A stretch of DNA of 64,000 nt from a virus. Taxonomy: Duplodnaviria > Heunggongvirae > Uroviricota > Caudoviricetes. The notes beneath the pieces were generated by a model that was not told where the DNA came from, ran no database searches, and saw only the letters and a program-made list of their open reading frames with translations. The stretch is from positions 15,284-79,283 of the IMG/VR virus record IMGVR_UViG_3300017778_003242; one strand, written 5' to 3'. A program made the position numbers and the translations under genes. Below, piece after piece: positions 1 through 64,000 of this stretch; position 1 is the first letter of the stretch, and each line of letters opens with the position of its first letter.

Positions 1-170
1 CTGGCAAATACCATCCGATCCTCACCGTACACGATGAGCTGATCGCCGAAGTGCTGTTGGGCCAAGGCGATGCGAAAGAGTTCGAAGGGATCATGGAACT
101 GATGCCACCGTGGGCCGCAGGCTTCCCGCTGAAATCGGAAGCTGACATCCTGCACAGGTATCGCAAATGA
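1..170 (+). CDS. DNA polymerase I (family A) C-terminal fragment, truncated at the window start
   Basis: Open frame from nt 3 to TGA 168-170 reads GKYHPILTVHDELIAEVLLGQGD... The VHDE motif is Pol A motif C. The stop overlaps the next ATG (ATGA). Confidence 0.55.
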   Translation, partial: GKYHPILTVHDELIAEVLLGQGDAKEFEGIMELMPPWAAGFPLKSEADILHRYRK

Positions 171-517
171 CGCCTGATCTCGCTGCACGTCGATTGCTCA
201 TGGCCGCGTTGCTGTACTACGAATTCAGCACGAACGTCATGAGCGACCACGAGTACGACGCTCTGGGTGTTTTCGTGAGAGACAACTTCAGCACGCTCAA
301 CGAGACATTGCGTTTCTGCATTGGCGAAGAATGGCCTATCGATGATGGATTGTCATGGACGGCGAGCGGTGCGAGTTTCAAGTACACCCGTCGCATGTTC
401 TACGGCGCGCTCGCGTGGGCTGACCACGAAGGCCTCCGCGTAGACAATCGACGTGAGTGGGAGATGGTTGACTTCGATCTGGAAACTGGAATAGAATACG
501 ATCAAGCAAGAGGCTGA
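167..517 (+). CDS. hypothetical protein (116 aa)
   Basis: ORF translationally coupled to the neighbouring genes. No recognisable motif. Confidence 0.4.
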   Translation: MTPDLAARRLLMAALLYYEFSTNVMSDHEYDALGVFVRDNFSTLNETLRFCIGEEWPIDDGLSWTASGASFKYTRRMFYGALAWADHEGLRVDNRREWEMVDFDLETGIEYDQARG

Positions 518-1062
518 TGATGACCATTTTTCTCGACGTTGACGATACTCTCGGTGACTTCCGCGGCCACGCTATCGACCTCGGCGTGCCCCCATGGGAA
601 GGCTCTTGGTACACGACTGATCCAGCGACATGGACGCAGGAACAGAAGGACATCCAGAAAGCCACCAACGACATCATGCGGAAGGAAAGCTTTTGGTTGA
701 CGATGCCGGTTACGCCGGGCGCTCACGAGCTGATCGCTGCCGCGTTCACGCGGGATGAAACGTATCTTCTCACGGCGCTTCCGTCGTTCGCGAAGGACAA
801 AGAAACTCAGGACATGATCCGCGGCGTTAAACTGGAGTACGCCCGGAACACGCTTCACATCCCGAAGGAACGTGTCATCATCTGCCAGCGCAAGGACAAG
901 GTAGACTATGCCGTACAACATGACTATGACAATGAACCAAATCTGCTGGTGGATGATGCTGCACAAAACGTCAGTGAGTGGAATGCTGGCGGCGGCATTG
1001 CAATTCATCACACAACTGTCTCTCATTCAATTCGTGCATTGAAGGCTCACTTCGGCAGGTGA
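517..1062 (+). CDS. HAD-superfamily 5'(3')-deoxyribonucleotidase-like phosphatase
   Basis: N-terminal FLDVDDTLGDF is a DxDxT HAD motif I. Size and context (next to dNMP kinase and RNR) fit a phage dNMP phosphatase. Confidence 0.55.
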   Translation: MMTIFLDVDDTLGDFRGHAIDLGVPPWEGSWYTTDPATWTQEQKDIQKATNDIMRKESFWLTMPVTPGAHELIAAAFTRDETYLLTALPSFAKDKETQDMIRGVKLEYARNTLHIPKERVIICQRKDKVDYAVQHDYDNEPNLLVDDAAQNVSEWNAGGGIAIHHTTVSHSIRALKAHFGR

Positions 1063-2576
1063 TTACCGAGCCTCCATACCGCTCTAAGACCAAGCCATAC
1101 AAGCACCAAGCTCGCGAGTTCGAAGAGAACCGCAACGAGCGCAAGCGTGCGATGGCGTGGTCAATGAGGACTGGAAAGACGAAGGCTATCTTCGATCTTG
1201 CCGACTACCTGCATCGTGGGCGTGACATCGAAGCGGTCATCGTCATCGCGCCCGATGGCGTCCAGACGAACTGGATCAAGCGGGAGCTTCCCGTCCACTT
1301 CGCGGGCATGTCTTCTACCTTCATCTACAATCCCGCCGCGGCTGGCAATCAAGGCTACAAAGCCCGGTTCGCACAGACGATGACGAGCAAGGTCTATAAC
1401 GGTCGTCTCCAGATATTCGCCATCGGATCGGACAGCATCCGCACCGAGAACGGCAAGAAGTATCTGACTGAGATGATCCGTGCGCGCCAAGGCCGCGTGC
1501 TTCTAGTGATCGACGAATGCCATATGTTCGGATCGCCCTCATCGTCGCGAGGCCGCGTCGCTCGTGCGCTAGGAAAGGGATGCAACTGGATTCGGATCAT
1601 GTCTGGATCGATTGGCGGTAACACGCCGCTGCGCATCTGGGGCCAGTACGAAATCCTCGAACCCGGCGCGCTGGGGTTCAAGACCCATGGCGCGTTCAAG
1701 GCACATATCGCGACTGAGGTAACGCGCCGGACGCGCGACGGACGCAACTATCAGGAGATCACCGGGTACAAGAACCTCGACGACCTAGCTATGCGTCAAT
1801 CCAAATTCACGTCCATTGTGCGACGGGAAGATTGCGACGACATGCCGAAGCTCAATCGCATCCGGCGCGTGGTCGTGATGACCGACAAGCAGAAGGCGCT
1901 CTACAAGAAGGTCGAGAAGGAAGGCTTGCTCAACGAGTACGAAGTCAGCGGCGCTGGTCTTCTGAGCAAGCTCGCGCAGATCGCGGGCGGTTGGTACTAT
2001 GATGAGCATAGCATCGCGCATGACATCATCGATCCCGGCCATAACCCGCTCGTCCAAGCGATCCTGAACGAAGTGTCCGAGGGACGCTCGCCGGTCACCA
2101 AGGAAGACGGCCCGACCACCGGCGAGATCAAGCGCAAGAAGTATATCATCTGGGCTAACTACACCCACGATCTCGAACTCATGTCCGCTGCGCTGAAGAA
2201 GGCGGACATCCCTCACGTGACGTACTTCGGCACGGGGATGAGCAAGGAAGAGAAGCAGTCGGCGATCGACAGCTTCATGAACAATCCCGAGATCGCGGTG
2301 TTCATCGGTCAGCCGAAGAGCGGCGGTATCGGTCTGAACCTGTCCGCCGCCGATGTCATTATCTGGATGTCGCACACGTTCGACATCGTCGTTCGCGAAC
2401 AGGCTGACGAGCGCGCGACCAAGGTCGGCGGTAAGACCATCGACATCATCGACTTTGAAGTCGAGAATTCAGTGTTTGGGTACATCCTTGAGGCACAAGA
2501 ATTCAAGATCGATATTCGTGAACAAGTGGCCGGGCTTGGTCTGAAAACGATCATCGAAATGCGCGGCCTGATTTGA
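1059..2576 (+). CDS. SNF2/DEAD-like superfamily II DNA helicase
   Basis: KPYKHQ Q-motif, GKT Walker A (MRTGKTKA), DECH box (LLVIDECHMFG) and a helicase C domain (GMSKEEKQSAIDSF, GGIGLNL). The start is placed at GTG 1059, which overlaps the upstream stop (GTGA). Alternative starts are possible. Confidence 0.7.
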   Translation: MITEPPYRSKTKPYKHQAREFEENRNERKRAMAWSMRTGKTKAIFDLADYLHRGRDIEAVIVIAPDGVQTNWIKRELPVHFAGMSSTFIYNPAAAGNQGYKARFAQTMTSKVYNGRLQIFAIGSDSIRTENGKKYLTEMIRARQGRVLLVIDECHMFGSPSSSRGRVARALGKGCNWIRIMSGSIGGNTPLRIWGQYEILEPGALGFKTHGAFKAHIATEVTRRTRDGRNYQEITGYKNLDDLAMRQSKFTSIVRREDCDDMPKLNRIRRVVVMTDKQKALYKKVEKEGLLNEYEVSGAGLLSKLAQIAGGWYYDEHSIAHDIIDPGHNPLVQAILNEVSEGRSPVTKEDGPTTGEIKRKKYIIWANYTHDLELMSAALKKADIPHVTYFGTGMSKEEKQSAIDSFMNNPEIAVFIGQPKSGGIGLNLSAADVIIWMSHTFDIVVREQADERATKVGGKTIDIIDFEVENSVFGYILEAQEFKIDIREQVAGLGLKTIIEMRGLI

Positions 2577-2638
2577 AATAGTTGTTGACGCTGTCGCGAG
2601 GCCGCGTTAACCATTCCCCAAGCAAGAAGGAAGACCAC

Positions 2639-3184
2639 ATGACCCACATCGTCGGCATCACGGGTTTCATCGGATCGGGCAAGGACACTGCCGCCGAATA
2701 CCTCATCCAGAATTACGGCTTCAAGGGCGTGAAATTCGCCGATGGTCTGAAGGACATGATGCGCGCGATCGGGATCACCACCGAAGAGCTGGAGGACCGC
2801 AAGCTCAAGGAAGAGCCTCACCCGCTTCTCTGCGGTCGCTCGCCCCGCTATGCCATGCAGAAGCTTGGCACCGAATGGGGCCGCAACCTGATCGCTGATG
2901 AGATGTGGACGAGCCTGTGGGCCGCGCGCTGCAACGGCAAGCGCCTCGTGGTCACCGCCGACATGCGCTTCTTCAACGAAGCCGCTATCGTCGAGAAGAA
3001 CAACGGCATCCTCATCCGTATCCGCCGCCCGGCCACTGATCCGCATCCCGCGACTTGGGCTGACCTTCACCCGAGCGAGCGCGACATCCCCAATCTCCCC
3101 GTCCACTATGAAGTCGAGAACAGCGGTACAATCACCGAACTGTGCAAGACGGTGTACGGCCTCGCATTCCACAAACCGCAGTAA
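2639..3184 (+). CDS. deoxynucleoside monophosphate kinase (T4 gp1-like P-loop kinase)
   Basis: MTHIVGITGFIGSGKDTAAEY P-loop resembles the T4 dNMP kinase N-terminus. An AAGGAAG SD lies 7 nt upstream of ATG 2639. Confidence 0.55.
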   Translation: MTHIVGITGFIGSGKDTAAEYLIQNYGFKGVKFADGLKDMMRAIGITTEELEDRKLKEEPHPLLCGRSPRYAMQKLGTEWGRNLIADEMWTSLWAARCNGKRLVVTADMRFFNEAAIVEKNNGILIRIRRPATDPHPATWADLHPSERDIPNLPVHYEVENSGTITELCKTVYGLAFHKPQ

Positions 3185-3192
3185 GGGCTCAC

Positions 3193-3642
3193 ATGGCTAT
3201 CGACGCAGGACTATGGGCATGGATTCAGCCCGTCTGGAAAACAATCACGGGCTTGCACGTCGAACGTGTCGAGAACACTGTCGCGTCCGGCACGCCCGAC
3301 GTTGACGGATGCTATCAATCGTCAGCGTTCAAGATCGAACTGAAGCGTGGCGTCACGTTCAAGACGAACGATGAAGTCGAGATCACCTTCCGCAAGTCAC
3401 AGCCCGGCTGGTTGAAGTCGCGCTGGAACGCGGGCGGCAACGCTTGGGTCTTGATCAAAACCGGGATGGCGGCTAAGATGAAAGTCTACCTCATCCGTGG
3501 ATGTGACATCGGGAAGCTTCGTACAGTCGGCGAAAAGTCGATCTGGCGGACCAACGAGCGGCATCTGTCGGATATTTCCGTCATCGCACCGAACGCAAAA
3601 CCCGAAGATATTCTGCGGGCCGCGGCGGGCATCAGCTTCTAA
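3193..3642 (+). CDS. VRR-NUC / PD-(D/E)xK family nuclease
   Basis: GTPDVDGCY...SAFKIELK matches the PD...(D/E)xK catalytic motif. A TAAGGG SD precedes ATG 3193. Confidence 0.5.
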   Translation: MAIDAGLWAWIQPVWKTITGLHVERVENTVASGTPDVDGCYQSSAFKIELKRGVTFKTNDEVEITFRKSQPGWLKSRWNAGGNAWVLIKTGMAAKMKVYLIRGCDIGKLRTVGEKSIWRTNERHLSDISVIAPNAKPEDILRAAAGISF

Positions 3643-3656
3643 GGAACTACTTCACC

Positions 3657-5567
3657 ATGCAGAACGACATCACCTCCGTTGAACTTCCAACGGACTACCA
3701 AGCTTTTATTCACAAGTCGCGATACGCCCGGTATCTCGATGACAAGAAACGTCGGGAGAGCTGGGGTGAGACGGTCGTCCGCTACATGGAGTACATGGTC
3801 ACCCATCTGCACAAGCAGCATGGCTATACCGCTGACCCGTTCACAGTTGCGGAGATTACCGGCGCTATTCTCCGCTTGGAGATCATGCCGTCGATGCGGG
3901 CGCTGATGACCGCTGGCGAAGCGCTTGATCGCGACCACATTGCGGGCTTCAATTGCTCGTACATCGCCGTCGATCATCCGCGCGCCTTCGACGAAATCCT
4001 CTACATCCTCATGTGCGGCACTGGTGTCGGCTTCTCCGTCGAGCGTCAGCATGTCAGCAAGCTCCCCGCCGTGCCGGAGGAATTCCATCCCGCCGGTTAC
4101 GCGATCAAAGTCGGCGACAGCAAGCTTGGCTGGGCCAAGGCCTACAAGCAGCTCATCGCCGCGCTCTGGGCAGGCGAGATACCCGAATGGGATGACAGCG
4201 GCGTACGCCCGGCTGGAGCCCGTCTGAAGACCTTCGGCGGTCGCGCCTCCGGCCCCGCTCCGCTGCGCCGCCTGTACGACTTCACCGTCGCCATGTTCAA
4301 GAACGCCGCCGGTCGCCAGCTCGAAAGCATCGAAGTCCACGACATCGTCTGCTATATCGCTGACGTGGTCGTCGTTGGGGGCGTCCGCCGGTCAGCTCTG
4401 ATCTCGCTCTCGAACCTGTCCGATCTTCGTATGCGCGAAGCCAAGTCCGGCGCATGGTGGGAAAAGACTGGTCACCGCCAGCTCGCCAACAACTCTGTCG
4501 CCTATAAGGACAAGCCCGAGATGGCTCTGTTCATGGACGAGTGGATGGCCCTCTACAAGTCGAAGAGCGGCGAGCGCGGCATCTTCAACCGTGCGGCGGC
4601 GAAGGCCAAGTGCCGTGAGACTGGACGCGATGAGAAGCATGAGTTCGGCACGAACCCGTGCGGCGAGATCATCCTGCGTTCCATGGGCTTCTGCAACCTG
4701 ACTGAAGTGGTCGCCCGCGCCGACGATTCGGAAATGTCTCTGGAGCGAAAGGTCCGCCTCGCGACCATCCTTGGGACGTGGCAATCGACGCTGACGAACT
4801 ACCGCTACATCCGCAAGAAGTGGCAGGAGAACGCGGAAGAGGAACGTCTGCTTGGCGTTTCGATCACGGGTATCCACGACGCCGCGATCCTGTCGCCGGA
4901 CAACACCCGCCTCGCCGGGATGCTGGGCGCACTGCGTCGTCTGGCGCGAGACACCAACAAGGCTGAAGCCGCGGCGATCGGGATCAATGCCTCTGCCGCC
5001 ATTACGTGCGTGAAGCCGTCTGGGACCGTCTCCCAGCTCGTTGACAGCGCGTCTGGCATCCATGAGCGGCATTCCGAATACTACGTCAGGTGCGTCCGCA
5101 ATGACGCCAAAGACCCGCTGACGAAGTTCATGTTCGACAAGAACTTCATGATGGAAGCCGACCAGATGAACCCCGCCGCCATGGTGATCGAATTCCCGAT
5201 CAAATCACCGGCGGCGGACAAGCCGAAGATGACGGCCATCGAACAGCTCGAATTCTGGAAGACGTACGCTGTCCACTGGTGCGACCACAATCCTTCGACG
5301 ACGGTTTATATCCGGGAAGACGAATGGCTGGCGGTCGGCGCTTGGGTCTACAAGAACTTCGACATCTGCGGCGGGCTGAGCTTCCTGCCCCACGATGGCG
5401 GGACTTACAAGCAAATGCCTTACGAATCGATCACCAAGGCCAAGTATGACGCACTGGTAAGTCAACAGCCGGTCGGCGTGGTCTGGAACGACATGATCGA
5501 GGAAGACGACATGACTGTCGGCTCGCAAGAGCTGGCGTGCTCTGGCGGGTCTTGCGAAATCCGCTAA
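3657..5567 (+). CDS. nrdJ: ribonucleotide reductase, class II (adenosylcobalamin-dependent)
   Basis: 636 aa with the FGTNPCGEIIL active-site cysteine loop typical of RNR. The length and N-terminal region fit monomeric class II NrdJ. Confidence 0.8.
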   Translation: MQNDITSVELPTDYQAFIHKSRYARYLDDKKRRESWGETVVRYMEYMVTHLHKQHGYTADPFTVAEITGAILRLEIMPSMRALMTAGEALDRDHIAGFNCSYIAVDHPRAFDEILYILMCGTGVGFSVERQHVSKLPAVPEEFHPAGYAIKVGDSKLGWAKAYKQLIAALWAGEIPEWDDSGVRPAGARLKTFGGRASGPAPLRRLYDFTVAMFKNAAGRQLESIEVHDIVCYIADVVVVGGVRRSALISLSNLSDLRMREAKSGAWWEKTGHRQLANNSVAYKDKPEMALFMDEWMALYKSKSGERGIFNRAAAKAKCRETGRDEKHEFGTNPCGEIILRSMGFCNLTEVVARADDSEMSLERKVRLATILGTWQSTLTNYRYIRKKWQENAEEERLLGVSITGIHDAAILSPDNTRLAGMLGALRRLARDTNKAEAAAIGINASAAITCVKPSGTVSQLVDSASGIHERHSEYYVRCVRNDAKDPLTKFMFDKNFMMEADQMNPAAMVIEFPIKSPAADKPKMTAIEQLEFWKTYAVHWCDHNPSTTVYIREDEWLAVGAWVYKNFDICGGLSFLPHDGGTYKQMPYESITKAKYDALVSQQPVGVVWNDMIEEDDMTVGSQELACSGGSCEIR

Positions 5568-5613
5568 TCCGTTCTATGGTTAACGCGCTGCGACTGGTCC
5601 TCGTAGCCCTTGC

Positions 5614-5652
5614 GCTCGCCCCTCTGGCCCCGGTCGGAGGGGCGTTTCGCGT
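5614..5652 (+). terminator. rho-independent terminator after nrdJ
   Basis: GCCCCTCTGGCCCCGGTCGGAGGGGC hairpin followed by GTTTCGCGTTT. Confidence 0.5.
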
Positions 5653-5695
5653 TTAGGGCTTGACGGTCTGGCACGCGTTATGCTTCCATTCGTTC

Positions 5696-6037
5696 ATGAA
5701 AAATAAACGCAATCCGCCGCTGTCTTTCGCGTCCCAGTATGAAATCCTTCGTCCAGAGGATAGGGTCATCCTGTTCGCAATCATGGACAATGTCCGTGAG
5801 GGCAAGCGGTGCGTGATTCGGAACCGGGCGATGGATAACGCCTCGATCATCCTGTCCTATGCCGGGCTGATCCGGGTCGGCCAAGAGATCGGTCAACAGC
5901 CGGTCATATACGCGATCACGGCGCGCGGCGTGAAGTTCCACCAGTATATGCAGCAGAAGACCACCCCACAAGCGCAGATGGCGGCGTTGCCACCGTCACA
6001 CCCGCTGCGGACGCTACCACCCTCACAGGCCGCGTAG
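5696..6037 (+). CDS. hypothetical protein
   Basis: ORF after the terminator. The first ATG is at 5696; the listed start at 5660 is TTG. No motif. Confidence 0.3.
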   Translation: MKNKRNPPLSFASQYEILRPEDRVILFAIMDNVREGKRCVIRNRAMDNASIILSYAGLIRVGQEIGQQPVIYAITARGVKFHQYMQQKTTPQAQMAALPPSHPLRTLPPSQAA

Positions 6038-6089
6038 GGCTCACTAACAGTCGATTTGGATGCTAACATCGGCGATGTTACAATACGTC

Positions 6090-6124
6090 GGCACTGTTAG
6101 ATAAATGCCGACGTTTCGTATCAG
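6090..6124. terminator. bidirectional terminator between convergent genes
   Basis: ACGTCGGCA-N12-TGCCGACGT inverted repeat, plus the TAACATCGGCGATGTTA palindrome just upstream. Confidence 0.45.
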
Positions 6125-7770
6125 CGCTGCTTGAACCCGGCCCACGGCTTGCCATTCCAGATCGCCACCATCGCGCGCTTGCCGTTGGCATATGTCACGA
6201 TGAAGCTGTGGGACCAGTTGGACGGGCCTTTATTATACCCTTGATCGAGCGCGCCCATCACGCCAGCCCACCATGCACCGAGCATGATGACACAGCCATG
6301 GATGTGACCGTAGTTCGCCTTGCGTCCGATCTTGGACAGGTTCGCCGTGCCGCCGCGCGCCCCGTTCGAGCCGCGATGCCCGTGATTGCCGCACTCGATA
6401 CCACCACCGAATTCCCTTGCGATGACGAAGCTCTCGTCCTCCCGCAAGAAGCGGGCCTTGGTATCGCAGAACTGATTCAGCGCGTATTCGAGAAGGTGGA
6501 AGTCATCGTCGCCGCGCGCGATCGCCTCATACTTGGCGAGCTGGAGCTTCAGGAAGTACAGGGCGTTCGGCGGGTCGGTCTTATAGTCAGCCTCACGAAG
6601 CCACCGCTCCAGAGCTTCATCGTGGTTGCTATCGACGACCACTGTCTCGCACCACGGGCGGTACACTTCATCGGCGAGGAAGTGAGCACACTCGCGCGTC
6701 TCGTCTTCCACCTTATCCTTGCCCCGGACGTACTTGTCGTACATCTGGTGGGCATCTTTCATGTCGTGGTGCGACCGGCGATCCATGTCGAACAGATCGT
6801 GCTCGAACTCATAGGCCGGGCGCAGTTGATCCTTGATCCCGTTCTTGCCCCAGAACAGGGTCTTCATCCACTGTTCGAGTTTCGCATGGTGGATGTCGCC
6901 GGGGTTCAGGGCGAGCACGATATTTGGGTCAACCTTGGTCGGCTTGATCGTGCGGACCTTGCCGTCGGCGACCACTTTGTTCAGGTCTTGGAAGTTGCCG
7001 TCGTCGTCAGCGGAGAGCTGGCGAACGAACCAGTCGCCGTCGCTATCCACTTCGACGATCAGGGCGGCGAAGCTGTGGTGGAATTCGGCTTTGAGCCCGG
7101 CGTCCTTGTGGATGTAATTCTTCAGCGTCAGAGCGCCTGTAGAATACATGAACTTGGTCGGCTCGTGCTTGCTGGACGCGATCGACTGGAGAGCGACCTT
7201 GGCGTGCGGGATGATGCCCGACTTGCGTCCAGTATACGTCTCATAGCCCGTGAGAGGATGGACCTTGGTCGGGAGGATGTTCGTCTCGCCGCACCACGCG
7301 AGGCCGGGAGCAAGCTCCACGCGGCGATCGACGATGAAGGGGACAATGCGCGGGTCGTACCAGAGCTTGTCTTGGTGTTCGACCTTGGTGCCTTTCTTGA
7401 CGGACATCTCGCCGAAGGCATTGTGGCTGTAGGTGAAGGTGGAGATCATGATCTCCGCGCCAAGGTCGTCGGCGTATGCTTCAAGGTTGGCCCACAAGCC
7501 GTCGTGGATCGCGGTGTTGTTCTGGGCGCTGGTGACGATGTACCGGCTGATATTGGAGCCCTTGGGGAGCGCCTTCTTCTCGATCTTGACCTTGCCCTCT
7601 TTCGATCCGCCCCACATGGGCTTGACCTTCAGATCGGATGATTGGGCCAGACGTTCGCGGATCGCACGCCGGGACACGCCCATGATCTCTGCGACTTTAT
7701 CGGTTGAGCCGTGTTGGTCCATCAGCGCGCGAGTTTCACTCAGAACGCGCAGGTTCGTCGTCGATCCCAA
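6121..7770 (-). CDS. HTH-domain protein fused to a calcineurin-like metallophosphoesterase
   Basis: N-terminal AEIMGVSRRAIRERL HTH. C-terminal half carries GDIHH, SNHDE, GNHGH and GHIHG metallophosphoesterase motifs. It is the last gene of the leftward transcription unit. Confidence 0.55.
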   Translation of the reverse strand: MGSTTNLRVLSETRALMDQHGSTDKVAEIMGVSRRAIRERLAQSSDLKVKPMWGGSKEGKVKIEKKALPKGSNISRYIVTSAQNNTAIHDGLWANLEAYADDLGAEIMISTFTYSHNAFGEMSVKKGTKVEHQDKLWYDPRIVPFIVDRRVELAPGLAWCGETNILPTKVHPLTGYETYTGRKSGIIPHAKVALQSIASSKHEPTKFMYSTGALTLKNYIHKDAGLKAEFHHSFAALIVEVDSDGDWFVRQLSADDDGNFQDLNKVVADGKVRTIKPTKVDPNIVLALNPGDIHHAKLEQWMKTLFWGKNGIKDQLRPAYEFEHDLFDMDRRSHHDMKDAHQMYDKYVRGKDKVEDETRECAHFLADEVYRPWCETVVVDSNHDEALERWLREADYKTDPPNALYFLKLQLAKYEAIARGDDDFHLLEYALNQFCDTKARFLREDESFVIAREFGGGIECGNHGHRGSNGARGGTANLSKIGRKANYGHIHGCVIMLGAWWAGVMGALDQGYNKGPSNWSHSFIVTYANGKRAMVAIWNGKPWAGFKQR

Positions 7771-7828
7771 TGTCGGCTCCTATATGACTTCGGCGCACCA
7801 TGACTGCGTCAAAGTCGCAAGTCAATAG

Positions 7829-8086
7829 TTAATTGCCGTCGCGGGTCTTTTCCAGAACGAACACACGGGCCTTCAAATCGGCGATCTCGGTCGCGTAGTT
7901 GTTGTCACCCTGTTCGCTTATTTGCGCCTGAAGGTTCGATACCTTCTCGGTCAACGTGGCGACGCTAACTGTCAGGCCTTGCGTGGTCATAGCCATCCAC
8001 GCACAGACCGCGCCGAGCGCGGCCATGATCATGGTCTGAAGGTGCCGCTCAACGAAGCTGGCGGATTGTTCGACTTCTTCGGACAT
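7829..8086 (-). CDS. small membrane/coiled-coil protein (lysis-associated?)
   Basis: 85 aa, one TM (MIMAALGAVCAWMAM) followed by a coiled coil. Start overlaps the o-spanin stop. Confidence 0.4.
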   Translation of the reverse strand: MSEEVEQSASFVERHLQTMIMAALGAVCAWMAMTTQGLTVSVATLTEKVSNLQAQISEQGDNNYATEIADLKARVFVLEKTRDGN

Positions 8087-8409
8087 TACGACCCCTCACG
8101 CTGGCGGTAGAAATCAAGTTGGACGACGGCTTCGGCGATCCACCGATATAGTTCGGCGATGTTCTCCATCAGCTTCTCGTGTTCCGATGCTGAGTAGATG
8201 ACGACCACGTTGCCAGATTGCGGGATATCATTGGGCGCGGCGCGGAGATGCGCAGTCACTTCCTGAACTTCAATTGGGGCGGGTAGGGGAAGGACGGGCG
8301 ACGCCGGGACCGGCAGAGGGGCCGGTGACACGCTCGAACATGCCGAACAGAGCAGCGATGCGCCGATTAAGAGCGGCTTCAGCACCCGAGGGATCATCAG
8401 TGAACTCAT
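8086..8409 (-). CDS. outer-membrane spanin (Rz1-like lipoprotein)
   Basis: Signal peptide with LLCSAC lipobox, proline-rich mature part. Overlaps the 3' end of the i-spanin gene in another frame. Confidence 0.6.
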   Translation of the reverse strand: MSSLMIPRVLKPLLIGASLLCSACSSVSPAPLPVPASPVLPLPAPIEVQEVTAHLRAAPNDIPQSGNVVVIYSASEHEKLMENIAELYRWIAEAVVQLDFYRQREGS

Positions 8410-8734
8410 CTTCGATCTCCGCGGCCTTCAGGCCCTTCAAGGCGTCACGAACTTGGCCGCGGATTTGGATCGAAGACTGCCGGAGTTTTTCCAGATCGGA
8501 TTCGAACTTTTCTTGGGCGACGACGAACTCGTCAATCCGGGTCGTTGCGGCTTTGTAATCCGCCTCGATCTGACCAACTTTCGCCTTCAGGTCCGCGTTT
8601 TCACGCTTGGTCCCTGTATAGTCGAAGTACCAGAAAGTGGCAAGCCCGATGAGCGCCATGACGGCCATCATTTGCAGGGCTTGGATCGGGTTCCCCTTGA
8701 TCCATAAGCCGATATTGATAAGCCATAGTGGCAT
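8270..8734 (-). CDS. inner-membrane spanin (Rz-like)
   Basis: N-terminal TM (LWLINIGLWIK...MMAVMALIGLATFW) then a long coiled coil. AAGGA SD before ATG 8734. Embeds the Rz1-like ORF. Confidence 0.6.
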   Translation of the reverse strand: MPLWLINIGLWIKGNPIQALQMMAVMALIGLATFWYFDYTGTKRENADLKAKVGQIEADYKAATTRIDEFVVAQEKFESDLEKLRQSSIQIRGQVRDALKGLKAAEIEDEFTDDPSGAEAALNRRIAALFGMFERVTGPSAGPGVARPSPTRPN

Positions 8735-8738
8735 TGGG

Positions 8739-8999
8739 TTATTCCTTGGCCGGTGCCGCGACGGGCTCGTTGGTCTTTCCGAACTTCCGCTGGTTCGCAT
8801 GGTCCCATGTGGCACCGAAAACGTAGGTGCCGGTCAGCATCGCGAGCGTCCAGAAGCCGTTGGTCAGGATGACTTCGCCGAGACTATCCCCAGCATACCC
8901 CAGAGCCGACCAGCCCATCAAAAGCATGATGAACGCCGTCACCGCGAACAGGTAACGACGCCGGAACAGCCAATGGTGTTTGTCATCCTTGGAAATCAT
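8739..8999 (-). CDS. holin (class II-like, 2 TM)
   Basis: 86 aa with two hydrophobic helices (YLFAVTAFIMLLMGWSALGY; FWTLAMLTGTYVFGA). Sits immediately upstream of the spanins. Confidence 0.55.
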   Translation of the reverse strand: MISKDDKHHWLFRRRYLFAVTAFIMLLMGWSALGYAGDSLGEVILTNGFWTLAMLTGTYVFGATWDHANQRKFGKTNEPVAAPAKE

Positions 9000-9011
9000 G
9001 TCCGTGAGGTA

Positions 9012-9695
9012 TCACGGAACGAAGGTTGAGATCAAGCCTTCGCATGGGGGCAGAGGGGCTGTCAGAGCCTCTGGGAGAGCCACGTAGGGGATATCTGGCC
9101 GTCCGGGCAGCGTCGCCCTCACCACCGGCACGCCCACGTCCCTGAGACGCTGGCAGAGGCCGGAGAGGCGCGGGCCGTAGCGGTCGGTATAGTACATCGG
9201 ATTCGACGGCGTCTGATGCTTGTTATGGTAGTGGCTGGAGCCGTCCTCCGCGTAGCCGCTGTCATAGCCGAGCAGGATGATCCGGGAAGCGCCAAGGTGG
9301 AACGCCAGATTGACGGCCACGCAACCGCTGTCGATGCCCGCCAGATGCGTACGCTCATGGCAGAGCCCGGCATCCTTATCCCGGATCATCCGGCGGAAGT
9401 CGAGCCCCGGCGGGAACATGGACTTGCCCACGGTGACCTTGATCGACGGCGACGCATCGACGGCTTTCTGGTTCCACACATACCAGCGGCGGTCGGCGAA
9501 CAGATGGTACTTGGCCCACGGCGCAATCTCGAACGACTGGTTTACCGATATGGTCGGAATGTGCCGGTAAGGCTCCAGATCGAAGCCCTTGAGCGACGGA
9601 CCGCCGCCGACGCATATGACGGCCTTGCCGAGAAAATCCTCGTCAGGCTGAGCGGCCCACAATTCCCTGCCGGGTCGGTCCATAGGCTTGGGCAT
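9012..9695 (-). CDS. hypothetical protein, Rossmann-like (DUF115/MAF-like?)
   Basis: VICVGGGPSLKGF glycine-rich loop near the N-terminus; 227 aa. Heads the lysis cassette, but no lysozyme or amidase motifs were recognised. Confidence 0.4.
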   Translation of the reverse strand: MPKPMDRPGRELWAAQPDEDFLGKAVICVGGGPSLKGFDLEPYRHIPTISVNQSFEIAPWAKYHLFADRRWYVWNQKAVDASPSIKVTVGKSMFPPGLDFRRMIRDKDAGLCHERTHLAGIDSGCVAVNLAFHLGASRIILLGYDSGYAEDGSSHYHNKHQTPSNPMYYTDRYGPRLSGLCQRLRDVGVPVVRATLPGRPDIPYVALPEALTAPLPPCEGLISTFVP

Positions 9696-9703
9696 CTTTC
9701 ACC

Positions 9704-10996
9704 TTAGAAGAAGAAACGACTGTCTACATAAACGCCGCTTCCTCCGAAGCCAACGTCCGCGATTGACAGCGCCATGAACAGATACGCTGTCGCTGGCGCG
9801 GTCGTGTAGTTGAGCGTGAAGCCGTCGCTGTCGAATGAGCTGAACTCACCGGCCAGCACATCATCGAACGCTGCATCGCCAAGAGATATCAGACTTCCGT
9901 CCGAGTTGGAATAGCCGCGCGTGACCGAGGGGTCCACGTTGAACTGGCTTTTCTGAACGTACATGCCAACGTCACCGCCGTCCATTTTCATGGAGTTGTA
10001 ATGGCTGGCGTTCGCCGCGTTCGGCCCGGACGGAGTATTGATCGTCGTGGAGCCCCCGCCCGCCAGAATGAGAGCGTCGGGCAAGAACCCAACGCCGGTA
10101 TAAGCCTGCGTTCCCGTCGATGTTTTCGACAGGAAGTCGTCGAGCGAGAAGTTCAGGCCCGGAGCCTTGATCGCCAGAGACGACATGAGAATGCTCGACG
10201 CACTCGACGACGGTGTGACGCTATACCCGCTCGCATCGAAGGTGCCGATGCTGACCTTCCATGTGATCGACGGCGACGTTCCGCCCTGAACGAATGACGC
10301 GAAGCAGTCATCGTGGACGCAATAGTTCTGGCGGTTGACTGTAGTCGTGCCGGAGCCATCCCGGTACGATGCGCAACGCTGCGTGTCGAGCCCATCGTTC
10401 AGCCCGATACCGAACGAGATGAGGCCAAAAGCTGCGGCGGAAGTTGAAATCCCGGTTGCGGTCCGAGCGCAGTGCGCCGCGAACACGATGTCCGGTTCAA
10501 AGCCCGGCGCGGTGATGTCTATAGCGGACGTGCCGGTGCCGAGGTTGATCTCGCTGAGATAGGCTTCGCAGTCCGCGCCGCCGAACACGATCATCGTGAA
10601 TTCGCGCGTGAGACTGGTCGTGATCGGGACGTTCAAGAAGTTGAACTGGACGTTGTCAGCGGAGAACGAATTGACGTAGACTTCCCAGTCTTGGCTGAAG
10701 ACCGAGCCCGTATAGAGAATGCGGTCGTTGCGATAGTCGGTGTTCGAGCTTTGGACGCTGTTGGCGTCCTGTTGCACGCATCGGATCGCGTGCTGCGCGG
10801 TAGCGGTCGCGAAGCCGTAGCATGTATCGGGTCCGCGTGTAGTTCCGACAGTCGTTCCCGCAGTCCCGTTTGCCGCCTTGTGGCAGTTGGTCATGAGGAT
10901 GATAGCCTTGGGCGTTTCGCCCCCAAGGTTCACCGGGATATTGAGCGCAGTGTTCTTGGCCGAAACCGAGAACGTGACGATGTCAAAGACAGCCAT
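9704..10996 (-). CDS. tail fibre / distal tail structural protein
   Basis: 430 aa, Ser/Thr/Gly-rich beta-rich composition. Positioned between the host-specificity protein and the lysis genes. Confidence 0.5.
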   Translation of the reverse strand: MAVFDIVTFSVSAKNTALNIPVNLGGETPKAIILMTNCHKAANGTAGTTVGTTRGPDTCYGFATATAQHAIRCVQQDANSVQSSNTDYRNDRILYTGSVFSQDWEVYVNSFSADNVQFNFLNVPITTSLTREFTMIVFGGADCEAYLSEINLGTGTSAIDITAPGFEPDIVFAAHCARTATGISTSAAAFGLISFGIGLNDGLDTQRCASYRDGSGTTTVNRQNYCVHDDCFASFVQGGTSPSITWKVSIGTFDASGYSVTPSSSASSILMSSLAIKAPGLNFSLDDFLSKTSTGTQAYTGVGFLPDALILAGGGSTTINTPSGPNAANASHYNSMKMDGGDVGMYVQKSQFNVDPSVTRGYSNSDGSLISLGDAAFDDVLAGEFSSFDSDGFTLNYTTAPATAYLFMALSIADVGFGGSGVYVDSRFFF

Positions 10997-11712
10997 TAGT
11001 CGATGCTCGCGACCAGAGTAATAGCGATACCGGCCAGCAATTCGAACGCGGCGGGCATCGTGAATGTCAGGCGGTCACCGGCCACGAAACTGGTGAGCGT
11101 GGAGTTAAAGTGCGCTGCCGCGATCGACGTGAAGAACTCGATGGTGCCGAACGGCGTGCCATTCTTCTTCACCGTGATCATGACATCGAACGATCCAGTA
11201 TGGACAGTACCCGCGTACGCCCGTGAGCCGAGCAAGTCGGCGGGGAACGTCACGTCGCGCGTGAAGATGTACGTCAGGTCTTTGTTCTCGTCCACGCCTT
11301 CACCTGTGACGAAAAGCGATACGAGATGTTCATTGCCCGCCGCGCCGCCGCTGACGCCGCTGATCTCGTCCGACCCGTCACAGTACAGCAGGAGGCCGGT
11401 GCCAATCGGCACATCGGCAGTGACGGCGAAAGACCCTGCGCGAATCGTCAGGATGCCGTTGGTGTTGTTCTGGACATAGAAAAGGCGTTGCGTGTTCGGG
11501 ACAGTGACCGTCGTCGCGCCGAACGTGCCGGTGAAGACATGCCGGAAGAAGTCGGTGAACTGGGCAGTCGTCAGCGTCGTAGCCGCAGTGATCGCCGCTG
11601 TACGCGTCGCCTGCATCGCTTCTTCCAGCGCGCGGATAGCCTCGTTGATCGTCACTTCCTTGTTGGATTGTGACTGAGAGACTTCGGGGATGCTGAGAAT
11701 AGGGGTAGTCAT
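10996..11712 (-). CDS. tail structural protein
   Basis: 238 aa Thr/Ala/Gly-rich protein, translationally coupled (ATGA) to the flanking tail genes. Confidence 0.45.
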   Translation of the reverse strand: MTTPILSIPEVSQSQSNKEVTINEAIRALEEAMQATRTAAITAATTLTTAQFTDFFRHVFTGTFGATTVTVPNTQRLFYVQNNTNGILTIRAGSFAVTADVPIGTGLLLYCDGSDEISGVSGGAAGNEHLVSLFVTGEGVDENKDLTYIFTRDVTFPADLLGSRAYAGTVHTGSFDVMITVKKNGTPFGTIEFFTSIAAAHFNSTLTSFVAGDRLTFTMPAAFELLAGIAITLVASID

Positions 11713-14700
11713 TATCCGACCTCGACCGTGATTATGCGACCGAAGCCGCGCCCGACTGTTGCGCTCATTTGGTAGACCCCGACCTTGAGCGTGGCCGGGG
11801 TAGCCGTCAGTTGATCCGTCAGGACGATGGCGGCGAGATAGTCAACCTGTGACACCGTCGAAGTCAACGTCCGGAGGACAGTTGTACCCGCGACGTTGTA
11901 GATGTCAATCTCGTAGGCTTCTGTGGCTTCGGACAGAGGGACATCGATCAAGTCCTCCATCTCACCGCCAATTCGTGTACGACGCTCCCAGTTGATGACG
12001 ATGTCACCAACCGTATCAAGGAACGCGGTAACGTGATCCGGTGCATAGGGCTTCAGATCAGCACACGTGTAATTGCTCTGTTCGGCCAGCGTCTCGTTGA
12101 CCAGAAGGCCGCGCGTGACGACCTTATAGTATTGGTCGTCCGCGAGCGTCTGGGCGACGGGCTGGGCGAAGATGCCGTAGGTCGAAGCGTCATCATCGAA
12201 CGTGCCGTCCGACAGGAACACGATGCGGTCACCAGCCGCGGCGACCAGATTGGTGTCGGTGCCACGACGGCCACGGAGAAGCGAGTGAAGCTCCAGCGCC
12301 CGGTCGCTGACTTCGACGACTTCGGCGAAAGAGATCAGCTCGTACGTGCCATCCGCATGGCAGATCACGGCGCGGTTATACGGGCCGGAGATCATCGTCT
12401 CATGGGAGATCGTGTACTCGGACGCGGCCAGATAGCCGGAGTTCATGAAGACATGCACGACGTTCGTGTTGTCCGTCACCCACGGGCTGTCGGGCGCGGC
12501 GAGCGCTTGCGTGAGGATGCCCCAGTTGGAGCGATTGATACGCGCGTCCAATTGGTCATAGATCATGTTGTCGTACGAGCGATACAGGAACGCGCCCGGC
12601 CATGAGTTGGTTTCTGCGCCGTAGTCGGAGCCCGCCCAATAGCCGATGGACAGGTTATTGCTCGTGGGGACATCATCATCGTTCAGGAACGGGATGTCGA
12701 GCAGGAAAGGTTCAGACGGCGCGGACAGGTAGACCGGCGGATCGCTCCACTGGCCCGTCGCGCTCGTTGCGAACGACACGTACATGCCGGGCGATTGCTC
12801 GACGCTATACGCCTTCATGGTGAAGTCCGCGCCGATGGACACGCGGTCAAGCATGATGTCGCTCGAATAGCCCGAAGGCTGTACGAAGGTCAGAAGGTCG
12901 CCGGGCGTGTACGCGAGCCACCGGGGCGGCAGACCGAACTCGTACGCGTTGCGCTCGATCCACGACGCGTACATCAGCTTCTCGACTTGCTGCTTGGCGT
13001 CAGCCGGATCGAGAGCGATGTCGATCGCGAAGTTCTCGGTGTTCGTCGAAGCCGTCGTCGCGATAGGATACTTCACGCGGCTCGCGCGCTGGATGCCCTT
13101 CTCGTAATCGCGGATGCGGTCCACGTATTCGACTTCGTACGTCTGGGGGAGCGCGCTCTCTTCTTCGCGATTGCGCTTGAACACATCGCCCCGACCGCCG
13201 GACAGCATATCGTCCGTGGTCAGCGTGTCGAGCGACACCGTCTGGCGTTCCTCGAAATAGATACGATGGTCGCGCTCGACCACGTTGATCTGGTAGAATT
13301 CCAGCAGCGGATCGAGATGCTTCTTGCCCTCATCCGTTTTCGAGATCAGATAGCCGGGGACAGGGATGTCGTCGATTGCGCTGACATCGAAGTCATATCC
13401 CTCGACCAAGCCACACTCGCTCGCAACTTTGCGCACGATGCTGGACAAAGATGAGCTGGTCTGATCGCCGAGGAAGAGTTGGATCGTCTGAAGCACATCC
13501 GGTCCAGAGGGGTTCTTCTCCCACATATAGATTTTGCTTGTGCTGTCATCGTACACCTGCTTGTCGATGTCAGCACTGATGCCAAAGTATCCGTTGTTGA
13601 CGCCATCATATTCCGTGGAGATCACCCCATCGGCCAAATTGACGGCGCAGATTTGAGAGCCATTCGTGAAGGCCCAATGCCCGCCGGTGAGACGCGGGAA
13701 GAACATGCTGCTAGTCTCGTTAGAGAACACGCCGAAGGGGACTTCCGTCACCCACACGAGCCCGTTCGATTCAGTCCAAGCGAACATGCGGACAACAGAC
13801 ACGCTGTCCTTGACGCCTTCAACGAACCCTATGACACGACCATTGCCATCGTCCCAGCCGAGCACACTGGAGAAGCCCGTAGCCGAGAACGTGTCAAGAT
13901 CGAATGCAGCGGGAAGCATCGTCGCGTAGTCAGTCTTGAACGACCCGTCCGCGCCATCACAGCGGACCATCGTGAGGATGCCGCCGGTCATGTAATATGC
14001 AAAGCCGAAGCGCGCGTCGCTGACACCGACCGGCGTGGCGAGGGACACGATGCCCCCGGTCGTCGAGATCGTGATGTTGGAGAGCAGACCTACTTCGATA
14101 TCGTGCGCGTTGATCGTATACTGAATTGCTGACAGCGCGCGGCCAACTGTGAACAGGCAGCGTGTCGTGCTGCCCGGCGATTCGTACAGCATCGGACCGC
14201 CGCGACGGCCAAGCAAAGGCTTGGTGTTGGTGTGGTCCGAGTATTCAGGTTCGCCGGTAAACGAGTTATAACGGTCGCCACCGTTGCCATCGTAGCCGTA
14301 ATGCTGGTTGAATTCCATGTCGATGACGATTGGCCCTTCCTGAAGAGCCGTGAGATCGGTAACTGACCGGATAAGAGTGCCGTCGAGGCTGTATACATCG
14401 AGGCTGACTTCGTTCGCGCCGTTGTTCTGCTTGTAGATGAGGCCGCGCTTGTAGTCGATCTGCAACGTACCGCGATCGCTGATCTCCGTCGCGACCGTCG
14501 TCTCCCAAATGCTGATGTTGGACCCACCGACATCGAAGATGAATTCAGCGCGGACCTTCGGGATTTTGTTGTCGAACTGTTCTAGCTTCAGACGGTCGAA
14601 CACGATGTAGCACATGCCGCGATAGGCGGGAGTGTTCGCCGCGCCTTCGATAGCGACGATGGTCGGGTCTTGTTCCTGATCTTCCGTGCCAAGATAGAGC

Positions 14701-15143
14701 TTGTACGGGATACGGCTTTCCTGTTGCTTGCGGAACTGATCCGAAAGAAGCTTGGCCCGGATGCCACGGAACAGAAGCGGCTCGTATTCCTGAATGACAG
14801 GGTCCGTGGTGTCGATGTTGGCACCATCATAGACCAGCAGATCGTCCATCCAGAGACGGACGAGCTTGGTCGCCGGGCCTTCGCCGAACCACACAGCGAA
14901 CGACGCGAAATAGTCATACGTGGACGTGGTGACCTTCGTTCCGCCGATGCCGAGGATCGCGCCCTTTTTCTTGGACGAGCGCGTGACCCGTTCTTCAATG
15001 GGGGCGAACCAGAGGTTTTGGCCATCGACAATACGCGATCCGAACACGTACGGGATGTTTTTCCCATACGATCCGCCACCGGCAAACTCTTCGACCTTGC
15101 CGATGTCGATGTTACGTTTCGCGCTGCCGAGCCTAAGTCCCAT
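11712..15143 (-). CDS. tail host-specificity protein (GTA ORFg15 / gpJ-like)
   Basis: 1143 aa. N-terminal GSYGKNIPYVFG region is typical of the alphaproteobacterial GTA / siphophage host-specificity protein. Follows the BR0599 gene. Confidence 0.65.
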   Translation of the reverse strand: MGLRLGSAKRNIDIGKVEEFAGGGSYGKNIPYVFGSRIVDGQNLWFAPIEERVTRSSKKKGAILGIGGTKVTTSTYDYFASFAVWFGEGPATKLVRLWMDDLLVYDGANIDTTDPVIQEYEPLLFRGIRAKLLSDQFRKQQESRIPYKLYLGTEDQEQDPTIVAIEGAANTPAYRGMCYIVFDRLKLEQFDNKIPKVRAEFIFDVGGSNISIWETTVATEISDRGTLQIDYKRGLIYKQNNGANEVSLDVYSLDGTLIRSVTDLTALQEGPIVIDMEFNQHYGYDGNGGDRYNSFTGEPEYSDHTNTKPLLGRRGGPMLYESPGSTTRCLFTVGRALSAIQYTINAHDIEVGLLSNITISTTGGIVSLATPVGVSDARFGFAYYMTGGILTMVRCDGADGSFKTDYATMLPAAFDLDTFSATGFSSVLGWDDGNGRVIGFVEGVKDSVSVVRMFAWTESNGLVWVTEVPFGVFSNETSSMFFPRLTGGHWAFTNGSQICAVNLADGVISTEYDGVNNGYFGISADIDKQVYDDSTSKIYMWEKNPSGPDVLQTIQLFLGDQTSSSLSSIVRKVASECGLVEGYDFDVSAIDDIPVPGYLISKTDEGKKHLDPLLEFYQINVVERDHRIYFEERQTVSLDTLTTDDMLSGGRGDVFKRNREEESALPQTYEVEYVDRIRDYEKGIQRASRVKYPIATTASTNTENFAIDIALDPADAKQQVEKLMYASWIERNAYEFGLPPRWLAYTPGDLLTFVQPSGYSSDIMLDRVSIGADFTMKAYSVEQSPGMYVSFATSATGQWSDPPVYLSAPSEPFLLDIPFLNDDDVPTSNNLSIGYWAGSDYGAETNSWPGAFLYRSYDNMIYDQLDARINRSNWGILTQALAAPDSPWVTDNTNVVHVFMNSGYLAASEYTISHETMISGPYNRAVICHADGTYELISFAEVVEVSDRALELHSLLRGRRGTDTNLVAAAGDRIVFLSDGTFDDDASTYGIFAQPVAQTLADDQYYKVVTRGLLVNETLAEQSNYTCADLKPYAPDHVTAFLDTVGDIVINWERRTRIGGEMEDLIDVPLSEATEAYEIDIYNVAGTTVLRTLTSTVSQVDYLAAIVLTDQLTATPATLKVGVYQMSATVGRGFGRIITVEVG

Positions 15144-15154
15144 GGTTTATCCCG

Positions 15155-16840
15155 TTAGTTTGCTCTGGCACCGTAACGAGCGAAAACAGACGCCGGTGCG
15201 CGCGGTTGAACAGACGTAGCCGTTTTCATCTGGATCGTTTCTTCGATAGGCACGTCGGGCTCGCCGCGGAAGTTCTTCACGTTTCCAAGGGCAAAATTCG
15301 TCGATCCTGCGATCACGAACTTGTCCCGGCACGTCGGCTTCGTTTTGTCACATCCCGGAGAGATGCGCAACTGATCACCGGGCGCAAGGTCAAAAGCGAA
15401 CGGCAGGAAACACTCTACAATGTTCCCTGCATCCGTCCATGATTTGACTTCAATGGTTTTTCCGAGATTGGCCCCACTCTCAATAGTGATGGAGCCGTCA
15501 GCGAACCACGCGTCCACTGCCCGGCTCTCTGTCACAGTGATCGAGAAAGTCTTGCGGTCTGTGACAGTCGCCACCGTGGCGTGCCTCATGAACGCCTCGC
15601 GGGCCGTGAAGACCGCTGTGCCGTCCGTGGTGGGATTGCCTACGACAGTGTCATAGGTCGGCTGGGTGCCAGCCGTAGCGCCCGCCGTGGTGCATTCGTA
15701 GATACGGTTCTCGAACGATGTCTGGAACCCGTAGCCGCTGGCGTAGGTCGTGATCTCGGACAGGATGTCATCGAAGGCGATGTGGGCATACAGCTCAGCC
15801 GGGTCGCGCTGCATCCAGAGCGTGATTCGGAGCTTGCGCGACAGCGGCGGGATCGGCTTGTCGGAATAGGCTTGCTGGACCCACGTCTTCTGCGGGAAGA
15901 AGGTGATGAAGTCGGTGTCGAGCAAGACCGCCGTAACGTCGTCATTGTCATCCAGCGTCTCGTACACGACGCGCCCCTTGGGGATGGCCGTGAGCGTGCC
16001 TGACAGGGCGCGAGCCCCGCCGGAGATCGTCGCCCGGCCCGTATCGATAAGATCGAGATCAAGGCCGACGATGGTGTCGAGATCAACTACCTGTTCGACT
16101 TGGTTGGTCGCGCCGTTCGTGTTTCCACGAAGAAGCTGTGAACCCACGTACGGGCCGACGCCATCGAGAGCCGTGTCGCGCCGCACGAAGCCTTGGACAA
16201 CCGTCCACTCCGCGCCGAGAGCGCTTTCAAAGCTGGGGTTTACGAACGGCACCGAGTAGGTCGTGATGCCCGAAGGGTCGGTCAGGACGCGCACGAAATC
16301 GCCGACGGCATATGTGCGGCCACGTTGAATAAGCGGCGGCTGGATGGGCGTCTTGCACTTCAGCGAACCGAGTTCGGTCCGGCATGTGGGCGAGGACTTG
16401 TTACCGATGCGGTTGCGGAACGCTTCCGTGATCGAGCGGAACGTGGCGTTGAACAGGCCTTCTTGCGTATGCTCGAATTCACCGAGCTTACCGCGCATGA
16501 GCGCGATAACGCCCTGCGTCGTATCGAGGTGGTTGACGATCCAGATGCGCAGCTCCGCGCCGTCGAACAGACCGTTGTCGATGTCCTGTTGGGTGATGCT
16601 GGCATCGTCGAAGAAGCCGCTGATATCCATGTTGTCGGACTTGAGCCCGAGCTGGGTGTCGATCGCGGTGCGCTGGTACGAGTTGACTGAGGAAGACACT
16701 TCCCCGGCCACTGTGAGCGGCACGTCGCAATCCGTCAGGCGGAACGTGACGTTGTCCTGACGGATGATCTTCCACACAGTCGCGAGCGACGTGACTTCCT
16801 GATCAAGATGCGTTGCGAGGGCGACGGGGACTAGACGCAT
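15155..16840 (-). CDS. tail protein, DUF2163 + phage BR0599 C-terminal domain (GTA g13-like)
   Basis: 561 aa. C-terminal GCDKTKPTCRDKF...NFRGEPDVP matches the BR0599 conserved Cys motif. Confidence 0.6.
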   Translation of the reverse strand: MRLVPVALATHLDQEVTSLATVWKIIRQDNVTFRLTDCDVPLTVAGEVSSSVNSYQRTAIDTQLGLKSDNMDISGFFDDASITQQDIDNGLFDGAELRIWIVNHLDTTQGVIALMRGKLGEFEHTQEGLFNATFRSITEAFRNRIGNKSSPTCRTELGSLKCKTPIQPPLIQRGRTYAVGDFVRVLTDPSGITTYSVPFVNPSFESALGAEWTVVQGFVRRDTALDGVGPYVGSQLLRGNTNGATNQVEQVVDLDTIVGLDLDLIDTGRATISGGARALSGTLTAIPKGRVVYETLDDNDDVTAVLLDTDFITFFPQKTWVQQAYSDKPIPPLSRKLRITLWMQRDPAELYAHIAFDDILSEITTYASGYGFQTSFENRIYECTTAGATAGTQPTYDTVVGNPTTDGTAVFTAREAFMRHATVATVTDRKTFSITVTESRAVDAWFADGSITIESGANLGKTIEVKSWTDAGNIVECFLPFAFDLAPGDQLRISPGCDKTKPTCRDKFVIAGSTNFALGNVKNFRGEPDVPIEETIQMKTATSVQPRAPASVFARYGARAN

Positions 16841-17457
16841 TATGCCAGCTCTTCCGGGCGAAGTTCAACGAGAGGAATGCCTTGCACCTGACCAGCTTCG
16901 ACCCACTGAAGGGTGACATCGAGACTGTCCGTGTCGAAGCGGACCGGCACATCGAATTCGCCGGTGACTGTGATCGCCTGTCCGCCGGTCGGCGCGACGA
17001 CGAACGTGATGACGCCGGTCGAATGGTTAATGGTGTAATGCGTAGTCAGGGTTTGCAAAACCCCGGCTTTGTAAACTTGAATGGTGCCGCTGACAGGCTT
17101 GTAGATGTTGCGGACGTATGAGCCCCCAGCATCGCTGTACGTCTTGGTGATCTGGAACGCCGTAAGCACGCCGTTGCCGGTGCCGATGTTCTCTTCAGTG
17201 AGCGTATAGTCCGCCCAATCCTTGAAGCGGAAGCCGTACGCCCGGCCACGCCGGATGTAGAAGAAGTTCAGGATTTGGCGATAGAGCTGTTGCGAGCCGA
17301 TGCCATACGAGATGTCATAGGCGCAGCGCTGTTGCGCCCAATTGATGTTGCGCTGTTCCTTGCCCGAAGCGAGTTGGGATACGCCCGTGTTGAAGCCGGG
17401 GCCACCTTTGGCCCCGCGCTCAACGTCTACAGGAAGGCGCACGTCATGGAACGACAT
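16840..17457 (-). CDS. distal tail protein, DUF2460 (GTA g12-like)
   Basis: MSFHDVRLPVDVERGAKGGPGFNT N-terminus is characteristic of DUF2460/TIGR02217. Lies directly downstream of the tape measure. Confidence 0.65.
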   Translation of the reverse strand: MSFHDVRLPVDVERGAKGGPGFNTGVSQLASGKEQRNINWAQQRCAYDISYGIGSQQLYRQILNFFYIRRGRAYGFRFKDWADYTLTEENIGTGNGVLTAFQITKTYSDAGGSYVRNIYKPVSGTIQVYKAGVLQTLTTHYTINHSTGVITFVVAPTGGQAITVTGEFDVPVRFDTDSLDVTLQWVEAGQVQGIPLVELRPEELA

Positions 17458-17459
17458 GG

Positions 17460-20363
17460 TTAATTATTCCTCGCGATGGCGCGCTCGACGACGCGAGCCG
17501 TGTCCTGTGCAACTTGACGGCCAGATGCGCGGAAGCCGTTGGCATCCGTGACACCGTTCACGTTCTGGGTGAGGTTTAGCGTCAAACCGCCGCCCTGTCC
17601 AGAATTAAATCGGCCCGAGTTGATCGCTTCCAGCAGATCGGAGTTGCGGGCCGCGGCGTCCGCGCGCACGACGAATTCGCCGTTCGACAGTGCCGCGCTG
17701 ACCGCGTCATCTCGCGGACCGCCGGGGCCGACAACGAAGCCACCATCCTTCAGTGCCACGTCAGGGGCGACCGCGCCCTTGATCGAAGTCAGCAGTTGCA
17801 GACCGGACGCGCCGACTTGCGCCATGGCCGCGAGGTTGGCCGGGAAGGGCAACGACACGGACGCGTTCATGATAGCTTGGTTCAGCTTCACGAAGCCGTC
17901 CGCGATCGCAAACGCCTTGGACACGGCAAACAGCGTTTTGTATACACCCGAGCTTTCCTTCACGAAGCCTTTCGACAGCTCCGCGAGATCGCCGAACGCC
18001 GAAGATGCGTTCTGGAACTGGAGGCTTTGCGCAGCGAGTTCGATCTCCTGACGTTGCTTGGTGTAGATTTCCGTCAGCGCCGTCTTCTGCGCTTCGAACT
18101 CTTCCTGTTGGATGAGTTCGTTCGACTGGAGTTCCGCCAGCAAGGTAAGGCGCGCGTTGAACTCATCCGTCAGCAGCTCTTGTTCCGCCGCGACTTTCGC
18201 GCCCGGATCAGAAGAGTTGTCGCCGAGGAATTTGTTCAAGTCTTTCTTGTCTTGGCCGAGTTCAGTGTCGCCCAAGAACTTCGTCTGTTGACCTTCAGTG
18301 ATCGTGCCTTTGGCCACAAGCTCGTTAGTCGCAGCGAGCGTCGCTGCGTACTGGTTCGTCTTGCGCGTCAGGCTATCGAGGATGTTGTCCTTCTCGCGCT
18401 GCGTGTCGATGACTTCACGCTCAAGCCGGAGCGTTTCCGCAAGCTGGTCGATCTGGTCCTGCGTGGGGTCAATGCCATCTTTCAGAGTTTGCACCAGCAG
18501 GCGATATGCCTTGTAGTGATCGAGCGAAGATTGCGCAGCGTCCTTCTGGGCGATGTGCTCTTTGTTAAGCTCGTCCACTGCCTGCAAGCTGTACTTCTGG
18601 CGCAGCGCGCCGAACTCAGCCTGTTGAGCGCCGTTCTCTTTGAGCTTCTTCGCGATGTTTTCGTCGCCCTGAAGTTTGGCATATTGCTCTTGGGCGCGCT
18701 TCAGCTCACGCAGCGATTCGACCGCGTTGTCCGAACCATCGCGGAGTTCTTTCATGCGGTCGGTGAAGCTGTCCAGACGACGCTGGTCGTTGGCGTTCAA
18801 CTGGATTTCCACCGGCAGGGCTTCCTTGCCTCCGGCCACTTGGTCCAGCGTATCCGAGACTTCCTGCGTTTCAGTCTTCAGCTTCTTCAGCGCTTCAGCC
18901 GAACGCTGGCTGAACGCGACGATCGCGTTACCGGCTTTTGCACCGGCGACCTCGAACGGCGCGAATACCTTGTTGACCGTCTCGCTCAGTTTGTTGGCCG
19001 CGTCCGTGCCCGCAGTGATGGGGTCCACGAACTCGTTCTTGAACTGGTCGTTCTGCGAGCTGAAATCGACCTTGGCGATCTTTTCCGTTTCGCCCTTGAA
19101 CACGTTGACGGCGTCGATCAGGAAGTTGACCAAGCCTTCGGCGGCGCTCGTGATCAGGTCGAACGCCGAGTCGAACGCGAGGAAGATGTCCTTGCCGACA
19201 GCGGCGAAGAAGCCGCCGATGAAAGCCGCGCCGCGGACGAACGTGTTGACCAGATTTTTGAACGCGTTGAAGATGAAGCCGAAAGAGTTCACGAACACTT
19301 TTGTCAGCGTGACGCCCACGTCTTCACCAGAGCCCGCGACGATGCCGAACGCACCGAGCACGGTAGAGGCCATGTCGATGAAGAGCTGCGCGATCGACGT
19401 GGTGAATTCTGTGCCGACCTTCAGTAGATCGGCGAAGAGCTGGATGCCTTCCGACAGGATCACGATGAACGGACGGATCGCCGTGACGATCCCCGGAATT
19501 TGTTCAGCGAAGTCGATCAGCGCCGTAGCGACCGACTTGGCGAACAGACGGAACGACGGGTCGCGCGCAAGGGCGATGAAGTTGTTCTTGACGATCTCGA
19601 TGCTGTCTTCGATCGTCGGCGTCGTGCGCTCGAATTCCTCGTTGAGCTTGCTCAACTGAGTGAGCAGCGCCTTGGTGATCAGCTCGCCGGTGAGCTTGCC
19701 CTGCGCGCCGAGCGTGCGCAAGCTGCCCGACAGGAGTTCCGCGGAGATTTTGCCCGATTCGAAATCCTTGAAGATACGACCGAACTTCGCGCCGAGTTCT
19801 TTCCCTTCCGGGATTTCATTCAAGCCGTCAGCGATCGCCTTCGCCAGACGCGGAGCCTGTTCCAAAACGGAGCGCAATTCGTCGCCGCGCAACACACCGA
19901 CTGAGAGGCCCTGTGTAAACTGGATCAACGCGGCAGTCGCTTCCGCCGACGTGTTGCCGAAGATTTTGAATGACTGGTTGATGCCTTTGGTCAGATCAAG
20001 AAGCTGTCGGCCAGTCAGGTTGTATCCGACCGTCACGCGTTCCAGACGTGCATAAGTTTCGACCGTCGGCTCCAGTGCCGAACGCGTCGAGTTGGCGACC
20101 TTCAGCAACTCGTTGAAGAGTTCGTTCGACCGGGCTTGCGAGCCCGTCAGCACGTTCAGTCGGTTGTCCAGACGCGTGGCAACGTCGGTGATCGCCAGAA
20201 GCCCTTTGGCCAGCGATACGACCGAGAACCCCAGAAGCAGATTGCGCAGATTGAACACAGAGCGGTGAGCACGATTTGCAGCGTTGCCGACCCCGGTGAT
20301 GGAGTTGGCCGCGCTGTTCGCGCCATTAACTGTGATCGAAATGACAATAGGCTGGGTAGCCAT
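17460..20363 (-). CDS. tail tape measure protein
   Basis: 967 aa, largely coiled-coil with Ala/Leu/Gln/Glu repeats and hydrophobic segments. Canonical position after the chaperones. Confidence 0.8.
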   Translation of the reverse strand: MATQPIVISITVNGANSAANSITGVGNAANRAHRSVFNLRNLLLGFSVVSLAKGLLAITDVATRLDNRLNVLTGSQARSNELFNELLKVANSTRSALEPTVETYARLERVTVGYNLTGRQLLDLTKGINQSFKIFGNTSAEATAALIQFTQGLSVGVLRGDELRSVLEQAPRLAKAIADGLNEIPEGKELGAKFGRIFKDFESGKISAELLSGSLRTLGAQGKLTGELITKALLTQLSKLNEEFERTTPTIEDSIEIVKNNFIALARDPSFRLFAKSVATALIDFAEQIPGIVTAIRPFIVILSEGIQLFADLLKVGTEFTTSIAQLFIDMASTVLGAFGIVAGSGEDVGVTLTKVFVNSFGFIFNAFKNLVNTFVRGAAFIGGFFAAVGKDIFLAFDSAFDLITSAAEGLVNFLIDAVNVFKGETEKIAKVDFSSQNDQFKNEFVDPITAGTDAANKLSETVNKVFAPFEVAGAKAGNAIVAFSQRSAEALKKLKTETQEVSDTLDQVAGGKEALPVEIQLNANDQRRLDSFTDRMKELRDGSDNAVESLRELKRAQEQYAKLQGDENIAKKLKENGAQQAEFGALRQKYSLQAVDELNKEHIAQKDAAQSSLDHYKAYRLLVQTLKDGIDPTQDQIDQLAETLRLEREVIDTQREKDNILDSLTRKTNQYAATLAATNELVAKGTITEGQQTKFLGDTELGQDKKDLNKFLGDNSSDPGAKVAAEQELLTDEFNARLTLLAELQSNELIQQEEFEAQKTALTEIYTKQRQEIELAAQSLQFQNASSAFGDLAELSKGFVKESSGVYKTLFAVSKAFAIADGFVKLNQAIMNASVSLPFPANLAAMAQVGASGLQLLTSIKGAVAPDVALKDGGFVVGPGGPRDDAVSAALSNGEFVVRADAAARNSDLLEAINSGRFNSGQGGGLTLNLTQNVNGVTDANGFRASGRQVAQDTARVVERAIARNN

Positions 20364-20396
20364 CGTTATCCACCGTTAAGGTTAAGGCCGGATAAT

Positions 20397-20903
20397 CTAC
20401 ACTGCGTCGAATTTAGTCAATAGCTGACCCGTACGGATGTACGATCCGATGTACCCTTGCGCGAGCTGGATGGCGATCGCGTCGAAGTTGCCCTCCGGGT
20501 TCTGGCGCGAAAAGCCCGCGTTCAGAAGGCCAATGTGGGGCGTCGGGTTGCTGACATAGATTGGGCGACCGGCGCACACGTGATCCGTCGTGATAGACCG
20601 GGCGCTGCGTTTGGCCGCGCCGACGACGGACGCCAGCGCCGCGCGCTCGCCGATCCCGAGATGGCGCTTGCCCGAGACATAAGGCGGGCGGACAACGGTG
20701 ACCCGGCTGGTTTCTAGCGTCCAGTTGGACCGGGCTTCCGAGGTATCGACAGGCGTGCGGACCGCGGCCTCTTCGACCACGACCACGCCCGCTTTCTTCG
20801 CCATCACGGCCACGTTGTTCCGGAATCGGTCGCCGAGAATTCCAAGGTTATCGGCTAGGACTTCGAAGGTGTGGATGGGGCTGGGGGCGAGGTTTTTTGC
20901 CAT
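20397..20903 (-). CDS. hypothetical virion protein
   Basis: ORF between the chaperone and the tape measure. Start uncertain (GTG 20942, ATG 20903 or ATG 20804). No SD recognised. Confidence 0.3.
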   Translation of the reverse strand: MAKNLAPSPIHTFEVLADNLGILGDRFRNNVAVMAKKAGVVVVEEAAVRTPVDTSEARSNWTLETSRVTVVRPPYVSGKRHLGIGERAALASVVGAAKRSARSITTDHVCAGRPIYVSNPTPHIGLLNAGFSRQNPEGNFDAIAIQLAQGYIGSYIRTGQLLTKFDAV

Positions 20904-21738
20904 GAGGCTTTTATCCGGCTGTGGAAGTGTTCCTGATAACACTTATCCATAGCGCGCAAATATGCAACCATGCGCTCGCTCTGTTCGAAGTCCAGCTCGT
21001 AGCGGTCGCAATACTGGATGATCGCCGTCCATGGGATCGGGCCGATAAAACCCTGTCCCATCATGCGTGTAGTGGTCAGCACACCGAAGGCGTCCCAAAA
21101 GAGATCGAGCCCTTCTTGGAGCTGCGGACAATCTCTCAGGAATTCGGGTATCTCGCCACGGCGCTTGGCCGCTGCCGTGGCGATCTGGACCTCGTTCTCA
21201 CCGTGGACAAGGTGATAGGTGAGAACGTCTGTTAGTTTTTTGCTGCGTCCTTGTCCCCGTCGTTCGAGAACGACGTGATGTTTTCAGCAGCTTCCTTGAT
21301 CACGTCGAAGATGTACGGGACTTCGATCAGGATGTCCTTGACGTTGTCCGGGGTGACTTCGCCCATGGAGCCGTCGGCGAGTTCGATGCCGGACTTCCAG
21401 ACCACGACCGGATCGGACAGGCCGTCGCCAGCGTCTTCATGCTTGTATTCCCAGTCCACCACGATCGCCTTGGCGTAGCCTTCGGCGACGATGGCCTTCA
21501 TGGTCGCTTCCGGCAACTGGCCGAGCTGGAGCATACGCCTGTGGGGCGCTACCAGCTTCTCCATCGTCTTGGAATAGAGCTTGTTCGCGCCTCCGGCCCG
21601 GCGGATGCGGACCCGGAACGTGGTGAAATCGACGATGATGCCTTCGGCCTCTTTCTTGGCGTCGGTCTTGAAGGCGTCGTACATGGACATGGTGCGTATT
21701 CCCTTGGCTTGTTGAGCGTTAGGGTTAATGGCTACCAC
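20855..21738 (-). CDS. tail assembly chaperone G-T fusion via -1 programmed frameshift
   Basis: The -1 frame is open with no stop from the slippery site A AAA AAC (plus-strand 21235-21241) down to 20855. The frame offset matches a -1 shift. Confidence 0.45.
21232..21690 (-). CDS. tail assembly chaperone (gpG-like)
   Basis: 153 aa acidic protein between the major tail and tape measure genes. AAGGGA SD before ATG 21690. Ends ...GCA AAA AAC TAA. Confidence 0.55.
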   Translation of the reverse strand: MSMYDAFKTDAKKEAEGIIVDFTTFRVRIRRAGGANKLYSKTMEKLVAPHRRMLQLGQLPEATMKAIVAEGYAKAIVVDWEYKHEDAGDGLSDPVVVWKSGIELADGSMGEVTPDNVKDILIEVPYIFDVIKEAAENITSFSNDGDKDAAKN

Positions 21739-21833
21739 TGGGCCGGATTATGGTCAATAGGCAAAATGAAAGGGGCCGGTCTTTCGACCAGCCCCTAACC
21801 GCCCTTTCTTCTGAGAGCCCGCGGGCTAGGCCC

Positions 21834-23399
21834 TTATGCCGCTGCCGCATCCGGCAGGTAGTTGAAGTAGCACGCGATGAGCGTGGTGAGCAGGGTTTCG
21901 TGCTTCGCACCGGCGAGCGAGACGGGGATGGTGATCGGGGCATCCTTCTCGACCGCTAGACGGCCTTCGCCGAGCGACAGCAAGGGGATGTCGAACACCC
22001 AGCCCGCATTGTCCTTGGACAGCGCGAAGTCCACGGTCACGTCAGCGTTGTCGCGGACGGCGTTGATCGCGGCCACGTCGCTGAAGTACGCGGTGATGTT
22101 GCCTTCGACAACGAAGTCGCCGACCGTCATGTCGAACGCGCCGAGCACGCCGACGGCCTTGGCCGGGGTGACGTTGTTGTTGATGTTCAGCGTCAGGTCG
22201 GTGATGAAGGCGAACAGCGGAGTCGAAGCGACACCCGTTTCCGCGGTGCGGATGCGGGAGAAGTCGGACGACGTGTTGAACGCCGTGGCCGAAGTCGCGA
22301 TCTCCGGGAACGTGCCCGTCTTGCGCGCTTCCTGCGCAACGTGATCCGTCGAGACGAATGCCAGATCGATGTTGACCTTGTCAGCCGTGGCGACGTTCAG
22401 GGCCAGCGTGTTGCCGACCGAGCCCTTGACGTATTCGTAACCAGCCGTCGAGAGCGAGCGCTCGAACTGGTACGACTTGGTCTTGATCAGGGTCGGGTCG
22501 TTTTCGTTCTTGATCAGGTCCGGGAAGAAGAGTTGGATCGTCTTGCCCGTACCGGCGTCGGTCGTCATCGTGTTCTGCGTCTTGTCGAAGAAGATCGACC
22601 CGGCAGTGACAGAGTGGACGCGCGCGAAGCCGTTGTTGTTGGCACCGGCGAAGAGCTTGGCCGTGGCATCGCCACCGATGTAAATCCACTGACCGGCCAC
22701 GAGGCCGAGCGAGGTCATCGTGAAGGCGGCGCTGTCAATGGCCGGGAACGATCCGCTCACGTCGATGGAGAGATCGGTCGCCGCGAACTGGTGACCGACC
22801 TTGCGGACTTTGACGTTCGCGTTGTTGGCCTCGACCGTGAAGCCGGGCGAGCCGCCCGTCAGGGTCGTGACCGTGATCTGGTCAGGCGTCGAGATGTTCG
22901 AGACGAGGAACGCGCCGTTGTTGGCGGTGTTCGTGAAGCCAGAGACGCGGATGATATCGCCGACGATGAAGAAGGTGTCGATGCCGTCGATGAAAGACTG
23001 GGCGATACCGCCGATGACAGCCGCGCCAGTGACCGCAGCGTTCTCGCCCGTGTAGAGCGGGGTCGCGCCGAGACGCCAGTCAGCGAAGAAGAAGCCGGGC
23101 ATCAGGTCTTGAATGTTGTCTTCCGTGAAGTCGATCTGGAAGCCTGCGGAGGCGTCGAGATCGGTCGTCACGCCTTTGGAGCGCTGACGGCTCGCCGTGA
23201 TCGGCGTGCGGGCAACGGTCGTGATCTGGCCACCGAAGTCGCTGTACGAGTTCGGTTCGAGGGGTTTCCACTCAGGCGTACCGCCCGGCAGAACACCGTC
23301 GTCGGGATGGGTTTCACCCGGCAGGTAGCCGATATAGCCATCGGCTTCGGGAGCGAAGCGGAGGCCGGTGAAGTTGCTGTCGATCTTGTTGGAAGGCAT
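21834..23399 (-). CDS. major tail protein (521 aa, probably with extra Ig-like domains)
   Basis: Large Thr/Ala/Gly-rich beta protein directly upstream of the chaperones. Translationally coupled to the upstream gene. Confidence 0.5.
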   Translation of the reverse strand: MPSNKIDSNFTGLRFAPEADGYIGYLPGETHPDDGVLPGGTPEWKPLEPNSYSDFGGQITTVARTPITASRQRSKGVTTDLDASAGFQIDFTEDNIQDLMPGFFFADWRLGATPLYTGENAAVTGAAVIGGIAQSFIDGIDTFFIVGDIIRVSGFTNTANNGAFLVSNISTPDQITVTTLTGGSPGFTVEANNANVKVRKVGHQFAATDLSIDVSGSFPAIDSAAFTMTSLGLVAGQWIYIGGDATAKLFAGANNNGFARVHSVTAGSIFFDKTQNTMTTDAGTGKTIQLFFPDLIKNENDPTLIKTKSYQFERSLSTAGYEYVKGSVGNTLALNVATADKVNIDLAFVSTDHVAQEARKTGTFPEIATSATAFNTSSDFSRIRTAETGVASTPLFAFITDLTLNINNNVTPAKAVGVLGAFDMTVGDFVVEGNITAYFSDVAAINAVRDNADVTVDFALSKDNAGWVFDIPLLSLGEGRLAVEKDAPITIPVSLAGAKHETLLTTLIACYFNYLPDAAAA

Positions 23400-23842
23400 T
23401 ACCTTGCATCCTCGTATTCAAATGGGGTGACGGTGCGGATCACGAACCAGCGATCCTGTGCGCCTTCCTCGTTGCTAGACATTCCGCGAAGCACCAGCCC
23501 CGAAGAACCGCGGACACCTTGCAGCGCACGCCGGGCGATACTAACCATACTATCGCCCAAAGTCAATCCTTGATCCTTGGGAACGTAGAACTTGACCACT
23601 ACCAGACCCACTGCCTTATAGTTCGGACGCCCATCCCCAAAACTGTCCATGGGCTTATCGGTGTGGATCACACTGACTTCCACTTTGACAGCGTCCGAGC
23701 GCGGCGCGTCGGACGGAGCGATGTTGTCATAATAGACTGGGGGCTCGACGGTGATGCCGGGCAGGGTTGACCAGCCGTTCACGCCTTCCCAGACCGTGTT
23801 CCAGAGCTGGTAGATCGCCAGCCGGGCTTCTGCGGATGTCAT
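23399..23842 (-). CDS. tail terminator / neck protein (DUF3168 / HK97 gp10-like?)
   Basis: Roughly 148 aa. Position between the head-tail joining and major tail genes. Confidence 0.4.
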   Translation of the reverse strand: MTSAEARLAIYQLWNTVWEGVNGWSTLPGITVEPPVYYDNIAPSDAPRSDAVKVEVSVIHTDKPMDSFGDGRPNYKAVGLVVVKFYVPKDQGLTLGDSMVSIARRALQGVRGSSGLVLRGMSSNEEGAQDRWFVIRTVTPFEYEDAR

Positions 23843-23851
23843 TGTCATGGC

Positions 23852-24265
23852 TTATCCCGCGACCAGAATGTCATAGAGAATGGATTGATCGCCCGGCTTG
23901 AGCTGACTGATGCGGACGATGCGATACTCGCGATCGCCATCCGTGATCACATCCTTGGTCGTCAGCGTGGGTAGACTGTCATCCAGCGAAGGGGCATTGG
24001 CCAGAACCCATGCAGCGTACGCCGTTTCCGCGTCGGCGGACGCAAAGTAACAGCGTTGGAAGTTGCCGGGGATGACCGTGCCCTTGTCGTCCTTGACCGT
24101 GGTCGGGACGAACATCATGATTACCGTAAGGGGAATGTCGATCGTGGTCGCGATATCCCAAGGGTTCGAGCCGGGCACAGTGGTCCGGAGCGTCAGGGTA
24201 GAGGATCGCCCGTTCTTCTGGAGAAGTCGAGAAGCGAGGGTGACGAATGACGAATGATCAGACAT
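23852..24265 (-). CDS. head-tail joining (head closure) protein
   Basis: Roughly 138 aa. Position and size fit SPP1 gp16-like proteins. Confidence 0.4.
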   Translation of the reverse strand: MSDHSSFVTLASRLLQKNGRSSTLTLRTTVPGSNPWDIATTIDIPLTVIMMFVPTTVKDDKGTVIPGNFQRCYFASADAETAYAAWVLANAPSLDDSLPTLTTKDVITDGDREYRIVRISQLKPGDQSILYDILVAG

Positions 24266-24267
24266 TC

Positions 24268-24780
24268 TTAGCCCCTGTGAATTCGTCCGCTCCGCTCGAC
24301 CAGACCGGAAGCGATCAGCCATTGATCCGCGATGGGATACTTCGGCATCTTCACGACAGCGCCTTCGGCGTATTCGATTGATTCGGAAACCGGCCCGGCG
24401 CGGCTGGAGCGCGACTTGACGGACGCGCCGTATTCATCGCGCGTCGGGGTTGGGTTCAGGGTAGCGGCGAGCGCGATGCGCGCGTACTCAGCCGTGGCGT
24501 TCTTGATCTCGCGAGGGATGCCATAGCGGATACGGTCGTTGTTGTCGCGCGCGGACAGGCGCGGCCACTGTGTCGCCTGACTTTCATCGGCGACATAGCC
24601 GACGAACGTGAAGCGCGTATCGAGGTATTGGGAAGCGCGGATGATGGCCGCTTGGATGGCCGCTGTGTCACCCGTATAAGTCTGGGCGCGATCGGCGTGA
24701 TAGGTCGTGAAGAAGGCGACCGAGATGTAGGCGTTCGCATCAGCGACCGAACCGTTGTCGTCCTGAAGAGTGAAGGCCAT
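24268..24780 (-). CDS. head-tail connector (adaptor) protein
   Basis: Roughly 170 aa. First gene after the capsid block. Confidence 0.4.
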   Translation of the reverse strand: MAFTLQDDNGSVADANAYISVAFFTTYHADRAQTYTGDTAAIQAAIIRASQYLDTRFTFVGYVADESQATQWPRLSARDNNDRIRYGIPREIKNATAEYARIALAATLNPTPTRDEYGASVKSRSSRAGPVSESIEYAEGAVVKMPKYPIADQWLIASGLVERSGRIHRG

Positions 24781-24868
24781 TTGGGTGGGGCTCCGATTGT
24801 GCGACCATATGGTTAACACCAAGCCCCGTGAAGTGCAAGGCCCACCTTTCGATGGGCCTTGCAGTCAC

Positions 24869-25054
24869 TTAGGCCTTGGGAGCGTCCGGCTGGAACGCTT
24901 CGATCAGGGCGACAACCGCCGTGAACGCGCCGAACACGAGCTGGACTTGGCCAGCGGTGACCACGACGCCGACACCGGCGGCGACCGCGGCGAGCATCCG
25001 CCACGTGCTGAGTTCTTTGAGACGGTCGAAGATATACGGAAGATTGAGCTTCAT
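24869..25054 (-). CDS. small membrane protein
   Basis: 61 aa with a TM (MLAAVAAGVGVVVTAGQV). AGGAGG SD before ATG 25054. Confidence 0.35.
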   Translation of the reverse strand: MKLNLPYIFDRLKELSTWRMLAAVAAGVGVVVTAGQVQLVFGAFTAVVALIEAFQPDAPKA

Positions 25055-25177
25055 GTTGATGCCCCTCCTATGGGCCACTCTCCTGTACCATACTGGGATC
25101 AGATACAGCAAGACCCCCGGCGGTAACCGAGGGCCTTGTCGTCGTCCGCTCCTGTGTACCGCAGGCCGGAGCGCAGC

Positions 25178-25702
25178 TTATGTCAGGTCGTCAGCGTTCA
25201 TGCTGTCGGCCTTGGGGCCATTGCCTAGAAGCGCTGCCCGTTGGGCGGGGTCCAGCTTTGTCGGGGTGGCGACGCTGGAACCTTTCTTCGTGCTACCGCC
25301 TCCACGTTGCCCCCGGATGGCTTCCAATGAAGCTCCGTCGGGACCGCTGGGTGCAGAAGGTCCGCTCCCTTGGGGCGGTTGTCCTTCGGTGACGGGAGTA
25401 CCCTCGTCAACGAGGCCGAGAATGCCTTGAGATTCGGATTGCGGTGAGAAGGTGCGCGAGCGCGTAGGAACATCCACACGTTGAAGTACCTCGTTGTAGA
25501 TGCCGAAGGTCCGTTCGAGGAACCGGGCATTGCGCTCAGACTTGTGAGCCGGGAGATAGAGCGACATGGCCCCATCGGTGAAATTGAACCCGCCGATAAC
25601 CTTGATCCCGGACAGGTCGATCTTGGACCCCGCCGGTGTGCGAGGGTTCTTCGGATGGCCGTACGCATAGAACGCGCGTTGTTCGAATGGGCTGGACTTC
25701 AT
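25178..25702 (-). CDS. hypothetical virion protein
   Basis: 174 aa. Gly/Pro-rich C-terminus. Downstream of the capsid gene. Confidence 0.4.
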   Translation of the reverse strand: MKSSPFEQRAFYAYGHPKNPRTPAGSKIDLSGIKVIGGFNFTDGAMSLYLPAHKSERNARFLERTFGIYNEVLQRVDVPTRSRTFSPQSESQGILGLVDEGTPVTEGQPPQGSGPSAPSGPDGASLEAIRGQRGGGSTKKGSSVATPTKLDPAQRAALLGNGPKADSMNADDLT

Positions 25703-25783
25703 GGTCAGGTTCCTTGGCTTAAAAACAAATCGAGCCCGGAAGGTAAACCCTCCGGGCTCGTTCTGTCAAGTGTCAGGCGTCGA

Positions 25784-26749
25784 TTAGTTCGTGACGCCTT
25801 GGAGGACCGTGAGGCCTTTGCGCGAGAACTGCGCGAGGCCAGCGTACCACTTCACGCGGGTCAGCGAGGCGTCCGAGCCTTCCAGCGCGCCGATCTCATC
25901 GACGACGATGCCGCCGTTGGTGCGCGAAGTCAGGCCAGCCACGCCGTACTGGCGCGTGCCGTCGTCGAACGTGCCGAAGATGACCGCAGTTTCGGTCTGC
26001 GCGGCAGTTTCGCCGAGGTTGGTCGGCAGGTATTCGTTCTTGAAGATCGGGACGCCTTCGTAGGCAATCACGATGTCGCCGCTTTCCAGCGTGACAACGT
26101 CGTCGATCGCGGCACCGCCGAGCGCGCGGAGCAGGGCTTTGTAGGCCCGGCGCGTGCGTGCGGCCATGACGATGTAGTCCACGACGCCGTCCTTGTCCTT
26201 CACTTCGTCCATGGCCGTGTCCATGTCGAGGAAGGACAGAGCGCCCGTTCCGTCAACTTGGCTGTCGGCGAGGACGAGCAGGCCGTCGAACTGGAGCGAG
26301 GACACGCTCTCGTTGCCGTTCATCATCAGGTCTTGGTAGATACGACCAACCTGCTTGGCTTTCGCGGCGATCTGCGAAGCCGTCTGGTCGGTCGTGTCCG
26401 ACATCTGCGCCTGCACCAGACCGTTCACTTCGGCGTCGCCGATGATGGTCTTCAGGGTGAAGGTTTCCTGCGTCCAAGTCGCAGGGTCTTTGAAGTTCGT
26501 ACCCGCGCCGACACCGGCGATGGCCGGGATGCCGTTGGCCGGGACAGCGCCAGCGAGCGAGCCGCCGACAGCCGCAAGACCAGCACCGGCGAGAGCGTTC
26601 TCGCGGTTAACGGTCAGGCCCGTGCCTTCGTACGAGTCGAAGGGGAGAACCTGATACATCTGGTTCACGGTGATGATGTCTTCGATGATGCCCGCGACGA
26701 GTTCGTCTTGGGTCAGTAGACCAGCTTGGACTTCGGACAGAACCGTCAT
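25784..26749 (-). CDS. major capsid protein (HK97 fold)
   Basis: 321 aa. Composition and position (after the scaffold, before the connectors) are typical. Confidence 0.65.
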   Translation of the reverse strand: MTVLSEVQAGLLTQDELVAGIIEDIITVNQMYQVLPFDSYEGTGLTVNRENALAGAGLAAVGGSLAGAVPANGIPAIAGVGAGTNFKDPATWTQETFTLKTIIGDAEVNGLVQAQMSDTTDQTASQIAAKAKQVGRIYQDLMMNGNESVSSLQFDGLLVLADSQVDGTGALSFLDMDTAMDEVKDKDGVVDYIVMAARTRRAYKALLRALGGAAIDDVVTLESGDIVIAYEGVPIFKNEYLPTNLGETAAQTETAVIFGTFDDGTRQYGVAGLTSRTNGGIVVDEIGALEGSDASLTRVKWYAGLAQFSRKGLTVLQGVTN

Positions 26750-26896
26750 CTTTGTATTCCTTTGTCTGTGCCCTCATGGGCGTGGAGTGCCGGGGTGGCC
26801 CTCCAAAATGGAAAAGGGCACCATGCCTAAGCACGATGCCCTTCTTGTACCAAGCCATTGATGGACTGTCAAGTCCATGGTTAATGGCAGAGCTTA

Positions 26897-27730
26897 TCAG
26901 CCACGCGCCGCGCGCCGCGCACGAAGCCCGTCCGCGATCTTCTGCTTGGACGATTTGTTCGACGGATCGACAGCGTTCACTTGGCGTTGGTCGGTCTTCT
27001 TGGACGGCACATTGCCGCCCCCACTTGCAACTCGCCCCTCGAATGCGGGAGCGAATTTGTCGTCTTTCTTCATGACTTCCACGAGCTGCGGAACAGTCAT
27101 CGGATCGCCTTGGCCGTTGTAGCGAATCTCGCCTTTGTCGTCGAGAACGCGGACGGCGTACGTGCCGTCGTCCTGCTTGACGACCTTGGTCTGGCGATCG
27201 ATGTGCGGACGCAGGAAGAGCGAGTTGCCCTTGTGCTCCGACAGCGCCGAGTTGGCGACATCGCCGACCATGTAGTTGAAGAGCGAGCCCTGCATCTGGG
27301 CGAGTTCGCCGTCCTTGGCTTTCAGGGCTTCGGCCTTGTCGCGAGCCATCTCAGCCTTGACGGCCTCGATCTGGCGAATGGCATCGTCGCCTTTCTTGCC
27401 ACCGGCAGTTGCCTTAACGGCAAGCGCGTCGAGATAGGCCTTCAGGCCTTCGGGCGTGCGCTGGTCTTCCGGGAGATCGGGGAGGGCTTCGACGATAGCC
27501 TTGAAGCTGGAAGCCGACTGGCGGAATTCCTGCGCTTCCTTGTTCTTGTTGGTGACCTTGGTGCGTTCGGTCTTCAGGTTCGTCGAAAGACCGTTGATAC
27601 GCTTGGCCGCGCCGACCATCGTCGGGGCCACTTTGTAGCCGGTGCCGTCCTTGGCGTAGAAATGCTTCAGGTCGTCCGGAACGCTGTCGAGATTTTCGAT
27701 GGCGCTGTCCAGATCAAATTCGTATTCCAT
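26897..27730 (-). CDS. scaffolding protein
   Basis: Highly charged, Ala/Lys/Glu-rich helical protein between portal and capsid. AAGGG SD before ATG 27730. Confidence 0.5.
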   Translation of the reverse strand: MEYEFDLDSAIENLDSVPDDLKHFYAKDGTGYKVAPTMVGAAKRINGLSTNLKTERTKVTNKNKEAQEFRQSASSFKAIVEALPDLPEDQRTPEGLKAYLDALAVKATAGGKKGDDAIRQIEAVKAEMARDKAEALKAKDGELAQMQGSLFNYMVGDVANSALSEHKGNSLFLRPHIDRQTKVVKQDDGTYAVRVLDDKGEIRYNGQGDPMTVPQLVEVMKKDDKFAPAFEGRVASGGGNVPSKKTDQRQVNAVDPSNKSSKQKIADGLRARRAARG

Positions 27731-27839
27731 GTTCCCTTTGCCTCGCGCTTTGGGGTAGTAACTGTGGCCTCTCGCCACGATCCCCGAACGGCCTCACGCC
27801 TTTCGAGTGACCCCAAAATGGCAGAACATGGTTAACGCG

Positions 27840-28367
27840 TCAAGCCCCGCGTCCGCGCTCCCAGTCGATCTGGGACTTCCCATCGACTTCCTGAACGCGC
27901 GCCGTCCAGCCGTTCTTGAATGTCGGCCAGTGCGGGAGCGTCTTCATGAATTCGAGGCGTTTGGCATTGTATTCAGCCAGTTTTTCCTTCGGCGCGTGGA
28001 ACACCGCGGCAACGGTTTTGGGGCCGATGACGCCATCCGGAGTGAGCCCGAGAACGGTCTGAAGGACGCGCACCGCGCGCCCCGGTCCGGAGTTATAGGC
28101 GAAGTCCACGACCGCGTAATCCCAGCCATGCTGGAGCTTGTCGCCCTTAACGGCCATCCAGTATTTGACATTGAAGATCGCCCGAGCCTGTTGGCGCGTG
28201 ATCATCTTGACGCTGTACGGCGCGGTGCCGGACGCGGCCAGATACTCGTTGAAGACCTTCTGCGTCACGCCAAGATTGGTCGCGCCGCCGGGGTCTTTCG
28301 GATTATCGACGTAGCCGCCTTCGTGCGCGAGCATACGTTCGAAGATGCGTTCGAAATTCGGCGTCAT
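27840..28367 (-). CDS. endolysin, glycoside hydrolase family 108 + peptidoglycan-binding domain
   Basis: EGGYVDNPKDPGGATNLGVT GH108 signature. C-terminal LGLTPDGVIGPKT PG_binding_3-like motif. Confidence 0.8.
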   Translation of the reverse strand: MTPNFERIFERMLAHEGGYVDNPKDPGGATNLGVTQKVFNEYLAASGTAPYSVKMITRQQARAIFNVKYWMAVKGDKLQHGWDYAVVDFAYNSGPGRAVRVLQTVLGLTPDGVIGPKTVAAVFHAPKEKLAEYNAKRLEFMKTLPHWPTFKNGWTARVQEVDGKSQIDWERGRGA

Positions 28368-28370
28368 GAC

Positions 28371-30035
28371 TTACGCTCCCTTCTTGATCCCGGCATTGAC
28401 CGGGCCTTCCTTGGCGACTTCTTTCGCGACTTGGGCGTTCTTGTCCGCGAGCGCGAGCTGCGTGTCCTTGGTCTTGTCGGCGACCTTGAGCTGGCCCTCG
28501 GTCTGCGCGCCGATCTCTGCCATCTTCGGATTGTAGAACGCGCCGATCTGATCGGCCTTCTCTTTGAGAAGGTGGGCCAAATCCTCGTCCGTGTGGAAGT
28601 CTTCCGCGAGGATACCGCGGCGCTTCAGCTCGTTGATGAAGCCGACGCGCGAGATCGCGCGCTTGTCGTACGCGACTTGCAGCGTTTGCAGATCGACCAC
28701 GTCGCCACCTTCGAACGCGAAGTCGGTGTGGATGATGATCGAACCACCGTCGTTGCCGACGCCGCCCATCTGGGCCATGGCTTTGAAGCAGTTTTCAAGG
28801 ATGTCCTTGAATCCGAGCGCCATCCGCTGAAGGTCGGACGACGTGTTCTTTTCCTCGATAGAGCGTGACGTGGCCGTCTCGCGGTCTGGGCGCTTGCGCA
28901 GCAGCGACGCGCCGTAAAGACCCATCTGGTTTTCCAGATCGGCGAGGTTTTCCTTGGACGAGGTGAGGGCGAGGCCCTGATGCTCGACGTAGTAGTATTT
29001 GGAGTTCGGGTCTTCCAGCGTGAGCACGTTACGCGGGCCGATCGTGACGCTTCCCGCATCCTCCGGCGCGACGCCGGACGCGGCCAAGATCGGGAACGAC
29101 GCCACCGTCAAGGTGTTCATGTGGTCCGAATAGCGCTGATAGTGCAGCACGTTCATGTGGGCCAGATCGAGCAGGGGAGGCTTCGAAACCATGAAGCCGT
29201 CGCGGCGCGCGTAGAACGTGAAAATCGGAATGTAATCAAGGTCTGTGGGCTTGGCATCGACCTTTTTCCACGACTTGGCGGACGCGCCAGTCTTGCCCTC
29301 GATCTTCTTGTACATGCCGGTCTGGACGGAGCGCTTGCCCTCGTTATCAACGAACAGGGTCATCTCGCGGATGATCAGCTCTTCGACTTCGGCGAAGCCA
29401 TCACGCTTCGTGGTCATCTCGTACCAGCGGATGTGCGTCAGCACTTCGGCACCGTCTTGGCGCACGCTGTTGGCCGCGATGACATTCTCCGGATGGATGT
29501 GAACGAAGTAGGGGCGGATACCCTCTGCCTTCTCATCGGCCAGTGTGTACGTGCGGCTGGGGTCTTTGGCCGGAGTGTCCACGAGGATGTGGGTATAGCC
29601 CTTCGACACGCCGTCGCGGAAGACGCGCGCGGCGAATTGGTCGATGTGATTGCCTTCCAGATCGATGTCCTCGATCCAGCCGCCGGTCAGCAGCGTGTCC
29701 TTCTCCGCAGTCTCGCTCTTCTCTTCGCCGGACTTCTGGAGGACGCCGCGAATTTGCTCCGGGACATCGTCGCCGAATTGCAGCGCTTCGGTGAAGGGCT
29801 TACCCGACAGGGTCGCCACGGTCAGGTCGAAATAGTTGATCAGGATGGAGCGCTTCAGGCGTTCCTTGTAGTCTTCCGGATACTCGCGGCTGTGCTGCGG
29901 AAGGTAGCGAGTTCCGGCCAGACGCATGGCCTCGGTGCCGCCGAGCAGCGCGTTGATCAAGTCCCAGCGCTCATCCATGACCGCATGGAATTGGCCCGGC
30001 GTCGCCGGATTTTCCTTCTCGCGTTGGGAAGCCAT
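28371..30035 (-). CDS. portal protein
   Basis: 554 aa acidic protein immediately downstream of the large terminase. Confidence 0.65.
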   Translation of the reverse strand: MASQREKENPATPGQFHAVMDERWDLINALLGGTEAMRLAGTRYLPQHSREYPEDYKERLKRSILINYFDLTVATLSGKPFTEALQFGDDVPEQIRGVLQKSGEEKSETAEKDTLLTGGWIEDIDLEGNHIDQFAARVFRDGVSKGYTHILVDTPAKDPSRTYTLADEKAEGIRPYFVHIHPENVIAANSVRQDGAEVLTHIRWYEMTTKRDGFAEVEELIIREMTLFVDNEGKRSVQTGMYKKIEGKTGASAKSWKKVDAKPTDLDYIPIFTFYARRDGFMVSKPPLLDLAHMNVLHYQRYSDHMNTLTVASFPILAASGVAPEDAGSVTIGPRNVLTLEDPNSKYYYVEHQGLALTSSKENLADLENQMGLYGASLLRKRPDRETATSRSIEEKNTSSDLQRMALGFKDILENCFKAMAQMGGVGNDGGSIIIHTDFAFEGGDVVDLQTLQVAYDKRAISRVGFINELKRRGILAEDFHTDEDLAHLLKEKADQIGAFYNPKMAEIGAQTEGQLKVADKTKDTQLALADKNAQVAKEVAKEGPVNAGIKKGA

Positions 30036-30038
30036 GGG

Positions 30039-31472
30039 TTATCCTCGCTGTCGTCCGGCGCGACGTGAAGCCCTCCGCAGGTAATAACGGAGTTCGTCGC
30101 CGATGTGATCCTCGCTCTTTGTATCAACATCATCCGGGTCTTTCAAGTCTCGCGGAAGCGTTGGGACCAAATCAATGAAGTGTGTGCATGTACTAAAGAT
30201 GAACAATCCGGGGCGTTCACGTGTTCCGTGTTCGCCCGGAATTGAGTTCAGAAATCGCTCGCGCGCGACTTGCCAGCCCATCTTCCGGCTGTTCGGACCC
30301 TTGTCCGCCATGTCGAATCGGAGATGGAACGGGTCGGCCCGGAGCGTATCGTAAATCGATCGCCCGTGGCTCTTGTCGAAGATGTTCACGTCAGCCGGGC
30401 CAGCCGTCACGCGACCGCGGACACCGGCCTCTTCCTCGCACGCGACCATGCACTTAGCGATCTCCAGAGGCGTGAGGTTCAGGCCCTCATCCTCTTGGCC
30501 GCTGGTAGAGTACCACTCGCCGATCCGGAAGCTATCGCCGGGCACGAGGCCACGGTATATGCCCGGCCCAACCTCGACGCAGTCGCCATTACTTTCCGCC
30601 CATAGGCCATACGATCCGGGCTTGGCACCGCCCCAGTCGTACGCGCGCCGGATCGTCCACGTGTTGGGGATATAGAAGGGCTTGACGACGTGGACGCCAG
30701 CGTTCCAGATGTCATCGAACATGCCGCCCGACACAGCATCCCAGTCACCGAACAGCCACGCCTTCAGCTTCTCTTGGTTGCCCGCCGCCGACTGCTTAAG
30801 CGTCTGCACATACCGCGGATCAGTCCGCAGTAGTATCTTGTTTTCAATAAGAAATCCGGGAATAGCGAGGCGGGGAGGGGACATCATCCCATCCTCTTCC
30901 CGCTCCTGCCAGACCTTGTACCGATGGCTGGGGAGCTTGAACCGGCGCTTGACCCAGTTCTTGCCGACGCCGTACGGGTTCGTGGTGGACCGAATGATGC
31001 GAGGCATGTTAATCGGACCGGCAGAACGGTTGCACGAGAACATGCTGAGATAGCCCTTGTTCGTGGGCCACGTCGTCAACTCTTCCCATCCGATGAAAGG
31101 CAATTCCTGACCGTGCCACGACCAATAGTCGTTCTCGTCAAAGAAGTGCGCGAAGGTCAGCATCTCGCCGCCGGGCCAGACCCACGTCTTCTCGGTCTTG
31201 TTATAGACCGCGTCCGGATAGATGCGCCCGAATTCGCGCTTCGACTTTTCGATGATGTCGTCAAGGTCGCCGCTCTCGCGACGGAAGATCACGCCGCGCC
31301 AGTGCGAGCCATACCCCTTGCCGGTGTGCTGGGCGAACGCGAACAACATCGACCACGTCTTGCCGGGGCCGCGCTCGCCTTCGAACAGGACTTCCTTGAT
31401 CTTGCTCGACTGAAGGAACAGCGTTTGTGAGCCCGGTTGGGGCATCACAGCATCAGCTACCATTACGGACAT
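30039..31472 (-). CDS. terminase large subunit
   Basis: FEGERGPGKTW Walker A region. C-terminal nuclease-domain acidic residues. 477 aa. Confidence 0.8.
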   Translation of the reverse strand: MSVMVADAVMPQPGSQTLFLQSSKIKEVLFEGERGPGKTWSMLFAFAQHTGKGYGSHWRGVIFRRESGDLDDIIEKSKREFGRIYPDAVYNKTEKTWVWPGGEMLTFAHFFDENDYWSWHGQELPFIGWEELTTWPTNKGYLSMFSCNRSAGPINMPRIIRSTTNPYGVGKNWVKRRFKLPSHRYKVWQEREEDGMMSPPRLAIPGFLIENKILLRTDPRYVQTLKQSAAGNQEKLKAWLFGDWDAVSGGMFDDIWNAGVHVVKPFYIPNTWTIRRAYDWGGAKPGSYGLWAESNGDCVEVGPGIYRGLVPGDSFRIGEWYSTSGQEDEGLNLTPLEIAKCMVACEEEAGVRGRVTAGPADVNIFDKSHGRSIYDTLRADPFHLRFDMADKGPNSRKMGWQVARERFLNSIPGEHGTRERPGLFIFSTCTHFIDLVPTLPRDLKDPDDVDTKSEDHIGDELRYYLRRASRRAGRQRG

Positions 31473-32098
31473 CAGGTCAGCCCCGCGAGATCGTCTTCCT
31501 CTTCATGGACCTCATGGAACTCCGCGTCAATAGGGGGAGTGCGGCCAGCCGCGTCGATGCGGTCCATCATGCCTTGCAGGCCTTCCGACTGGATAAGCCG
31601 GGTCTTGTCCGCCTGCGCGGCGAGAAGCTTCTCAAACTGGTCAGCCATGACTTCCTCCGGCAGATAGAGGGTCGTGCGGTTGTCCACCTTGACTTGTATT
31701 TGGTCACCGTACAGGTCAGGCCGGATGCGCTCCGCGAACTTCTTCAGCAGCGAATCGCTTTGGCTTTCCTCGTAGATGTACCGCGTGTCCCCGGTGTCGA
31801 GATCGATGTACGTCAGGGGCTTGCCCTCGAACATCTTGGGCACGCGGTTCTCGCCCATGCTTCGGGCATAGATGCGTTCCTCAACGACCGAGAAGCCGAC
31901 TTGCATGGCCCATTCGATCATCTCATTGAGCTGGGGGTCCGCCTTGCGGGCGAACGCCAGCGCTACCGGATGGATGCACGCGCGCTTGCACGCCCTGATC
32001 TCAACAGGTTCCTCACCCAGCGCTAGGAGTAGCGTGGGCAGTTTGTCCATCGTGAACTTCAGTTGTTCAGGGACGGGAAGATCAGGCAGGGTCATCAT
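31472..32098 (-). CDS. putative terminase small subunit
   Basis: 208 aa acidic protein directly upstream of the large terminase. Its stop and the next start share a base. Assigned from position only. Confidence 0.35.
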   Translation of the reverse strand: MMTLPDLPVPEQLKFTMDKLPTLLLALGEEPVEIRACKRACIHPVALAFARKADPQLNEMIEWAMQVGFSVVEERIYARSMGENRVPKMFEGKPLTYIDLDTGDTRYIYEESQSDSLLKKFAERIRPDLYGDQIQVKVDNRTTLYLPEEVMADQFEKLLAAQADKTRLIQSEGLQGMMDRIDAAGRTPPIDAEFHEVHEEEDDLAGLT

Positions 32099-32133
32099 GC
32101 GCCATTCAACATGGCACAGTGATTAACGCCTGT

Positions 32134-32622
32134 CTAGTCCAGACCCCAGTCCTTGTTCTTACCCTTGAGCAAATCACGGGTCAGAGGGTCATCAGCCGAA
32201 GCACGTGAAACGCGATCAGCGGGCTTGTCCTCGTTGCCGGGAGAGTATGCAGAGTAGGGCGTAAGGGTGCCAAACCCGTGCATGAGCTTGTTGTCCTTCA
32301 GGACCGCGTACCAAGCTTCAGCCGTCTTGAGCTGGACTTCCTTGATATCGTGGTTGTCCTTCCAGAGTTCGTTCTGGCGCTGGGCAAGCATCGCCGATGA
32401 GATCATCAGCACGCGTTTGATCGCCGTCTCGCTCCCAAGAGATTTGAGATTGAAACGCTGGATCGAGCCGCGCCCCTTCAGGGCGTTGCTGTCCACTTTC
32501 AGGACAAGGCTTGTCCTGTCCTGACTGATGGCGATCGCGACGTGAGTGTCCTTGGACTTAGGCCGAAGGAACTTCCGGCGCATCGAGTTGGGCATCGCCC
32601 GTTTCGCGTCGAAGTATCTCAT
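32134..32622 (-). CDS. hypothetical protein
   Basis: 162 aa. AAGGAAGCGGAAG SD before ATG 32622. Confidence 0.45.
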   Translation of the reverse strand: MRYFDAKRAMPNSMRRKFLRPKSKDTHVAIAISQDRTSLVLKVDSNALKGRGSIQRFNLKSLGSETAIKRVLMISSAMLAQRQNELWKDNHDIKEVQLKTAEAWYAVLKDNKLMHGFGTLTPYSAYSPGNEDKPADRVSRASADDPLTRDLLKGKNKDWGLD

Positions 32623-32923
32623 AGTCTTCCGCTTCCTTCAGGGCTTTCACGCGACCGGCGAGGGCGGCGTTGATGTGATCGAACGGAGGCGAACGGAGCT
32701 TCCGAACATGGTCGAGCAAGATGTACCCGGTTTCCTGATGGAAGACAAGGTCCACCGGAGTATCGTGAAAATACCAGATCGCCGGGCTTGGATTGACATA
32801 CGGCTTGGCCGCATGATCCCTGAAACGATCAGCGAGCGGGCGCGAGTTCTGCGCCAGTATCATCCCCGCCATGAGCGGGGCGCACGCTTCCCGAATCATG
32901 TGGTGCGTCTGGAAGGGCATCAT
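32558..32923 (-). CDS. hypothetical protein
   Basis: 121 aa. ATGA-coupled to thyX. Its 3' end overlaps the next gene by 65 nt. Confidence 0.4.
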   Translation of the reverse strand: MMPFQTHHMIREACAPLMAGMILAQNSRPLADRFRDHAAKPYVNPSPAIWYFHDTPVDLVFHQETGYILLDHVRKLRSPPFDHINAALAGRVKALKEAEDYEILRRETGDAQLDAPEVPSA

Positions 32924-33768
32924 AGTTCACCTCGTTGTTCCATCTGGTTGCGCAGCGATTGCCAACCGACAAAGTTTGCATAGCGACCGTACTTGCCGAG
33001 CGCATTCACGCCATGCGCCATGGCCTGATGCTCGATAGGAGAGGCGTGGGCAGGCTTCATGACGATGAGCCTGTCATAGAGCGCCACGTCCTCGTCCACT
33101 GTGCTGGGCTTGCCCTCGTGCGTCATATAGCTGACGCGGGCGCAGCGGGCCGCGCTGATCTTCTGCTTGATCACGTCGCTGTATTCCTGTTCGCTCGCGC
33201 GCACGTACGGCAGGCGCCATTGGCCGGGCTCAAGGAAGTTGATGCGATCGTACCAGTACGTGTCGGTCATGGCTTCGCGCATCTTCACCGCGAGCGCCCT
33301 GATCTCAGGCTGTGCTTCCTTGTGGTCGCGGAGCTGGAAGAAGTTGTCCCACTCGGTCGCCGTCACGATGACGCTGATGTGGGCGTACGGTTCGAGCAAG
33401 CGGTTCGCCGCCTGCTTGTGGAGGCCGAGCGCCACCAACTTCTCGACGTGCCCAATGGCATCTTCCATGGACGCGCGCCATTCGAGCTTCGCCAGCTTGA
33501 TCTCTTCGGGCGTCAGCTCGACATCCGCCTGCATACCCGACTGGTTGCGGCCCCAGTGTACGAGCATCGCCGGGTCCATGCGGATGTCCTCGATCATCTT
33601 CTTGACCGGGATCGCGCGCGACGACGATGCGTTGCGCGAGAAGACGCGATGCGTCATGAACTCCGCATGGATCAACCGCGGGTAGCGGAGCTGTAGCGTC
33701 CATATGGGCGGGGCTCCGTTCGGCTCTTTGAGCTGCGAACAGAGAATTACTTTTGCAGAGATGGTCAA
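32920..33768 (-). CDS. thyX: flavin-dependent thymidylate synthase ThyX
   Basis: FMTHRVFSRNASSSRA matches the ThyX (R)HRx7S signature with Thr replacing the first Arg. DNFFQLRDHKEAQPEIR matches the ThyX HFxxLRxxxxAQxEIR region. Confidence 0.75.
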   Translation of the reverse strand: MTISAKVILCSQLKEPNGAPPIWTLQLRYPRLIHAEFMTHRVFSRNASSSRAIPVKKMIEDIRMDPAMLVHWGRNQSGMQADVELTPEEIKLAKLEWRASMEDAIGHVEKLVALGLHKQAANRLLEPYAHISVIVTATEWDNFFQLRDHKEAQPEIRALAVKMREAMTDTYWYDRINFLEPGQWRLPYVRASEQEYSDVIKQKISAARCARVSYMTHEGKPSTVDEDVALYDRLIVMKPAHASPIEHQAMAHGVNALGKYGRYANFVGWQSLRNQMEQRGEL

Positions 33769-34733
33769 TGTAGTAGCTTCCTTGCTGCATCCGCCCGGTC
33801 TTGCGCGAGCGGATCACTTTCAATTTGATATGTTTTTATGATCGTGCCCAACTCTGGGTTGCCCCTCTTATGAGGTTTCACCCACACTTCCCGGCCAGAC
33901 TTGAGTCTGCGAAGATGGCGACGAACTTCGTGCTGCCGAACTTCTCTGTGCCCTTCCTGTATAGAGCCATCTTCCTCCAGAATGATCCGGGCCGCGTTCG
34001 GTTGGATACGCACGACCAGAGGTTCGTACGAGGGCTTGCTGTCACCATTCACAAACACACGTCCAGCGCGGTACGACTTCGGAAGAACGATCGTCTCGCG
34101 TTCGACGTTCATAAGGGCCAAGTATGCCAGATAAACGCGAGCGCTTCCGGGCTGGTGCATGACCATCAGATCATTGTCCTGAAGGACTTCCAAGATCGGC
34201 ATGAGCTTTGGGTACTCAGGATAATCTGAAGCACCCATGTGATAGTCGCGAAAGTCTTTGAGCGAACGAATTGTCGCTCCACCCATCCCCAAAGTCGCGA
34301 GATCGTTTGTCGGGAGGTTTCGGAAATAGTCGTCCGCTTCTTTCTCAAGCTGTTCAATGCCTTCTGGTTCGGACCAAAAGAAACACAGTGGGCTGAAAGT
34401 CACGTTCGTTCCGAGACGTTTGACTTTATCCTTGGGCAGCTCGCGAATGCACAGCGACATCTTGTCGATGTGAATCCACCCCGGACGACACTTGTGCAGG
34501 CTTCGGTTGTTTTCTATCACCTCTGGTCCGAGGATTTCCGTTTTGTACTCCAAAATAAATTGGTCAAACGGAGGCGCGAGAAGGTGATGCCAGTCTTTCA
34601 TGGGCGAGTTCGCCAACTTGAAAACCAGCGAGTCCTCTTTGCCTCCGTCTATTAGGAAGCATTGAAAACTCTCCATAGGTTGATGCCGCCGAATAATCGG
34701 TTCGGTGCCTACCAGTGTTGCAAGAGAAGCCAT
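33765..34733 (-). CDS. hypothetical protein (322 aa), co-transcribed with thyX
   Basis: ATGA overlap with thyX. Basic C-terminus. No motif recognised. Confidence 0.45.
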   Translation of the reverse strand: MASLATLVGTEPIIRRHQPMESFQCFLIDGGKEDSLVFKLANSPMKDWHHLLAPPFDQFILEYKTEILGPEVIENNRSLHKCRPGWIHIDKMSLCIRELPKDKVKRLGTNVTFSPLCFFWSEPEGIEQLEKEADDYFRNLPTNDLATLGMGGATIRSLKDFRDYHMGASDYPEYPKLMPILEVLQDNDLMVMHQPGSARVYLAYLALMNVERETIVLPKSYRAGRVFVNGDSKPSYEPLVVRIQPNAARIILEEDGSIQEGHREVRQHEVRRHLRRLKSGREVWVKPHKRGNPELGTIIKTYQIESDPLAQDRADAARKLLH

Positions 34734-35140
34734 CAGAAACTCATCTCGTACCAGTCATCCGGGCACTCGGGCCAGATGATCTTTTGATTTGCTTTCGTCA
34801 CTGCACGAACCTTGCCATCGCCGGTCAGTGCCGCGCGAATAAACTTCTCGCGATCGAACCGTCCCAGTGATCCGGCTTGCTGCCAGATGAAGACGCGCAC
34901 GATGTTGCCCCACTCCGTATATTCTTCGGAGTGCAGATAGGTGTGGTACTTGCACGCAAGCGGGATTTCCCGGCACGCGTTCTCGTGGGTGATAGGCCCA
35001 TCGTCAAGGGGCTGGGGCTCCATGAGATTGAGCTGGCTGTGCGTGTGGTCCCAGCGCTCGCCGTGGCACGGACCGCCGATCAGGTAGCCGCTGTATGGTC
35101 TATCGGATCGCATGGGACATCGCATCGGAGATGATGGCAA
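34733..35140 (-). CDS. hypothetical protein
   Basis: 135 aa Cys/His-containing ORF. Translationally coupled to the downstream gene. Confidence 0.4.
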   Translation of the reverse strand: MPSSPMRCPMRSDRPYSGYLIGGPCHGERWDHTHSQLNLMEPQPLDDGPITHENACREIPLACKYHTYLHSEEYTEWGNIVRVFIWQQAGSLGRFDREKFIRAALTGDGKVRAVTKANQKIIWPECPDDWYEMSF

Positions 35141-35249
35141 AGCTGTCGAAGCTGTCGAAGATGTTGCTGGTCTTCTGGACCAGCGCGATCGAAACCCAGA
35201 CGAGCACGATCAACGAGATGTAGAGAACGAGCTGCGCGACGTACTTCAT
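35100..35249 (-). CDS. small membrane protein (49 aa)
   Basis: MKYVAQLVLYISLIVLVWVSIALV TM. Its ATG overlaps the upstream stop. The longer R-rich 161-aa reading of this frame is judged spurious. Confidence 0.35.
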   Translation of the reverse strand: MKYVAQLVLYISLIVLVWVSIALVQKTSNIFDSFDSFAIISDAMSHAIR

Positions 35250-35458
35250 TTGCGCATGTCCACGGTCCAGCCGTCGTTCGAGTAGAAGTCGAACAGATCG
35301 TCGGGAGTGGTCGGGCCATACATCATGTAGCCCGTGTCGGACACCGCCGAAAGCTTGCGCGGTTCGCCACACGAACAGATGAGCCGATAGCGCGGCGTTT
35401 GATCCGCGTTGACCAGCCACGTGCCCGGTTTGATATCGCTGAGTTCGAGCTTCTTCAT
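35246..35458 (-). CDS. hypothetical protein (70 aa)
   Basis: GGGAGG SD 6 nt before ATG 35458. CxC pair. Confidence 0.4.
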   Translation of the reverse strand: MKKLELSDIKPGTWLVNADQTPRYRLICSCGEPRKLSAVSDTGYMMYGPTTPDDLFDFYSNDGWTVDMRK

Positions 35459-35520
35459 TTGAGCCTCCCACTTGTTTGATGGGAGCGTGCCAGAGCGGGA
35501 CTTGGGTGTCAACGGCTTGT

Positions 35521-36186
35521 TCACAATTTCCTCCGGAAAACGAACGACATGATGTCCTCGCGCCCGATGCGCGTCTCTGTGTCATCCTTCATCAGAAGTT
35601 CGAAACCCTCGCGCTTCATGAACGCCTCTATGCCAGCTTCGGTGAAGTACCAGATGTGTTCATCCGGGCGGAAGTGCTTCGACGCCAACGCGTGTTCCCG
35701 ATTGCGGAAGATCGGGATCGACATGGCGACCGACTTAGCCGACTTGATCGTCTGGTCAGGACGAAGGATGTGCTCGAACGAATCCCAGAAGCACATGCAG
35801 GACCAGTGCGGTTCATCGCCCGGTTGGTTTGGCACTGCGAACCGGCTCTCGTCCATGAGCCTTCCGATCATGACCGGGTTCACGTCGAAGCCGAAAACAT
35901 AATCCTCGTCTGTGGGTAGTTCATTGGACAACGCGCGCATGAACGCGCCATCGCCGGGGCCTATGTCGATGAAGTTCCAGATGCGCTTGCCTTGCTCTGC
36001 TTGGTCCGCCGCGTACAGGGCCAACGAGCAGCGGTGCTGGTTCAAGCGATCCGCTATTTTCGTGTTGGCCATCTCTTCGTACTTCTGGACGTACGCCGCA
36101 TTATACGGCGCGTCCGAAGGGTCACACGGGTAAAACCCGAAGCCCATGTCAGCATTCCAGAAAAGCAGATCAGACGGGGAGAGCAT
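35521..36186 (-). CDS. SAM-dependent methyltransferase (class I Rossmann)
   Basis: IWNFIDIGPGDGAFM motif I (hh(D/E)hGxGxG). 221 aa. Confidence 0.6.
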   Translation of the reverse strand: MLSPSDLLFWNADMGFGFYPCDPSDAPYNAAYVQKYEEMANTKIADRLNQHRCSLALYAADQAEQGKRIWNFIDIGPGDGAFMRALSNELPTDEDYVFGFDVNPVMIGRLMDESRFAVPNQPGDEPHWSCMCFWDSFEHILRPDQTIKSAKSVAMSIPIFRNREHALASKHFRPDEHIWYFTEAGIEAFMKREGFELLMKDDTETRIGREDIMSFVFRRKL

Positions 36187-37096
36187 GGTTCACCTTGTTA
36201 ACGAAGTCCAAGAGATGGAGCGTGAAATTCGAGATGGTTTTATCGCAGGCGCATTCCCCTGTCGAGTGCCTACAGAAATTATCTGGGATGGCGTTGACAA
36301 CTTGCGAAAGGTCCATGCGCCGGTCGAAGATGCGCTCCGGATTGTCGAGCCTTCCACGCGCGCCCCAGATCGCCAGCAGCGGACGTTTCGCCGCCACGGC
36401 CATTGGCATCGCGAAGCCGGGGCCGGACACGACGCCGGACGAATGGCGGACCAGCTCGATCATCTCCGGGAAGCTGAGTTCTCCCCGCTGATAGTTGATG
36501 TCGCAATGTGGTATAGGGCCAACGCATTCTTCGCCGTCGCCGATGCGGGCGATGCCCACCGTCAGGATGCCGGAGGCCTTGAGCAGCGCTACAGCATCAT
36601 GAATGTATCCGGGCAGGCAGTTGCGCGCCGACGTGCCGAAGCCCTCACGGACCACGACAGGGCGAATGACCACATACTTCCGACGCGAGTTGATCAGCCA
36701 TTTGATATACGAATCGACTCCCTGAAAGTCCGGAGGCGGCAGATCAAACTGGTACAGGTGGTGTACCGGAAAGGCACGCCCGATCTGTTCCGTTACATTG
36801 GCCGGATCGTTCGGATCGTATGCCATGAAGATGGGCTCCATCTGGTGCTCGTCATCAGGCTTCACACGCGGAGCGCCACGCCAGTCGCGCGTCTCGCCCC
36901 AGTCGCGGATGTTCTTCTTCACATAGGGAAGCGATGTCTGGGCGCGCACAAGGCGTATCCCGCGGATGTCCCCGAACAATTGAGGGAAGCCCGTCATCAG
37001 AGAAACCTGATAGCGCATCGCCAAGTCTTTGATGAACGGGCGCGCGTAGAGATTGTCGCCAATCCCGACCATGGCGCGGATGTATATCTTGTGCAT
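36170..37096 (-). CDS. glycosyltransferase family 9-like (heptosyltransferase fold) protein
   Basis: N-terminal IRAMVGIGDNLYARPFIKDL (GT9 GDxxxxxP motif). C-terminal VVSGPGFAMPMAVAAKRPLLAIWG resembles GT9 [22 protein letters not shown]. Confidence 0.55.
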   Translation of the reverse strand: MHKIYIRAMVGIGDNLYARPFIKDLAMRYQVSLMTGFPQLFGDIRGIRLVRAQTSLPYVKKNIRDWGETRDWRGAPRVKPDDEHQMEPIFMAYDPNDPANVTEQIGRAFPVHHLYQFDLPPPDFQGVDSYIKWLINSRRKYVVIRPVVVREGFGTSARNCLPGYIHDAVALLKASGILTVGIARIGDGEECVGPIPHCDINYQRGELSFPEMIELVRHSSGVVSGPGFAMPMAVAAKRPLLAIWGARGRLDNPERIFDRRMDLSQVVNAIPDNFCRHSTGECACDKTISNFTLHLLDFVNKVNHALPV

Positions 37097-37494
37097 CAGA
37101 AATTGATCTCGACGCTGACGAGGGCGAGATAGAAGCCCTTGTACCCGGCCCTGTTGGGGGTGATCGGTTTGATCTCGAACTCGACGATGATGTCCCGCTC
37201 ACGGAAGATCATATCCTTCGACCGATTGCGGACTTCGTTCAACTGGCATTCGCGCAGCAGTTCGTACGGCTCGTTCGTTTTGACTTCCGGGCGCTTGCGC
37301 GTGCTAATCTTCGTGGTAGTCTTGCCCGCGAGGTGGGGCGTCTTGGCGATGTATTCGTCCATCTCCGGGAATCCCTTCATGTACTCCGCGTCGATGCAGA
37401 CCATGTAGTCCTTCCTGCCGCCGTCGTCGATGTAGCTGTGCGGCTCATAGACGTGAACGAACTTGGCGAGGCCAGCGGGGACAAACATCTTCAT
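37096..37494 (-). CDS. DUF2815-family putative ssDNA-binding protein
   Basis: MKMFVPAGLAKFVHVYEPHSYIDDGGRKDY resembles the DUF2815 N-terminus. ATGA-coupled to the HNH gene. Confidence 0.45.
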   Translation of the reverse strand: MKMFVPAGLAKFVHVYEPHSYIDDGGRKDYMVCIDAEYMKGFPEMDEYIAKTPHLAGKTTTKISTRKRPEVKTNEPYELLRECQLNEVRNRSKDMIFRERDIIVEFEIKPITPNRAGYKGFYLALVSVEINF

Positions 37495-37967
37495 AGGTCG
37501 TGCTCCGGAAAGGGAATGTCCGTCAGGTATTGCAACGGACGTGCCACGGCGTCTTCCTGACAATACCGATTGCTCTTGGCCACGTTATCCCGTTCGGTAA
37601 GTATCTGAAGGTTCCATGGGACATGGAGGCCAGAGCAATCTGTCCCATTAAGAGGAATGATATGATCGACGCGGTGAAGCTCGCCCGTCTCGCGCGTGAG
37701 ATAATCGGCATCAGCGTACCTGCTTTCGATCTCTGCAATCATCGACGCAGATAGCCACCTTGGGACGCGGTTGCGCGCGGAGGCGCGTTTCATGGCATCC
37801 TTTGCTGCCCTTCCTCTTGGCCTTGCGCTCTTCGTTTCTCTGTCGCATTCGACGCAGGTTTTCGATCTCGTGTACCGCGGCGCTATGTGACCACGTGAAC
37901 AGGGTTCCGCTGTGAAATAGAGCGGAAGGCCCTTCTTCACTGCTATAGCGCGGGTTCTCTTCCTCAT
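37491..37967 (-). CDS. HNH homing-type endonuclease
   Basis: HRVDHIIPLNG...NLQILTERDNVAKSN HNH motif plus an N-terminal Cys/His zinc-finger (CSRGH...CVEC). Confidence 0.7.
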   Translation of the reverse strand: MRKRTRAIAVKKGLPLYFTAEPCSRGHIAPRYTRSKTCVECDRETKSARPRGRAAKDAMKRASARNRVPRWLSASMIAEIESRYADADYLTRETGELHRVDHIIPLNGTDCSGLHVPWNLQILTERDNVAKSNRYCQEDAVARPLQYLTDIPFPEHDL

Positions 37968-38190
37968 ACTCGATGATCTCGTTAACCAGTTCCCGACCTT
38001 GGCGCGTCAACGTCCAGCTCTCGCCTTGCCACGAACGATAGCACTTGGCCGCTCCTACGTGGAACAGGTACATAAGGCGACCGTGGGGCGGGGCAACAAG
38101 GTGATTGCGGCGTGGATAGCACTTCAGCTCGCGACCGCGAATCCAGAACAGAGCCGCGAGAGTTTCGTCGTGCAGCTCCATCCGGATCAC
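37711..38190 (-). CDS. hypothetical protein overlapping the HNH gene
   Basis: 159-aa ORF. The N-terminal 74 aa (38190-37968) are non-overlapping. The remaining 257 nt overlap the HNH ORF in another frame, so the true extent is uncertain. Confidence 0.3.
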   Translation of the reverse strand: MIRMELHDETLAALFWIRGRELKCYPRRNHLVAPPHGRLMYLFHVGAAKCYRSWQGESWTLTRQGRELVNEIIEYEEENPRYSSEEGPSALFHSGTLFTWSHSAAVHEIENLRRMRQRNEERKAKRKGSKGCHETRLRAQPRPKVAICVDDCRDRKQVR

Positions 38191-38315
38191 GTGCTGACTT
38201 TCTCAACCAGTTCTGCCCCCGCGCCAACCGCGCACGACACCGACGACAGCGTCGCCCATACGAGAAACGAGAACATGATGACCAGCACCATGCCTTTGAC
38301 GATCGCGTCCATCAT
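38187..38315 (-). CDS. small membrane protein (42 aa)
   Basis: MMDAIVKGMVLVIMFSFLVWATL TM. ATGA overlaps on both sides. Confidence 0.35.
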   Translation of the reverse strand: MMDAIVKGMVLVIMFSFLVWATLSSVSCAVGAGAELVEKVST

Positions 38316-38734
38316 GAGCACTTCCTCCACAAGACACTGGCCGAACCGTCGTGCGGTTGGCCGTTCCAATCGAACCGTTTGATATTCGCATGAAGCGTGC
38401 CATCCGGCAACACCTCATTCGCGATGATCGGGAATTCTTCCGCCGTCGTGTTGTAGATCGCGATGATCTCCCAGACGCGACCGCCGTGTGTACACCAGAG
38501 CGAGCCGATGTTGAACGCCTTGAACGCGTCCATGCCCACGACTTCTACCTGTTCGACCAGATGGCTTTTCTTGGAGAGCGATTGGAGGACGCCGTTGAGA
38601 TCGTAATTGCCGCGCTCGCCACGCTGGTTCTCACCAGTGTAGTAATACACCTTGCCTTCGATGCTGACCTCGTGAGTGATCTTGACGAGAACGCCTTGGC
38701 TGTTCTTCCAGACCTGACCGGCTTCCAGTTTCAT
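38312..38734 (-). CDS. hypothetical protein (140 aa)
   Basis: Purine-rich SD before ATG 38734. No motif. Confidence 0.4.
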   Translation of the reverse strand: MKLEAGQVWKNSQGVLVKITHEVSIEGKVYYYTGENQRGERGNYDLNGVLQSLSKKSHLVEQVEVVGMDAFKAFNIGSLWCTHGGRVWEIIAIYNTTAEEFPIIANEVLPDGTLHANIKRFDWNGQPHDGSASVLWRKCS

Positions 38735-38897
38735 CTGCGTCTCTTCTCTTTCGGTGGATCGTAACGGCGTGGATCGTCCTGCCAGCGGTAACTTCGTTCC
38801 CGCTGGCACGACGGAGGTATCTAGCTGTCTTCGACTTCGAACTCGCCTACGGCTCGTTCGAAGTCAAGCTCCCGCACGCCGTTATACTTCATAACTT

Positions 38898-39746
38898 TCA
38901 TCGTGCCAACATTTTTGTTATGCGCGCGACATCCTTCGACGGCGGCACTTCCGATGCCATCAGCGGGACGTAAGGCGTGCCGGGTTTGATCCACGAAGAG
39001 AGGAAGCCGGGGACGAAGCGGTCCGGGTAGATCGCGACAGTCGGCGTCTGGAAGTGATTGCCGAGAACCGTCATGCCGCTGATGATGCCCGTCAGCGACT
39101 TGGCGTTTCGGATGATCGCGGCGACCGCGGGTAGCGTCGTCTCGCTGATCAGGTTGTCCGCATCGACGGGGCCGATGGCTTTGAAGAAGTCCTTGTCCCA
39201 TCCTGCGCCGATGATCAGAGGGCGCTCGCCCGTCTGGTCCCCCAGCTCGTGGATGAGGTGACGCCAGAAGCCGGGACCGCGATCAGGGAACCAGTGTTTA
39301 TTCACGCCTTCGGAGCTGGCGTAGACCACATGCCTGTCGCTGAACCGGGACGGTATGGCGGGCGTCTTGATCTCGATATCGAGGTTCAGCTCGTACTCCG
39401 GCATCCAGTTGCGCAGATGTTCGCCGCGATCGATGACCGCGTTGGGCCACATCACGACATCGACGCCGGGCTTGCGGCACGAGAAGCCTGTCTCGCGGAT
39501 GCCGGGGTTCGTCCCGAAGTCGAACTCTTCAGCGGCATCGACGCAGTCCACCATGCCGGGCCACGAGAGCGCACGCTTCAGCTCGTGCGCCTTGACGCAC
39601 AAAGTCACGTGCTCGATGTTGTGCTTCTCCCTGAAGCTCTCAAGCTTGCAGAGAGCCCAATAGGTATCGCCGACGCCGGGCGGAACGCCGATGCGGATGC
39701 GCTTGGGAAGCGAGCGAACAACGCGGATGTTGTGCGCCTTGATCAT
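38898..39746 (-). CDS. glycosyltransferase family 9-like protein (second copy)
   Basis: IRIGVPPGVGDTYWALCKL N-terminus. LISETTLPAVAAIIRNAKSLTGIISGMTVLGNHFQTPTVAIY closely matches the GT9 C-terminal consensus. Confidence 0.6.
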   Translation of the reverse strand: MIKAHNIRVVRSLPKRIRIGVPPGVGDTYWALCKLESFREKHNIEHVTLCVKAHELKRALSWPGMVDCVDAAEEFDFGTNPGIRETGFSCRKPGVDVVMWPNAVIDRGEHLRNWMPEYELNLDIEIKTPAIPSRFSDRHVVYASSEGVNKHWFPDRGPGFWRHLIHELGDQTGERPLIIGAGWDKDFFKAIGPVDADNLISETTLPAVAAIIRNAKSLTGIISGMTVLGNHFQTPTVAIYPDRFVPGFLSSWIKPGTPYVPLMASEVPPSKDVARITKMLAR

Positions 39747-40054
39747 GCCGCGAGCCCTAGAGCCACACCAGCGCAGAGCATAGCGACGGCCACTACAAGG
39801 ACAGCGAGGAAGCGGAGGCCGTCAGCGACATCGGCCTTCTCGATCTCGTCACGGCACGCGGGGCAACGCTCAAGGCTCTCATTGAAGCCGTGCAGTTTGC
39901 ATTGGTATGGGTTCACGAGAAGTAGTCTCCTACGGGTTTCTTGTCGAGTGATCTCATAGCACTTTCTATCACGCGCGCCTGAGAACGCAAGATGGAAAGT
40001 TGGCGAAGTTTTCGAGCGCGGAAGCTGACGAGCGCTTCCTCTTTGGTCGGGCAC
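39743..40054 (-). CDS. small zinc-ribbon membrane protein (start uncertain)
   Basis: CKLHG...CPAC pair and a C-terminal TM (FLAVLVVAVAMLCAGVALGLAA). ATGA-coupled to the GT9 gene. No internal ATG, so a non-ATG start is probably used. Confidence 0.3.
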   Translation of the reverse strand: MPDQRGSARQLPRSKTSPTFHLAFSGARDRKCYEITRQETRRRLLLVNPYQCKLHGFNESLERCPACRDEIEKADVADGLRFLAVLVVAVAMLCAGVALGLAA

Positions 40055-40266
40055 GCGAAGCGCTTCGTGGCCTCAAGCCGAACGAAGCGATCGCGCCAGT
40101 AACGATGGTCCCTTATCCTGACGCCCTTGGGCGTGACCTTGATCACTTCGAATTCCTCGAACTCGACAGTCGCGTGGGAGAAGTAGGACGCGGAATAGCT
40201 CCCGTCCACTTCGACGCCACCGCCAGTGTAGTGCTTACGCTCGACGGCGCGATACCAGACAACCAT
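39913..40266 (-). CDS. hypothetical protein (117 aa)
   Basis: ORF. No motif. Confidence 0.4.
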   Translation of the reverse strand: MVVWYRAVERKHYTGGGVEVDGSYSASYFSHATVEFEEFEVIKVTPKGVRIRDHRYWRDRFVRLEATKRFACPTKEEALVSFRARKLRQLSILRSQARVIESAMRSLDKKPVGDYFS

Positions 40267-40407
40267 TCAGGCCCCCATGATCAGCGCGCCGATCAGCAGC
40301 GCGATCTCCCACTTGATATACTCGAACCGCCGCGTGCAGTCATCCGGATCATCGTGCTTGCGACGATTTGTGCAACCGGGCGTCAGCTCGCAAACGTAGT
40401 TCCTCAT
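40267..40407 (-). CDS. tiny membrane protein (46 aa, below ORF-track cutoff)
   Basis: ATG 40407 reading MRNYVCELTPGC...WEIALLIGALIMGA. Its stop abuts the next ATG. Weak SD. Confidence 0.25.
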   Translation of the reverse strand: MRNYVCELTPGCTNRRKHDDPDDCTRRFEYIKWEIALLIGALIMGA

Positions 40408-40408
40408 T

Positions 40409-40618
40409 TCAGAGCCGTCGCGTGAGGTTAGGGAAAAAGACGAGGACCGCTATGACCACTATGATAGCGAAGATCGCGCCACCCGAGTCTGGTGTCCGGT
40501 TTGGGTCTGTGACTTCCGGGCTCCCAGTGTCCGAAGGTACGGCACTGCCGTACGTGTACGTCGTCTGGTTGTTCTGGCTGTTCGGGTTGAGAGGGGACAT
40601 TTCCCATGTTTCATCCAT
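40409..40618 (-). CDS. small membrane protein
   Basis: C-terminal TM (GGAIFAIIVVIAVLVFF). ATG at 40618. Confidence 0.35.
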   Translation of the reverse strand: MDETWEMSPLNPNSQNNQTTYTYGSAVPSDTGSPEVTDPNRTPDSGGAIFAIIVVIAVLVFFPNLTRRL

Positions 40619-40901
40619 TGCGCGTGAGCCTTTTGCCGAACGCTCCAACGATGTACATCGGCGTTGCGTGGAGAACGACATCGCCGTTCGATTTGGTCCA
40701 GAAGTATTCGAGCTTCACCGGCGACGGGTCAGCGAACCTTGCTTCCCTGCGCGCGATCAGCTCGTGCGTGCGAGCGTCATCCTCCGCGGCCATTCTCTTT
40801 TCTTGGATGGAGGGAAGTTGAGGGAACTCGCGTGAGACTTCAGTGTACATCTCGCGCCCGTCCGATTGCCACGTTACTTTCGTGATGTGTCTGAAGATCA
40901 T
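40611..40901 (-). CDS. hypothetical protein (96 aa)
   Basis: Strong TAGGAGG SD before ATG 40901. Confidence 0.45.
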   Translation of the reverse strand: MIFRHITKVTWQSDGREMYTEVSREFPQLPSIQEKRMAAEDDARTHELIARREARFADPSPVKLEYFWTKSNGDVVLHATPMYIVGAFGKRLTRNG

Positions 40902-40992
40902 TTTAGGCCTCCTACTAAATGGCAAGAGGCCCGCCATTGCTGACGGGCCTCCGCTCTCTACTGTCTGGCACTCAAGAGCGACAGCGTTCGAC

Positions 40993-41886
40993 CTACTTGA
41001 CGTTGATGAAGGGCACAGCTTGGCCCGGCACCATCGTCGTGGGCAGTTTGCCGTCCCACTTCTCAGCGAGCGTCAGCTCGACGAGCTTGGGCGACGAGGC
41101 GATAGCTTCCGAGCGCGCCCGGATCGCCGCCGCTTCAGCATCGCCGCGGAGGCGGGTCTGCTTGGCATCAGCTTCGGCTTGGATCACGAGCATGTCCGCG
41201 TCGATCTGCGCCGTCTGCTTCTGTTGCTCGCGCTTCTGCACTTCGACTTGTGCCATCATGCGCGCTTCGACCGCGTTCTCGTAGGCGTCAGAGAACGAGA
41301 TGTCCTGAACCTGCACAGCCGACACGACGACCGGGTATCCCTTCAGCAGTTCCTTCAGCGCGATCGCGACATCAGCGTTGAACTTCGACCGTTGCTGGAT
41401 GACCGTCACCGCGTCGTAGCCGCCGAACACGTTCTTGACCGCCTCGACCGTCTTGGGGACGACGACCGTGGTGCGGAAGCGCTCGCGCGATCCGTATGTC
41501 TGGTAGATGTCCGAGATCGTCGCGTCGTCAGCCGGGATGGACCACGCCACGTTGAGCGCGATCTCCGCGGGCTGTTGGTCGCGCGAGTACGAGTTCATGC
41601 GGCTGTCGCCATCCTCTTTCGAGTATTGCCACGCAATCGGTTGCTCGCGCACGTCCATGATGCGGAAGTCGTCAACGAACGGCACTTTCAGGTTCAGGCC
41701 GGGCTTGGTGATGCCGACGAGCGCGCCGGTGCGAGTGTGGACCGCGCGTTCACCTTCGCCGACAGTGTAGAACGAATTGCAACCGGCGATCGTCAGCGTG
41801 AGGACGGTGACGACAGAGATCACTGCATTGCGGACGAGGCCGACGATGCGCTTGAATTTGAGGGCTTCTTCTTCTTCGTAGGTCAT
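40993..41886 (-). CDS. SPFH/band-7 (prohibitin/HflC-like) membrane protein
   Basis: N-terminal TM then an SPFH core (YTVGEGERAVHTRTGAL...) and a C-terminal coiled coil (QKREQQKQTAQIDAD...). AAGGAA SD before ATG 41886. Confidence 0.65.
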   Translation of the reverse strand: MTYEEEEALKFKRIVGLVRNAVISVVTVLTLTIAGCNSFYTVGEGERAVHTRTGALVGITKPGLNLKVPFVDDFRIMDVREQPIAWQYSKEDGDSRMNSYSRDQQPAEIALNVAWSIPADDATISDIYQTYGSRERFRTTVVVPKTVEAVKNVFGGYDAVTVIQQRSKFNADVAIALKELLKGYPVVVSAVQVQDISFSDAYENAVEARMMAQVEVQKREQQKQTAQIDADMLVIQAEADAKQTRLRGDAEAAAIRARSEAIASSPKLVELTLAEKWDGKLPTTMVPGQAVPFINVK

Positions 41887-42074
41887 TTTGGTTCCTTGAG
41901 CGTTACTGATGAGCAAGGTAGAGCAAGTGCCGTGCCACGCGCCTTGCACGCAGGGCATTCGTAGTCGTGAGGGTTAACGGCGACGCAGATCGCGTCGGGG
42001 TGTGTACGGTGAACCGGAGGCCCACCGTACATTCCGCTTTCCATGAAGGCGCGGATGTCTTCCCGACTGATCAT
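41883..42074 (-). CDS. small Cys-rich protein (64 aa)
   Basis: HDYECPACKARG zinc-ribbon-like motif. ATGA-coupled to the SPFH gene. Confidence 0.3.
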   Translation of the reverse strand: MISREDIRAFMESGMYGGPPVHRTHPDAICVAVNPHDYECPACKARGTALALPCSSVTLKEPK

Positions 42075-42448
42075 CAGAAGCCACTTTCCGATTCGAAGTT
42101 CTTGTACGCCTGTCGCCCGCGATAGGGCGAAGGCACGATCATGATCATGATGTCGATGCGCCTGCCCGTGTCGGTGCGCCATTCTTCGACATGCTTCATG
42201 TCCGGCTCTTTCCATCCCGACCGCATCTGGGACGATGTCCTGATCTGGACCATCCCATAACGACGCAGGTAGTCGTAGAGGCCGGTCAGCCCCGCGCCGT
42301 GATACGGGATAGCGACGATGTCCAAATCCTTTTTGGAGTAGCCGTGATTGAGGACACCGCCGCCGAGCGCGAAGCACCAACCGAAGCGCTTCGCGTCCGC
42401 GTTCATGCAGCGGAGATAGTGGACCGCTTCATCTAGGTTCCACATCAC
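42074..42448 (-). CDS. nucleotidyltransferase-fold-like protein
   Basis: GWCFALGGGVLNHGYSKKDLDIVAI resembles the minimal NTase hG[GS]...D.D motif. Weak match. Confidence 0.35.
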   Translation of the reverse strand: MMWNLDEAVHYLRCMNADAKRFGWCFALGGGVLNHGYSKKDLDIVAIPYHGAGLTGLYDYLRRYGMVQIRTSSQMRSGWKEPDMKHVEEWRTDTGRRIDIMIMIVPSPYRGRQAYKNFESESGF

Positions 42449-42993
42449 TCGCCGCCGTACTGGCAGTTCGAGACAGCTTCCTTGAATTCGTCGAAGCGTT
42501 CGCTCTGGAGGGTCGTGAAGATTTCCTCCCGATTGGCGTCCGCCGCTTCATCCTCTTCGAAGTTGTCGGTGATGTACTCATCGACATCATCGTCCGAGAC
42601 TTCTTCGGGCTTCTCGACTTGCTCCAGCTCGCTCGCCCACTCTTCGCAGGCTTGCGCGCGGCCTTCCAGCAATTCGCCAGTACCGGAATACTGGAGATTG
42701 TCCGGGAGGTTCTGGTGCTTCTCTTCCTGTTCGGAGCCGAGCTGGCGGATGTCTTCGATGATGCCGTCGAGATCATCAGCGTCCGACAAGGCTTCAAGCG
42801 CGTCCTCCAGATCGTAGAGAGCCGCCTTGAATTCCGAGTTGGTGAGCTGCGATCGCCGGGGCGGGGTCTTGCTGTAACGCTTGACGCCGCGCCCGCCGGA
42901 CATGAGGCTCCAGTGGTAGTAGGAGCTTCCCGCGGGGAGATCGAGTTGCGGAACCGGGCCGCGCGATTTCTTGACGTGTACGACTTTAACCAT
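42445..42993 (-). CDS. highly acidic protein (candidate DNA mimic)
   Basis: C-terminal roughly 120 aa are extremely Asp/Glu-rich (DLEDALEALSDADDLDGIIEDIRQ...EEVSDDDVDEYITDNFEEDEAAD). Basic N-terminus. Confidence 0.4.
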   Translation of the reverse strand: MVKVVHVKKSRGPVPQLDLPAGSSYYHWSLMSGGRGVKRYSKTPPRRSQLTNSEFKAALYDLEDALEALSDADDLDGIIEDIRQLGSEQEEKHQNLPDNLQYSGTGELLEGRAQACEEWASELEQVEKPEEVSDDDVDEYITDNFEEDEAADANREEIFTTLQSERFDEFKEAVSNCQYGGE

Positions 42994-43143
42994 GGTCAGT
43001 GCCCTTGCTGAAAATTGTCCGGTGTCTCTCCCGGCGTCAAGCCTTCTGCGCTGGCTTTCGCGATCGACCGATTGACGCGCTTCTTGGAGCCTGCCCGCTG
43101 ATCAACGGGTCGTTACGGGTTCCCCATCGAGATCGCGCCCGGC

Positions 43144-43446
43144 CTATGCTGTCCGCGTCACGACCACGCCGTCAGACGGCGCTGTCCAGTTTCCGTACAG
43201 CACGCCGCCGCGGACGGTGCTCGACGAGAACTTCATCTGCTTCGAACGCTGCACGAAGGCGATCGCGTTGGACAGGCGACGCGCCGTCTTCACGACAGTC
43301 TCCATCTCGCCGCTGATGTCGTCCACCACACGCGCGCCATGGAAAGCGCTCTCACCGACGGCCATTGCACGCAGGCCATAGATGTCCGAGCCGGTGCGCC
43401 CGCCAAAGCCTTGGCGCTTGGGCTTCTCGAAACCTTCGATCTTCAT
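43144..43446 (-). CDS. hypothetical protein (100 aa)
   Basis: First gene of the leftward cluster, after the tRNA. No motif. Confidence 0.4.
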   Translation of the reverse strand: MKIEGFEKPKRQGFGGRTGSDIYGLRAMAVGESAFHGARVVDDISGEMETVVKTARRLSNAIAFVQRSKQMKFSSSTVRGGVLYGNWTAPSDGVVVTRTA

Positions 43447-43594
43447 TTGGTCATTCCTTGCTAGAGCCCCAGTGCGGAGCGGTCAGACGTGTTATGCAGG
43501 CAGCGTGCCACATCGTCAACAACTATTTTACTGCATTAGATAAAAAGATGGCCGGACACGAATGCCCGGCCATGTTCTTACTGAGTTCGGTAAA

Positions 43595-43671
43595 TGGTAC
43601 GAAGGGAAAGAATCGAACTTTCGACCTCGCGGTTATCAACCGCGCGCTCTTCCCAACTGAGCTACCCTCGC
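43595..43671 (-). tRNA. tRNA-Ile (anticodon GAU)
   Basis: Reverse complement reads GCGAGGGTAGCTCAGTTGGGAAGAGCGCGCGGTTGATAACCGCGAGGTCGAAAGTTCGATTCTTTCCCTTCGTACCA. D-arm GCTC/GAGC, anticodon stem CGCGG/CCGCG with loop TTGATAA, T-arm GAAAG-TTCGATT-CTTTC, encoded CCA. Confidence 0.7.
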
Positions 43672-44182
43672 AAACGGTTAGTCGCGAGACATGGTAATTC
43701 GCTTCGGACCCTTGGACTTGCGGGCGAGCGCGGCCAGAGGCTTCGCCGCGGGTTTCTGGGCGACGGCTTTCTTCTGACGGGACTTCTTCAGCATGGACAT
43801 GGGCAATACCCCTTGAAATGATGGCCCGCCCGTACGCCGGAGCGCAGAGGGACGGGGCGTTACCTTTACGTTGTCCCATGTCCATGGACGGAAGTCAAGA
43901 CTATCGGGCTGTGGGCCGATAAGGGCTGTTATCGGGCGATGGGCCTTACCCCCTGCGGAGGCTAGAAGCCTTTTAACCCCCGTAAGGGATAAATTTCTAA
44001 AATTTTTTATGAAATCAAGGGGCTAAGAGGCGGGGCTATAATATAAGTACCCCCGGTCTAATTTCCTACCCTCATACGAGCGTATAATGACTGGCGTAGT
44101 AAGGTTAATGACCCATGTTGGGGCATTACCCCCTGTTAGGGTTAACAAATCCCTAAGCGGTAAGGTTAATCGATCGTTAAGG

Positions 44183-44300
44183 TTAATAAATAATAAAAAT
44201 AATAAATAATTAATTATTTATTATTTATTAATGTTACATTACATACTGTTAATGTTACATGCTATGTATATACTATGTGTTAAGGTTAATAACATACTAA
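44183..44300. repeat. nearly pure A/T low-complexity tract with palindrome AATAAATAATTAATTATTTATT
   Basis: Roughly 120 bp almost devoid of G/C in a 60% GC genome. Contains a perfect 22-bp AT palindrome at 44201-44222 and flanking AAGGTTAAT motifs. Confidence 0.6.
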
Positions 44301-44654
44301 TGCACACACCATGCTGTATAGGTTAATTGTTATTAACCATGCTCTATATAAGGGGGCTTAAATAGAGGGGGCTTAGCAGTGGGTTAACCTTAACAGAAAG
44401 CCACATTCTGTTAAGGTTAATAATTTGCGAATTTCTGGTATGGTTAATAAAGACCCTCAAAAAATTAACCAAGAAAGTAAGGTTAACAAATCATGTTGAA
44501 AAATTAACCCTAACAATGGATTAATTTAGTACCTCACAATTAGATTAAATTCATTTGAAATAACTGCCAATATCCCGCTATTCCGATAAAGGTAAAGAAA
44601 CCCATCATCCCTAACAGTCGCTTAATAGTGATCATGAAATTCCCCTTGTGTGGT

Positions 44655-44686
44655 AAGCCCCCTCTTTAGGAGGGGGCTTAGCCTTT
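44655..44686 (-). terminator. terminator downstream of minus-strand gene 44686-44934
   Basis: AAGCCCCCTC-TTT-AGGAGGGGGCTT hairpin. Confidence 0.5.
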
Positions 44687-44934
44687 CATTTACCGATGCC
44701 GAACTGGGCGGCGAGATTGCCTAACGCTTGGTTAAACCAGTAGATGAATTCCGCTTCCGTCTTGATCGTGCGGCCCTTCATCTGGGCGAGGCGTTGGGCG
44801 CGTTTCAGAACGTACAGGATAGGCTCTTTACCCTTGTAACCGAGCCCTGCGGCGATCTCGTCAATCGCGGCTTTCGTGGCGCTTGCGCCCGGCTGAGTGG
44901 CGTCGTTCAGTTTGGTCCAGTAAGAGGTGGTCAT
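44686..44934 (-). CDS. hypothetical protein (82 aa), divergently transcribed from cassette 1
   Basis: ACGGAGA SD before ATG 44934. Shares the palindromic operator with the rightward genes. Confidence 0.45.
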   Translation of the reverse strand: MTTSYWTKLNDATQPGASATKAAIDEIAAGLGYKGKEPILYVLKRAQRLAQMKGRTIKTEAEFIYWFNQALGNLAAQFGIGK

Positions 44935-45007
44935 TTGCTGTCTCCGTTTTGATGAGTTAGTTATGCCATAGGCTTGCAGGGAATGCAAGCGCATAATGCA
45001 GAATTCT

Positions 45008-45027
45008 ACATTACAAATTTGTAATGT
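45008..45027. promoter_or_regulatory. operator palindrome ACATTACAAATTTGTAATGT (cassette 1, divergent)
   Basis: Perfect 20-bp inverted repeat followed by AATGCA(A)AA..GCTATTGCATATCC and SD AACGGAG. Confidence 0.55.
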
Positions 45028-45110
45028 TCAAAATGCAGAAAATGCAAAAAAGGCTATTGCATATCCGGCCAACCTATGCGAGAAAGGGTCATCAACAACG
45101 GAGACACCAA

Positions 45111-45293
45111 ATGCAAATCAACTACCGCCAGACAGACGAAGAAATCCGCCGCGAATGGGCGGGCGTCGAGCGCCGCGCGCCGATCACGGCAGAAACGGCT
45201 CCCAAAGCCGTCGTGAAGCGCGACCGCTTCGCTTGCGTGGTTGTGGCCGTGTTCGTGGCCGTCGCGATCCTCGGCGTTGTGGTGACGTTCTAA
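45111..45293 (+). CDS. small membrane protein (60 aa)
   Basis: ATG 45111 after CAACAACGGAGAC SD. C-terminal TM (FACVVVAVFVAVAILGVVV). Confidence 0.45.
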   Translation: MQINYRQTDEEIRREWAGVERRAPITAETAPKAVVKRDRFACVVVAVFVAVAILGVVVTF

Positions 45294-45454
45294 TGGACAC
45301 GGAAAACAGCCTTTACCTGCATGGCCGCAAGCCTACGCTGGGCGAGATCATGCGACAGCTCAAAATCGTCGAGAAAGTCTGCCAAGAGATTCGCGACGAA
45401 GAGACTTCCTTTCAACCCCGCGACCAATTCGCGGAATTGCTTTTCGAGGATTGA
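45293..45454 (+). CDS. small protein (53 aa)
   Basis: TAATG-coupled. MDTENSLYLHGRKPTLGEIMRQ... Confidence 0.35.
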   Translation: MDTENSLYLHGRKPTLGEIMRQLKIVEKVCQEIRDEETSFQPRDQFAELLFED

Positions 45455-45458
45455 TCAC

Positions 45459-45779
45459 ATGCCCGGAGATATGGAACTGATCGCCAGCGACGCGCGCGGA
45501 ATTTACATTCCGCAGCATGTGGCCGAAGCTTGCACGCTGGAGCCTATCAGGAAGACGCCGCAAAGCATCGCCCGGCTAGCCGTCAACGTGGCGACATGCC
45601 TAGAAGGGCCGGACGCCGAAAACTACTGGGAAGCATGGAGCGAGATTCTAGACCTAGCCTGCATCCGAGTCGGACGCGCGCGGTGGTCGCTCTATCAGGA
45701 CGGCGATTGCTGGGCAATTCGAATGTGTGCCCGCGCGCGGAAAGAAGCGGCCCACGCGTTTGGGTGGGATGTGGATTGA
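45459..45779 (+). CDS. hypothetical protein (106 aa)
   Basis: GAGGA SD before ATG 45459. Confidence 0.4.
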   Translation: MPGDMELIASDARGIYIPQHVAEACTLEPIRKTPQSIARLAVNVATCLEGPDAENYWEAWSEILDLACIRVGRARWSLYQDGDCWAIRMCARARKEAAHAFGWDVD

Positions 45780-45787
45780 AGCAAGAA

Positions 45788-45823
45788 CCATGCCAACCGC
45801 GAGGTCGGCATGGTTAATTTTTC
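45788..45823 (+). terminator. rho-independent terminator
   Basis: CCATGCCAACCGCGAGGTCGGCATGG hairpin + TTAATTTTTC. Confidence 0.6.
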
Positions 45824-45833
45824 TTCTCGGTTT

Positions 45834-45862
45834 GTTAACCTTAACAACCTATTAAGGTTAAC
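45834..45862. promoter_or_regulatory. TTAA-N7-TTAAG hairpin element (GTTAACCTTAACAACCTATTAAGGTTAAC), copy 1
   Basis: 11-bp inverted repeat conserved after several small genes. Matches the CtrA-box-like spacing TTAA-N7-TTAA. Confidence 0.45.
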
Positions 45863-45938
45863 AAATCATTAACGCGGAAAAATAGGTCGTCAATCCATTA
45901 TATCACAAAAATCCGACCGGGTCAAGAGGAAAAATGCA

Positions 45939-45958
45939 ACATTACAAATTTGTAATGT
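45939..45958 (+). promoter_or_regulatory. operator palindrome ACATTACAAATTTGTAATGT (cassette 2)
   Basis: Identical 20-bp palindrome. Downstream TTGCAT -35-like element and AACGGAG SD. Confidence 0.55.
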
Positions 45959-46035
45959 AGCAGAAAAATGCAAAAAGCCTATTGCATATCCTGATCAATG
46001 TGCTATCTCTATTGCATCAACAACGGAGCGACCAA

Positions 46036-46134
46036 ATGGAAACGGTTCTGAAAATCGCCTTTTTCTTCTTCCCTTCGGAAGAACTCAGCAACCGGATTTG
46101 CGCGGTGCGCTTTCACAAAAAATGGAGCCGCTAA
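46036..46134 (+). CDS. tiny protein (32 aa)
   Basis: ATG 46036 after the cassette-2 SD. Hydrophobic FFFF stretch. Below the ORF-track cutoff. Confidence 0.25.
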   Translation: METVLKIAFFFFPSEELSNRICAVRFHKKWSR

Positions 46135-46135
46135 C

Positions 46136-46396
46136 ATGAAACTGGGACCGAAAGACAAGGTTATTGCGAAGGGCCATTCGCTCGTGGTTTTCGAATGCAC
46201 GGACATGGGTCCGGACGATGGCAATCGTTATTTTGTCTGCTTCTCCAATGAGAACGGCAAACACTCGTCCAGCCTCGGCTGCGCCTTGTCCATGGGCTTC
46301 ATGGACGACAACGGAAGCGGCCAAGGCGATTTCAAGTTTACGCCTGTCCAGATGATTTTCCTCGAACGCACGGCGGACTCGCTCCCCGACTATTAG
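46136..46396 (+). CDS. hypothetical protein (86 aa)
   Basis: ORF. No motif. Confidence 0.4.
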   Translation: MKLGPKDKVIAKGHSLVVFECTDMGPDDGNRYFVCFSNENGKHSSSLGCALSMGFMDDNGSGQGDFKFTPVQMIFLERTADSLPDY

Positions 46397-46412
46397 TCAA
46401 GCGAATAGTGCA

Positions 46413-46432
46413 ACATTACAAATTTGTAATGT
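46413..46432 (+). promoter_or_regulatory. operator palindrome (cassette 3) with TTGACC-N17-CATAAA promoter
   Basis: GCAACATTACAAATTTGTAATGTTGC, then TTGACCTATGCAGTGAGCTATGGCATAAAGGGTCATCAACAACGGAG. Confidence 0.55.
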
Positions 46433-46509
46433 TGCACTTTTTTCGAATTATCCAGTTGACCTATGCAGTGAGCTATGGCATAAAGGGTCATCAACAACGG
46501 AGAACGTCA

Positions 46510-46713
46510 ATGACCAAGAAACACTTCATCGCCATCGCGAAGCGCATGGCCGACCACCGCTTCAACCTCTCGAAAATCTCGGACAAGGCGACGCGTGACG
46601 CAAGCCTGAACGTCCTCGACGACACGATTCGCGATCTGGCGATTACTTTCGGAGACGTTAACCCGAACTTCGATTTCCGCCGCTTCGCCGACGCCTGCGG
46701 TTTGCCCAACTAG
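46510..46713 (+). CDS. hypothetical protein (67 aa)
   Basis: ATG 46510 after AACGGAGAAC. Confidence 0.45.
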   Translation: MTKKHFIAIAKRMADHRFNLSKISDKATRDASLNVLDDTIRDLAITFGDVNPNFDFRRFADACGLPN

Positions 46714-46726
46714 GGAAAGGAAGAAT

Positions 46727-46762
46727 TAACCCTGCGCCCCCACCGCGCAGGGTTAATTTTTG
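46727..46762 (+). terminator. rho-independent terminator
   Basis: TTAACCCTGCGCCCCCACCGCGCAGGGTTAATTTTT. Confidence 0.6.
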
Positions 46763-46772
46763 GCCTCGCGGC

Positions 46773-46801
46773 GTTAACCTTAACAGCCTATTAAGGTTAA
46801 C
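46773..46801. promoter_or_regulatory. TTAA-N7-TTAAG hairpin element, copy 2
   Basis: GTTAACCTTAACAGCCTATTAAGGTTAAC. Confidence 0.45.
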
Positions 46802-46877
46802 AAACCATTAACGCGGAAAAAATGCTTTTAGCCTCAGAATATCATATAAAGCGAGCCGGGTCAATAAGAAAAATGCA

Positions 46878-46897
46878 ACATTACAAATTTGTAATGT
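46878..46897 (+). promoter_or_regulatory. operator palindrome (cassette 4) with TTGACG-N17-CATAAA promoter
   Basis: Near-identical duplicate of cassette 3. Confidence 0.55.
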
Positions 46898-46974
46898 AGC
46901 ACTTTTTTCGAATTATCCTGTTGACGTATGCAGAGAGCTATGGCATAAAGGGTCATCAACAACGGAGAACTGCA

Positions 46975-47241
46975 ATGACAATGTTTTCGGGCCAAGTTTC
47001 GGTTTCAGTGTTCCAATGCCTGACCATCGCGTCCGGGCTGGATATGTACCGGAAATTCAAAATGATGCCGAACCGCAACTATACGCCGAAAGCCATGATG
47101 GACGCGGCGTCGCGGATCACGGGCCAGAAATTCAAGGCTCGCGATTACGAAGGCGCTGCAATCGCCCTGCGGGCGCTGGCGGAAAAGACCAAGAACGAAA
47201 TCCACGCTGGCCAGCATGAAGGGAACTCGATCACCCCTTAA
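46975..47241 (+). CDS. hypothetical protein (88 aa)
   Basis: ATG 46975 after AACGGAGAAC. N-terminal hydrophobic segment. Confidence 0.45.
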   Translation: MTMFSGQVSVSVFQCLTIASGLDMYRKFKMMPNRNYTPKAMMDAASRITGQKFKARDYEGAAIALRALAEKTKNEIHAGQHEGNSITP

Positions 47242-47271
47242 GCCCGGCCCCGGCTCGGGGACGGGAGTTGA

Positions 47272-47303
47272 CCATGGCCCGAAAGGGCCATGGTTAATTT
47301 TTT
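47272..47303 (+). terminator. rho-independent terminator
   Basis: CCATGGCCCGAAAGGGCCATGG + TTAATTTTTT. Confidence 0.6.
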
Positions 47304-47313
47304 GCCTCAATCC

Positions 47314-47342
47314 GTTAACCTTAACAGCCTATTAAGGTTAAC
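47314..47342. promoter_or_regulatory. TTAA-N7-TTAAG hairpin element, copy 3
   Basis: CGTTAACCTTAACAGCCTATTAAGGTTAAC. Confidence 0.45.
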
Positions 47343-47418
47343 AACTCATTAACCGCCGAAAATAGGTCGTCAATCCATTATATCACAAAAATCCGGGCCT
47401 GTCAAGTAGAAAAATGCA

Positions 47419-47460
47419 ACATTACAAATTTGTAATAATGCAAAATAGCTATTGCATATC
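47419..47460 (+). promoter_or_regulatory. operator cassette 5 (ACATTACAAATTTGTAAT + ATGCAAAATAGCTATTGCAT)
   Basis: Variant of palindrome 1 followed by second palindrome ATGCAAAATAGCTATTGCAT. Confidence 0.5.
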
Positions 47461-47572
47461 CTCCAATCATGTGAGATACCTTGCACATCGAGAGAGGGGA
47501 GCGGGACAAGCAACCGCCCACCGGAAGCCCCGGCAGCTCCCCTCTCCCGACCAAAAAAATGGAGACGAAATC

Positions 47573-47839
47573 ATGAGCCGCGACCTGATCAATATCGACG
47601 CAGTGGCCCCCGCACATTGGGCCTGCTATTTCTTCAATGACGACCCGGAAGGCCTGTCTGATGCGGATATCGCCGCCGCTGATGCCTTCATCGCTCGCGT
47701 GGACGCTGGAGCCCCGGCGCACATGGACGAAGAGGAAGAGCATTATTTTGCGCATGGCCATCAGGTCGCGCTGCTTTGCCCCGAAGCGCCGCGCCTCGGT
47801 TGCACTCTGGCCATGTATTACTTTTTGAAGGAGGCATAA
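47573..47839 (+). CDS. hypothetical acidic protein (88 aa)
   Basis: GGAGA SD before ATG 47573. Confidence 0.45.
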   Translation: MSRDLINIDAVAPAHWACYFFNDDPEGLSDADIAAADAFIARVDAGAPAHMDEEEEHYFAHGHQVALLCPEAPRLGCTLAMYYFLKEA

Positions 47840-47841
47840 GC

Positions 47842-48138
47842 GTGGAACACTCAACGCAAATGGTTCTCGTCCTGCTTCATACGCGGATTCCGGGCAATGA
47901 GAATTGCGCTCGCATGACCCTCGATCGCCCGGCCACTAGGCGAGCCGCTGAGCGCTACGCGCGCGACGCGTGGGATTTGGTCGCGACGCTCGACGATCTC
48001 GCCCACCGCTTCGCGTGGGACTATAACCTGCCTGTCCTGTTGGCCCGTTCCATGCTGGTCACATGCTGTCAGGAAATTTACAAGCGGGAGGGGTTTGACT
48101 TCAATCAACCCCTCGACGTGATCCGGGAGGTTTTCTAG
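47842..48138 (+). CDS. hypothetical protein (98 aa)
   Basis: GTG start 7 nt after GAAGGAGG SD. Confidence 0.4.
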   Translation: MEHSTQMVLVLLHTRIPGNENCARMTLDRPATRRAAERYARDAWDLVATLDDLAHRFAWDYNLPVLLARSMLVTCCQEIYKREGFDFNQPLDVIREVF

Positions 48139-48383
48139 TGGCGCAATCGTTTGGTGGACGCCTGCGTCCAATCATTGAAGGGGTATACACGGAAGGCGCA
48201 CAAGCGCCTTCCAAGCCTCCCTTTGAGTGTGAGCGAACCGGCTGGACGCCCGCCGACCTATTGCCGCGATGGGTCGCGGATATCGGCTGGATTATCGGGC
48301 TATTGCTGCGCAAGATATGGCTTTACGTTTGTGCGCCGACCGGCGCACTGGCGTTCGGGATCGCCTTCCTGCATCTGAGCTAG
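48138..48383 (+). CDS. small membrane protein (81 aa)
   Basis: GTG start overlapping the upstream stop. TMs (GWIIGLLLRKIWLYVCAPTGALAFGIAFL). Confidence 0.35.
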   Translation: MAQSFGGRLRPIIEGVYTEGAQAPSKPPFECERTGWTPADLLPRWVADIGWIIGLLLRKIWLYVCAPTGALAFGIAFLHLS

Positions 48384-48465
48384 GGGTTTCTCTCCGTTTC
48401 CCCTAGTGACACTGGCCCGGCTTGCCACGCGCGCGAGCCGGGCCACTTTTTTGAAATAATGCAAA

Positions 48466-48490
48466 ATAGCTATTGCATACCCGGCTATTC
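48466..48490 (+). promoter_or_regulatory. operator cassette 6 (ATGCAAAATAGCTATTGCAT only)
   Basis: Second-palindrome copy without the ACATTACAAA element, upstream of gene 48531. Confidence 0.4.
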
Positions 48491-48530
48491 TATGCCATCA
48501 ATAGCAGGTCAGCAAAAACGGAGATGCGAC

Positions 48531-48806
48531 ATGGCTTTGACCTTCACCATCGACCAGTTTAACGAGTACATCGAGAATGGCCCGTACGCATGGCCCGGCG
48601 GATATCCGCTCTACTTCGTCACGCGTGACGGTGAGGCGCTGTCATTTGACGCCGTTCTCGCCAATATCGAGTACATTCGCGAGGCAATCCAGCAGGACTA
48701 TAGCACTGACTGGCGCGTGATCGCTTGTGAGATCAATTGGGAAGACGCCGACCTGATTTGCTCCCACACTGGCAAGCGAATCGAGTGCGCGTACCCGCAG
48801 GACTAA
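48531..48806 (+). CDS. hypothetical protein (91 aa)
   Basis: ATG after AAAAACGGAGATG. Confidence 0.45.
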   Translation: MALTFTIDQFNEYIENGPYAWPGGYPLYFVTRDGEALSFDAVLANIEYIREAIQQDYSTDWRVIACEINWEDADLICSHTGKRIECAYPQD

Positions 48807-48812
48807 GGAAAG

Positions 48813-48850
48813 GTTAACCGCGGCCCGCAAGGGTCGTGGTTAATTTTTCG
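48813..48850 (+). terminator. rho-independent terminator
   Basis: GGTTAACCGCGGCCCGCAAGGGTCGTGGTTAATTTTTC. Confidence 0.6.
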
Positions 48851-48859
48851 CCGCCGCGC

Positions 48860-48907
48860 GTTAACCTTAACAGCCTGTTAACCTTACCGCCCTGTTAAGG
48901 TTAACAA
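48860..48907. promoter_or_regulatory. TTAACC/TTAAGG hairpin element, copy 4 (expanded)
   Basis: GTTAACCTTAACAGCCTGTTAACCTTACCGCCCTGTTAAGGTTAAC. Confidence 0.4.
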
Positions 48908-48981
48908 CTCATTAACGCCGAAAAAATGGTTTTAGCCTCAGAATATCATAGCCCTGTCAAAGTGTCAAGGCATAAAATGCA

Positions 48982-49021
48982 ACATTACAAATTTGTAATA
49001 ATGCAAAATAGCTATTGCATA
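48982..49021 (+). promoter_or_regulatory. operator cassette 7
   Basis: ACATTACAAATTTGTAATAATGCAAAATAGCTATTGCAT, identical to cassette 5. Confidence 0.5.
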
Positions 49022-49070
49022 TCCTCCAATCATGTGGCATTGTCTCTTTATCAGAAACGGAGTTGATCAG

Positions 49071-49253
49071 ATGACCTACCTCGAAACCCGCGCCGCCGTC
49101 TCCCGCGCTCTTGAAGAGCCGGGCGTTGAACACGTCAATTCGGATGCCTTCTTCGCGGCGTGCGACAAGTGGGATATCGAGCCCGGCGATCTGGAAGACG
49201 CCCTGTTCGAGTGTGGCGTGCAAGAGGCGGAAGACCGCCGCCACTTTGACTAG
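49071..49253 (+). CDS. hypothetical acidic protein (60 aa)
   Basis: ATG after AAACGGAG. Confidence 0.4.
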   Translation: MTYLETRAAVSRALEEPGVEHVNSDAFFAACDKWDIEPGDLEDALFECGVQEAEDRRHFD

Positions 49254-49315
49254 ACTGGAGCCCCGAAAGCTCTGGAGCCCCTGAACCGGGCTCAACTGGA
49301 CTGGCCCGCAGTGGC

Positions 49316-49345
49316 TACCCGCCCTTAACCATGGGGCGGGTTTTT
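49316..49345 (+). terminator. rho-independent terminator
   Basis: CCCGCCCTTAACCATGGGGCGGG + TTTTTC. Confidence 0.55.
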
Positions 49346-49369
49346 CTTAGTTAATGCCTATTAACCAAG

Positions 49370-50200
49370 AAACTATGGTTAATGGCCCATTAACCTTAAC
49401 ACGCCGTTAACCTTAACGCCGTTAACCTTAATAGCCTGTTAAGGTTAACGGAGCATGAAAATTAATCGACGCGTCGGATTTATCGGTTATTAACCTTGAA
49501 GTCCCCCGCGGCTTCTCAAAGCTGAAGTCCCCCTCGGCCTTGAAGTCCCCCACGGCCTCTTGATTAACCTTAACAGATTAACCTTAATAGCCTGTTAAGG
49601 TTAATAAGAAATGTCTTATTAACATGCACGGCTCGCATCAGAATTTTCTTATGAATATATTAACCTTAACGCCTTGAAGTCCCCCTCGGCCTCTCGCAAA
49701 ATTAACCTAAACGGCGCTAATTAACCCTAATTTATAGCCGATTAAGGTTAATTAGTATACTTATAGACGAGGTTATACGGGCTGTTAGGGTTAATTTTAC
49801 GTTATACGGCGTTAAGGCTAATTAGCGCTCCGCCCTCCCGGCCTTATGGCTAATATAGCTCGACCATTAACCTTCCGCCCTATGGCGTCCAGTGTGAGGT
49901 CGCAAAAGGGGCATTTGGGCCTTTATTTATAAGGGTTTTTGACAATCACTACCTATTAACCTTCCTCTCATCTTAAAGTGCTGAGAAAATATTATGGATA
50001 ATGGAGTGTCCCAAAAGGGGATTGGCACCCTATTATAAACCCTAATAGGCTTAATTAGGGTGATGCCACCCTACTTATACGGGGACGGTAACCCTAACCG
50101 CCCTCCCCGCCCTGAGCTGGCTCTTCACCTATCTTAGGAACGTTATCGCGCACCGCCTTTTAACCTAAACGCTGCCCAACCTCTTAAGACGGGGTGACCC
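49370..50200. repeat. noncoding region densely packed with TTAACC(T)TAA / TTAACCAT motifs
   Basis: More than 25 copies of TTAACC or GGTTAA in about 830 bp. Includes tandem GTTAACCTTAA units and TTAACACGCCGTTAAC, a perfect TTAA-N7-TTAAC. Confidence 0.6.
49497..49692 (+). repeat. iteron-like direct repeats TGAAGTCCCC-NNGGCCT (x4)
   Basis: Copies at 49497, 49523, 49541 and 49674. Adjacent CGACGCGTCG palindrome and AT-rich stretch. Confidence 0.55.
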
Positions 50201-50215
50201 GCCCCAGTTAAAAGG

Positions 50216-50965
50216 GTGACGGCCCCCTTGCCCCGTGGCCCGTCCCTTGCTATGTGCGGAAGCATGATCGACGCAACCGCCCTCGCAAGACACCGCGCCC
50301 TGATAGGACGCAATGACCAACTCAATGATGTCCCGCGCAACTATGAGGCGTGGACGTTATCCGGCCTTGGGGCGTCCGGCCCGGTCGAGATGGGCCTCCC
50401 GCCTGCTTTGCGTGGCGACCTGCTTAGGGAGTACATGGGGCGCGGACCCACAACGACGGCCAAGTCAATCTTTGGTCGAGACGTGGACCCATTGCGGCCT
50501 CTGGACTATCAGGCGCGCATCACCCGGACCCTCGGCTTTAAGGCCAAGCAAGGCCTCCCGACGTTTATCTACTGGCATCACCTTCCCATTATGAGACTCC
50601 AGTCTTATGGGGAGACGCCGCACATTCTGATATCATCCTATCACGCCCGCGCATCAAAGCAGGCGACCCGCGCGCTATTCGCTGCAAACAACATGCTGGA
50701 CTACCTGTTGACCGGCGTCCGCCTATCCATGAAAGGCGTCGAGATCACGCGGCGGCATGAGGTCACGCCATGGCCCGGCACACTCAACAAGCCCGACGTG
50801 TACATCCCAGTGCAGGGCCGCAATGGGAAGGGCCTCCCATTCTGGGACGCCATATCGTTCCAATTCGTTTCATGTCGGCCATTGGCATACGCGGGCGGCA
50901 TGGAGTACGAGCCCATAAAGCCATTCCCTAATCGGGTCGGCAGTGACGACGGCATGGCATTCTAA
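50216..50965 (+). CDS. hypothetical protein (about 234-249 aa), first gene after the iteron region
   Basis: ORF. Start ambiguous (GTG 50216, ATG 50252 or 50264). No motif. A candidate replication initiator by position only. Confidence 0.4.
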   Translation: MTAPLPRGPSLAMCGSMIDATALARHRALIGRNDQLNDVPRNYEAWTLSGLGASGPVEMGLPPALRGDLLREYMGRGPTTTAKSIFGRDVDPLRPLDYQARITRTLGFKAKQGLPTFIYWHHLPIMRLQSYGETPHILISSYHARASKQATRALFAANNMLDYLLTGVRLSMKGVEITRRHEVTPWPGTLNKPDVYIPVQGRNGKGLPFWDAISFQFVSCRPLAYAGGMEYEPIKPFPNRVGSDDGMAF

Positions 50966-51001
50966 TTGCATCACACTGATCAGAGCAAGCAAGGGCATCA
51001 C

Positions 51002-51247
51002 ATGACTGACGGCGAAAGCATCGTTGACACAATGGCCCGGCGCACAATCGCCAAAGCGATCGCGACGGCCAATCGTTCCGGCACGGCGACGGATCACTAC
51101 CGGACGTTGTCCGGTCAACAGATTCAGTTTGCCGCGAATTGGGACGCGGGGGAGTGCGCCCTTTCAATGCAGTGGACGGTCAACGGCGCGGCCTGCAATC
51201 CGTCTATCTGCGCCCACCTTATCGACTGCCACATCAGGAGCCTCTAG
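51002..51247 (+). CDS. hypothetical protein (81 aa)
   Basis: AAGGG SD before ATG 51002. Confidence 0.4.
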   Translation: MTDGESIVDTMARRTIAKAIATANRSGTATDHYRTLSGQQIQFAANWDAGECALSMQWTVNGAACNPSICAHLIDCHIRSL

Positions 51248-51306
51248 GCCTCTGGTGGCATGACGATTGCATCAACCTGATCAGAGCAACACAACGGAGC
51301 ACGACA

Positions 51307-51582
51307 ATGAACCTGATCAAGAAAGACGCAGACGCCCGTTTTCTGGCGGAAGCCGCGACCCTCGCGACCCGTCAAGCTAACGCGCTGCACGCCGCACGGG
51401 AAGCACGCGACGCTGAAGACGCGGCGCGGCGGCGCTGGGCCAATTGCCCGGACGAGCTGGAGCGCTCACGTCTGGCTGGCGCGTACATCGCCGCGCAAGA
51501 GTACACGGCCAAGGCCATCGCGTACGCCAATGACATGCTGCGCATCAAAATGGAATTCCCGCGCTCGCGTCGCGCGGCATAG
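51307..51582 (+). CDS. hypothetical protein (91 aa)
   Basis: ACAACGGAGC SD before ATG 51307. Confidence 0.45.
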   Translation: MNLIKKDADARFLAEAATLATRQANALHAAREARDAEDAARRRWANCPDELERSRLAGAYIAAQEYTAKAIAYANDMLRIKMEFPRSRRAA

Positions 51583-51623
51583 GGATTGCATCGTCTCACT
51601 TAGAGCAACCCGAGAGTTTCAAC

Positions 51624-51890
51624 ATGACGCACGGCTTCACCATCATCGACGACATGGCCCGCAAGGCAACGCTGCGCGCGGTCACCGGCGCGAACTTCGC
51701 GCTGGAGGAAAACATTTACACGCTGCGCGACGGCCATCAAGTCATCGCGTCGGCGTGCTGGGAAAATGGAGGCGTGACCCTCAAATACCGGCTTGACGGC
51801 CTGACGGTAACGCGCGAAAGAGCGGCAGAGGTTATCGACGACAACTGGCGCGCGGTTGCATTCGCGGCCATGAGCGAGAAGGCGGTCTAA
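51624..51890 (+). CDS. hypothetical protein (88 aa)
   Basis: ORF preceded by a TTGCATC...AGAGCAAC motif. Confidence 0.45.
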   Translation: MTHGFTIIDDMARKATLRAVTGANFALEENIYTLRDGHQVIASACWENGGVTLKYRLDGLTVTRERAAEVIDDNWRAVAFAAMSEKAV

Positions 51891-51891
51891 C

Positions 51892-52131
51892 ATGGAACGC
51901 GTGACACTGCTGCGCCAGCTTTACCCGCATGGCCCTTTCGTCGAGATCGCGACGTACGGCCAGCCGGAGGAATTCAGCAAAGCCCTGCCCGGCCTTCTGG
52001 GACCGCTGGACGGCCTGCTGGAGTATCATCGGCATCGCGGGCTACGCCACGATATCATCGAGATCGAGAAACGCATGGTTGACGGCACAGTCTCCAAAGA
52101 GCGTTACAAGGTCACCGGGCTAGGCGCGTGA
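51892..52131 (+). CDS. hypothetical protein (79 aa)
   Basis: Tightly spaced ORF. Confidence 0.4.
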   Translation: MERVTLLRQLYPHGPFVEIATYGQPEEFSKALPGLLGPLDGLLEYHRHRGLRHDIIEIEKRMVDGTVSKERYKVTGLGA

Positions 52132-52191
52132 ATATGGCACGGCCATTGCATTGTACTGATCACTGCCAACCGACCACCGAGAGACACAAAA

Positions 52192-52410
52192 ATGCGTTAC
52201 GACTTCATGCGGATCAATGCGAACCACATCACCGGCCCGGTCAACGTGTCGATTGACGGCAGGCTTGTGGCCCGGTTCGAGACGACACTGGGCTCGCCCT
52301 TCGCGGCCTTCGTTGAAGGCATCGCCCGGTCCGGCGCGTCGCTGTATGACGCGGACCGCGCTCAATACATCGTCGGCAATCTTGACCAACTGATGGGAGT
52401 CGCACCGTGA
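52192..52410 (+). CDS. hypothetical protein (72 aa)
   Basis: ORF preceded by a TTGCATTGTACTGATCA motif. Confidence 0.4.
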   Translation: MRYDFMRINANHITGPVNVSIDGRLVARFETTLGSPFAAFVEGIARSGASLYDADRAQYIVGNLDQLMGVAP

Positions 52411-52637
52411 AGGAATTCAGTGTAGACGTGCCCGTCTGGGCAACGCTGTACATCAAGGCCAACTCTGAAGAGGAAGCCAAGGCGAAGGCGCTGGAATACG
52501 TCGGCACGCACGTCAAGCCTAAATTCGCGACGCTCAACATTGAGAGCGACGGTGATGAGCCGGAAGGCGTGAGCTTGTCCGAAGTGGCCACGATCCACGG
52601 CCTGCCTGACGATGCAACTCTGGACGAGTGCGACTAA
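52407..52637 (+). CDS. hypothetical acidic protein (76 aa)
   Basis: GTG start overlapping the upstream stop. Confidence 0.35.
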   Translation: MKEFSVDVPVWATLYIKANSEEEAKAKALEYVGTHVKPKFATLNIESDGDEPEGVSLSEVATIHGLPDDATLDECD

Positions 52638-52909
52638 TGCCGAAAGGCGTGTACGCCCGGCGACCGGACGCCAAGCGCCACCCGGCGCAAACGATGGCGG
52701 ACGGGCGTCTGGCGCACAACCGGAAGCCATCAGCACGAACGCGCACGCTTCTTGCACTGATGGAGAAAGAGCGATCCTGCGACGCTGTGGCAAAGGCGAC
52801 GGGCCTTGCGGTAAGCAACGTGTGGGATAGAGTGAAACGCTGGCGTCCCGAATTGCTCGGGCGGCGGTATATCAAGAGAAGCGCAAGGGAACGATATGAA
52901 TCACGCTGA
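52628..52909 (+). CDS. small HTH DNA-binding protein
   Basis: CDAVAKATGLAVSNVWDRVKRW helix-turn-helix-like segment. 93 aa. Confidence 0.4.
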   Translation: MRLMPKGVYARRPDAKRHPAQTMADGRLAHNRKPSARTRTLLALMEKERSCDAVAKATGLAVSNVWDRVKRWRPELLGRRYIKRSARERYESR

Positions 52910-53309
52910 GCTGACTGCCCTACTGATCAAGGAACGCAAGACCATCGACCCGGAGCTGGCGCAAATGCTGAGCACGGGGTCGGCCCCCATTGTCGCGCTG
53001 CTGCGCCAAGGCGTGAGCGCTTGGGCGGAAAAACTGGCGGCGGACATCCTCGGCCCGGTTGTCGTTTATCGGGTCACCGTCTCGAAACATGACGGCGCTG
53101 GCATGATTAACGGGATCAAGGCGCTGCGCCAGTGGTCCGGCAACCTCGGCCTGAAGGAAGCCAAGGACATCACGGAAGGCCTGCGCGACGGCACAATGGT
53201 TGCACAGACCATTCTGACGACGGATGACGAGAACGCGGCGGAACAGGCGCGCAAGGAACTGATCATTGCAGGCTTCAATGCCACCGTGATCAAGAAAGAA
53301 AGGGAATAG
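52896..53309 (+). CDS. protein with ribosomal bL12 (L7/L12) C-terminal-domain homology
   Basis: C-terminal 70 aa [68 protein letters not shown] align with E. coli bL12 CTD [30 protein letters not shown]...[22 protein letters not shown]. Confidence 0.6.
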   Translation: [137 protein letters not shown]

Positions 53310-53312
53310 GAC

Positions 53313-53519
53313 GTGGCTAACTTCCTGCTGCGCGGCACGGACATCAAAACCGGGCGCATCATGTTCTACACCGGCAAGCAAGGGCCGGAGGCGTTCACTG
53401 TTAACCGGCGTCTCGCTAAGGTTTACAAGCGAGACGACGGCGACGCTGACCTGACCTGCGAAAGTCTCAACAAGGGACGCGCGACGCATCGGATGGACTT
53501 CAATGTTGAACCGCTTTAA
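53313..53519 (+). CDS. hypothetical protein (68 aa)
   Basis: GTG start 6 nt after AAGGGAA. Confidence 0.35.
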   Translation: MANFLLRGTDIKTGRIMFYTGKQGPEAFTVNRRLAKVYKRDDGDADLTCESLNKGRATHRMDFNVEPL

Positions 53520-53739
53520 CCATTGGGTCGCGAAGCACTGGCGCGAGATCATCGTGGTTAACATGGTCGCTGGGGCATCAACCCTAATGTCGATCGTGGC
53601 CTATGTTGGCACGCGTCCCAATTGCGCACAAGACTATTCCCGAAATGGCGTGACGGTTCACTACCTGAGTTGCGTCCCGCCCGGCTACGGCCCTGCGATA
53701 CGGGCGCACCCGCCTGCGGACTTGCGCGGCCACACGTGA
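53503..53739 (+). CDS. small membrane protein (78 aa)
   Basis: TM (IIVVNMVAGASTLMSIVAYVG). Confidence 0.35.
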   Translation: MLNRFNHWVAKHWREIIVVNMVAGASTLMSIVAYVGTRPNCAQDYSRNGVTVHYLSCVPPGYGPAIRAHPPADLRGHT

Positions 53740-53750
53740 AGGCGACGGCC

Positions 53751-53867
53751 ATGATATTGGTCGCGTTGCTCTTCGTGGCATGTCTCTTGCTTCCATCCCG
53801 GCAGAGCAACCTACTCAACGAAGAGCGAGACAAAGGCAACCAAACGCAAGCAGAAAACGCGCGCTGA
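53751..53867 (+). CDS. tiny membrane protein (38 aa)
   Basis: MILVALLFVACLLLP TM. GAAGG SD before ATG 53751. Confidence 0.3.
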   Translation: MILVALLFVACLLLPSRQSNLLNEERDKGNQTQAENAR

Positions 53868-53880
53868 ACTGGCGCGCGAA

Positions 53881-54117
53881 GTGAAAGAGCTGACGGCGCA
53901 ACTGGCATCGACGGCACACTTCGCAGCGGCAGAGATCAAGAAACTGGGGACGGACCGCATCATGGGGAGCGCGGTCATCCTTGAGCTGAGCGTGCTGGGC
54001 GGTCGCACGGTTCACCCGGTCGCAATCCGGGACGGCCTGAGCCCCGAGACTATCGCGGCGCTGGTCAATGACCTGAAGCGCAGCTATGACATTGCGACCA
54101 TCTTCAAACCAAAGTGA
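53881..54117 (+). CDS. hypothetical protein (78 aa)
   Basis: ORF. Confidence 0.4.
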   Translation: MKELTAQLASTAHFAAAEIKKLGTDRIMGSAVILELSVLGGRTVHPVAIRDGLSPETIAALVNDLKRSYDIATIFKPK

Positions 54118-54124
54118 GACAGCT

Positions 54125-54322
54125 ATGTTTCGACTGAGCACGATCCAGCGCGACGGCATGACGTACACGGTCCGGCTGAAAGTCTATTCAACGGCGTTTG
54201 ATCGCCTGCTAGATGCGATGGACAACGGCGCGTTGTACGGCGTGATTCTTGACGATAGCGACCTAGTTGTGGACGAACGCGTCCGCAATATCGCGGCGCT
54301 GGCGTATGAGCTGCGCCAATGA
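54125..54322 (+). CDS. hypothetical protein (65 aa)
   Basis: ATG 54125. Confidence 0.35.
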   Translation: MFRLSTIQRDGMTYTVRLKVYSTAFDRLLDAMDNGALYGVILDDSDLVVDERVRNIAALAYELRQ

Positions 54323-54492
54323 TCACGTATCACCTGACAAGGCTAAGCGACGGTCGCGTCATGTTCGCGCCGCCCTTCAATCTGCCGTCTCACACGTTCC
54401 CGGATGAAGGCGCGGCGCGCTGGTTTTTGCGCGGCTGGTTCTATGCACTTCACCCGCGCGCAAGCTATGCCTACAAGGTAGAGATCGATTAA
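54319..54492 (+). CDS. hypothetical protein (57 aa, below ORF-track cutoff)
   Basis: ATGA overlap upstream, TAATG overlap downstream. MITYHLTRLSDGRVMFAPPFNLPSHTF... Confidence 0.35.
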   Translation: MITYHLTRLSDGRVMFAPPFNLPSHTFPDEGAARWFLRGWFYALHPRASYAYKVEID

Positions 54493-54686
54493 TGGACAAG
54501 GACACGCTCGCGCTGGCGAAAGAGCTGACGGCGTGGCTAGAGATCGACGGCCATCTACATACAGCGTCGGCGATCCTGTGCGACGCGCTGAGACAGGCCA
54601 CACTCCCGGCCACCGTTCACTGGCTGGCGGCGATTGCCGAACGCTACGGCTTCCAGCAAGCGCCTTCAATTAATGACTTGACCTGA
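54492..54686 (+). CDS. hypothetical protein (64 aa)
   Basis: ORF. Confidence 0.4.
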   Translation: MDKDTLALAKELTAWLEIDGHLHTASAILCDALRQATLPATVHWLAAIAERYGFQQAPSINDLT

Positions 54687-54748
54687 TAAAGAACGCCATG
54701 GCATAGCGGTTGCATCATCATCACTAGAGCAACCGAAGAGTTTCAAAA

Positions 54749-55285
54749 ATGTACAGCGGCGACACTTTCGAATTGAACGGCGCGACCTTCACGGTAGAGA
54801 TAACGCACGATGACAGCCACGGCGCACCGTGGGATGAAAATTGTGGCCACGGCGTTGTCGGCAAATGGGAGCGCCGCGACTATTCGGACGCCCCGCGTGG
54901 TCACTGGATACTCGCGACGGATCGCGGGAGCTGGCGTCTCTACAACTGGTTCGAGACGATGGCCATTGCAAAGCGTGACGGCTGGGGGCTGTGCGATGAA
55001 GAGAAGGCGAAGCTTGCCAAGCGCCTGAAGCGTGAGCCCACCGCGCGCGACGTACGCAAGGAAGCTGTGCGCCGCGACTTCAATTATCTGTATGGCTGGG
55101 CCAATGATCAATGGCAGTATGTCGTTATCGGCGTGACCGGCGAAGACGGCGAGTCGGAATACCTCGGAGGCGTCGAGGACAGCGACCCGAAATATATCGA
55201 GGAATGCGCGCGAGAGTTGGCAGGGGAATTGCTTTACACTGTGAACAAAGCAAAAGACCTTTGCGAAATGGAACTCGGAGGCTAA
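54749..55285 (+). CDS. hypothetical protein (178 aa)
   Basis: ORF preceded by a TTGCATCATCATCACTAGAGCAAC motif. Confidence 0.45.
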   Translation: MYSGDTFELNGATFTVEITHDDSHGAPWDENCGHGVVGKWERRDYSDAPRGHWILATDRGSWRLYNWFETMAIAKRDGWGLCDEEKAKLAKRLKREPTARDVRKEAVRRDFNYLYGWANDQWQYVVIGVTGEDGESEYLGGVEDSDPKYIEECARELAGELLYTVNKAKDLCEMELGG

Positions 55286-55286
55286 C

Positions 55287-55505
55287 ATGATTAACACGGA
55301 CATCAACGTACAATTCCCGCAACCCGACTATGCCGTCGTCTTTTTCGGCGACGCGGCAGTCAAGAGCCTGACGGCGGCGGACTTCGGCGGCGACCGGGCC
55401 ATGCTGAAACTCGCGGCCATGCAATATGCCAACGGCTTGGTGGAGGGTTTTTCGCAGGCGCGTTCTATTCTAGGCAACTGCATCCCGAGCGTTCGCACCC
55501 GCTAG
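55287..55505 (+). CDS. hypothetical protein (72 aa)
   Basis: GGAGG SD before ATG 55287. Confidence 0.45.
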   Translation: MINTDINVQFPQPDYAVVFFGDAAVKSLTAADFGGDRAMLKLAAMQYANGLVEGFSQARSILGNCIPSVRTR

Positions 55506-55555
55506 ACGGCACGGCGCTTGCATCACTGACTACAGAGACAACCTGAGAGATCAAG

Positions 55556-56080
55556 ATGACACAAGAGAAACGCCCCGGTTACGACTTCAACAAGGTCACG
55601 CGGCTGATCAATGGCCGCGACAATGCGATGAACATGAGCGACACAAAGGAAGTTGTCGCGCGTTACCTCTTCGCGGCCATCAATCCGGAATTCAAACCCG
55701 GCGACCGTTACGCCAAGCGGATCATAACGCCCGTGGACGTTCGCGTCTACATGGGGCGCGGATCGTCGGCCAGCGTGGTCTATTGTTCCGTCTGGGCACG
55801 CTCGCGCAAAGGCGCGAAGCTGGTCAACGTCTTCACCGATGCGAAGCAACCGCAACGTCTCGCAATGGACCCGTCGCAAACTATCCACGTCTCCGGACGT
55901 GGCAACGCGGGCGGCTATGGTTACCATAAAGAGAGCGCCGCGATTGAAGACGCTTTCACGTCGGCAGGCTTCACCTTCGCGGGACACTTCGGCGGCTGTG
56001 GCGACACGCCAGCAGAGCACGCAATCGAAGCGGCGGCGCGCTTCCTCGGCTGGACGCGCGGCACGGTTATCCGCGCATGA
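55556..56080 (+). CDS. hypothetical protein (174 aa)
   Basis: ORF preceded by a TTGCATCACTGACTACAGAGACAAC motif. Confidence 0.45.
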   Translation: MTQEKRPGYDFNKVTRLINGRDNAMNMSDTKEVVARYLFAAINPEFKPGDRYAKRIITPVDVRVYMGRGSSASVVYCSVWARSRKGAKLVNVFTDAKQPQRLAMDPSQTIHVSGRGNAGGYGYHKESAAIEDAFTSAGFTFAGHFGGCGDTPAEHAIEAAARFLGWTRGTVIRA

Positions 56081-56265
56081 CCCGGATCGAGAAACTGACG
56101 GCCAACATTGACACGCTCGCGGCGGCGCTAGGCGTCACCGTGGAGCGGCCTGACGCATTTGCCCGCGCGTGGATAGTCCGCAAGGGGGACCGCGTCCTGC
56201 ACGCCACGGCGCGCACGCTGCGCGCGATGATTTGCGAATGTGGAGACGACCCCCTTGACGACTGA
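56077..56265 (+). CDS. hypothetical protein (62 aa)
   Basis: ATGA-coupled. Confidence 0.4.
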   Translation: MTRIEKLTANIDTLAAALGVTVERPDAFARAWIVRKGDRVLHATARTLRAMICECGDDPLDD

Positions 56266-56272
56266 CAAGCCC

Positions 56273-56428
56273 ATGGGCCACGTCTGCCAATGTGGCGAGC
56301 GCCACCGCTGGACGCTGTACGTTTACGCGCACCAAAGCGAGACGCTTGTTCACACGTGCAAGTGCGGTATCAAAACGAAACTGCGGCGGCTGATGACCGT
56401 ACCGAAGCGAGAACTGTTCTATGGTTAA
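56273..56428 (+). CDS. small zinc-ribbon protein (51 aa)
   Basis: CQCGERH...CKCG Cys pairs. Alternative GTG start at 56240. Confidence 0.3.
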   Translation: MGHVCQCGERHRWTLYVYAHQSETLVHTCKCGIKTKLRRLMTVPKRELFYG

Positions 56429-56566
56429 CGGTTAACCACGCGATCGGCAGTAAGGTTAAAGCGCCCGCGATCCGCGGCCATTAACCCTAACACTCACCGT
56501 CCGGCCACGTGGCACGGCGCTTGCATTGTGTTGTCTGGGCACATCAACGTGTCCCGATATTTGACA

Positions 56567-56929
56567 ATGGAGAGACTGGTGAAAAAAGGCAGAGACTTCG
56601 ATGCGGAAGATATTGGCCGCACCGATTACATCGCAATGACCGAATCGTTCCCCGGCTACTGGGCACGTTCGGAAGATAGCGCTTTCGACGCTGTGCTGGA
56701 ATTGCTCAAGCAAAACCAGAATGCGCTGGACAAGTCGATCAGACTGATACAGATCGATAGCCCGAAACGGGACGGCACAAAACCGTACATTGACGAGATG
56801 GGCGGGCTGACCTATCAGCAAAACGCGGAGACGTGGAAACTGGAAAAGATCAGCATCCCCGGCCTTGCTGAAAAGATCGGGAAGCTAGTGGACAAATGCG
56901 ACGACCTTGACGGCATCGTCCACGCCTGA
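56567..56929 (+). CDS. hypothetical protein (about 120 aa)
   Basis: ORF. Start uncertain (GTG 56528 or ATG 56567). Confidence 0.4.
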   Translation: MERLVKKGRDFDAEDIGRTDYIAMTESFPGYWARSEDSAFDAVLELLKQNQNALDKSIRLIQIDSPKRDGTKPYIDEMGGLTYQQNAETWKLEKISIPGLAEKIGKLVDKCDDLDGIVHA

Positions 56930-56936
56930 CCGTGGC

Positions 56937-56967
56937 ATAGCTCTTGCTCATTGTGAGCAAGAGCTAG
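56937..56967 (+). terminator. hairpin TAGCTCTTGCTCA-TTG-TGAGCAAGAGCTA (terminator or operator)
   Basis: 13-bp perfect stem with a 3-nt loop directly after a stop codon. No T-run. Confidence 0.35.
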
Positions 56968-57004
56968 TTACCTGCAACACAGAGAGACACCGATGTGAAA
57001 CTAC

Positions 57005-57433
57005 GTGGAACTGATCAACAACGCACACGCGGCGGCGACTGCCGCGATGGCGACCGTTCTGGAAAGCTATCGCGCCGCTGTGAAGGCGCGCGGGGATGAG
57101 GCATGGGATCGCGCTGTGCAAGCCTGCGGCGGCGAGCGCGCGGTCGAGCCGATGTATTGCGGCTTTGCGTGGGTCATCGTTCCGAAACGCGAGAACCCCG
57201 AACTGATCAAGGCCTTGCGCGTCGCGGCGACGCTCGTGCATGGCCGCGACATGGGCCACGCGACCGGCTACTCAAAGAAAGGCGTCCACGGGTCGGCGGA
57301 CTGGAAATTCCACGGCCCCGGCCAATACAGTGGCCAGTCTATGGACATCAAAGAAGCGGGCGCGCGTGCATTCGTGGAATACCTGACGGAGCACGGCGTT
57401 GTCGGCGCGTTCGCAGAATCGCGGGCGGACTAA
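57005..57433 (+). CDS. hypothetical protein (142 aa)
   Basis: GTG start. TAATG-coupled downstream. Confidence 0.4.
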   Translation: MELINNAHAAATAAMATVLESYRAAVKARGDEAWDRAVQACGGERAVEPMYCGFAWVIVPKRENPELIKALRVAATLVHGRDMGHATGYSKKGVHGSADWKFHGPGQYSGQSMDIKEAGARAFVEYLTEHGVVGAFAESRAD

Positions 57434-57795
57434 TGGGCCAGCATCAGGTTTACCGCGCGAAGAGATCGACGCAGCGATGGCTTGAAGGCGCACCGGACTA
57501 TGTGCTGGCGTGCTTTGACGGCGGCAAAGGATTCGCGGATCGTTACACCGTGATCATCGGCGGACGTTTTCAGGAAGGCGGACCGCACTATCGCGACGCA
57601 TGGCTACACGTGGCCCACATTGGCCCGGCCAGCTATGGGTCACATCCGGGCGGCTGGGCAAGCATGACGGCAAACGAGGCGGCGACGTTCCGCTACAATT
57701 TCCGGCACAAGAAAATGAAGTGGAGCGATTTGCCCGAATGTATACGCGGCACAATCGTTGCATTTGGAAAAGAAGAGACGGAGCAAGCAGCATAA
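57433..57795 (+). CDS. hypothetical protein (120 aa)
   Basis: Real C-terminal part of the longer R-rich ORF 57103-57795. ATG 57433 overlaps the upstream TAA. Confidence 0.4.
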   Translation: MGQHQVYRAKRSTQRWLEGAPDYVLACFDGGKGFADRYTVIIGGRFQEGGPHYRDAWLHVAHIGPASYGSHPGGWASMTANEAATFRYNFRHKKMKWSDLPECIRGTIVAFGKEETEQAA

Positions 57796-58412
57796 TGGCC
57801 AACCTCAGAAGCACCCGCGACGTGAAGACAGGCAAGAGCCTGAACCTCGGATTTGCGACGCGCGCGACGCGTCTGGCGGACGGCACGCTTAGCGTGGTCC
57901 ATCATGCGACGGAGATCGTTCGCATCGGCTTGTTCGGATCATACGGCCACAACGTCAAGATTGACGCGGCGGGCTGGCGGTCGCGCACGACGCTCGAACG
58001 GATCGACCATGCGCTGGAATGTGAAGGCGTCGCGGCGCGCGTCTCAGATCACGGCGCGACCGTCGGCTGGCGTGTACACTTCGGCCCGGCGTCGATGGCG
58101 TTCTGCGACGGCATGGTCCTGCGGATCGTTATGGACGCGGTCGAGATCGTCGAGCCGGGCCGCGACTATCCCATTCCTGCGGATCAACTTGAGGCGCTTG
58201 CGACGCTCGGCCAACTGGTCAAGCGTGGGCATGAGCTGAACCGGGACGCTATCAACGCGTTTTGTTCCTTCACCGGGCGGCGCGTGTACTTCGGCGCGGC
58301 GGACGCGTTGCGCACGATGCGACGCAAGGCGCGGCATCACGCGCCAGATTTTCGTTTTGCCCTTCCCGCGATCTTGCGCGCGGAAGGTATGTTAGGCCGA
58401 AAGGCCACCTAG
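57795..58412 (+). CDS. hypothetical protein (205 aa)
   Basis: ATG 57795 overlapping the upstream TAA. MANLRSTRDVKTGKSLNLGF... Confidence 0.45.
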   Translation: MANLRSTRDVKTGKSLNLGFATRATRLADGTLSVVHHATEIVRIGLFGSYGHNVKIDAAGWRSRTTLERIDHALECEGVAARVSDHGATVGWRVHFGPASMAFCDGMVLRIVMDAVEIVEPGRDYPIPADQLEALATLGQLVKRGHELNRDAINAFCSFTGRRVYFGAADALRTMRRKARHHAPDFRFALPAILRAEGMLGRKAT

Positions 58413-58900
58413 TTGCTCAAGGGAGGGAACTCTAACCGCGCGTGAACGGCGCGGGCTCGAACTGGTAACAGACTGCAAAGTCGGATTAGGGCGCAAGCCT
58501 GAAAACTCTGCCCTCCCGTCATGATCGCCCGCAAGGCTAGAGCATGATTAGGAACGGAACAATTCGGCACGGTTCACATTTTTCTGGCGTAGCGTGGTAT
58601 AGGTATTGCATGGGTAGTTGGCTGACGGATGGACGCAAGGGCCGAAGTTTCTGGTCCGGGTTTTTCTGGTTCACAAAGAAACGGCGACGAAAGAGCCGAA
58701 GGGTTTTATAGGACGCGCCGCTGCAACGGCTAGGGGAAAGTGATCGCCCCGAACGAAGGCCCGCAAGGCTGAAAAGATGGCTAGGGGTCAAAGGGAGTCG
58801 GGTAGCGTGGAGGGGTAACCCGCTGAAGCGTCCGGCTCCCTCCCGAGCCCCGGCCATTAATCTTAACACCGGCACGTTTCACGACGACGTTTCACACTGT
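58413..58900 (+). ncRNA. candidate structured noncoding RNA (GNRA-hairpin-rich, ORF-free)
   Basis: 490-nt gap with no credible ORF. Repeated GGCGCAAGCC / GCCCGCAAGGC GCAA-tetraloop hairpins each followed by GAAAA. Distant complementary GGGAGGGA ... TCCCTCCC segments at the two ends. Repeated TTTTTCTGGTTCACA. Confidence 0.3.
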
Positions 58901-59003
58901 CAGAAACTCGCGCGTTTTTCTGACACTTTTTTATTGATCCGTTAGGACCGGCGTGGCATGACAATCGCAAGAGACAACGCAGAGAGTTTTTGGAGCTATC
59001 GTT

Positions 59004-60494
59004 ATGACACAGTGGTCCGAATTTCAGGAAGCCATCTTTGCCCACGTCGAGAACCCGGAAGGCGGGAACTTGATCGTCGAGGCAGTCGCCGGGTCCGGCA
59101 AGACCACGACCATCGTCGAGGCAACGAAGCGTTGCGGCGACGCGCGCGTGATCTTCCTCGCCTTCAACAAGTCAATCGCAACGGAGCTGAAGTCGCGCGG
59201 CGTGAACGCCCGGACGTTTCACTCGCTCGTCTTCAATCCGGCGTTGAACCTTCGCGGCGTTCGCGACGCGACGACGGATAAAATGTACAAGCTGACCGAC
59301 TCGGACGCTGGTCACTGGGAAGATAAGGACGCGCGCCTGTACGCGAAATTTGTGCGCAAGCTTGTCGGCCTTGCCAAAGGCGTCGGCATCGGTTGCTTGC
59401 TGGAGGATACCGAATCGGAATGGGTCGCGCTGGCGGACCATCACGATATGGAACTGGAGAGCGACGCAGCGGACTTCGCGACGGCCATCGAATGGTCGCG
59501 CAAATTCCTGCGCATCTCGAACGCGTCCAAAATGGTGGACTTTGACGACATGCTTTATCTGTGCGTCAAGGAAGGCGTGAGCCTCCCCAAATTCGACTGG
59601 GTTTTTGTTGACGAGGCGCAAGATACGAACCCGATTCAGCGCGCGATCCTTCGCAAGATCATGCGCGACGGCTCACGCCTTGTCGCGGTCGGCGATCCTG
59701 CGCAAGCGATCTATGGCTTTCGCGGCGCGGACTCGGAAAGCCTCGCCATGATCGCCTCGGAATTCAACGCCACAACGCTCCCCCTTAGCGTCTCCTATCG
59801 CTGCGCCCAATCCGTGGTCAACTACGCCCGCCAATGGGTCGGCCACATCCTGCCCGCGTCTACGGCCCCGGAAGGCACCGTTGACACAATGGCAGACTGG
59901 ACGCTGGATATGCTCGCCCCGGCTGACCTTGTCGTCTGCCGCAATACCAAGCCCCTGATCGCCCTCGGCTACAAAATGCTGAAGGCGCGCAAGCCCGTCC
60001 GCATCCGCGGGAAAGAGATCGGCGAGGGTCTGGTCAAGCTGATCGAAAAGCAGCGCGCGAAAGGTATCGACCGGCTGGTGGAAAAGCTTTCCGCTTTCCG
60101 CGACCGCGAAGTCGAGAAAGCTATCGCCGCGAAGCAACCGGCCAAGGCGGCGGCGGTTGCTGACAAGGTGGACGCGATCCTTTGCCTGATCGACTCGCTG
60201 GACGAAAACGCGCGCACCATCCCGGCGCTTCTGGACATCATCCGCACGCTTTTCGAAGACGTGCGCAACGCGACCACGCTCTGCACCATTCACAAGTCGA
60301 AAGGACTTGAGGCGACGCGCGTGTTCTGGCTTGACCGCTCCCTGTGCCCGTCCAAATGGGCGACGCAGGAATGGCAGAAGAAGCAAGAGCGGAATCTCTG
60401 CTACGTCGCAGTGACGCGCGCCAAGTCGGCGCTGGTCATCGTCGAGAGCGACCGCCTGCTAGAAGACGCCCCCAAGGCGAAGGCGGCGGCATGA
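59004..60494 (+). CDS. UvrD/PcrA-like superfamily I DNA helicase
   Basis: AGSGKTTT Walker A, VFVDEAQD Walker B, IHKSKGLEA and VAVTRAKS late motifs. 496 aa. Confidence 0.75.
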   Translation: MTQWSEFQEAIFAHVENPEGGNLIVEAVAGSGKTTTIVEATKRCGDARVIFLAFNKSIATELKSRGVNARTFHSLVFNPALNLRGVRDATTDKMYKLTDSDAGHWEDKDARLYAKFVRKLVGLAKGVGIGCLLEDTESEWVALADHHDMELESDAADFATAIEWSRKFLRISNASKMVDFDDMLYLCVKEGVSLPKFDWVFVDEAQDTNPIQRAILRKIMRDGSRLVAVGDPAQAIYGFRGADSESLAMIASEFNATTLPLSVSYRCAQSVVNYARQWVGHILPASTAPEGTVDTMADWTLDMLAPADLVVCRNTKPLIALGYKMLKARKPVRIRGKEIGEGLVKLIEKQRAKGIDRLVEKLSAFRDREVEKAIAAKQPAKAAAVADKVDAILCLIDSLDENARTIPALLDIIRTLFEDVRNATTLCTIHKSKGLEATRVFWLDRSLCPSKWATQEWQKKQERNLCYVAVTRAKSALVIVESDRLLEDAPKAKAAA

Positions 60495-60628
60495 TCAAGG
60501 TCAAGCAACACCTAACGTCGCGCGGCGACTGGGTCGATTATCACGGCTGGAACTGGGCGGCATTGCCTTTGCATGAGCGGAGGATAATCTCGCGACAGGT
60601 GACCCATGAAGAAGAAAGAGCCCCCTAA
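60491..60628 (+). CDS. small protein (45 aa)
   Basis: ATGA-coupled to the helicase. Confidence 0.3.
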   Translation: MIKVKQHLTSRGDWVDYHGWNWAALPLHERRIISRQVTHEEERAP

Positions 60629-60758
60629 GCCCCGCAACGTCCCGGCGCGCAACCTCGCCCGCCCGGAGTGCAAGCCCCGCGTCATCCCGGACAAGCGGCA
60701 AGTGCGCCGCTATCTGATCGATGACAAGCGGATCATCGACCTTGGCCCTGTGGATTAA
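60606..60758 (+). CDS. small basic protein (50 aa)
   Basis: MKKKEPPKPRNVPARN... Confidence 0.3.
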   Translation: MKKKEPPKPRNVPARNLARPECKPRVIPDKRQVRRYLIDDKRIIDLGPVD

Positions 60759-60760
60759 CC

Positions 60761-61018
60761 ATGAACAAAGAACCCGGCTATCGCCCCTTTTGTCTTGTGT
60801 GCTCCACAATGGGGCGCATGACGATCACGCCGTCCGGCTTCCGCTGTGACGGCGACGGCGATGCGTTCGCACGGCCCGGCTGTGGCAACGAGATCGACCC
60901 GGACGGGCGACGCCTGCCCGGATCGCCCGGACCGTCTCCAGCGGCGCTGGAGGCGCAACGGCGCATAATGGAGAGCCCCGTGTCATTCGCCGCCTTGCTT
61001 GCCGCTTCGCGCCTGTAG
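60761..61018 (+). CDS. small Cys-containing protein (85 aa)
   Basis: CLVCS...CDGDGD...CGNE. Confidence 0.4.
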   Translation: MNKEPGYRPFCLVCSTMGRMTITPSGFRCDGDGDAFARPGCGNEIDPDGRRLPGSPGPSPAALEAQRRIMESPVSFAALLAASRL

Positions 61019-61139
61019 GGCTTGCCCCGTGGCCCGGATCATGCAACGCTCTGGACATCCCGGCGCTGCGCCGGACGAAAGGAGGTGATCCAAGCATCTC
61101 ACCCCCTGCCCCGATCCGACTGGGGCGCTGCGACGGAGG

Positions 61140-61370
61140 CGGCTATGAAGTAAGATTAATGGCGTTGGCGGTGAAATCCCGCGTGTTAATCAGGGCCGGG
61201 AAGTAGTGTTAACACCTGTACCCCGGCCCGCCCAACACAAGAAATCGCAGTAAGGTTAACATGACACCGCCCTCATGTTAAGATTAACGGCGATCGTTGC
61301 TATTAACCCTAACGGCAGTTTCGTTTCATTAACCTTAATTCGCGTTAACCATAACGCCGCGCCGCGATCT
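61140..61370. repeat. second TTAACC / TTAACCAT motif cluster
   Basis: GTAAGGTTAAC, ATGTTAAGATTAAC, TATTAACCCTAAC, CATTAACCTTAAT, CGCGTTAACCATAACG. Confidence 0.5.
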
Positions 61371-61403
61371 TCATCCAAATTTCATGCAAACCGGCACCGA
61401 GTC

Positions 61404-61454
61404 TGAAGTCCCCTCCGGCCTCCCAGCGTTTCAAGTCTGAAGTCACCTCCGGCC
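61404..61454 (+). repeat. second copy of TGAAGTCCCC-NNGGCCT iterons (x2)
   Basis: TGAAGTCCCCTCCGGCCT and TGAAGTCACCTCCGGCCT, 33 bp apart. Confidence 0.5.
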
Positions 61455-61694
61455 TCACAGCTTTTCAGCATTGACTTTTCCCGCGACCATCGGCATCTTC
61501 GCAAATCCACGTCCCTCCCGTCTTGGCTTTTCTGTCCGAGCGCGACATCTGGACAGTGTGACGCGGCCCGATTATTGCACCCCTTTACTGAGGGCGACAG
61601 ATCGGGCCGCAAACACTCTGTCAGAAAAATGTGGACGTTTATCTGACAACGTGCTAAGGCTCGAATTCGCGAATTCTTGCAACCGGAATGGACC

Positions 61695-62084
61695 ATGAGC
61701 GACAACTGGCTTTCCACCGATGAGCAGATCAGGGAAGTCTGCGACCAAGCCGTGAAGGAATACGGCGGTTCCGACATCCTCTCTATCCGCTGCCCCACCA
61801 AGGAAATTCAGGCCAAGGTGCGCAAGTACCTTGACAGCAAACGCGGCGGCAAGACGATCGACACATATGTCGGCGCGCTGAACGACAACCGGGCTGGAAT
61901 GATCGATACGGGGCATGGCACCCGGTCAAAAACCCGGTCCAAGAAAGGGGATAGTACCCCTATCGAATTGGAGGGGGAGGGGGATGACACCCCGGATCAA
62001 GACATTGACCATATCCTCGATCAGAAGCACTATGCGCAGATGGCGGATTTGACGCCGGACGATGATTTGGACGGGCTCGTATGA
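61695..62084 (+). CDS. hypothetical acidic protein (129 aa)
   Basis: ORF. Confidence 0.4.
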   Translation: MSDNWLSTDEQIREVCDQAVKEYGGSDILSIRCPTKEIQAKVRKYLDSKRGGKTIDTYVGALNDNRAGMIDTGHGTRSKTRSKKGDSTPIELEGEGDDTPDQDIDHILDQKHYAQMADLTPDDDLDGLV

Positions 62085-62527
62085 CCACGATTGTCTACTC
62101 TCGGAAGCACAAGACAATGGCGGGCGATTCCCAGCTCACCTATGGGTCTACGAGAGAGATGTCGATGCGGAAGGTATTCCGCAGGCCCAAGGACGGCGCG
62201 CTCATAGGCGTGGCTGGGATAGCCTCCCTAGCGACCAAGATCGTCGAGTGGTTCATGAACGATGAAGAGTATGGGGAGCGCCCCCCGTTCGGGATCGAGA
62301 GCAAGCAAGCCCAAGCGATCCTCGTGCGCCCGGACGGCACGGTCGAGTTCCATGACCTTTATGGATACCATCACGTCGATGGGGACTTCTTTGTCGGCGG
62401 CACTGGCGCTGACGTGGCGCTGGGCGCGCTCGAAATGGGGGCGACACCCCAACAGGCGGTGCGGATCGCGGCCAAGTACGACACCAAGACCGGCGGCAAG
62501 GTCCGTTACGTCAAGCTCAAGAAGTGA
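62081..62527 (+). CDS. HslV-like N-terminal-nucleophile (proteasome beta-like) peptidase
   Basis: MTTIVYSRKHKTMAGDSQLTYGSTREMSMRKVFRRPKDGALIGVAGIASLA aligns with E. coli HslV [53 protein letters not shown]. C-terminal FFVGGTGADVALGALEMG matches [20 protein letters not shown]. Confidence 0.6.
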   Translation: MTTIVYSRKHKTMAGDSQLTYGSTREMSMRKVFRRPKDGALIGVAGIASLATKIVEWFMNDEEYGERPPFGIESKQAQAILVRPDGTVEFHDLYGYHHVDGDFFVGGTGADVALGALEMGATPQQAVRIAAKYDTKTGGKVRYVKLKK

Positions 62528-62598
62528 TTCCTCGGTACTTACGGCTAAGTACCGAGGATTTGTACCATAAACGTCCCATAAATGTCTTATAAGAGACG

Positions 62599-63093
62599 TT
62601 AGCGGAACCAGCTCAGCGGGTTCCACCACGACTTGTCGTTGTCGGCCTTGATCGCGGCGACCGCGGCGTCCGTCTCAGCATCCGTCATGTTCAACTCAAC
62701 GGCGGCGACTTGCGCACCATTGGTCGCGTTCTTCAGAGCCGTCGCAGTCTCCATCAGGAGGCCGCCGATCTCGCGGTTCTTGGCGGTCAGGGCTTGGACC
62801 TGTGCGCGCAGATTGTCCTTCTCAGCGTCTTCCGCAGCGACTTGAGCCTCAAGCTCAGCCGTCCGGGCCGCGGAGATCATGTTGAATTCGGCCAGCACAG
62901 CCGGGAGGGTGATACCCTCTCTCACGGCGGCGACCATATCCTTCTGGACTTCCTGTCCGACGATGCGCGTGCCGTCGTCGAATTCCTTGACCGTGACTTG
63001 GTTCACGAATGCGCCAAAGCCACGCTCCGGCTGGGCCGGGTCGTACATCTGGGCATAGAACGTCGTCGAGTGGGTCGTCTCAGTAAAGGCCAT
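62599..63093 (-). CDS. coiled-coil protein (tail fibre assembly/chaperone?)
   Basis: 164 aa. Central ELEAQVAAEDAEKDNLRAQVQALTAKNREI coiled coil. Downstream of the glycine-rich genes. Confidence 0.4.
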   Translation of the reverse strand: MAFTETTHSTTFYAQMYDPAQPERGFGAFVNQVTVKEFDDGTRIVGQEVQKDMVAAVREGITLPAVLAEFNMISAARTAELEAQVAAEDAEKDNLRAQVQALTAKNREIGGLLMETATALKNATNGAQVAAVELNMTDAETDAAVAAIKADNDKSWWNPLSWFR

Positions 63094-63106
63094 TGTAGTT
63101 CCCTTC

Positions 63107-63955
63107 TTAGAAGATTTCAGTGATGAATATCACGCCGTCGCCGCCACGTCCACCGTCGCCGCCGGTCGTGCCGCCACCGCCGCCACCGCCGCCGGAACCG
63201 ACACCGCCGTTACCGCCGCGCCCGCCCCCGCCTGCGTTGAACGAACCAGCGCCCGATCCGCCGGATGCAAAGAACGGCTTCCAAGACGTGATGCCGTTGA
63301 AGCCTTCGCCGCCCGACACACCGCCGCCCGAGATAAGGGGGATGAGGCCCGTTGCCGTGATGTTACCGCCCGCGAGGTCCGCGCCGGTACAGCCCGCGCC
63401 GCCCGCGCCGCCACCGACGATACGAGTAGGAGTAATGGACGTACCGGCTGTGGTGGGAGTGCCCCCGGCCACGCCAGCAGCGCCAGCGATCGATAGGAAC
63501 GTGGCGTAGTCAGAGAACATGCCGTTGGTGCCGATGACACCGCCGGAGCCCGCAGCGCCCGCAGCAGCGCCCGTACCAGTACCGCCCGCACCACCACCGC
63601 CGACGGTATAGATGTTCGTGGTGGTCGAGTTAGCGGCCCGGAGGCCTATGATTGTCGCGCCACCGGCGACGGTCGTAGCACCACCAACGCCCGGCTGGAG
63701 GAAGATCGTATCTGGCAACAGGAGCGCGGGGATCGTAACACGCAGCAAACCGCCGCTACCGCCGCCCCCGCCGCCGCCGCGCGCCGCCGCCGCCGCCGCA
63801 GTGAAGCCCCGGCCACCGCCACCGCCCGCGCCGATCGCCAAGATTTGCAGCGCGACGACGTTGGCCGGAACCGTGTACGGAATCCAGTCAGCGCCTCGCG
63901 GCAGGAAAATCGACGATCGTTTGTCGTTGCGGATATTGGGGGCCGGATCAAACAT
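63107..63955 (-). CDS. glycine-rich fibre-like protein
   Basis: 282 aa, more than 40% Gly with GGGGxGG runs. Confidence 0.5.
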   Translation of the reverse strand: MFDPAPNIRNDKRSSIFLPRGADWIPYTVPANVVALQILAIGAGGGGGRGFTAAAAAARGGGGGGGSGGLLRVTIPALLLPDTIFLQPGVGGATTVAGGATIIGLRAANSTTTNIYTVGGGGAGGTGTGAAAGAAGSGGVIGTNGMFSDYATFLSIAGAAGVAGGTPTTAGTSITPTRIVGGGAGGAGCTGADLAGGNITATGLIPLISGGGVSGGEGFNGITSWKPFFASGGSGAGSFNAGGGGRGGNGGVGSGGGGGGGGTTGGDGGRGGDGVIFITEIF

Positions 63956-63956
63956 T

Positions 63957-64000
63957 AGTAGTCACCGCCAACGCCAGACACGGCGTAACCACCGGCGACG
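63957..64000 (-). CDS. C-terminal fragment of a further glycine-rich gene, truncated at the window end
   Basis: Frame reading ...VAGGYAVSGVGGDY* with TAATG overlap to the next gene. Confidence 0.35.

Follow-up and report, generated by a model that had tools for sequence, protein, structure and literature searches.

What occupies the roughly 590 bases (58413-59003) that precede the helicase gene of this uncultivated phage, whose helicase shares about 59% protein identity with those of the Pseudomonas phages PaMx25 and NP1, and do these bases act as one large RNA? An initial annotation of the window, by which we mean the whole stretch of 64,000 nucleotides analysed here, had described the first 490 of them as a region free of open reading frames and as a candidate structured RNA. 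Our results revealed that the gap is a small mosaic of parts rather than one large RNA, since it holds two folded RNA elements (modules A and C), a gene of 33 codons and regulatory DNA. New here are two orphan conserved RNA elements without a known family and one microprotein gene that had not been annotated.

The gap and its relatives

The gap is bordered by two complete genes, namely the upstream gene of 270 amino acids (57600-58412), ending in a TAG stop at 58410-58412 on the + strand, and the helicase gene, and no exon halves flank it. No conserved long open reading frame is present in 58413-59003. An antisense frame of 112 amino acids (58537-58875) is not conserved and is broken in the relative L004 by 1-nt indels and an 18-nt insert. 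Two compositional remarks of the initial annotation proved right: the gap has a GC content of only 0.525-0.56, compared with 0.60-0.65 for its flanks, and GNRA-type hairpins are abundant, with 5 strict ones (at least 3 bp) against 1.26 expected, a number attained by 8 of 1000 shuffles. The local GC skew is +0.29 on the + strand. As a whole, the region folds with no excess stability over shuffles, z being -0.27 for the + strand and +1.26 for the - strand, and among the modules folded separately only A beats its shuffles (MFE z = -2.6 to -2.7), while the energies of B and C are unremarkable (for C in the window, z = -0.2 to -0.3).

Relatives of the locus were located via helicase homologues, and seven distinct relatives reveal the mosaic. 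L004 is about 98% identical to the window region. Close relatives differ in content: in some, A and the small ORF go with a YrlA-like tRNA mimic (module D), in others with C, and still others have C and D. Module A always lies upstream of the small ORF and never occurs without it; L066 has the small ORF without A, and in L062 and L065 module D directly follows the small ORF on its 3' side and C is missing. In fact A and C are missing from some relatives, whereas the DNA motifs downstream stay constant. Both modules begin right past the stop codons of unrelated genes: A begins 9 nt downstream of the stop in the window, and 0-9 nt past the stop of a Kyano_Gp96-like gene in L005 and L061 or of an unrelated 131-aa gene in L062, the upstream protein of the relatives being only about 30% identical or unrelated. 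Moreover, A and C retain 58-93% identity together with invariant blocks where the synonymous sites of the neighbouring ORF are saturated and the upstream gene has been replaced. Module A is present in only 4 distinct sequences and module C in 7, and as these carriers are few and mutually related, the shuffle controls given below may overstate significance, a caveat that the tool itself makes.

Searches beyond these relatives returned little. BLASTN of the window region, L061 and L069 against cultured phages gave no match except one chance match of 31 nt; exact-block scans of IMG/VR yielded only L004 and L005 plus chance matches, that of the JGI metagenomes recovered only the L004 contig, and exact A and C blocks gave 0 matches in GTDB genomes. 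In IMG/VR an exact scan with the 16-mer GACGAAAGAGCCGAAG gave 48 matches, none of which was upheld by nhmmer. Cultured phages with related helicases have Pseudomonas, Xanthomonas, Variovorax and Sphingomonas as hosts. At 79 further helicase loci (41-60% protein identity) no modules, sigma-54 boxes or operator were found upstream, and in PaMx25, MMDA13 and DoCa3 the gap before the helicase gene measures only 50-90 nt. The family of this locus is small, closely related and known from metagenomes only.

Folded modules and the reading frame between them

Module A (58421-58517, + strand, about 97 nt), as defined by alignment A6 and its consensus fold, is a putative four-helix-junction RNA. Its helix P1 pairs GGGAGGG with CCCTCCC (58421-27 with 58511-17), P2 joins 58436-41 with 58449-54, and P3 (GACT-GCAA-AGTC, 58471-82) and P4 (GGGC-GCAA-GCCT, 58489-58500) are closed by GNRA loops, which stay GNRA across relatives (GCAA to GCGA). 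Neither junction strand, AACTCTAAC or GGGCTCGAACTGGTAACAGACTGC, varies, and the module has 24 invariant junction nucleotides. For its 22 pairs, 97.7% of the pair cells are paired as against 35-53% with the partners slid; 5 of the 22 are changed on both sides, for example by a G-C to C-G swap of P1 in L061 and L062, and the covariation score is attained by 0 of 500 shuffles. The nucleotide identity of the module to its relatives is 79-93%, matching that of the helicase gene.

Module C (58712-58848, + strand, about 137 nt; alignment A4 and consensus fold) begins at the stop of the small ORF and is predicted to have five helices. These are C1 (58717-20 with 58727-30), C2 (GGGG/CCCC, 58733-36 with 58747-50), whose loop AAAGTGATCG does not vary, the GCC..GGC hairpin C3 (58759-70) with a conserved GCAAGG, C4 (GGGAGTCGG/CCGGCTCCC, 58793-58801 with 58832-40) and C5 (GGG-GTAA-CCC, 58812-21). 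Here 92.1% of the cells of 27 pairs are paired as against 38-53% with slid partners, 9 of the 27 are changed on both sides, and again 0 of 500 shuffles attain the covariation score. The module has an invariant loop of 14 nt, and GGAAAGTGATCGCC is invariant in 7 sequences despite the saturated synonymous sites of the adjoining ORF. The covariance model R1 of the module, run across 497 kb, found only the 7 known copies. No conserved frame runs through module C, and one frame carries a conserved TGA. A second ORF in the LxESDRxE frame was considered and rejected, for it shows no third-position excess, its block is invariant at the nucleotide level, it suffers frameshifting indels, and a conserved TGA lies in the sole periodic frame.

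In both modules G-U pairs make up 12-13% of the paired cells and favour the + strand. With compensatory changes and this bias to one strand, A and C behave as structured functional RNAs are expected to, in a sample that is small and related, and the alignments show them to be probable independently folding units, both under selection at the RNA level. To this extent the initial proposal of a structured RNA holds, being borne out across seven distinct relatives by the compensatory changes, the nucleotide invariance and the strand bias of G-U pairs, though not for one RNA of 490 nt. Its middle third is a coding micro-ORF, the kind of result named beforehand as refuting, and operator and repeat DNA takes up its final 50 nt. 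The complementary ends GGGAGGGA...TCCCTCCC that were supposed to close it are not conserved; GGGAGGG pairs with CCCTCCC within A as described, and TCCCTCCC (58837-44) pairs locally within C. Three related hairpins had also been named, and they can be located at 58489-58505, 58527-58542 and 58759-58776, the last in C3; two of them are not GNRA hairpins and have CGCAA pentaloops on closing stems of 3 bp, which are not kept in relatives.

The second of these is the apical part, GCCCGCAAGGCT, of hairpin B1 (TCATG...CATGA, 58519-58547, + strand). This apical sequence is an exact 12-mer repeat and is missing in L061 and L062, and the stem of B1 covaries, from TCATG/CATGA in the window to TCATG/CGTGG in L005, TCGCT/AGCGA in L061 and TCGCGC/GCGCGA in L062. 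The hairpin is followed by the leader of the small ORF (58548-58609, + strand), which contains a conserved purine-rich block, ATTAGGAAMGGA..GGCACGG, and a U-rich tract. A Shine-Dalgarno-like AGG lies at 58601-03, 5-7 nt upstream of the ATG; most relatives have AAGGA at 5-6 nt from it, and in L061 such a site stands 10 nt ahead of a TTG start. Apart from B1, no robust consensus structure was found in the leader. A riboswitch-style pairing of the leader with the ribosome-binding site or the first codons looked suggestive by eye and was dropped as inconsistent across relatives.

The small ORF itself (58610-58711, + strand) has 33 codons, MGSWLTDGRKGRSFWSGFFWFTKKRRRKSRRVL*, and would encode a strongly basic protein with a high content of Trp and Phe. 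Its frame is intact in L004, L005, L061, L062, L065, L066 and the partial L068, that is, in all relatives having that part. It measures 31-33 codons among 6 distinct sequences, and its conservation contradicts the earlier statement that the region is free of ORFs. Synonymous sites are saturated (pS 0.72-1.07) against pN of 0.10-0.43, giving pN/pS of 0.10-0.35 in most pairs. Differences by codon position amount to 96:118:255 (255 of 469 at the third), serine switches between AGT and TCG are seen, and the three-base periodicity is confined to 58609-58710. With the conserved frame, the start preceded by a ribosome-binding site, the synonymous excess and the periodicity all found, 58610-58711 has every mark of a protein-coding gene as far as comparison of sequences can tell. 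Its arginine-rich tail would be of the type that binds RNA hairpins. No homologue of the microprotein was found in PHROGs, Pfam, the PDB, a word-indexed set of 5.8 billion proteins or 1.84 billion representative proteins, nor by tblastn in a collection of cultured-phage genomes. A terminator-like site at 58639-58665 lies inside the ORF, where its T run encodes FFW, and was rejected as a terminator. The lesson is that a call of "ORF-free structured RNA" made on sequence may conceal a micro-gene, and only comparison with relatives split the coding parts from those acting at the RNA level.

As for known families, scans of the gap, of the full window and of the relatives against Rfam, by gathering cut-off and by E-value, gave no family for A, B or C. 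The matches that did appear, to RNase P P1 (7.1 bits), Yfr10 (19 bits, on the terminator) and SMAD5-AS1, are at chance level or fall on the terminator. Self-cleaving ribozymes, ROOL, GOLLD, HEARO, RNase P and tmRNA were likewise set aside, as their covariance models gave only chance-level matches, and ARAGORN reported nothing in the gap, L004, L005 or L009.

Regulatory DNA and competing explanations

Downstream of module C the character of the gap changes, and 58848-58900 is regulatory sequence at the DNA level rather than RNA structure. At 58857-58867 (+ strand) stands TTAATCTTAAC, which belongs to an operator 11-mer (TTAAYCTTAAC) found throughout the phage. The 11-mer occurs 37 times in the window against 0.44 expected, often in convergent pairs 16 nt apart. 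CTTAA is invariant at this site in all 9 relatives, which have CCTTAAC/T where the window and L004 have TCTTAAC. We treat TTAACCTTAAC as the site of a putative binding protein. Two direct repeats of CGTTTCAC, 13 nt apart, follow at 58875-58895 (+ strand); 1-3 copies stand at the same site in relatives. Over the window as a whole CGTTTCAC shows no enrichment (5 against 2.9) and so counts as a local site in the DNA. Next comes a hairpin like that of an intrinsic terminator (58898-58933, + strand), with a 9-bp stem, GTCAGAAAC..GTTTTTCTGAC, and then TTTTTT (MFE -10.3 kcal/mol, z = -3.05). This hairpin with its U run is kept in L004, L061, L062, L065 and L066 and is missing in L005, L068 and L069; a simple terminator scan missed it, probably because of its 10-nt loop. 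Promoters of sigma-54 (RpoN) have GG at -24 and GC at -12 in the spacing TGGCAC-N5-TTGCW and depend on an enhancer-binding ATPase. Such a box, TGGCATGACAATCGCA (58954-58969, + strand), lies 35 nt upstream of the helicase ATG at 59004 and is kept in all relatives; including it, 13 co-oriented boxes occur in the window against 1.57 expected. The boxes here have the form TGGCAY-N6-BGCW.

Taken together, we consider it probable (about 0.6) that the gap is a mosaic accessory locus ending an early or middle operon, in which A, the small ORF and C are followed by regulatory DNA. As there is no room for a promoter ahead of A, the three would form the tail of the upstream operon and share its transcript, which would end at the terminator near 58933; the nearest sigma-54-type boxes of that operon lie at 56510 and 56933. 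Module A would most likely act in cis, as a leader of the aptamer kind that controls translation of the microprotein by binding a protein or ligand; against such a leader, no conserved switch structure joins A to the ribosome-binding site, and L066 has the ORF without A. Module C, able to follow any upstream gene, would most likely be a stand-alone stable RNA domain of the same accessory RNA set and would act on host RNA-handling proteins. In relatives it sits just ahead of the YrlA-like tRNA mimic, and in L004 the two may be fused on one transcript. The sigma-54-type box at 58954-58969 would then serve the helicase. The transcript ends, the processing and the translation of the locus are all predictions of this kind.

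A different weight could be given to the RNAs, and we regard it as possible, though clearly less probable, that A, C, the microprotein and the tRNA mimic of the relatives form an accessory island acting in trans, A being a processed stable RNA like C, with the RNAs as decoys or scaffolds for host proteins of RNA repair, quality control or tRNA-targeting defence. The variable module content of close relatives, the YrlA-likeness of D and the start of A and C right past stops of unrelated genes agree with this, as does the microprotein's tail, which would resemble RNA-hairpin binders, and phage ncRNAs derived from 3'UTRs are known (PMC10914365). However, a search of about 30 ORFs of the window found no Rsr/TROVE or RtcB, the motif GNCGAAN0-1G is not conserved, and A is always accompanied by the small ORF. 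Still more speculative is the idea that interchangeable cassettes (A, C, a 49-nt element E and the tRNA mimic), with the arginine-rich microprotein and sigma-54-type promoters, form RNPs that take over or weaken host RNA repair and quality control (Rsr, PNPase, RtcB) or defences directed at tRNA; if it were true, A and C would be the first representatives of new families of RNA that have protein partners.

That the region works as DNA, either as an origin of replication or through a series of protein-binding sites by the helicase gene, with incidental hairpins, is unlikely. It does adjoin a replication gene, its + strand has the skew of +0.29, and the operator 11-mer, the CGTTTCAC repeats and the inverted repeat are true DNA motifs; but the pairing of A and C is preserved by compensatory changes, the G-U pairs are strand-specific, GNRA loops remain GNRA (GCAA to GCGA), and A and C are dispensable in some relatives where the downstream motifs are constant. 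We give very little credence to one RNA of about 490 nt closed by GGGAGGGA...TCCCTCCC, be it a ribozyme, a degenerate group I intron or a retron-like RNA. Although GNRA hairpins are enriched and complementary 8-mers lie at both ends, the central 102 nt are coding, the terminal arms each pair locally, the modules occur separately in relatives, and the global fold is no better than shuffles. A group I intron has its P3-P8 core within a host gene and exon halves on either side, and a retron has an adjacent reverse transcriptase gene; here the Rfam core model of the former gave no match at E<=10 with both flanking genes complete, and no reverse transcriptase domain was found in ten ORFs around the gap. 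It is just as hard to believe that the locus has no function, its conservation reflecting recent common descent and its hairpins chance in GC-rich DNA. The family is indeed small, close and confined to metagenomes, and the folding energies of B and C are unremarkable, yet 58-93% identity with invariant blocks has persisted despite saturated synonymous sites and a replaced upstream gene, and pairs changed on both sides are far above the slid-partner controls.

If the mosaic accessory locus is real, two orphan structured RNA motifs come to light together with one microprotein that is wholly overlooked by gene callers and protein databases, in a lineage that carries a Y-RNA-like tRNA mimic and appears to drive early and middle genes from sigma-54-type promoters. 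Counter-defence and host take-over are candidate roles for phage RNAs that imitate tRNA or bind to the RNA-surveillance proteins of the host, and a locus that swaps its parts among close relatives is a convenient natural experiment.

The tRNA mimic of the relatives and known RNAs

In the C-bearing relatives L004, L061, L066, L068 and L069, about 130-155 nt corresponding to a YrlA-like permuted tRNA mimic stand where the window and L005 have a deletion scar (58847-58848), so placed that the phage of the window appears to have lost this module. Module D has its own sigma-54-type box ahead in L061, L066, L068 and L069 but not in L004. Six sub-threshold Rfam matches of 28.7-42.6 bits fall at the homologous position (L004, L061, L062, L065, L066 and L068), the same arms are seen by alignment in L069, and 10 pairs of the module are changed on both sides. 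In the window itself no YrlA or tRNA-like match came up, either within 58300-59100 (E<=10) or in the remainder (E<=1).

Several known systems invite comparison. ROOL and GOLLD are large ornate phage-associated RNAs, often beside tRNAs, with many helices and rich in GNRA. The present locus shares with them the phage carrier, the multiple helices, the GNRA richness and an adjoining tRNA-like element; however, A and C measure only about 100-140 nt, can occur one without the other and have a coding ORF between them, and neither model matches at E<=10. Lambda N, an arginine-rich peptide, acts with the GNRA-like hairpin boxB, and type I toxins of the hok kind have a tiny ORF in a structured mRNA. 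A small basic peptide beside hairpins with GCAA or CGCAA loops, in a structured mRNA, recalls both, which we take as a lead only: N is a much longer protein than the microprotein, relatives do not keep the repeated hairpins, and, in contrast to type I toxins, the microprotein has no transmembrane helix and an antisense RNA is not evident. Module A also resembles riboswitches and ribosomal-protein leaders, as its helices would meet in a closed junction with invariant nucleotides and a ribosome-binding site follows about 90 nt downstream, but it matches no known class and has no conserved alternative pairing with that site. Phage ncRNAs derived from UTRs, such as ncRNA1 and ncRNA2 of PAK_P3 and the 5'UTR RNAs of phiKZ, are promoterless structured RNAs at the end or start of a phage mRNA, conserved within a lineage (PMC10914365), and A and C would be RNAs of this sort. 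Their sequences are unrelated to those of the present locus, which differs also by its micro-ORF and by the tRNA mimic of its relatives.

The nearest likeness concerns module D, and phages are known to carry YrlA-related RNAs. YrlA (RF02553) has near-invariant T and D stem-loops with an acceptor-like stem between them, a GNCGAAN0-1G near its 5' end as putative Rsr contact, and rsr (Ro60/TROVE) on the same strand within about 4 kb (Chen et al. 2014, PMC4201824). In most relatives the locus follows the YrlA order, with a T-arm first, then a closed stem like that of an acceptor and then a D-arm, and covaries heavily. It differs in that the matches of the relatives stay under the gathering score of 69 and the window is without the module, in having no conserved GNCGAAN0-1G and no nearby rsr, and in that A and C are without counterpart in described Y RNAs. 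Pfam scans of about 30 ORFs (the flanking ones and 20 larger ones of the window) found no TROVE/Rsr, RtcB or enhancer-binding protein, so that only the neighbourhood links the locus to Y RNAs. By eye, three matches to GNCGAAN0-1G can be seen in the window, GCCGAAG at 58641 and 58695 and GACGAAAG at 58686; they are not kept in L061, L065 and L066, and all of them lie inside the small ORF, two in a sequence repeat.

The gap ahead of the helicase gene and its blocks

The window belongs to a phage genome with its tail, tape-measure, portal-type and baseplate genes on the minus strand and its early and replication genes on the plus strand. The UvrD-type helicase ORF (59004-60494) encodes a protein 59-60% identical to those of the Pseudomonas phages PaMx25 and NP1 (Queuovirinae, Nipunavirus) and related phages, and the non-coding interval before it, bounded by the TAG at 58410-58412 and the ATG at 59004, measures 590 nt, somewhat more than the stretch 58413-58900 that the initial annotation had put forward as a candidate 490-nt structured RNA. 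In PaMx25, MMDA13 and DoCa3 no more than 50-90 nt precede the helicase, so that such a long gap is specific to the lineage of the window. Its GC content is indeed lower than that of the coding flanks (0.525-0.56 against 0.60-0.65), and its plus strand is G-rich, with a skew up to +0.29. Of the proposed RNA, two modules stand with pairing support, namely A (58421-58517) and C (58712-58848), while the middle reads as a gene and the 3' end as regulatory DNA.

The region recurs in two IMG/VR contigs: L004, which is ~98% identical to the window, and L005, which is 84% identical across the gap with an only distantly related upstream gene. The loci L061, L062, L065, L066, L068 and L069, taken from Logan assemblies via helicase homologues of 66-84% protein identity, have a gene-free 410-790 nt ahead of the helicase, the contig of L065 ending 446 nt upstream of it. 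None of the elements was found in L070-L072 (helicase at most 64% identical) or in 79 further IMG/VR loci with helicases of 41-60% identity, and neither BLASTN against cultured phages nor scans for exact blocks in IMG/VR, JGI metagenomes and GTDB genomes gave further members. Since these wider searches added nothing, the family is small, with seven distinct sequences, all uncultivated.

The nine-sequence alignment together with motif mapping supports a modular reading of the region, as a series of separable blocks. The block of A and B, the latter comprising hairpin B1, a leader and a small ORF, is present in the window, L004, L005, L061 and L062, is cut inside B in L065, and is absent from L069, with L066 holding the 3' half of B only; C is present in the window, L004, L005, L061, L066, L068 and L069 and absent from L062 and L065. 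Module D, a permuted tRNA mimic with a T-arm, a closed acceptor(-like) stem, a D-arm, a conserved GGGTTACTGGTAAACGG and a long 3' hairpin, is absent from the window and L005 and present in all others (L004:3700-3835, L061:2708-2840, L062:2726-2855, L065:172-300, L066:2710-2845, L068:241-372 and L069:884-1035). Ten of its pairs have changes on both sides. It is cleanly missing at 58847/58848 in the window when compared with the 98%-identical L004, and cleanly deleted in L005 too. In six of the seven loci D has its own sigma-54-type box, TGGCAT-N5-TGCA, ~12 nt upstream; L004 has none, so there D would belong to one transcript running from A to D. Another element, E, of 49 nt (GCGGTAGCYATCAGACRGTCGCGCCCGGCGRC..AACCGCACCGGGC), forms a covarying hairpin with pseudoknot potential and has no match in Rfam; it lies inside B, in the leader of the small ORF, in L005 (3515-3563), and between C and D in L066 (2634-2685), and looks like a small mobile RNA cassette.

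Structured modules and the small ORF between them

Taken as a whole, the region folds no better than shuffles on either strand, Rfam returned no family at the gathering score nor at E<=10, and ARAGORN gave nothing on it. The three hairpins named by the initial annotation are all present, and the richness in GNRA hairpins holds as well, with five of at least 3 bp against 1.26 expected, a number reached by 8 of 1000 shuffles. The suggested pairing of the two termini does not hold: GGGAGGG pairs with 58511-17, not with 58837-44, for which L005, L061 and L062 have no equivalent 3' partner.

Module A has a consensus fold on the plus strand of a four-helix junction with invariant junction strands. 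In P1 (GGGAGGG/CCCTCCC) the last pair, G-C, is replaced by C-G in L061 and L062; P2 is a variable helix; P3 (GACU-GCAA-AGUC) has the loop GCGA in L061; and P4 (GGGC-GCAA-GCCU) reads GGAC-GCGA-GUCC in L005, with expanded forms in L061 and L062. Among four distinct sequences 97.7% of the pair cells are paired, against 35-53% when the partners are slid, five pairs have changes on both sides, the covariation score is reached by none of 500 shuffles, and the folding of A is better than that of shuffles (z = -2.6 to -2.7). Its identity to the relatives, 79-93%, is on the level of the helicase gene, while the protein encoded directly upstream is ~30% identical or unrelated among them. In every context A starts 0-9 nt past a stop codon, which leaves no space for a promoter of its own.

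Module C, also on the plus strand, has a consensus of five or six helices and begins directly past the stop codon of the small ORF, or, in L069, past that of an unrelated 147-aa gene. Its pair cells are paired in 92.1% against 38-53% when slid, with nine pairs changed on both sides and a score reached by none of 500 shuffles. In the window its fold does not surpass that of shuffles (z about -0.2 to -0.3), and the support for C is thus comparative and not thermodynamic. All seven sequences share an invariant loop, AAAGUGAUCG, with invariant flanks (GGAAAGTGATCGCC), while the synonymous sites of the neighbouring gene are saturated, a sign that the constraint acts on the nucleotides themselves. 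The pair that closes this hairpin swaps G-C for C-G, which as protein would be two non-synonymous substitutions, and no conserved reading frame runs through C. G-U pairs make up 12-13% of the paired cells in both A and C, which makes the structures plus-strand-specific. A covariance model of C, searched over 497 kb, found the seven known copies and no others.

The exact 12-mer GCCCGCAAGGCT occurs both in hairpin B1 (58527-58538) and in C (58759-58770), and CGCAAGSCTGAAAA is common to P4 of A (58492-58505) and C (58762-58775). Neither repeat is kept in L005, L061 and L062; they may reflect recent conversion or a common binding site.

Beyond hairpin B1 the consensus folding of B is poor, because B holds an open frame, the small ORF at 58610-58711 (+), so the region is not ORF-free as first described; the initial annotation had named an intact coding gene in related phages as evidence against its own reading, and such is in part what the relatives hold. 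In every relative the frame is open and has its start codon at the corresponding position behind AAGGA, for which the window has AGG; the product has 31-33 residues (MGSWLTDGRKGRSFWSGFFWFTKKRRRKSRRVL in the window, MGSFLTDGRKRRSFWSGFFWSMKRRRRKSWF in L062, MAIWFKDGRKHRSWFSGWLWNCKKGFKRSWP in L066). The frame has a clear coding signature: synonymous differences are saturated (pS 0.72-1.07; pN 0.10-0.43), the differences at the three codon positions number 96:118:255, serine is encoded now by AGT and now by TCG, and three-base periodicity is found in 58609-58710 alone. A 55-codon version from 58544 is not conserved, L062 having a stop codon just ahead of its ATG. The microprotein has no annotation anywhere: homologues are absent from PHROGs, Pfam, PDB, a 5.8-billion-protein set, 1.84 billion representatives and a tblastn search of cultured phages, and gene callers missed the ORF in the relatives, save a fragment at the end of L068. 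Within the ORF, at 58639-58665, a simple scan marks a hairpin and T run resembling a terminator, which it probably is not, since the T run encodes Phe-Phe-Trp; attenuation within the micro-gene may occur there.

Operator and promoter-like DNA

The 3' end is best read as regulatory DNA. TTAATCTTAAC at 58857-67 is one copy of the 11-mer TTAAYCTTAAC, which with at most one mismatch occurs 37 times in the window against 0.44 expected, clustered between genes (44135-44514, 45835-45861, 46774-46800, 47315-47341, 48861-48904, 49390-49821, 50160, 56481, 58857, 61277-61355, 20375 and 21718). Because the copies often form convergent pairs 16 nt apart, it carries the signature expected of a phage-wide operator for a dimeric DNA-binding protein. 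At the place of 58857-67 all relatives keep the CTTAA core, and most CCTTAAC/T. A tRNA-Ile (GAU) gene (43595-43671, minus strand) adjoins a ~6-kb stretch (43900-50200) with short ORFs only and most of the operator repeats, which may represent regulatory or early DNA rich in small genes, or hold further non-coding elements.

Two CGTTTCAC repeats lie 3' of the operator copy, then a hairpin of 9 bp followed by a U run (z = -3.05), and then the box TGGCATGACAATCGCA (58954-69) of sigma-54 pattern. The consensus TGGCAY-N6-BGCW occurs 13 times in the window against 1.57 expected, all co-oriented with the local genes (5669, 50955, 51256, 52135, 53776, 54699, 56510, 56933 and 58954; on the minus strand 37531, 41922, 43495 and 45780), which suggests that early and middle operons of this phage run from RpoN-type promoters. 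The ~30 ORFs examined yielded no enhancer-binding ATPase or sigma-54 activator, and helicase relatives of at most 60% identity have no such boxes upstream. Sigma-54 dependence has been reported for phage YuA, as cited in PMC10914365, so that its use by a phage would be unusual but not unheard of.

How the parts may work together

No promoter box interrupts the stretch from stop codon to terminator that contains A, the leader, the small ORF and C, and these parts are therefore expected to form the tail of the upstream operon, which would begin at the box at 56510 or 56933. Because all copies of A come with the small ORF and their architecture is aptamer-like, we read A as a probable cis-acting leader controlling translation of the microprotein, where the sensed partner could be a ligand, a host protein or the microprotein itself; no conserved switch helix was found. 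C would belong to the same accessory set as a stable RNA domain that stands by itself, for it is indifferent to the upstream gene and its position is tied to that of the tRNA mimic. Second in rank is the alternative of a trans action of all parts, as decoys or scaffolds, which in several respects accounts for the cassette-like turnover just as well.

The region of the window is outside all known RNA families. The nearest named one, YrlA, applies only to D, which the window phage has lost, and the D of the relatives gives consistent matches below its threshold (28.7-42.6 bits against a gathering score of 69) and falls short also in the Ro-binding motif and the rsr neighbourhood. A and C are alike in kind to the orphan structured motifs of phage UTRs, and the locus would accordingly be placed among lineage-specific phage UTR RNAs, together with a micro-gene, in a tiny and uncultivated family. 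Rsr and RtcB are absent among the ~30 ORFs examined, as is the activator, so any link to Y-RNA biology would be by neighbourhood only. The search for Rsr or RtcB met as accessory genes an HslV-family peptidase (PHROG 1040; 62081-62527, +), an SPFH/Band 7 protein (40993-41958, -), ThyX (32920-33768, -) and a class II ribonucleotide reductase (3657-5567, +).

What the first reader, a model, noticed from the sequence alone, without database searches (positions are those of the whole stretch)
62081..62527. Stand-alone HslV-like Thr1 peptidase without an HslU partner
The N-terminus MTTIV... places Thr at position 2, which becomes residue 1 after Met removal. The first 55 aa and the C-terminal GxG region align with HslV. 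The protein is about 30 aa shorter than HslV and no AAA+ HslU-like gene is nearby. A phage proteasome-like peptidase could process virion or host proteins, or hijack host HslU.
Basis: partly seen in the sequence, partly recalled or inferred. Interest (0 to 1): 0.6.

Follow-up and report, generated by a model that had tools for sequence, protein, structure and literature searches.

The report
Phage mini-proteasome homolog (PPH family)
This phage gene encodes a stripped-down, 148-residue relative of the proteasome/HslV protease with an intact active site and no ATPase partner; it belongs to a phage family (PPH) that was described in 2021 and is common, but whose job in infection nobody has worked out.

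Summary

No HslU-like AAA+ gene is in the 64-kb window, nor in ~15 kb beyond it in a relative.

It is not an HslV. It scores 18.5 bits against the HslV equivalog cut-off of 137. It lacks helix H2, the Arg86/Arg89/Lys90 pore cluster and the HslU-tail pocket. [quoted passage not shown] 2021) and PHROG 1040, "peptidase HslV family" (E=1e-31). At least 328 deposited phage genomes carry the family, as do about 1,900 50%-identity protein clusters.

Most likely it is a stand-alone, ATP-independent Thr1 peptidase made with the replication-phase genes. Its substrate is unknown. Hijacking of HslU and head maturation are both disfavoured.

Two local details are new. A translationally coupled upstream gene has a conserved acidic C-terminal tail. 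An operator-like palindrome is shared with the helicase gene unit.

Verdict: a new member of a known kind, of modest interest.

The parts
62081..62527 (+). PPH-family proteasome homolog CDS (148 aa). Catalytic equivalents by codon: Thr2 62084-62086 (Thr1 nucleophile), Asp16 62126-62128 (Asp17), Lys31 62171-62173 (Lys33), Gly43 62207-62209 (oxyanion Gly45/47), Gly-Thr-Gly 107-109 62399-62407 (GSG, Ser124/129), Asp134 62480-62482 and Thr137 62489-62491 (Asp166/Ser169).
62261..62305 (+). Codons 61-75: the loop NDEEYGERPPFGIES (net charge -4) that replaces HslV helix H2 and its Arg86/Arg89/Lys90 pore cluster.
   Evidence: DSSP: helix 48-60, no secondary structure 61-74, strand 75-82; gap against HslV 66-90; family loop length median 12, net charge median -2; PMC5777263 for the role of this region in HslV.
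61695..62084 (+). Upstream gene ORF129 (129 aa from ATG 61695; an alternative TTG at 61677 gives 135 aa). It is translationally coupled to PPH by an ATGA overlap. It has a small N-terminal alpha/beta domain, a disordered acidic linker and a conserved C-terminal tail ...DDDLDGLV.
   Evidence: conserved in L001, L006, L007; 12 homolog clusters only; pair with PPH kept in L039 and L040 at 44-48% PPH identity; alignment; AF2 pLDDT 56.6, residues 60-129 disordered. No Pfam, PHROG, NCBIfam or PADLOC match.
61619..61648 (.). Palindrome TGTCAGA-N16-TCTGACA, 29-47 nt upstream of ORF129. It is a candidate operator or regulatory site for the ORF129-PPH unit.
   Evidence: 2 matches in the window, 0.01 expected; conserved at the equivalent sites in L001 and L006.
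58898..58925 (.). Second copy of the same palindrome (TGTCAGA-N14-TCTGACA), 79 nt upstream of the UvrD-like helicase gene (59004-60494). This suggests the helicase unit and the PPH unit share a regulator.
62529..62558 (+). Perfect 13-bp stem with a 4-nt loop (TCCTCGGTACTTA-CGGC-TAAGTACCGAGGA), starting 2 nt after the PPH stop codon and followed by TTTGT. It is probably the terminator that ends the rightward early/middle gene block, ahead of the convergent late (tail) genes.
   Evidence: RNAfold; -27.3 kcal/mol for the 76-nt intergenic segment, which includes a second hairpin at 62581-62600. The consensus terminator scan did not pick it up because the T-run is short.

Best explanation

Shown here: it has the proteasome-beta/HslV fold. 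It retains every active-site position: Thr right after Met, Asp17, Lys33, the oxyanion Gly, the GSG motif and Asp166/Ser169. It has no propeptide. It lacks helix H2 and the HslU docking and activation elements. No unfoldase is encoded nearby. It is under purifying selection. It is the last gene of the rightward block that holds small early-type genes and a UvrD-like helicase.

Inferred: host methionine aminopeptidase removes Met1, because Thr at position 2 is a permitted residue (HslV expressed in E. coli lost its Met in 89% of molecules, PMC6429459). This exposes Thr1, whose hydroxyl group attacks peptide bonds with the Lys/Asp pair, as in proteasomes. The subunits probably self-assemble into an HslV/BPH-like ring, since helices H1, H3 and H4 and the beta-sandwich are kept. 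The enzyme would work without ATP on peptides or unfolded or loosely folded proteins in the infected cell during the replication phase. That is a host-takeover or housekeeping function (degrading host or defence proteins, or recycling peptides) rather than a virion-building one. Its natural substrate is unknown.

For: Active site: D16, K31, G107 and G109 are invariant in 89/89 sequences. Position 2 is Thr in 84 and Ser in 4. Position 108 is Ser in 77 and Thr in 7. D134 is Asp in 69 and Asn in 11. Position 137 is Ser in 43 and Thr in 35.

The PPH definition matches (~140 aa, no H2, no propeptide, phage-borne): PMC8665760.

Stand-alone: the window has no P-loop unfoldase, no second proteasome-like ORF, and none in a relative's extra 15 kb. 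No neighbour recurs across 25 IMG/VR loci.

Timing: the gene sits at the end of the + strand block with the helicase, shares a palindrome with the helicase unit, and is followed by a hairpin and convergent tail genes. In OP1/Xp10-type phages it sits among early genes.

Precedent: BPH is an HslV descendant with no unfoldase partner (PMC5777263).
Against: No biochemical or genetic data exist for any PPH member. HslV alone is nearly inactive without HslU (PMC6429459), and BPH was inert on standard substrates (PMC5777263), so a stand-alone ring may need an unknown activator or a special substrate. Loss of H2 could alter or abolish ring assembly. Fuchs et al. note that some homologs may have novel quaternary structures, and oligomer prediction was not possible with these tools. 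Expression timing is inferred from gene order only. In some phages PPH lies next to or inside the head-packaging module, so its role may differ between lineages.
Confidence: 0.75

Rival explanations
1. Hybrid ATP-dependent protease. The phage peptidase docks onto the host's HslU (or another host AAA+ unfoldase such as ClpX) and redirects ATP-dependent degradation to phage-chosen targets.
Against: The HslU-responsive elements are missing. H2 with Arg86/Arg89/Lys90 is deleted (PMC5777263). The HslU-tail pocket residues Phe54, Phe57, Ala79 and Lys80 correspond to T52, V55 and a deletion (PMC6429459). The HslV equivalog score is 18.5 against a cut-off of 137. BPH, also derived from HslV, lost HslU binding and did not pull down HslU. 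PPH occurs in phages of very different hosts.
Confidence: 0.1
2. Morphogenetic protease. PPH cleaves scaffold, capsid or other virion proteins during head maturation.
For: No conventional prohead protease was found in this window's head module, which runs portal, endolysin-like, scaffold, MCP. In an SU10-like contig PPH lies between portal and scaffold. In about half of 25 IMG/VR loci it is within 1-2.5 kb of TerL.
Against: Here it is ~32 kb from the head genes, on the opposite strand, in a unit with replication-type genes. Phage OP1 encodes both a canonical head-maturation protease (ORF6) and PPH (ORF51), far apart. Phages with a separate scaffolding protein often need no protease (general knowledge). 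The family is also found in jumbo phages, which have their own prohead proteases (general knowledge, not tested).
Confidence: 0.07
3. Not a degradative protease. The Thr1 active site is used for a different reaction: sequence-specific ligation or transpeptidation like connectase, or amide hydrolysis of a small molecule like other Ntn hydrolases, possibly as a monomer because H2 is lost.
For: Connectase shows the fold can become a monomeric ligase and also lacks the H1/H2 pair (PMC8665760; PMC7980362 listed). PPH lacks H2. BPH is inert on standard protease substrates.
Confidence: 0.06
4. Dominant-negative decoy. PPH co-assembles with or caps host HslV rings and so blocks the host HslVU protease.
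For: It is homologous to HslV and has the same N-terminal pentapeptide, MTTIV.
Against: Strict conservation of all catalytic residues across the family argues that catalysis, not mere binding, is selected. Identity to HslV is only about 20-24%, and one interface-side helix is missing, which makes mixed rings unlikely.
Confidence: 0.02

Closest known systems
[quoted passage not shown] 2021, Bioinformatics 37:4694, PMC8665760) = PHROG 1040 'peptidase HslV family'
   Same: Same size class (148 aa against ~140). Proteasome-like beta-sandwich with H1, H3 and H4 but no H2. No propeptide (Met-Thr start). Thr1/Asp17/Lys33/Gly47 retained. No C-terminal S12/H5 elements. Encoded by a tailed phage. Strong match to the PHROG profile (E=1e-31). 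The BFVD twin from Caulobacter phage CcrBL9 has TM 0.90.
   Different: Nothing qualitative. It has Thr instead of the usual Ser in the GSG motif (7 of 89 homologs do). It is at most 49% identical to members outside its own phage lineage. It has a lineage-specific, translationally coupled upstream gene (ORF129).
HslV (ClpQ), the peptidase of the bacterial HslUV ATP-dependent protease
   Different: 28 aa shorter. H2 and the Arg86/Arg89/Lys90 pore cluster are absent. The HslU C-tail pocket residues are not conserved. No hslU gene is present. It scores 18.5 bits against the HslV equivalog cut-off of 137, while E. coli HslV scores 303.8.
BPH (Betaproteobacteria proteasome homologue; PDB 5ovs/5ovu)
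   Same: An HslV-derived, propeptide-free Thr/Ser-1 protein with no partner unfoldase. Its pore region is acidic, and the window protein's replacement loop is also acidic (net -4). The profile E-value is similar to that for HslV (1.7e-12).
   Different: BPH is ~185-200 aa, keeps H2 and has a long pore loop after it. It is chromosomal in bacteria. It forms heptameric double rings, whereas PPH's oligomeric state is unknown.
20S proteasome beta subunits (active beta5 type)
   Different: No propeptide or autoprocessing, no alpha-subunit partner, about 50 aa shorter, and below the Pfam PF00227 gathering score (15.1 vs 22.4).
Connectase (archaeal monomeric proteasome-like ligase; PDB 6zw0)
   Same: A proteasome-family member that has lost helices on the H1/H2 side, and a precedent for non-degradative chemistry.

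Membership tests
PPH (PMC8665760) | Length about 140 residues | tested here: met
   148 aa. The family median is 148 and the interquartile range 143-159.
PPH (PMC8665760) | Proteasome-like beta-sandwich core with Thr1/Asp17/Lys33 and the oxyanion Gly | tested here: met
PPH (PMC8665760) | Lacks helix H2 (H1, H3 and H4 present) | tested here: met
   DSSP on the model shows helices 48-60, 110-118 and 123-133 only, and a loop at 61-74. hhalign shows a gap against HslV 66-90.
PPH (PMC8665760) | No propeptide (nucleophile directly after the initiator Met) and no C-terminal S12/H5 extension | tested here: met
   The protein starts MTTIV. 93 of 120 homologs start MTT[IV]. The model ends with strand 142-145.
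PPH (PMC8665760) | Encoded by tailed phages or prophages | tested here: met
   The window is a siphovirus-type genome with TerL, portal, scaffold, MCP and tape measure genes. Homologs are found in 210 and 328 phage records with two different queries.
PPH (PMC8665760) | Clusters by sequence with the PPH reference (WP_042125023.1 / OC.1434257) | not testable with these tools
As a proxy, PHROG 1040 matches at E=1.1e-31 and a family profile retrieves 1,868 clusters of ~140-160 aa at E<=1e-30.
HslV (ClpQ) | Scores above the curated HslV equivalog models (NF003964, TIGR03692) | tested here: not met
   18.5 bits against a cut-off of 137, and 15.1 against 157.75. The E. coli HslV control scores 303.8 and 288.2.
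HslV (ClpQ) | Partner HslU AAA+ gene (normally adjacent, hslVU operon) | tested here: not met
   There is no HslU-like ORF in the 64 kb or in 15 kb beyond it in a relative. E. coli hslV-hslU adjacency is shown for comparison.
HslV (ClpQ) | Helix H2 with the Arg86/Arg89/Lys90 pore cluster, and the HslU C-tail pocket (Phe54, Phe57, Ala79, Lys80, Gln114) | tested here: not met
   H2 is deleted, and F54 and F57 align to T52 and V55. The residue roles come from PMC5777263 and PMC6429459.
HslV (ClpQ) | Dodecameric double hexamer | not testable with these tools
   Only monomer prediction was available.
20S proteasome beta subunit (Pfam PF00227) | Passes the Pfam gathering threshold; has a propeptide removed by autolysis; assembles with alpha subunits | tested here: not met
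   PF00227 scores 15.1 bits against GA 22.4. There is no propeptide. There is no second proteasome-like ORF in the window.
BPH | About 185-200 aa, with H2 retained and an elongated pore loop between H2 and S7 | tested here: not met
Connectase | Monomeric ligase lacking both H1 and H2 | tested here: not met

The most novel reading that the evidence does not exclude
ORF129 and PPH form a two-protein, ATPase-free degradation module. In this reading, ORF129's conserved C-terminal tail docks into inter-subunit pockets of a PPH ring. The tail follows a ~60-residue disordered acidic linker and ends ...D-D-x-L-x-G-L-V, loosely like the HslU tail ...ADEDLSRFIL that switches HslV on. Docking would switch PPH on, gate it or deliver substrates, replacing the unfoldase with a small phage-encoded activator or adaptor.

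Support: the pair is translationally coupled (ATGA) and kept together across 44-48% PPH divergence.

Against: ORF129 exists in only one phage lineage (12 clusters). Upstream genes of PPH in other phages are unrelated. In L041 and L042, ORF129 is followed by an SPFH/Band_7 protein instead of PPH. The tail similarity is a short motif that could arise by chance.
Probability: 0.08. Interest if true: 0.7.

Novelty: new member of a known kind. Interest (0 to 1): 0.3.

Why it matters
PPH is the only proteasome-family lineage that is primarily viral. At least 328 of 50,697 deposited phage genomes carry it, including Jerseyvirus, Kagunavirus, Xp10-like, large Caulobacter phages and nucleus-forming jumbo phages. 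About 1,900 50%-identity clusters occur in metagenomes, roughly an order of magnitude more than the 219-324 sequences counted in 2021. Yet no member has a known substrate, oligomeric state or phenotype. Its active site is conserved as strictly as in real proteasomes, so phages clearly use the chemistry.

Finding its targets would show what a virus gains from carrying a minimal, unfoldase-free proteasome. The candidates are host defence proteins, host regulators, or peptides for recycling. It could also give a very small, self-activating Thr protease for engineering.

This particular copy adds little beyond another member. It does offer a clean two-gene unit (ORF129 plus PPH) with a candidate operator, which could be cloned and tested directly.

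Tried and rejected
1. A conserved AAA+ partner. One bacterial locus (Pseudaminobacter MAG, L032/L033) has an intact PPH followed by an IetA-like PF00004 ATPase. In the related Mesorhizobium loci the PPH copies are frameshifted pseudogenes and the ATPase is elsewhere or absent. I rejected this as a general partnership.

2. A universal neighbour. All-against-all clustering of ORFs around PPH in 25 IMG/VR loci plus isolates found none. Only TerL, portal and nucleotide-metabolism genes recur, which reflects module position.

3. Homology between the upstream genes of PPH in this window, OP1 and Rhizobium phage RHph_X66: none.

4. The two ~600-bp non-coding gaps flanking the helicase block looked like long inverted repeats. 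Alignment showed only short shared motifs, which resolved into the palindrome reported above.

5. Structure of ORF129: pLDDT 56.6, too poor for a fold search.

6. PADLOC: no defence-system model matches PPH or its neighbours.

7. Literature. I found no experimental study of PPH. Erwinia phage RAY gp116 ('HslVU protease family', co-localises with phage DNA) could not be verified as a PPH member with the tools at hand.

8. The search for related loci failed twice because the alignment was too diverse: A2 on viral contigs and A1 on genome contigs.

9. Oligomer modelling and catalytic-geometry measurement were not possible. Only monomer prediction was available and model coordinates were not exposed.

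10. An early mis-assignment was corrected: HslV oxyanion Gly45 aligns to G43, not G46.

Full report

Yes. An ORF at 62081-62527 on the + strand encodes 148 aa beginning MTTIVYSRKHKTMAGDSQLTYG. It has coding-type composition (GC1/2/3 = 0.60/0.43/0.79 in a 58% GC window).

It is conserved in related metagenomic phage contigs at 99%, 93% and 86% identity. Pairwise dN/dS is 0.14-0.28. A profile of its homologs finds 1,868 protein clusters (50% identity) at E<=1e-30 in a 1.8-billion-protein library. It is a real, selected gene.

**2. Is it HslV-like?**

Single-sequence tests are weak. Pfam Proteasome PF00227 gives 15.1 bits, below the gathering score of 22.4. phmmer against PDB HslV chains gives E~0.1 over the first 59 residues only.

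Family-level tests are decisive:
- PHROG 1040 'peptidase HslV family' matches at E=1.1e-31 over residues 1-147.
- A profile of 89 homologs (A2) hits T. maritima HslV at E=2.2e-13, BPH at 1.7e-12, E. coli HslV at about 5e-11 and proteasome beta5 at 3e-11.
- hhalign of that profile to a verified E. coli HslV (fetched from MG1655) gives 97.7% probability over 135 columns.
- AlphaFold2 with the alignment gives pLDDT 95.5 and pTM 0.89.
- Foldseek against the PDB returns only proteasome beta, HslV and BPH chains.

**3. Catalytic residues**

In the hhalign alignment:

| Window protein | HslV / 20S beta equivalent |
|---|---|
| Thr2 | Thr1 |
| Asp16 | Asp17 |
| Lys31 | Lys33 |
| Gly43 | oxyanion Gly45 (Gly47 in 20S) |
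| Gly107-Thr108-Gly109 | Gly-Ser124-Gly (Ser129 in 20S) |
| D134-T-K-T137-G-G | 20S Asp166-x-x-Ser169-Gly-Gly |

Conservation across 89 homologs:
- D16, K31, G107 and G109: 89/89.
- Position 2: Thr in 84, Ser in 4.
- Position 108: Ser in 77, Thr in 7.
- D134: Asp in 69, Asn in 11.
- Position 137: Ser in 43, Thr in 35.

Of 120 homologs, 93 start MTT[IV]. E. coli HslV itself starts MTTIV. Loss of the Lys or Asp equivalents, which would have refuted the finding, is not observed.

**4. Where do the missing ~30 residues go?**

The model has only one helix (48-60) between the first and second beta-sheet halves. It is followed by a 14-residue acidic loop, NDEEYGERPPFGIES. HslV has H1 and H2 there.

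The hhalign gap corresponds to HslV residues ~66-90, which is H2. A further ~9 residues are trimmed between H3 and H4.

In HslV the end of H2 carries Arg86/Arg89/Lys90. These line the pore, are needed for activity and are remodelled by HslU binding (PMC5777263). The HslU C-terminal tails that switch HslV on bind a pocket formed by Phe54, Phe57, Ala79, Lys80 and Gln114 (PMC6429459). In the window protein those positions are Thr52, Val55 and a deletion.

**5. Is there an HslU?**

No.
- A Walker-A scan of the called genes finds only two helicases and the large terminase.
- PHROG annotation of 50 ORFs shows a siphovirus layout. It has a helicase, ribonucleotide reductase, dNMP kinase and thymidylate synthase. 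The late genes are TerS, TerL, portal, an endolysin-like gene, scaffold, MCP, connectors, tape measure and tail genes. A rightward block of small genes ends with a UvrD-like helicase, ORF129 and the target gene.
- The family profile finds no second proteasome-like ORF in six-frame translation.
- Relatives are ~79 kb, so I walked ~15 kb past the window's right end in an 86%-identical relative (L047). It holds a 1,438-aa fibre gene, a Prim-Pol/D5-type primase-helicase, a nuclease and a DNA polymerase, and no unfoldase.

Any part of the genome to the left of window position 1 was not seen.

**6. What family is it?**

It is not HslV in the strict sense. The NCBIfam HslV equivalog models give 18.5 and 15.1 bits against cut-offs of 137 and 157.75. 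E. coli HslV scores 303.8 and 288.2 in the same call.

[quoted passage not shown] That family is defined by:
- about 140 residues;
- group I membership, with HslV and BPH;
- no H2 helix;
- no propeptide;
- a retained catalytic triad;
- occurrence in Caudovirales and prophages.

[quoted passage not shown] Every defining feature I could test is met (see the membership table).

The 'HslV without HslU' observation has also been made in print for a jumbo phage (PMC7823757).

**7. How common is it?**

tblastn finds the family in 210 phage records with this protein as query. It finds 328 with a Kagunavirus member as query, mostly Jerseyvirus-type Salmonella phages. It finds 67 with a jumbo-phage member as query, including SPN3US, phage EL and Erwinia jumbo phages. 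The overlap between these three sets was not determined.

Annotations include 'peptidase HslV family', 'nucleophile aminohydrolase', 'NTN hydrolase' and 'proteasome subunit beta'.

BFVD holds 51 viral structural representatives at E<=0.001. The best is a 146-aa Caulobacter phage protein with TM 0.90 and rmsd 1.5 A. No PDB entry is closer than 24% identity, so no PPH structure has been solved.

**8. Context and likely timing**

PPH is the last gene of the rightward block. A perfect 13-bp hairpin follows its stop codon, and then the convergent tail-type genes begin.

It overlaps the stop codon of an upstream gene by ATGA. That gene, ORF129 (61695-62084), is conserved with PPH in all close relatives. 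The pair also survives in two more distant relatives where PPH is only 44-48% identical. However, ORF129 exists only in this lineage (12 clusters). In two further contigs an SPFH/Band_7 gene follows it instead of PPH.

ORF129 has a small conserved N-terminal domain, a disordered acidic linker and a conserved C-terminal ...DDxLxGLV tail.

A palindrome, TGTCAGA-N14/16-TCTGACA, occurs exactly twice in the window (0.01 expected). One copy is upstream of the helicase gene and one is upstream of ORF129-PPH. Both are conserved in two relatives. This suggests common regulation of the two units.

In other phages PPH sits among early genes (OP1/Xp10-type). It also sits before the lysis genes (Kagunavirus) and next to tRNAs (Rhizobium phage). 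Often it lies at the junction between nucleotide-metabolism genes and TerL/portal. Once it lies between portal and scaffold. No neighbour is universal.

**9. Mechanism**

Shown: the fold, the complete and conserved active site, the absence of a propeptide, the absence of H2 and HslU-docking elements, the absence of an encoded unfoldase, and purifying selection.

Inferred:
- Host methionine aminopeptidase removes Met1 and exposes Thr1.
- Catalysis is proteasome-type.
- The subunits self-assemble into a ring through the retained H1, H3, H4 and sheet surfaces.
- The enzyme acts without ATP during the replication phase on host or phage proteins or peptides.

BPH is a precedent for an HslV descendant that became independent of HslU. 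It is also a warning, because it was inert on standard substrates.

I put 0.75 on 'stand-alone PPH-type Thr1 peptidase, not HslU-dependent, not a head protease'. The natural substrate remains unknown.

**10. Rivals**

- HslU hijack (0.10). It is disfavoured by the missing docking and activation elements.
- Head-maturation protease (0.07). It is disfavoured here by position and strand. As a general role it is disfavoured because OP1 has both a canonical head protease (ORF6) and PPH (ORF51).
- HslV decoy (0.02). It is disfavoured by strict catalytic conservation.

**11. Verdict**

The object is a new member of an already described and widely annotated phage family.

A specialist would not be surprised by this copy. 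The open question is what PPH does, and that question is real but not advanced by this sequence alone.

The ORF129-PPH coupling and the shared palindrome are small new leads. Interest is 0.3.

Noticed in passing
window 58898-58925 and 61619-61648: The palindrome TGTCAGA-N14/16-TCTGACA occurs exactly twice in 64 kb (0.01 expected). One copy is upstream of the UvrD-like helicase gene and one is upstream of the ORF129-PPH pair. Both are conserved at the same places in relatives L001 and L006. It is probably a shared operator or regulatory site.
   Followed up: partly
window 61400-61467: A tandem 34-nt direct repeat (91% identical; AGTCTGAAGTC[C/A]CCTCCGGCCTC[C/A]CAGC[G/T]TTTCA) lies inside the 660-bp non-coding gap (61018-61677) upstream of ORF129-PPH. 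Its function is unknown.
   Followed up: no
window 61695-62084 (+); L039-L042: ORF129 is a lineage-restricted protein (12 clusters). It has a conserved N-terminal domain, a disordered acidic linker and a conserved C-terminal ...DDxLxGLV tail. It is translationally coupled to PPH. In L041 and L042 the gene after it is an SPFH/Band_7 protein instead of PPH.
   Followed up: partly
window 27840-28367 (-): An endolysin-like gene (PHROG 315, E=3e-47) sits inside the head module between portal and scaffold. That is an unusual place for a lysis gene. No conventional prohead protease was found in this module.
   Followed up: no
L032/L033 (Pseudaminobacter MAG DASZDZ010000023.1) 6001-6495 and 6928-8358; L034, L035 (Mesorhizobium): An intact chromosomal PPH lies ~430 bp upstream of an AAA ATPase resembling IetA, the ATPase of the Ietis defence system (PADLOC E=1.3e-18), near HipA, Fic and HTH genes. 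In two Mesorhizobium genomes the PPH copy is a frameshifted pseudogene next to NifH-fragment ORFs. This could be a decaying protease-ATPase module.
   Followed up: partly
L031 (Logan SRR26290467 contig, 61.7 kb) 6001-6423: In an SU10-like podophage, PPH lies between portal and scaffold/MCP. That is the slot usually held by a prohead protease, so the family's role may differ between phage lineages.
   Followed up: partly
window 43595-43671 (-): A single tRNA-Ile (anticodon GAT) lies in a 1.2-kb gene-poor stretch (43446-44686) at the switch between the leftward and rightward gene blocks.
   Followed up: no
window 63107-63955 (-): A 282-aa, extremely glycine/alanine-rich protein has long GGGxGG runs. 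It matches 'minor tail protein' PHROG 754 only weakly (E=8e-7). It lies convergent to PPH and is followed in relatives by a fibre gene of 1,000-1,400 aa.
   Followed up: no
bioRxiv 10.1101/2023.02.24.529968 (Erwinia phage RAY gp116): An accessory 'HslVU protease family' protein of a nucleus-forming jumbo phage co-localises with phage DNA. PPH-family genes are present in related jumbo phages. I could not verify that gp116 is the PPH-type gene.
   Followed up: partly
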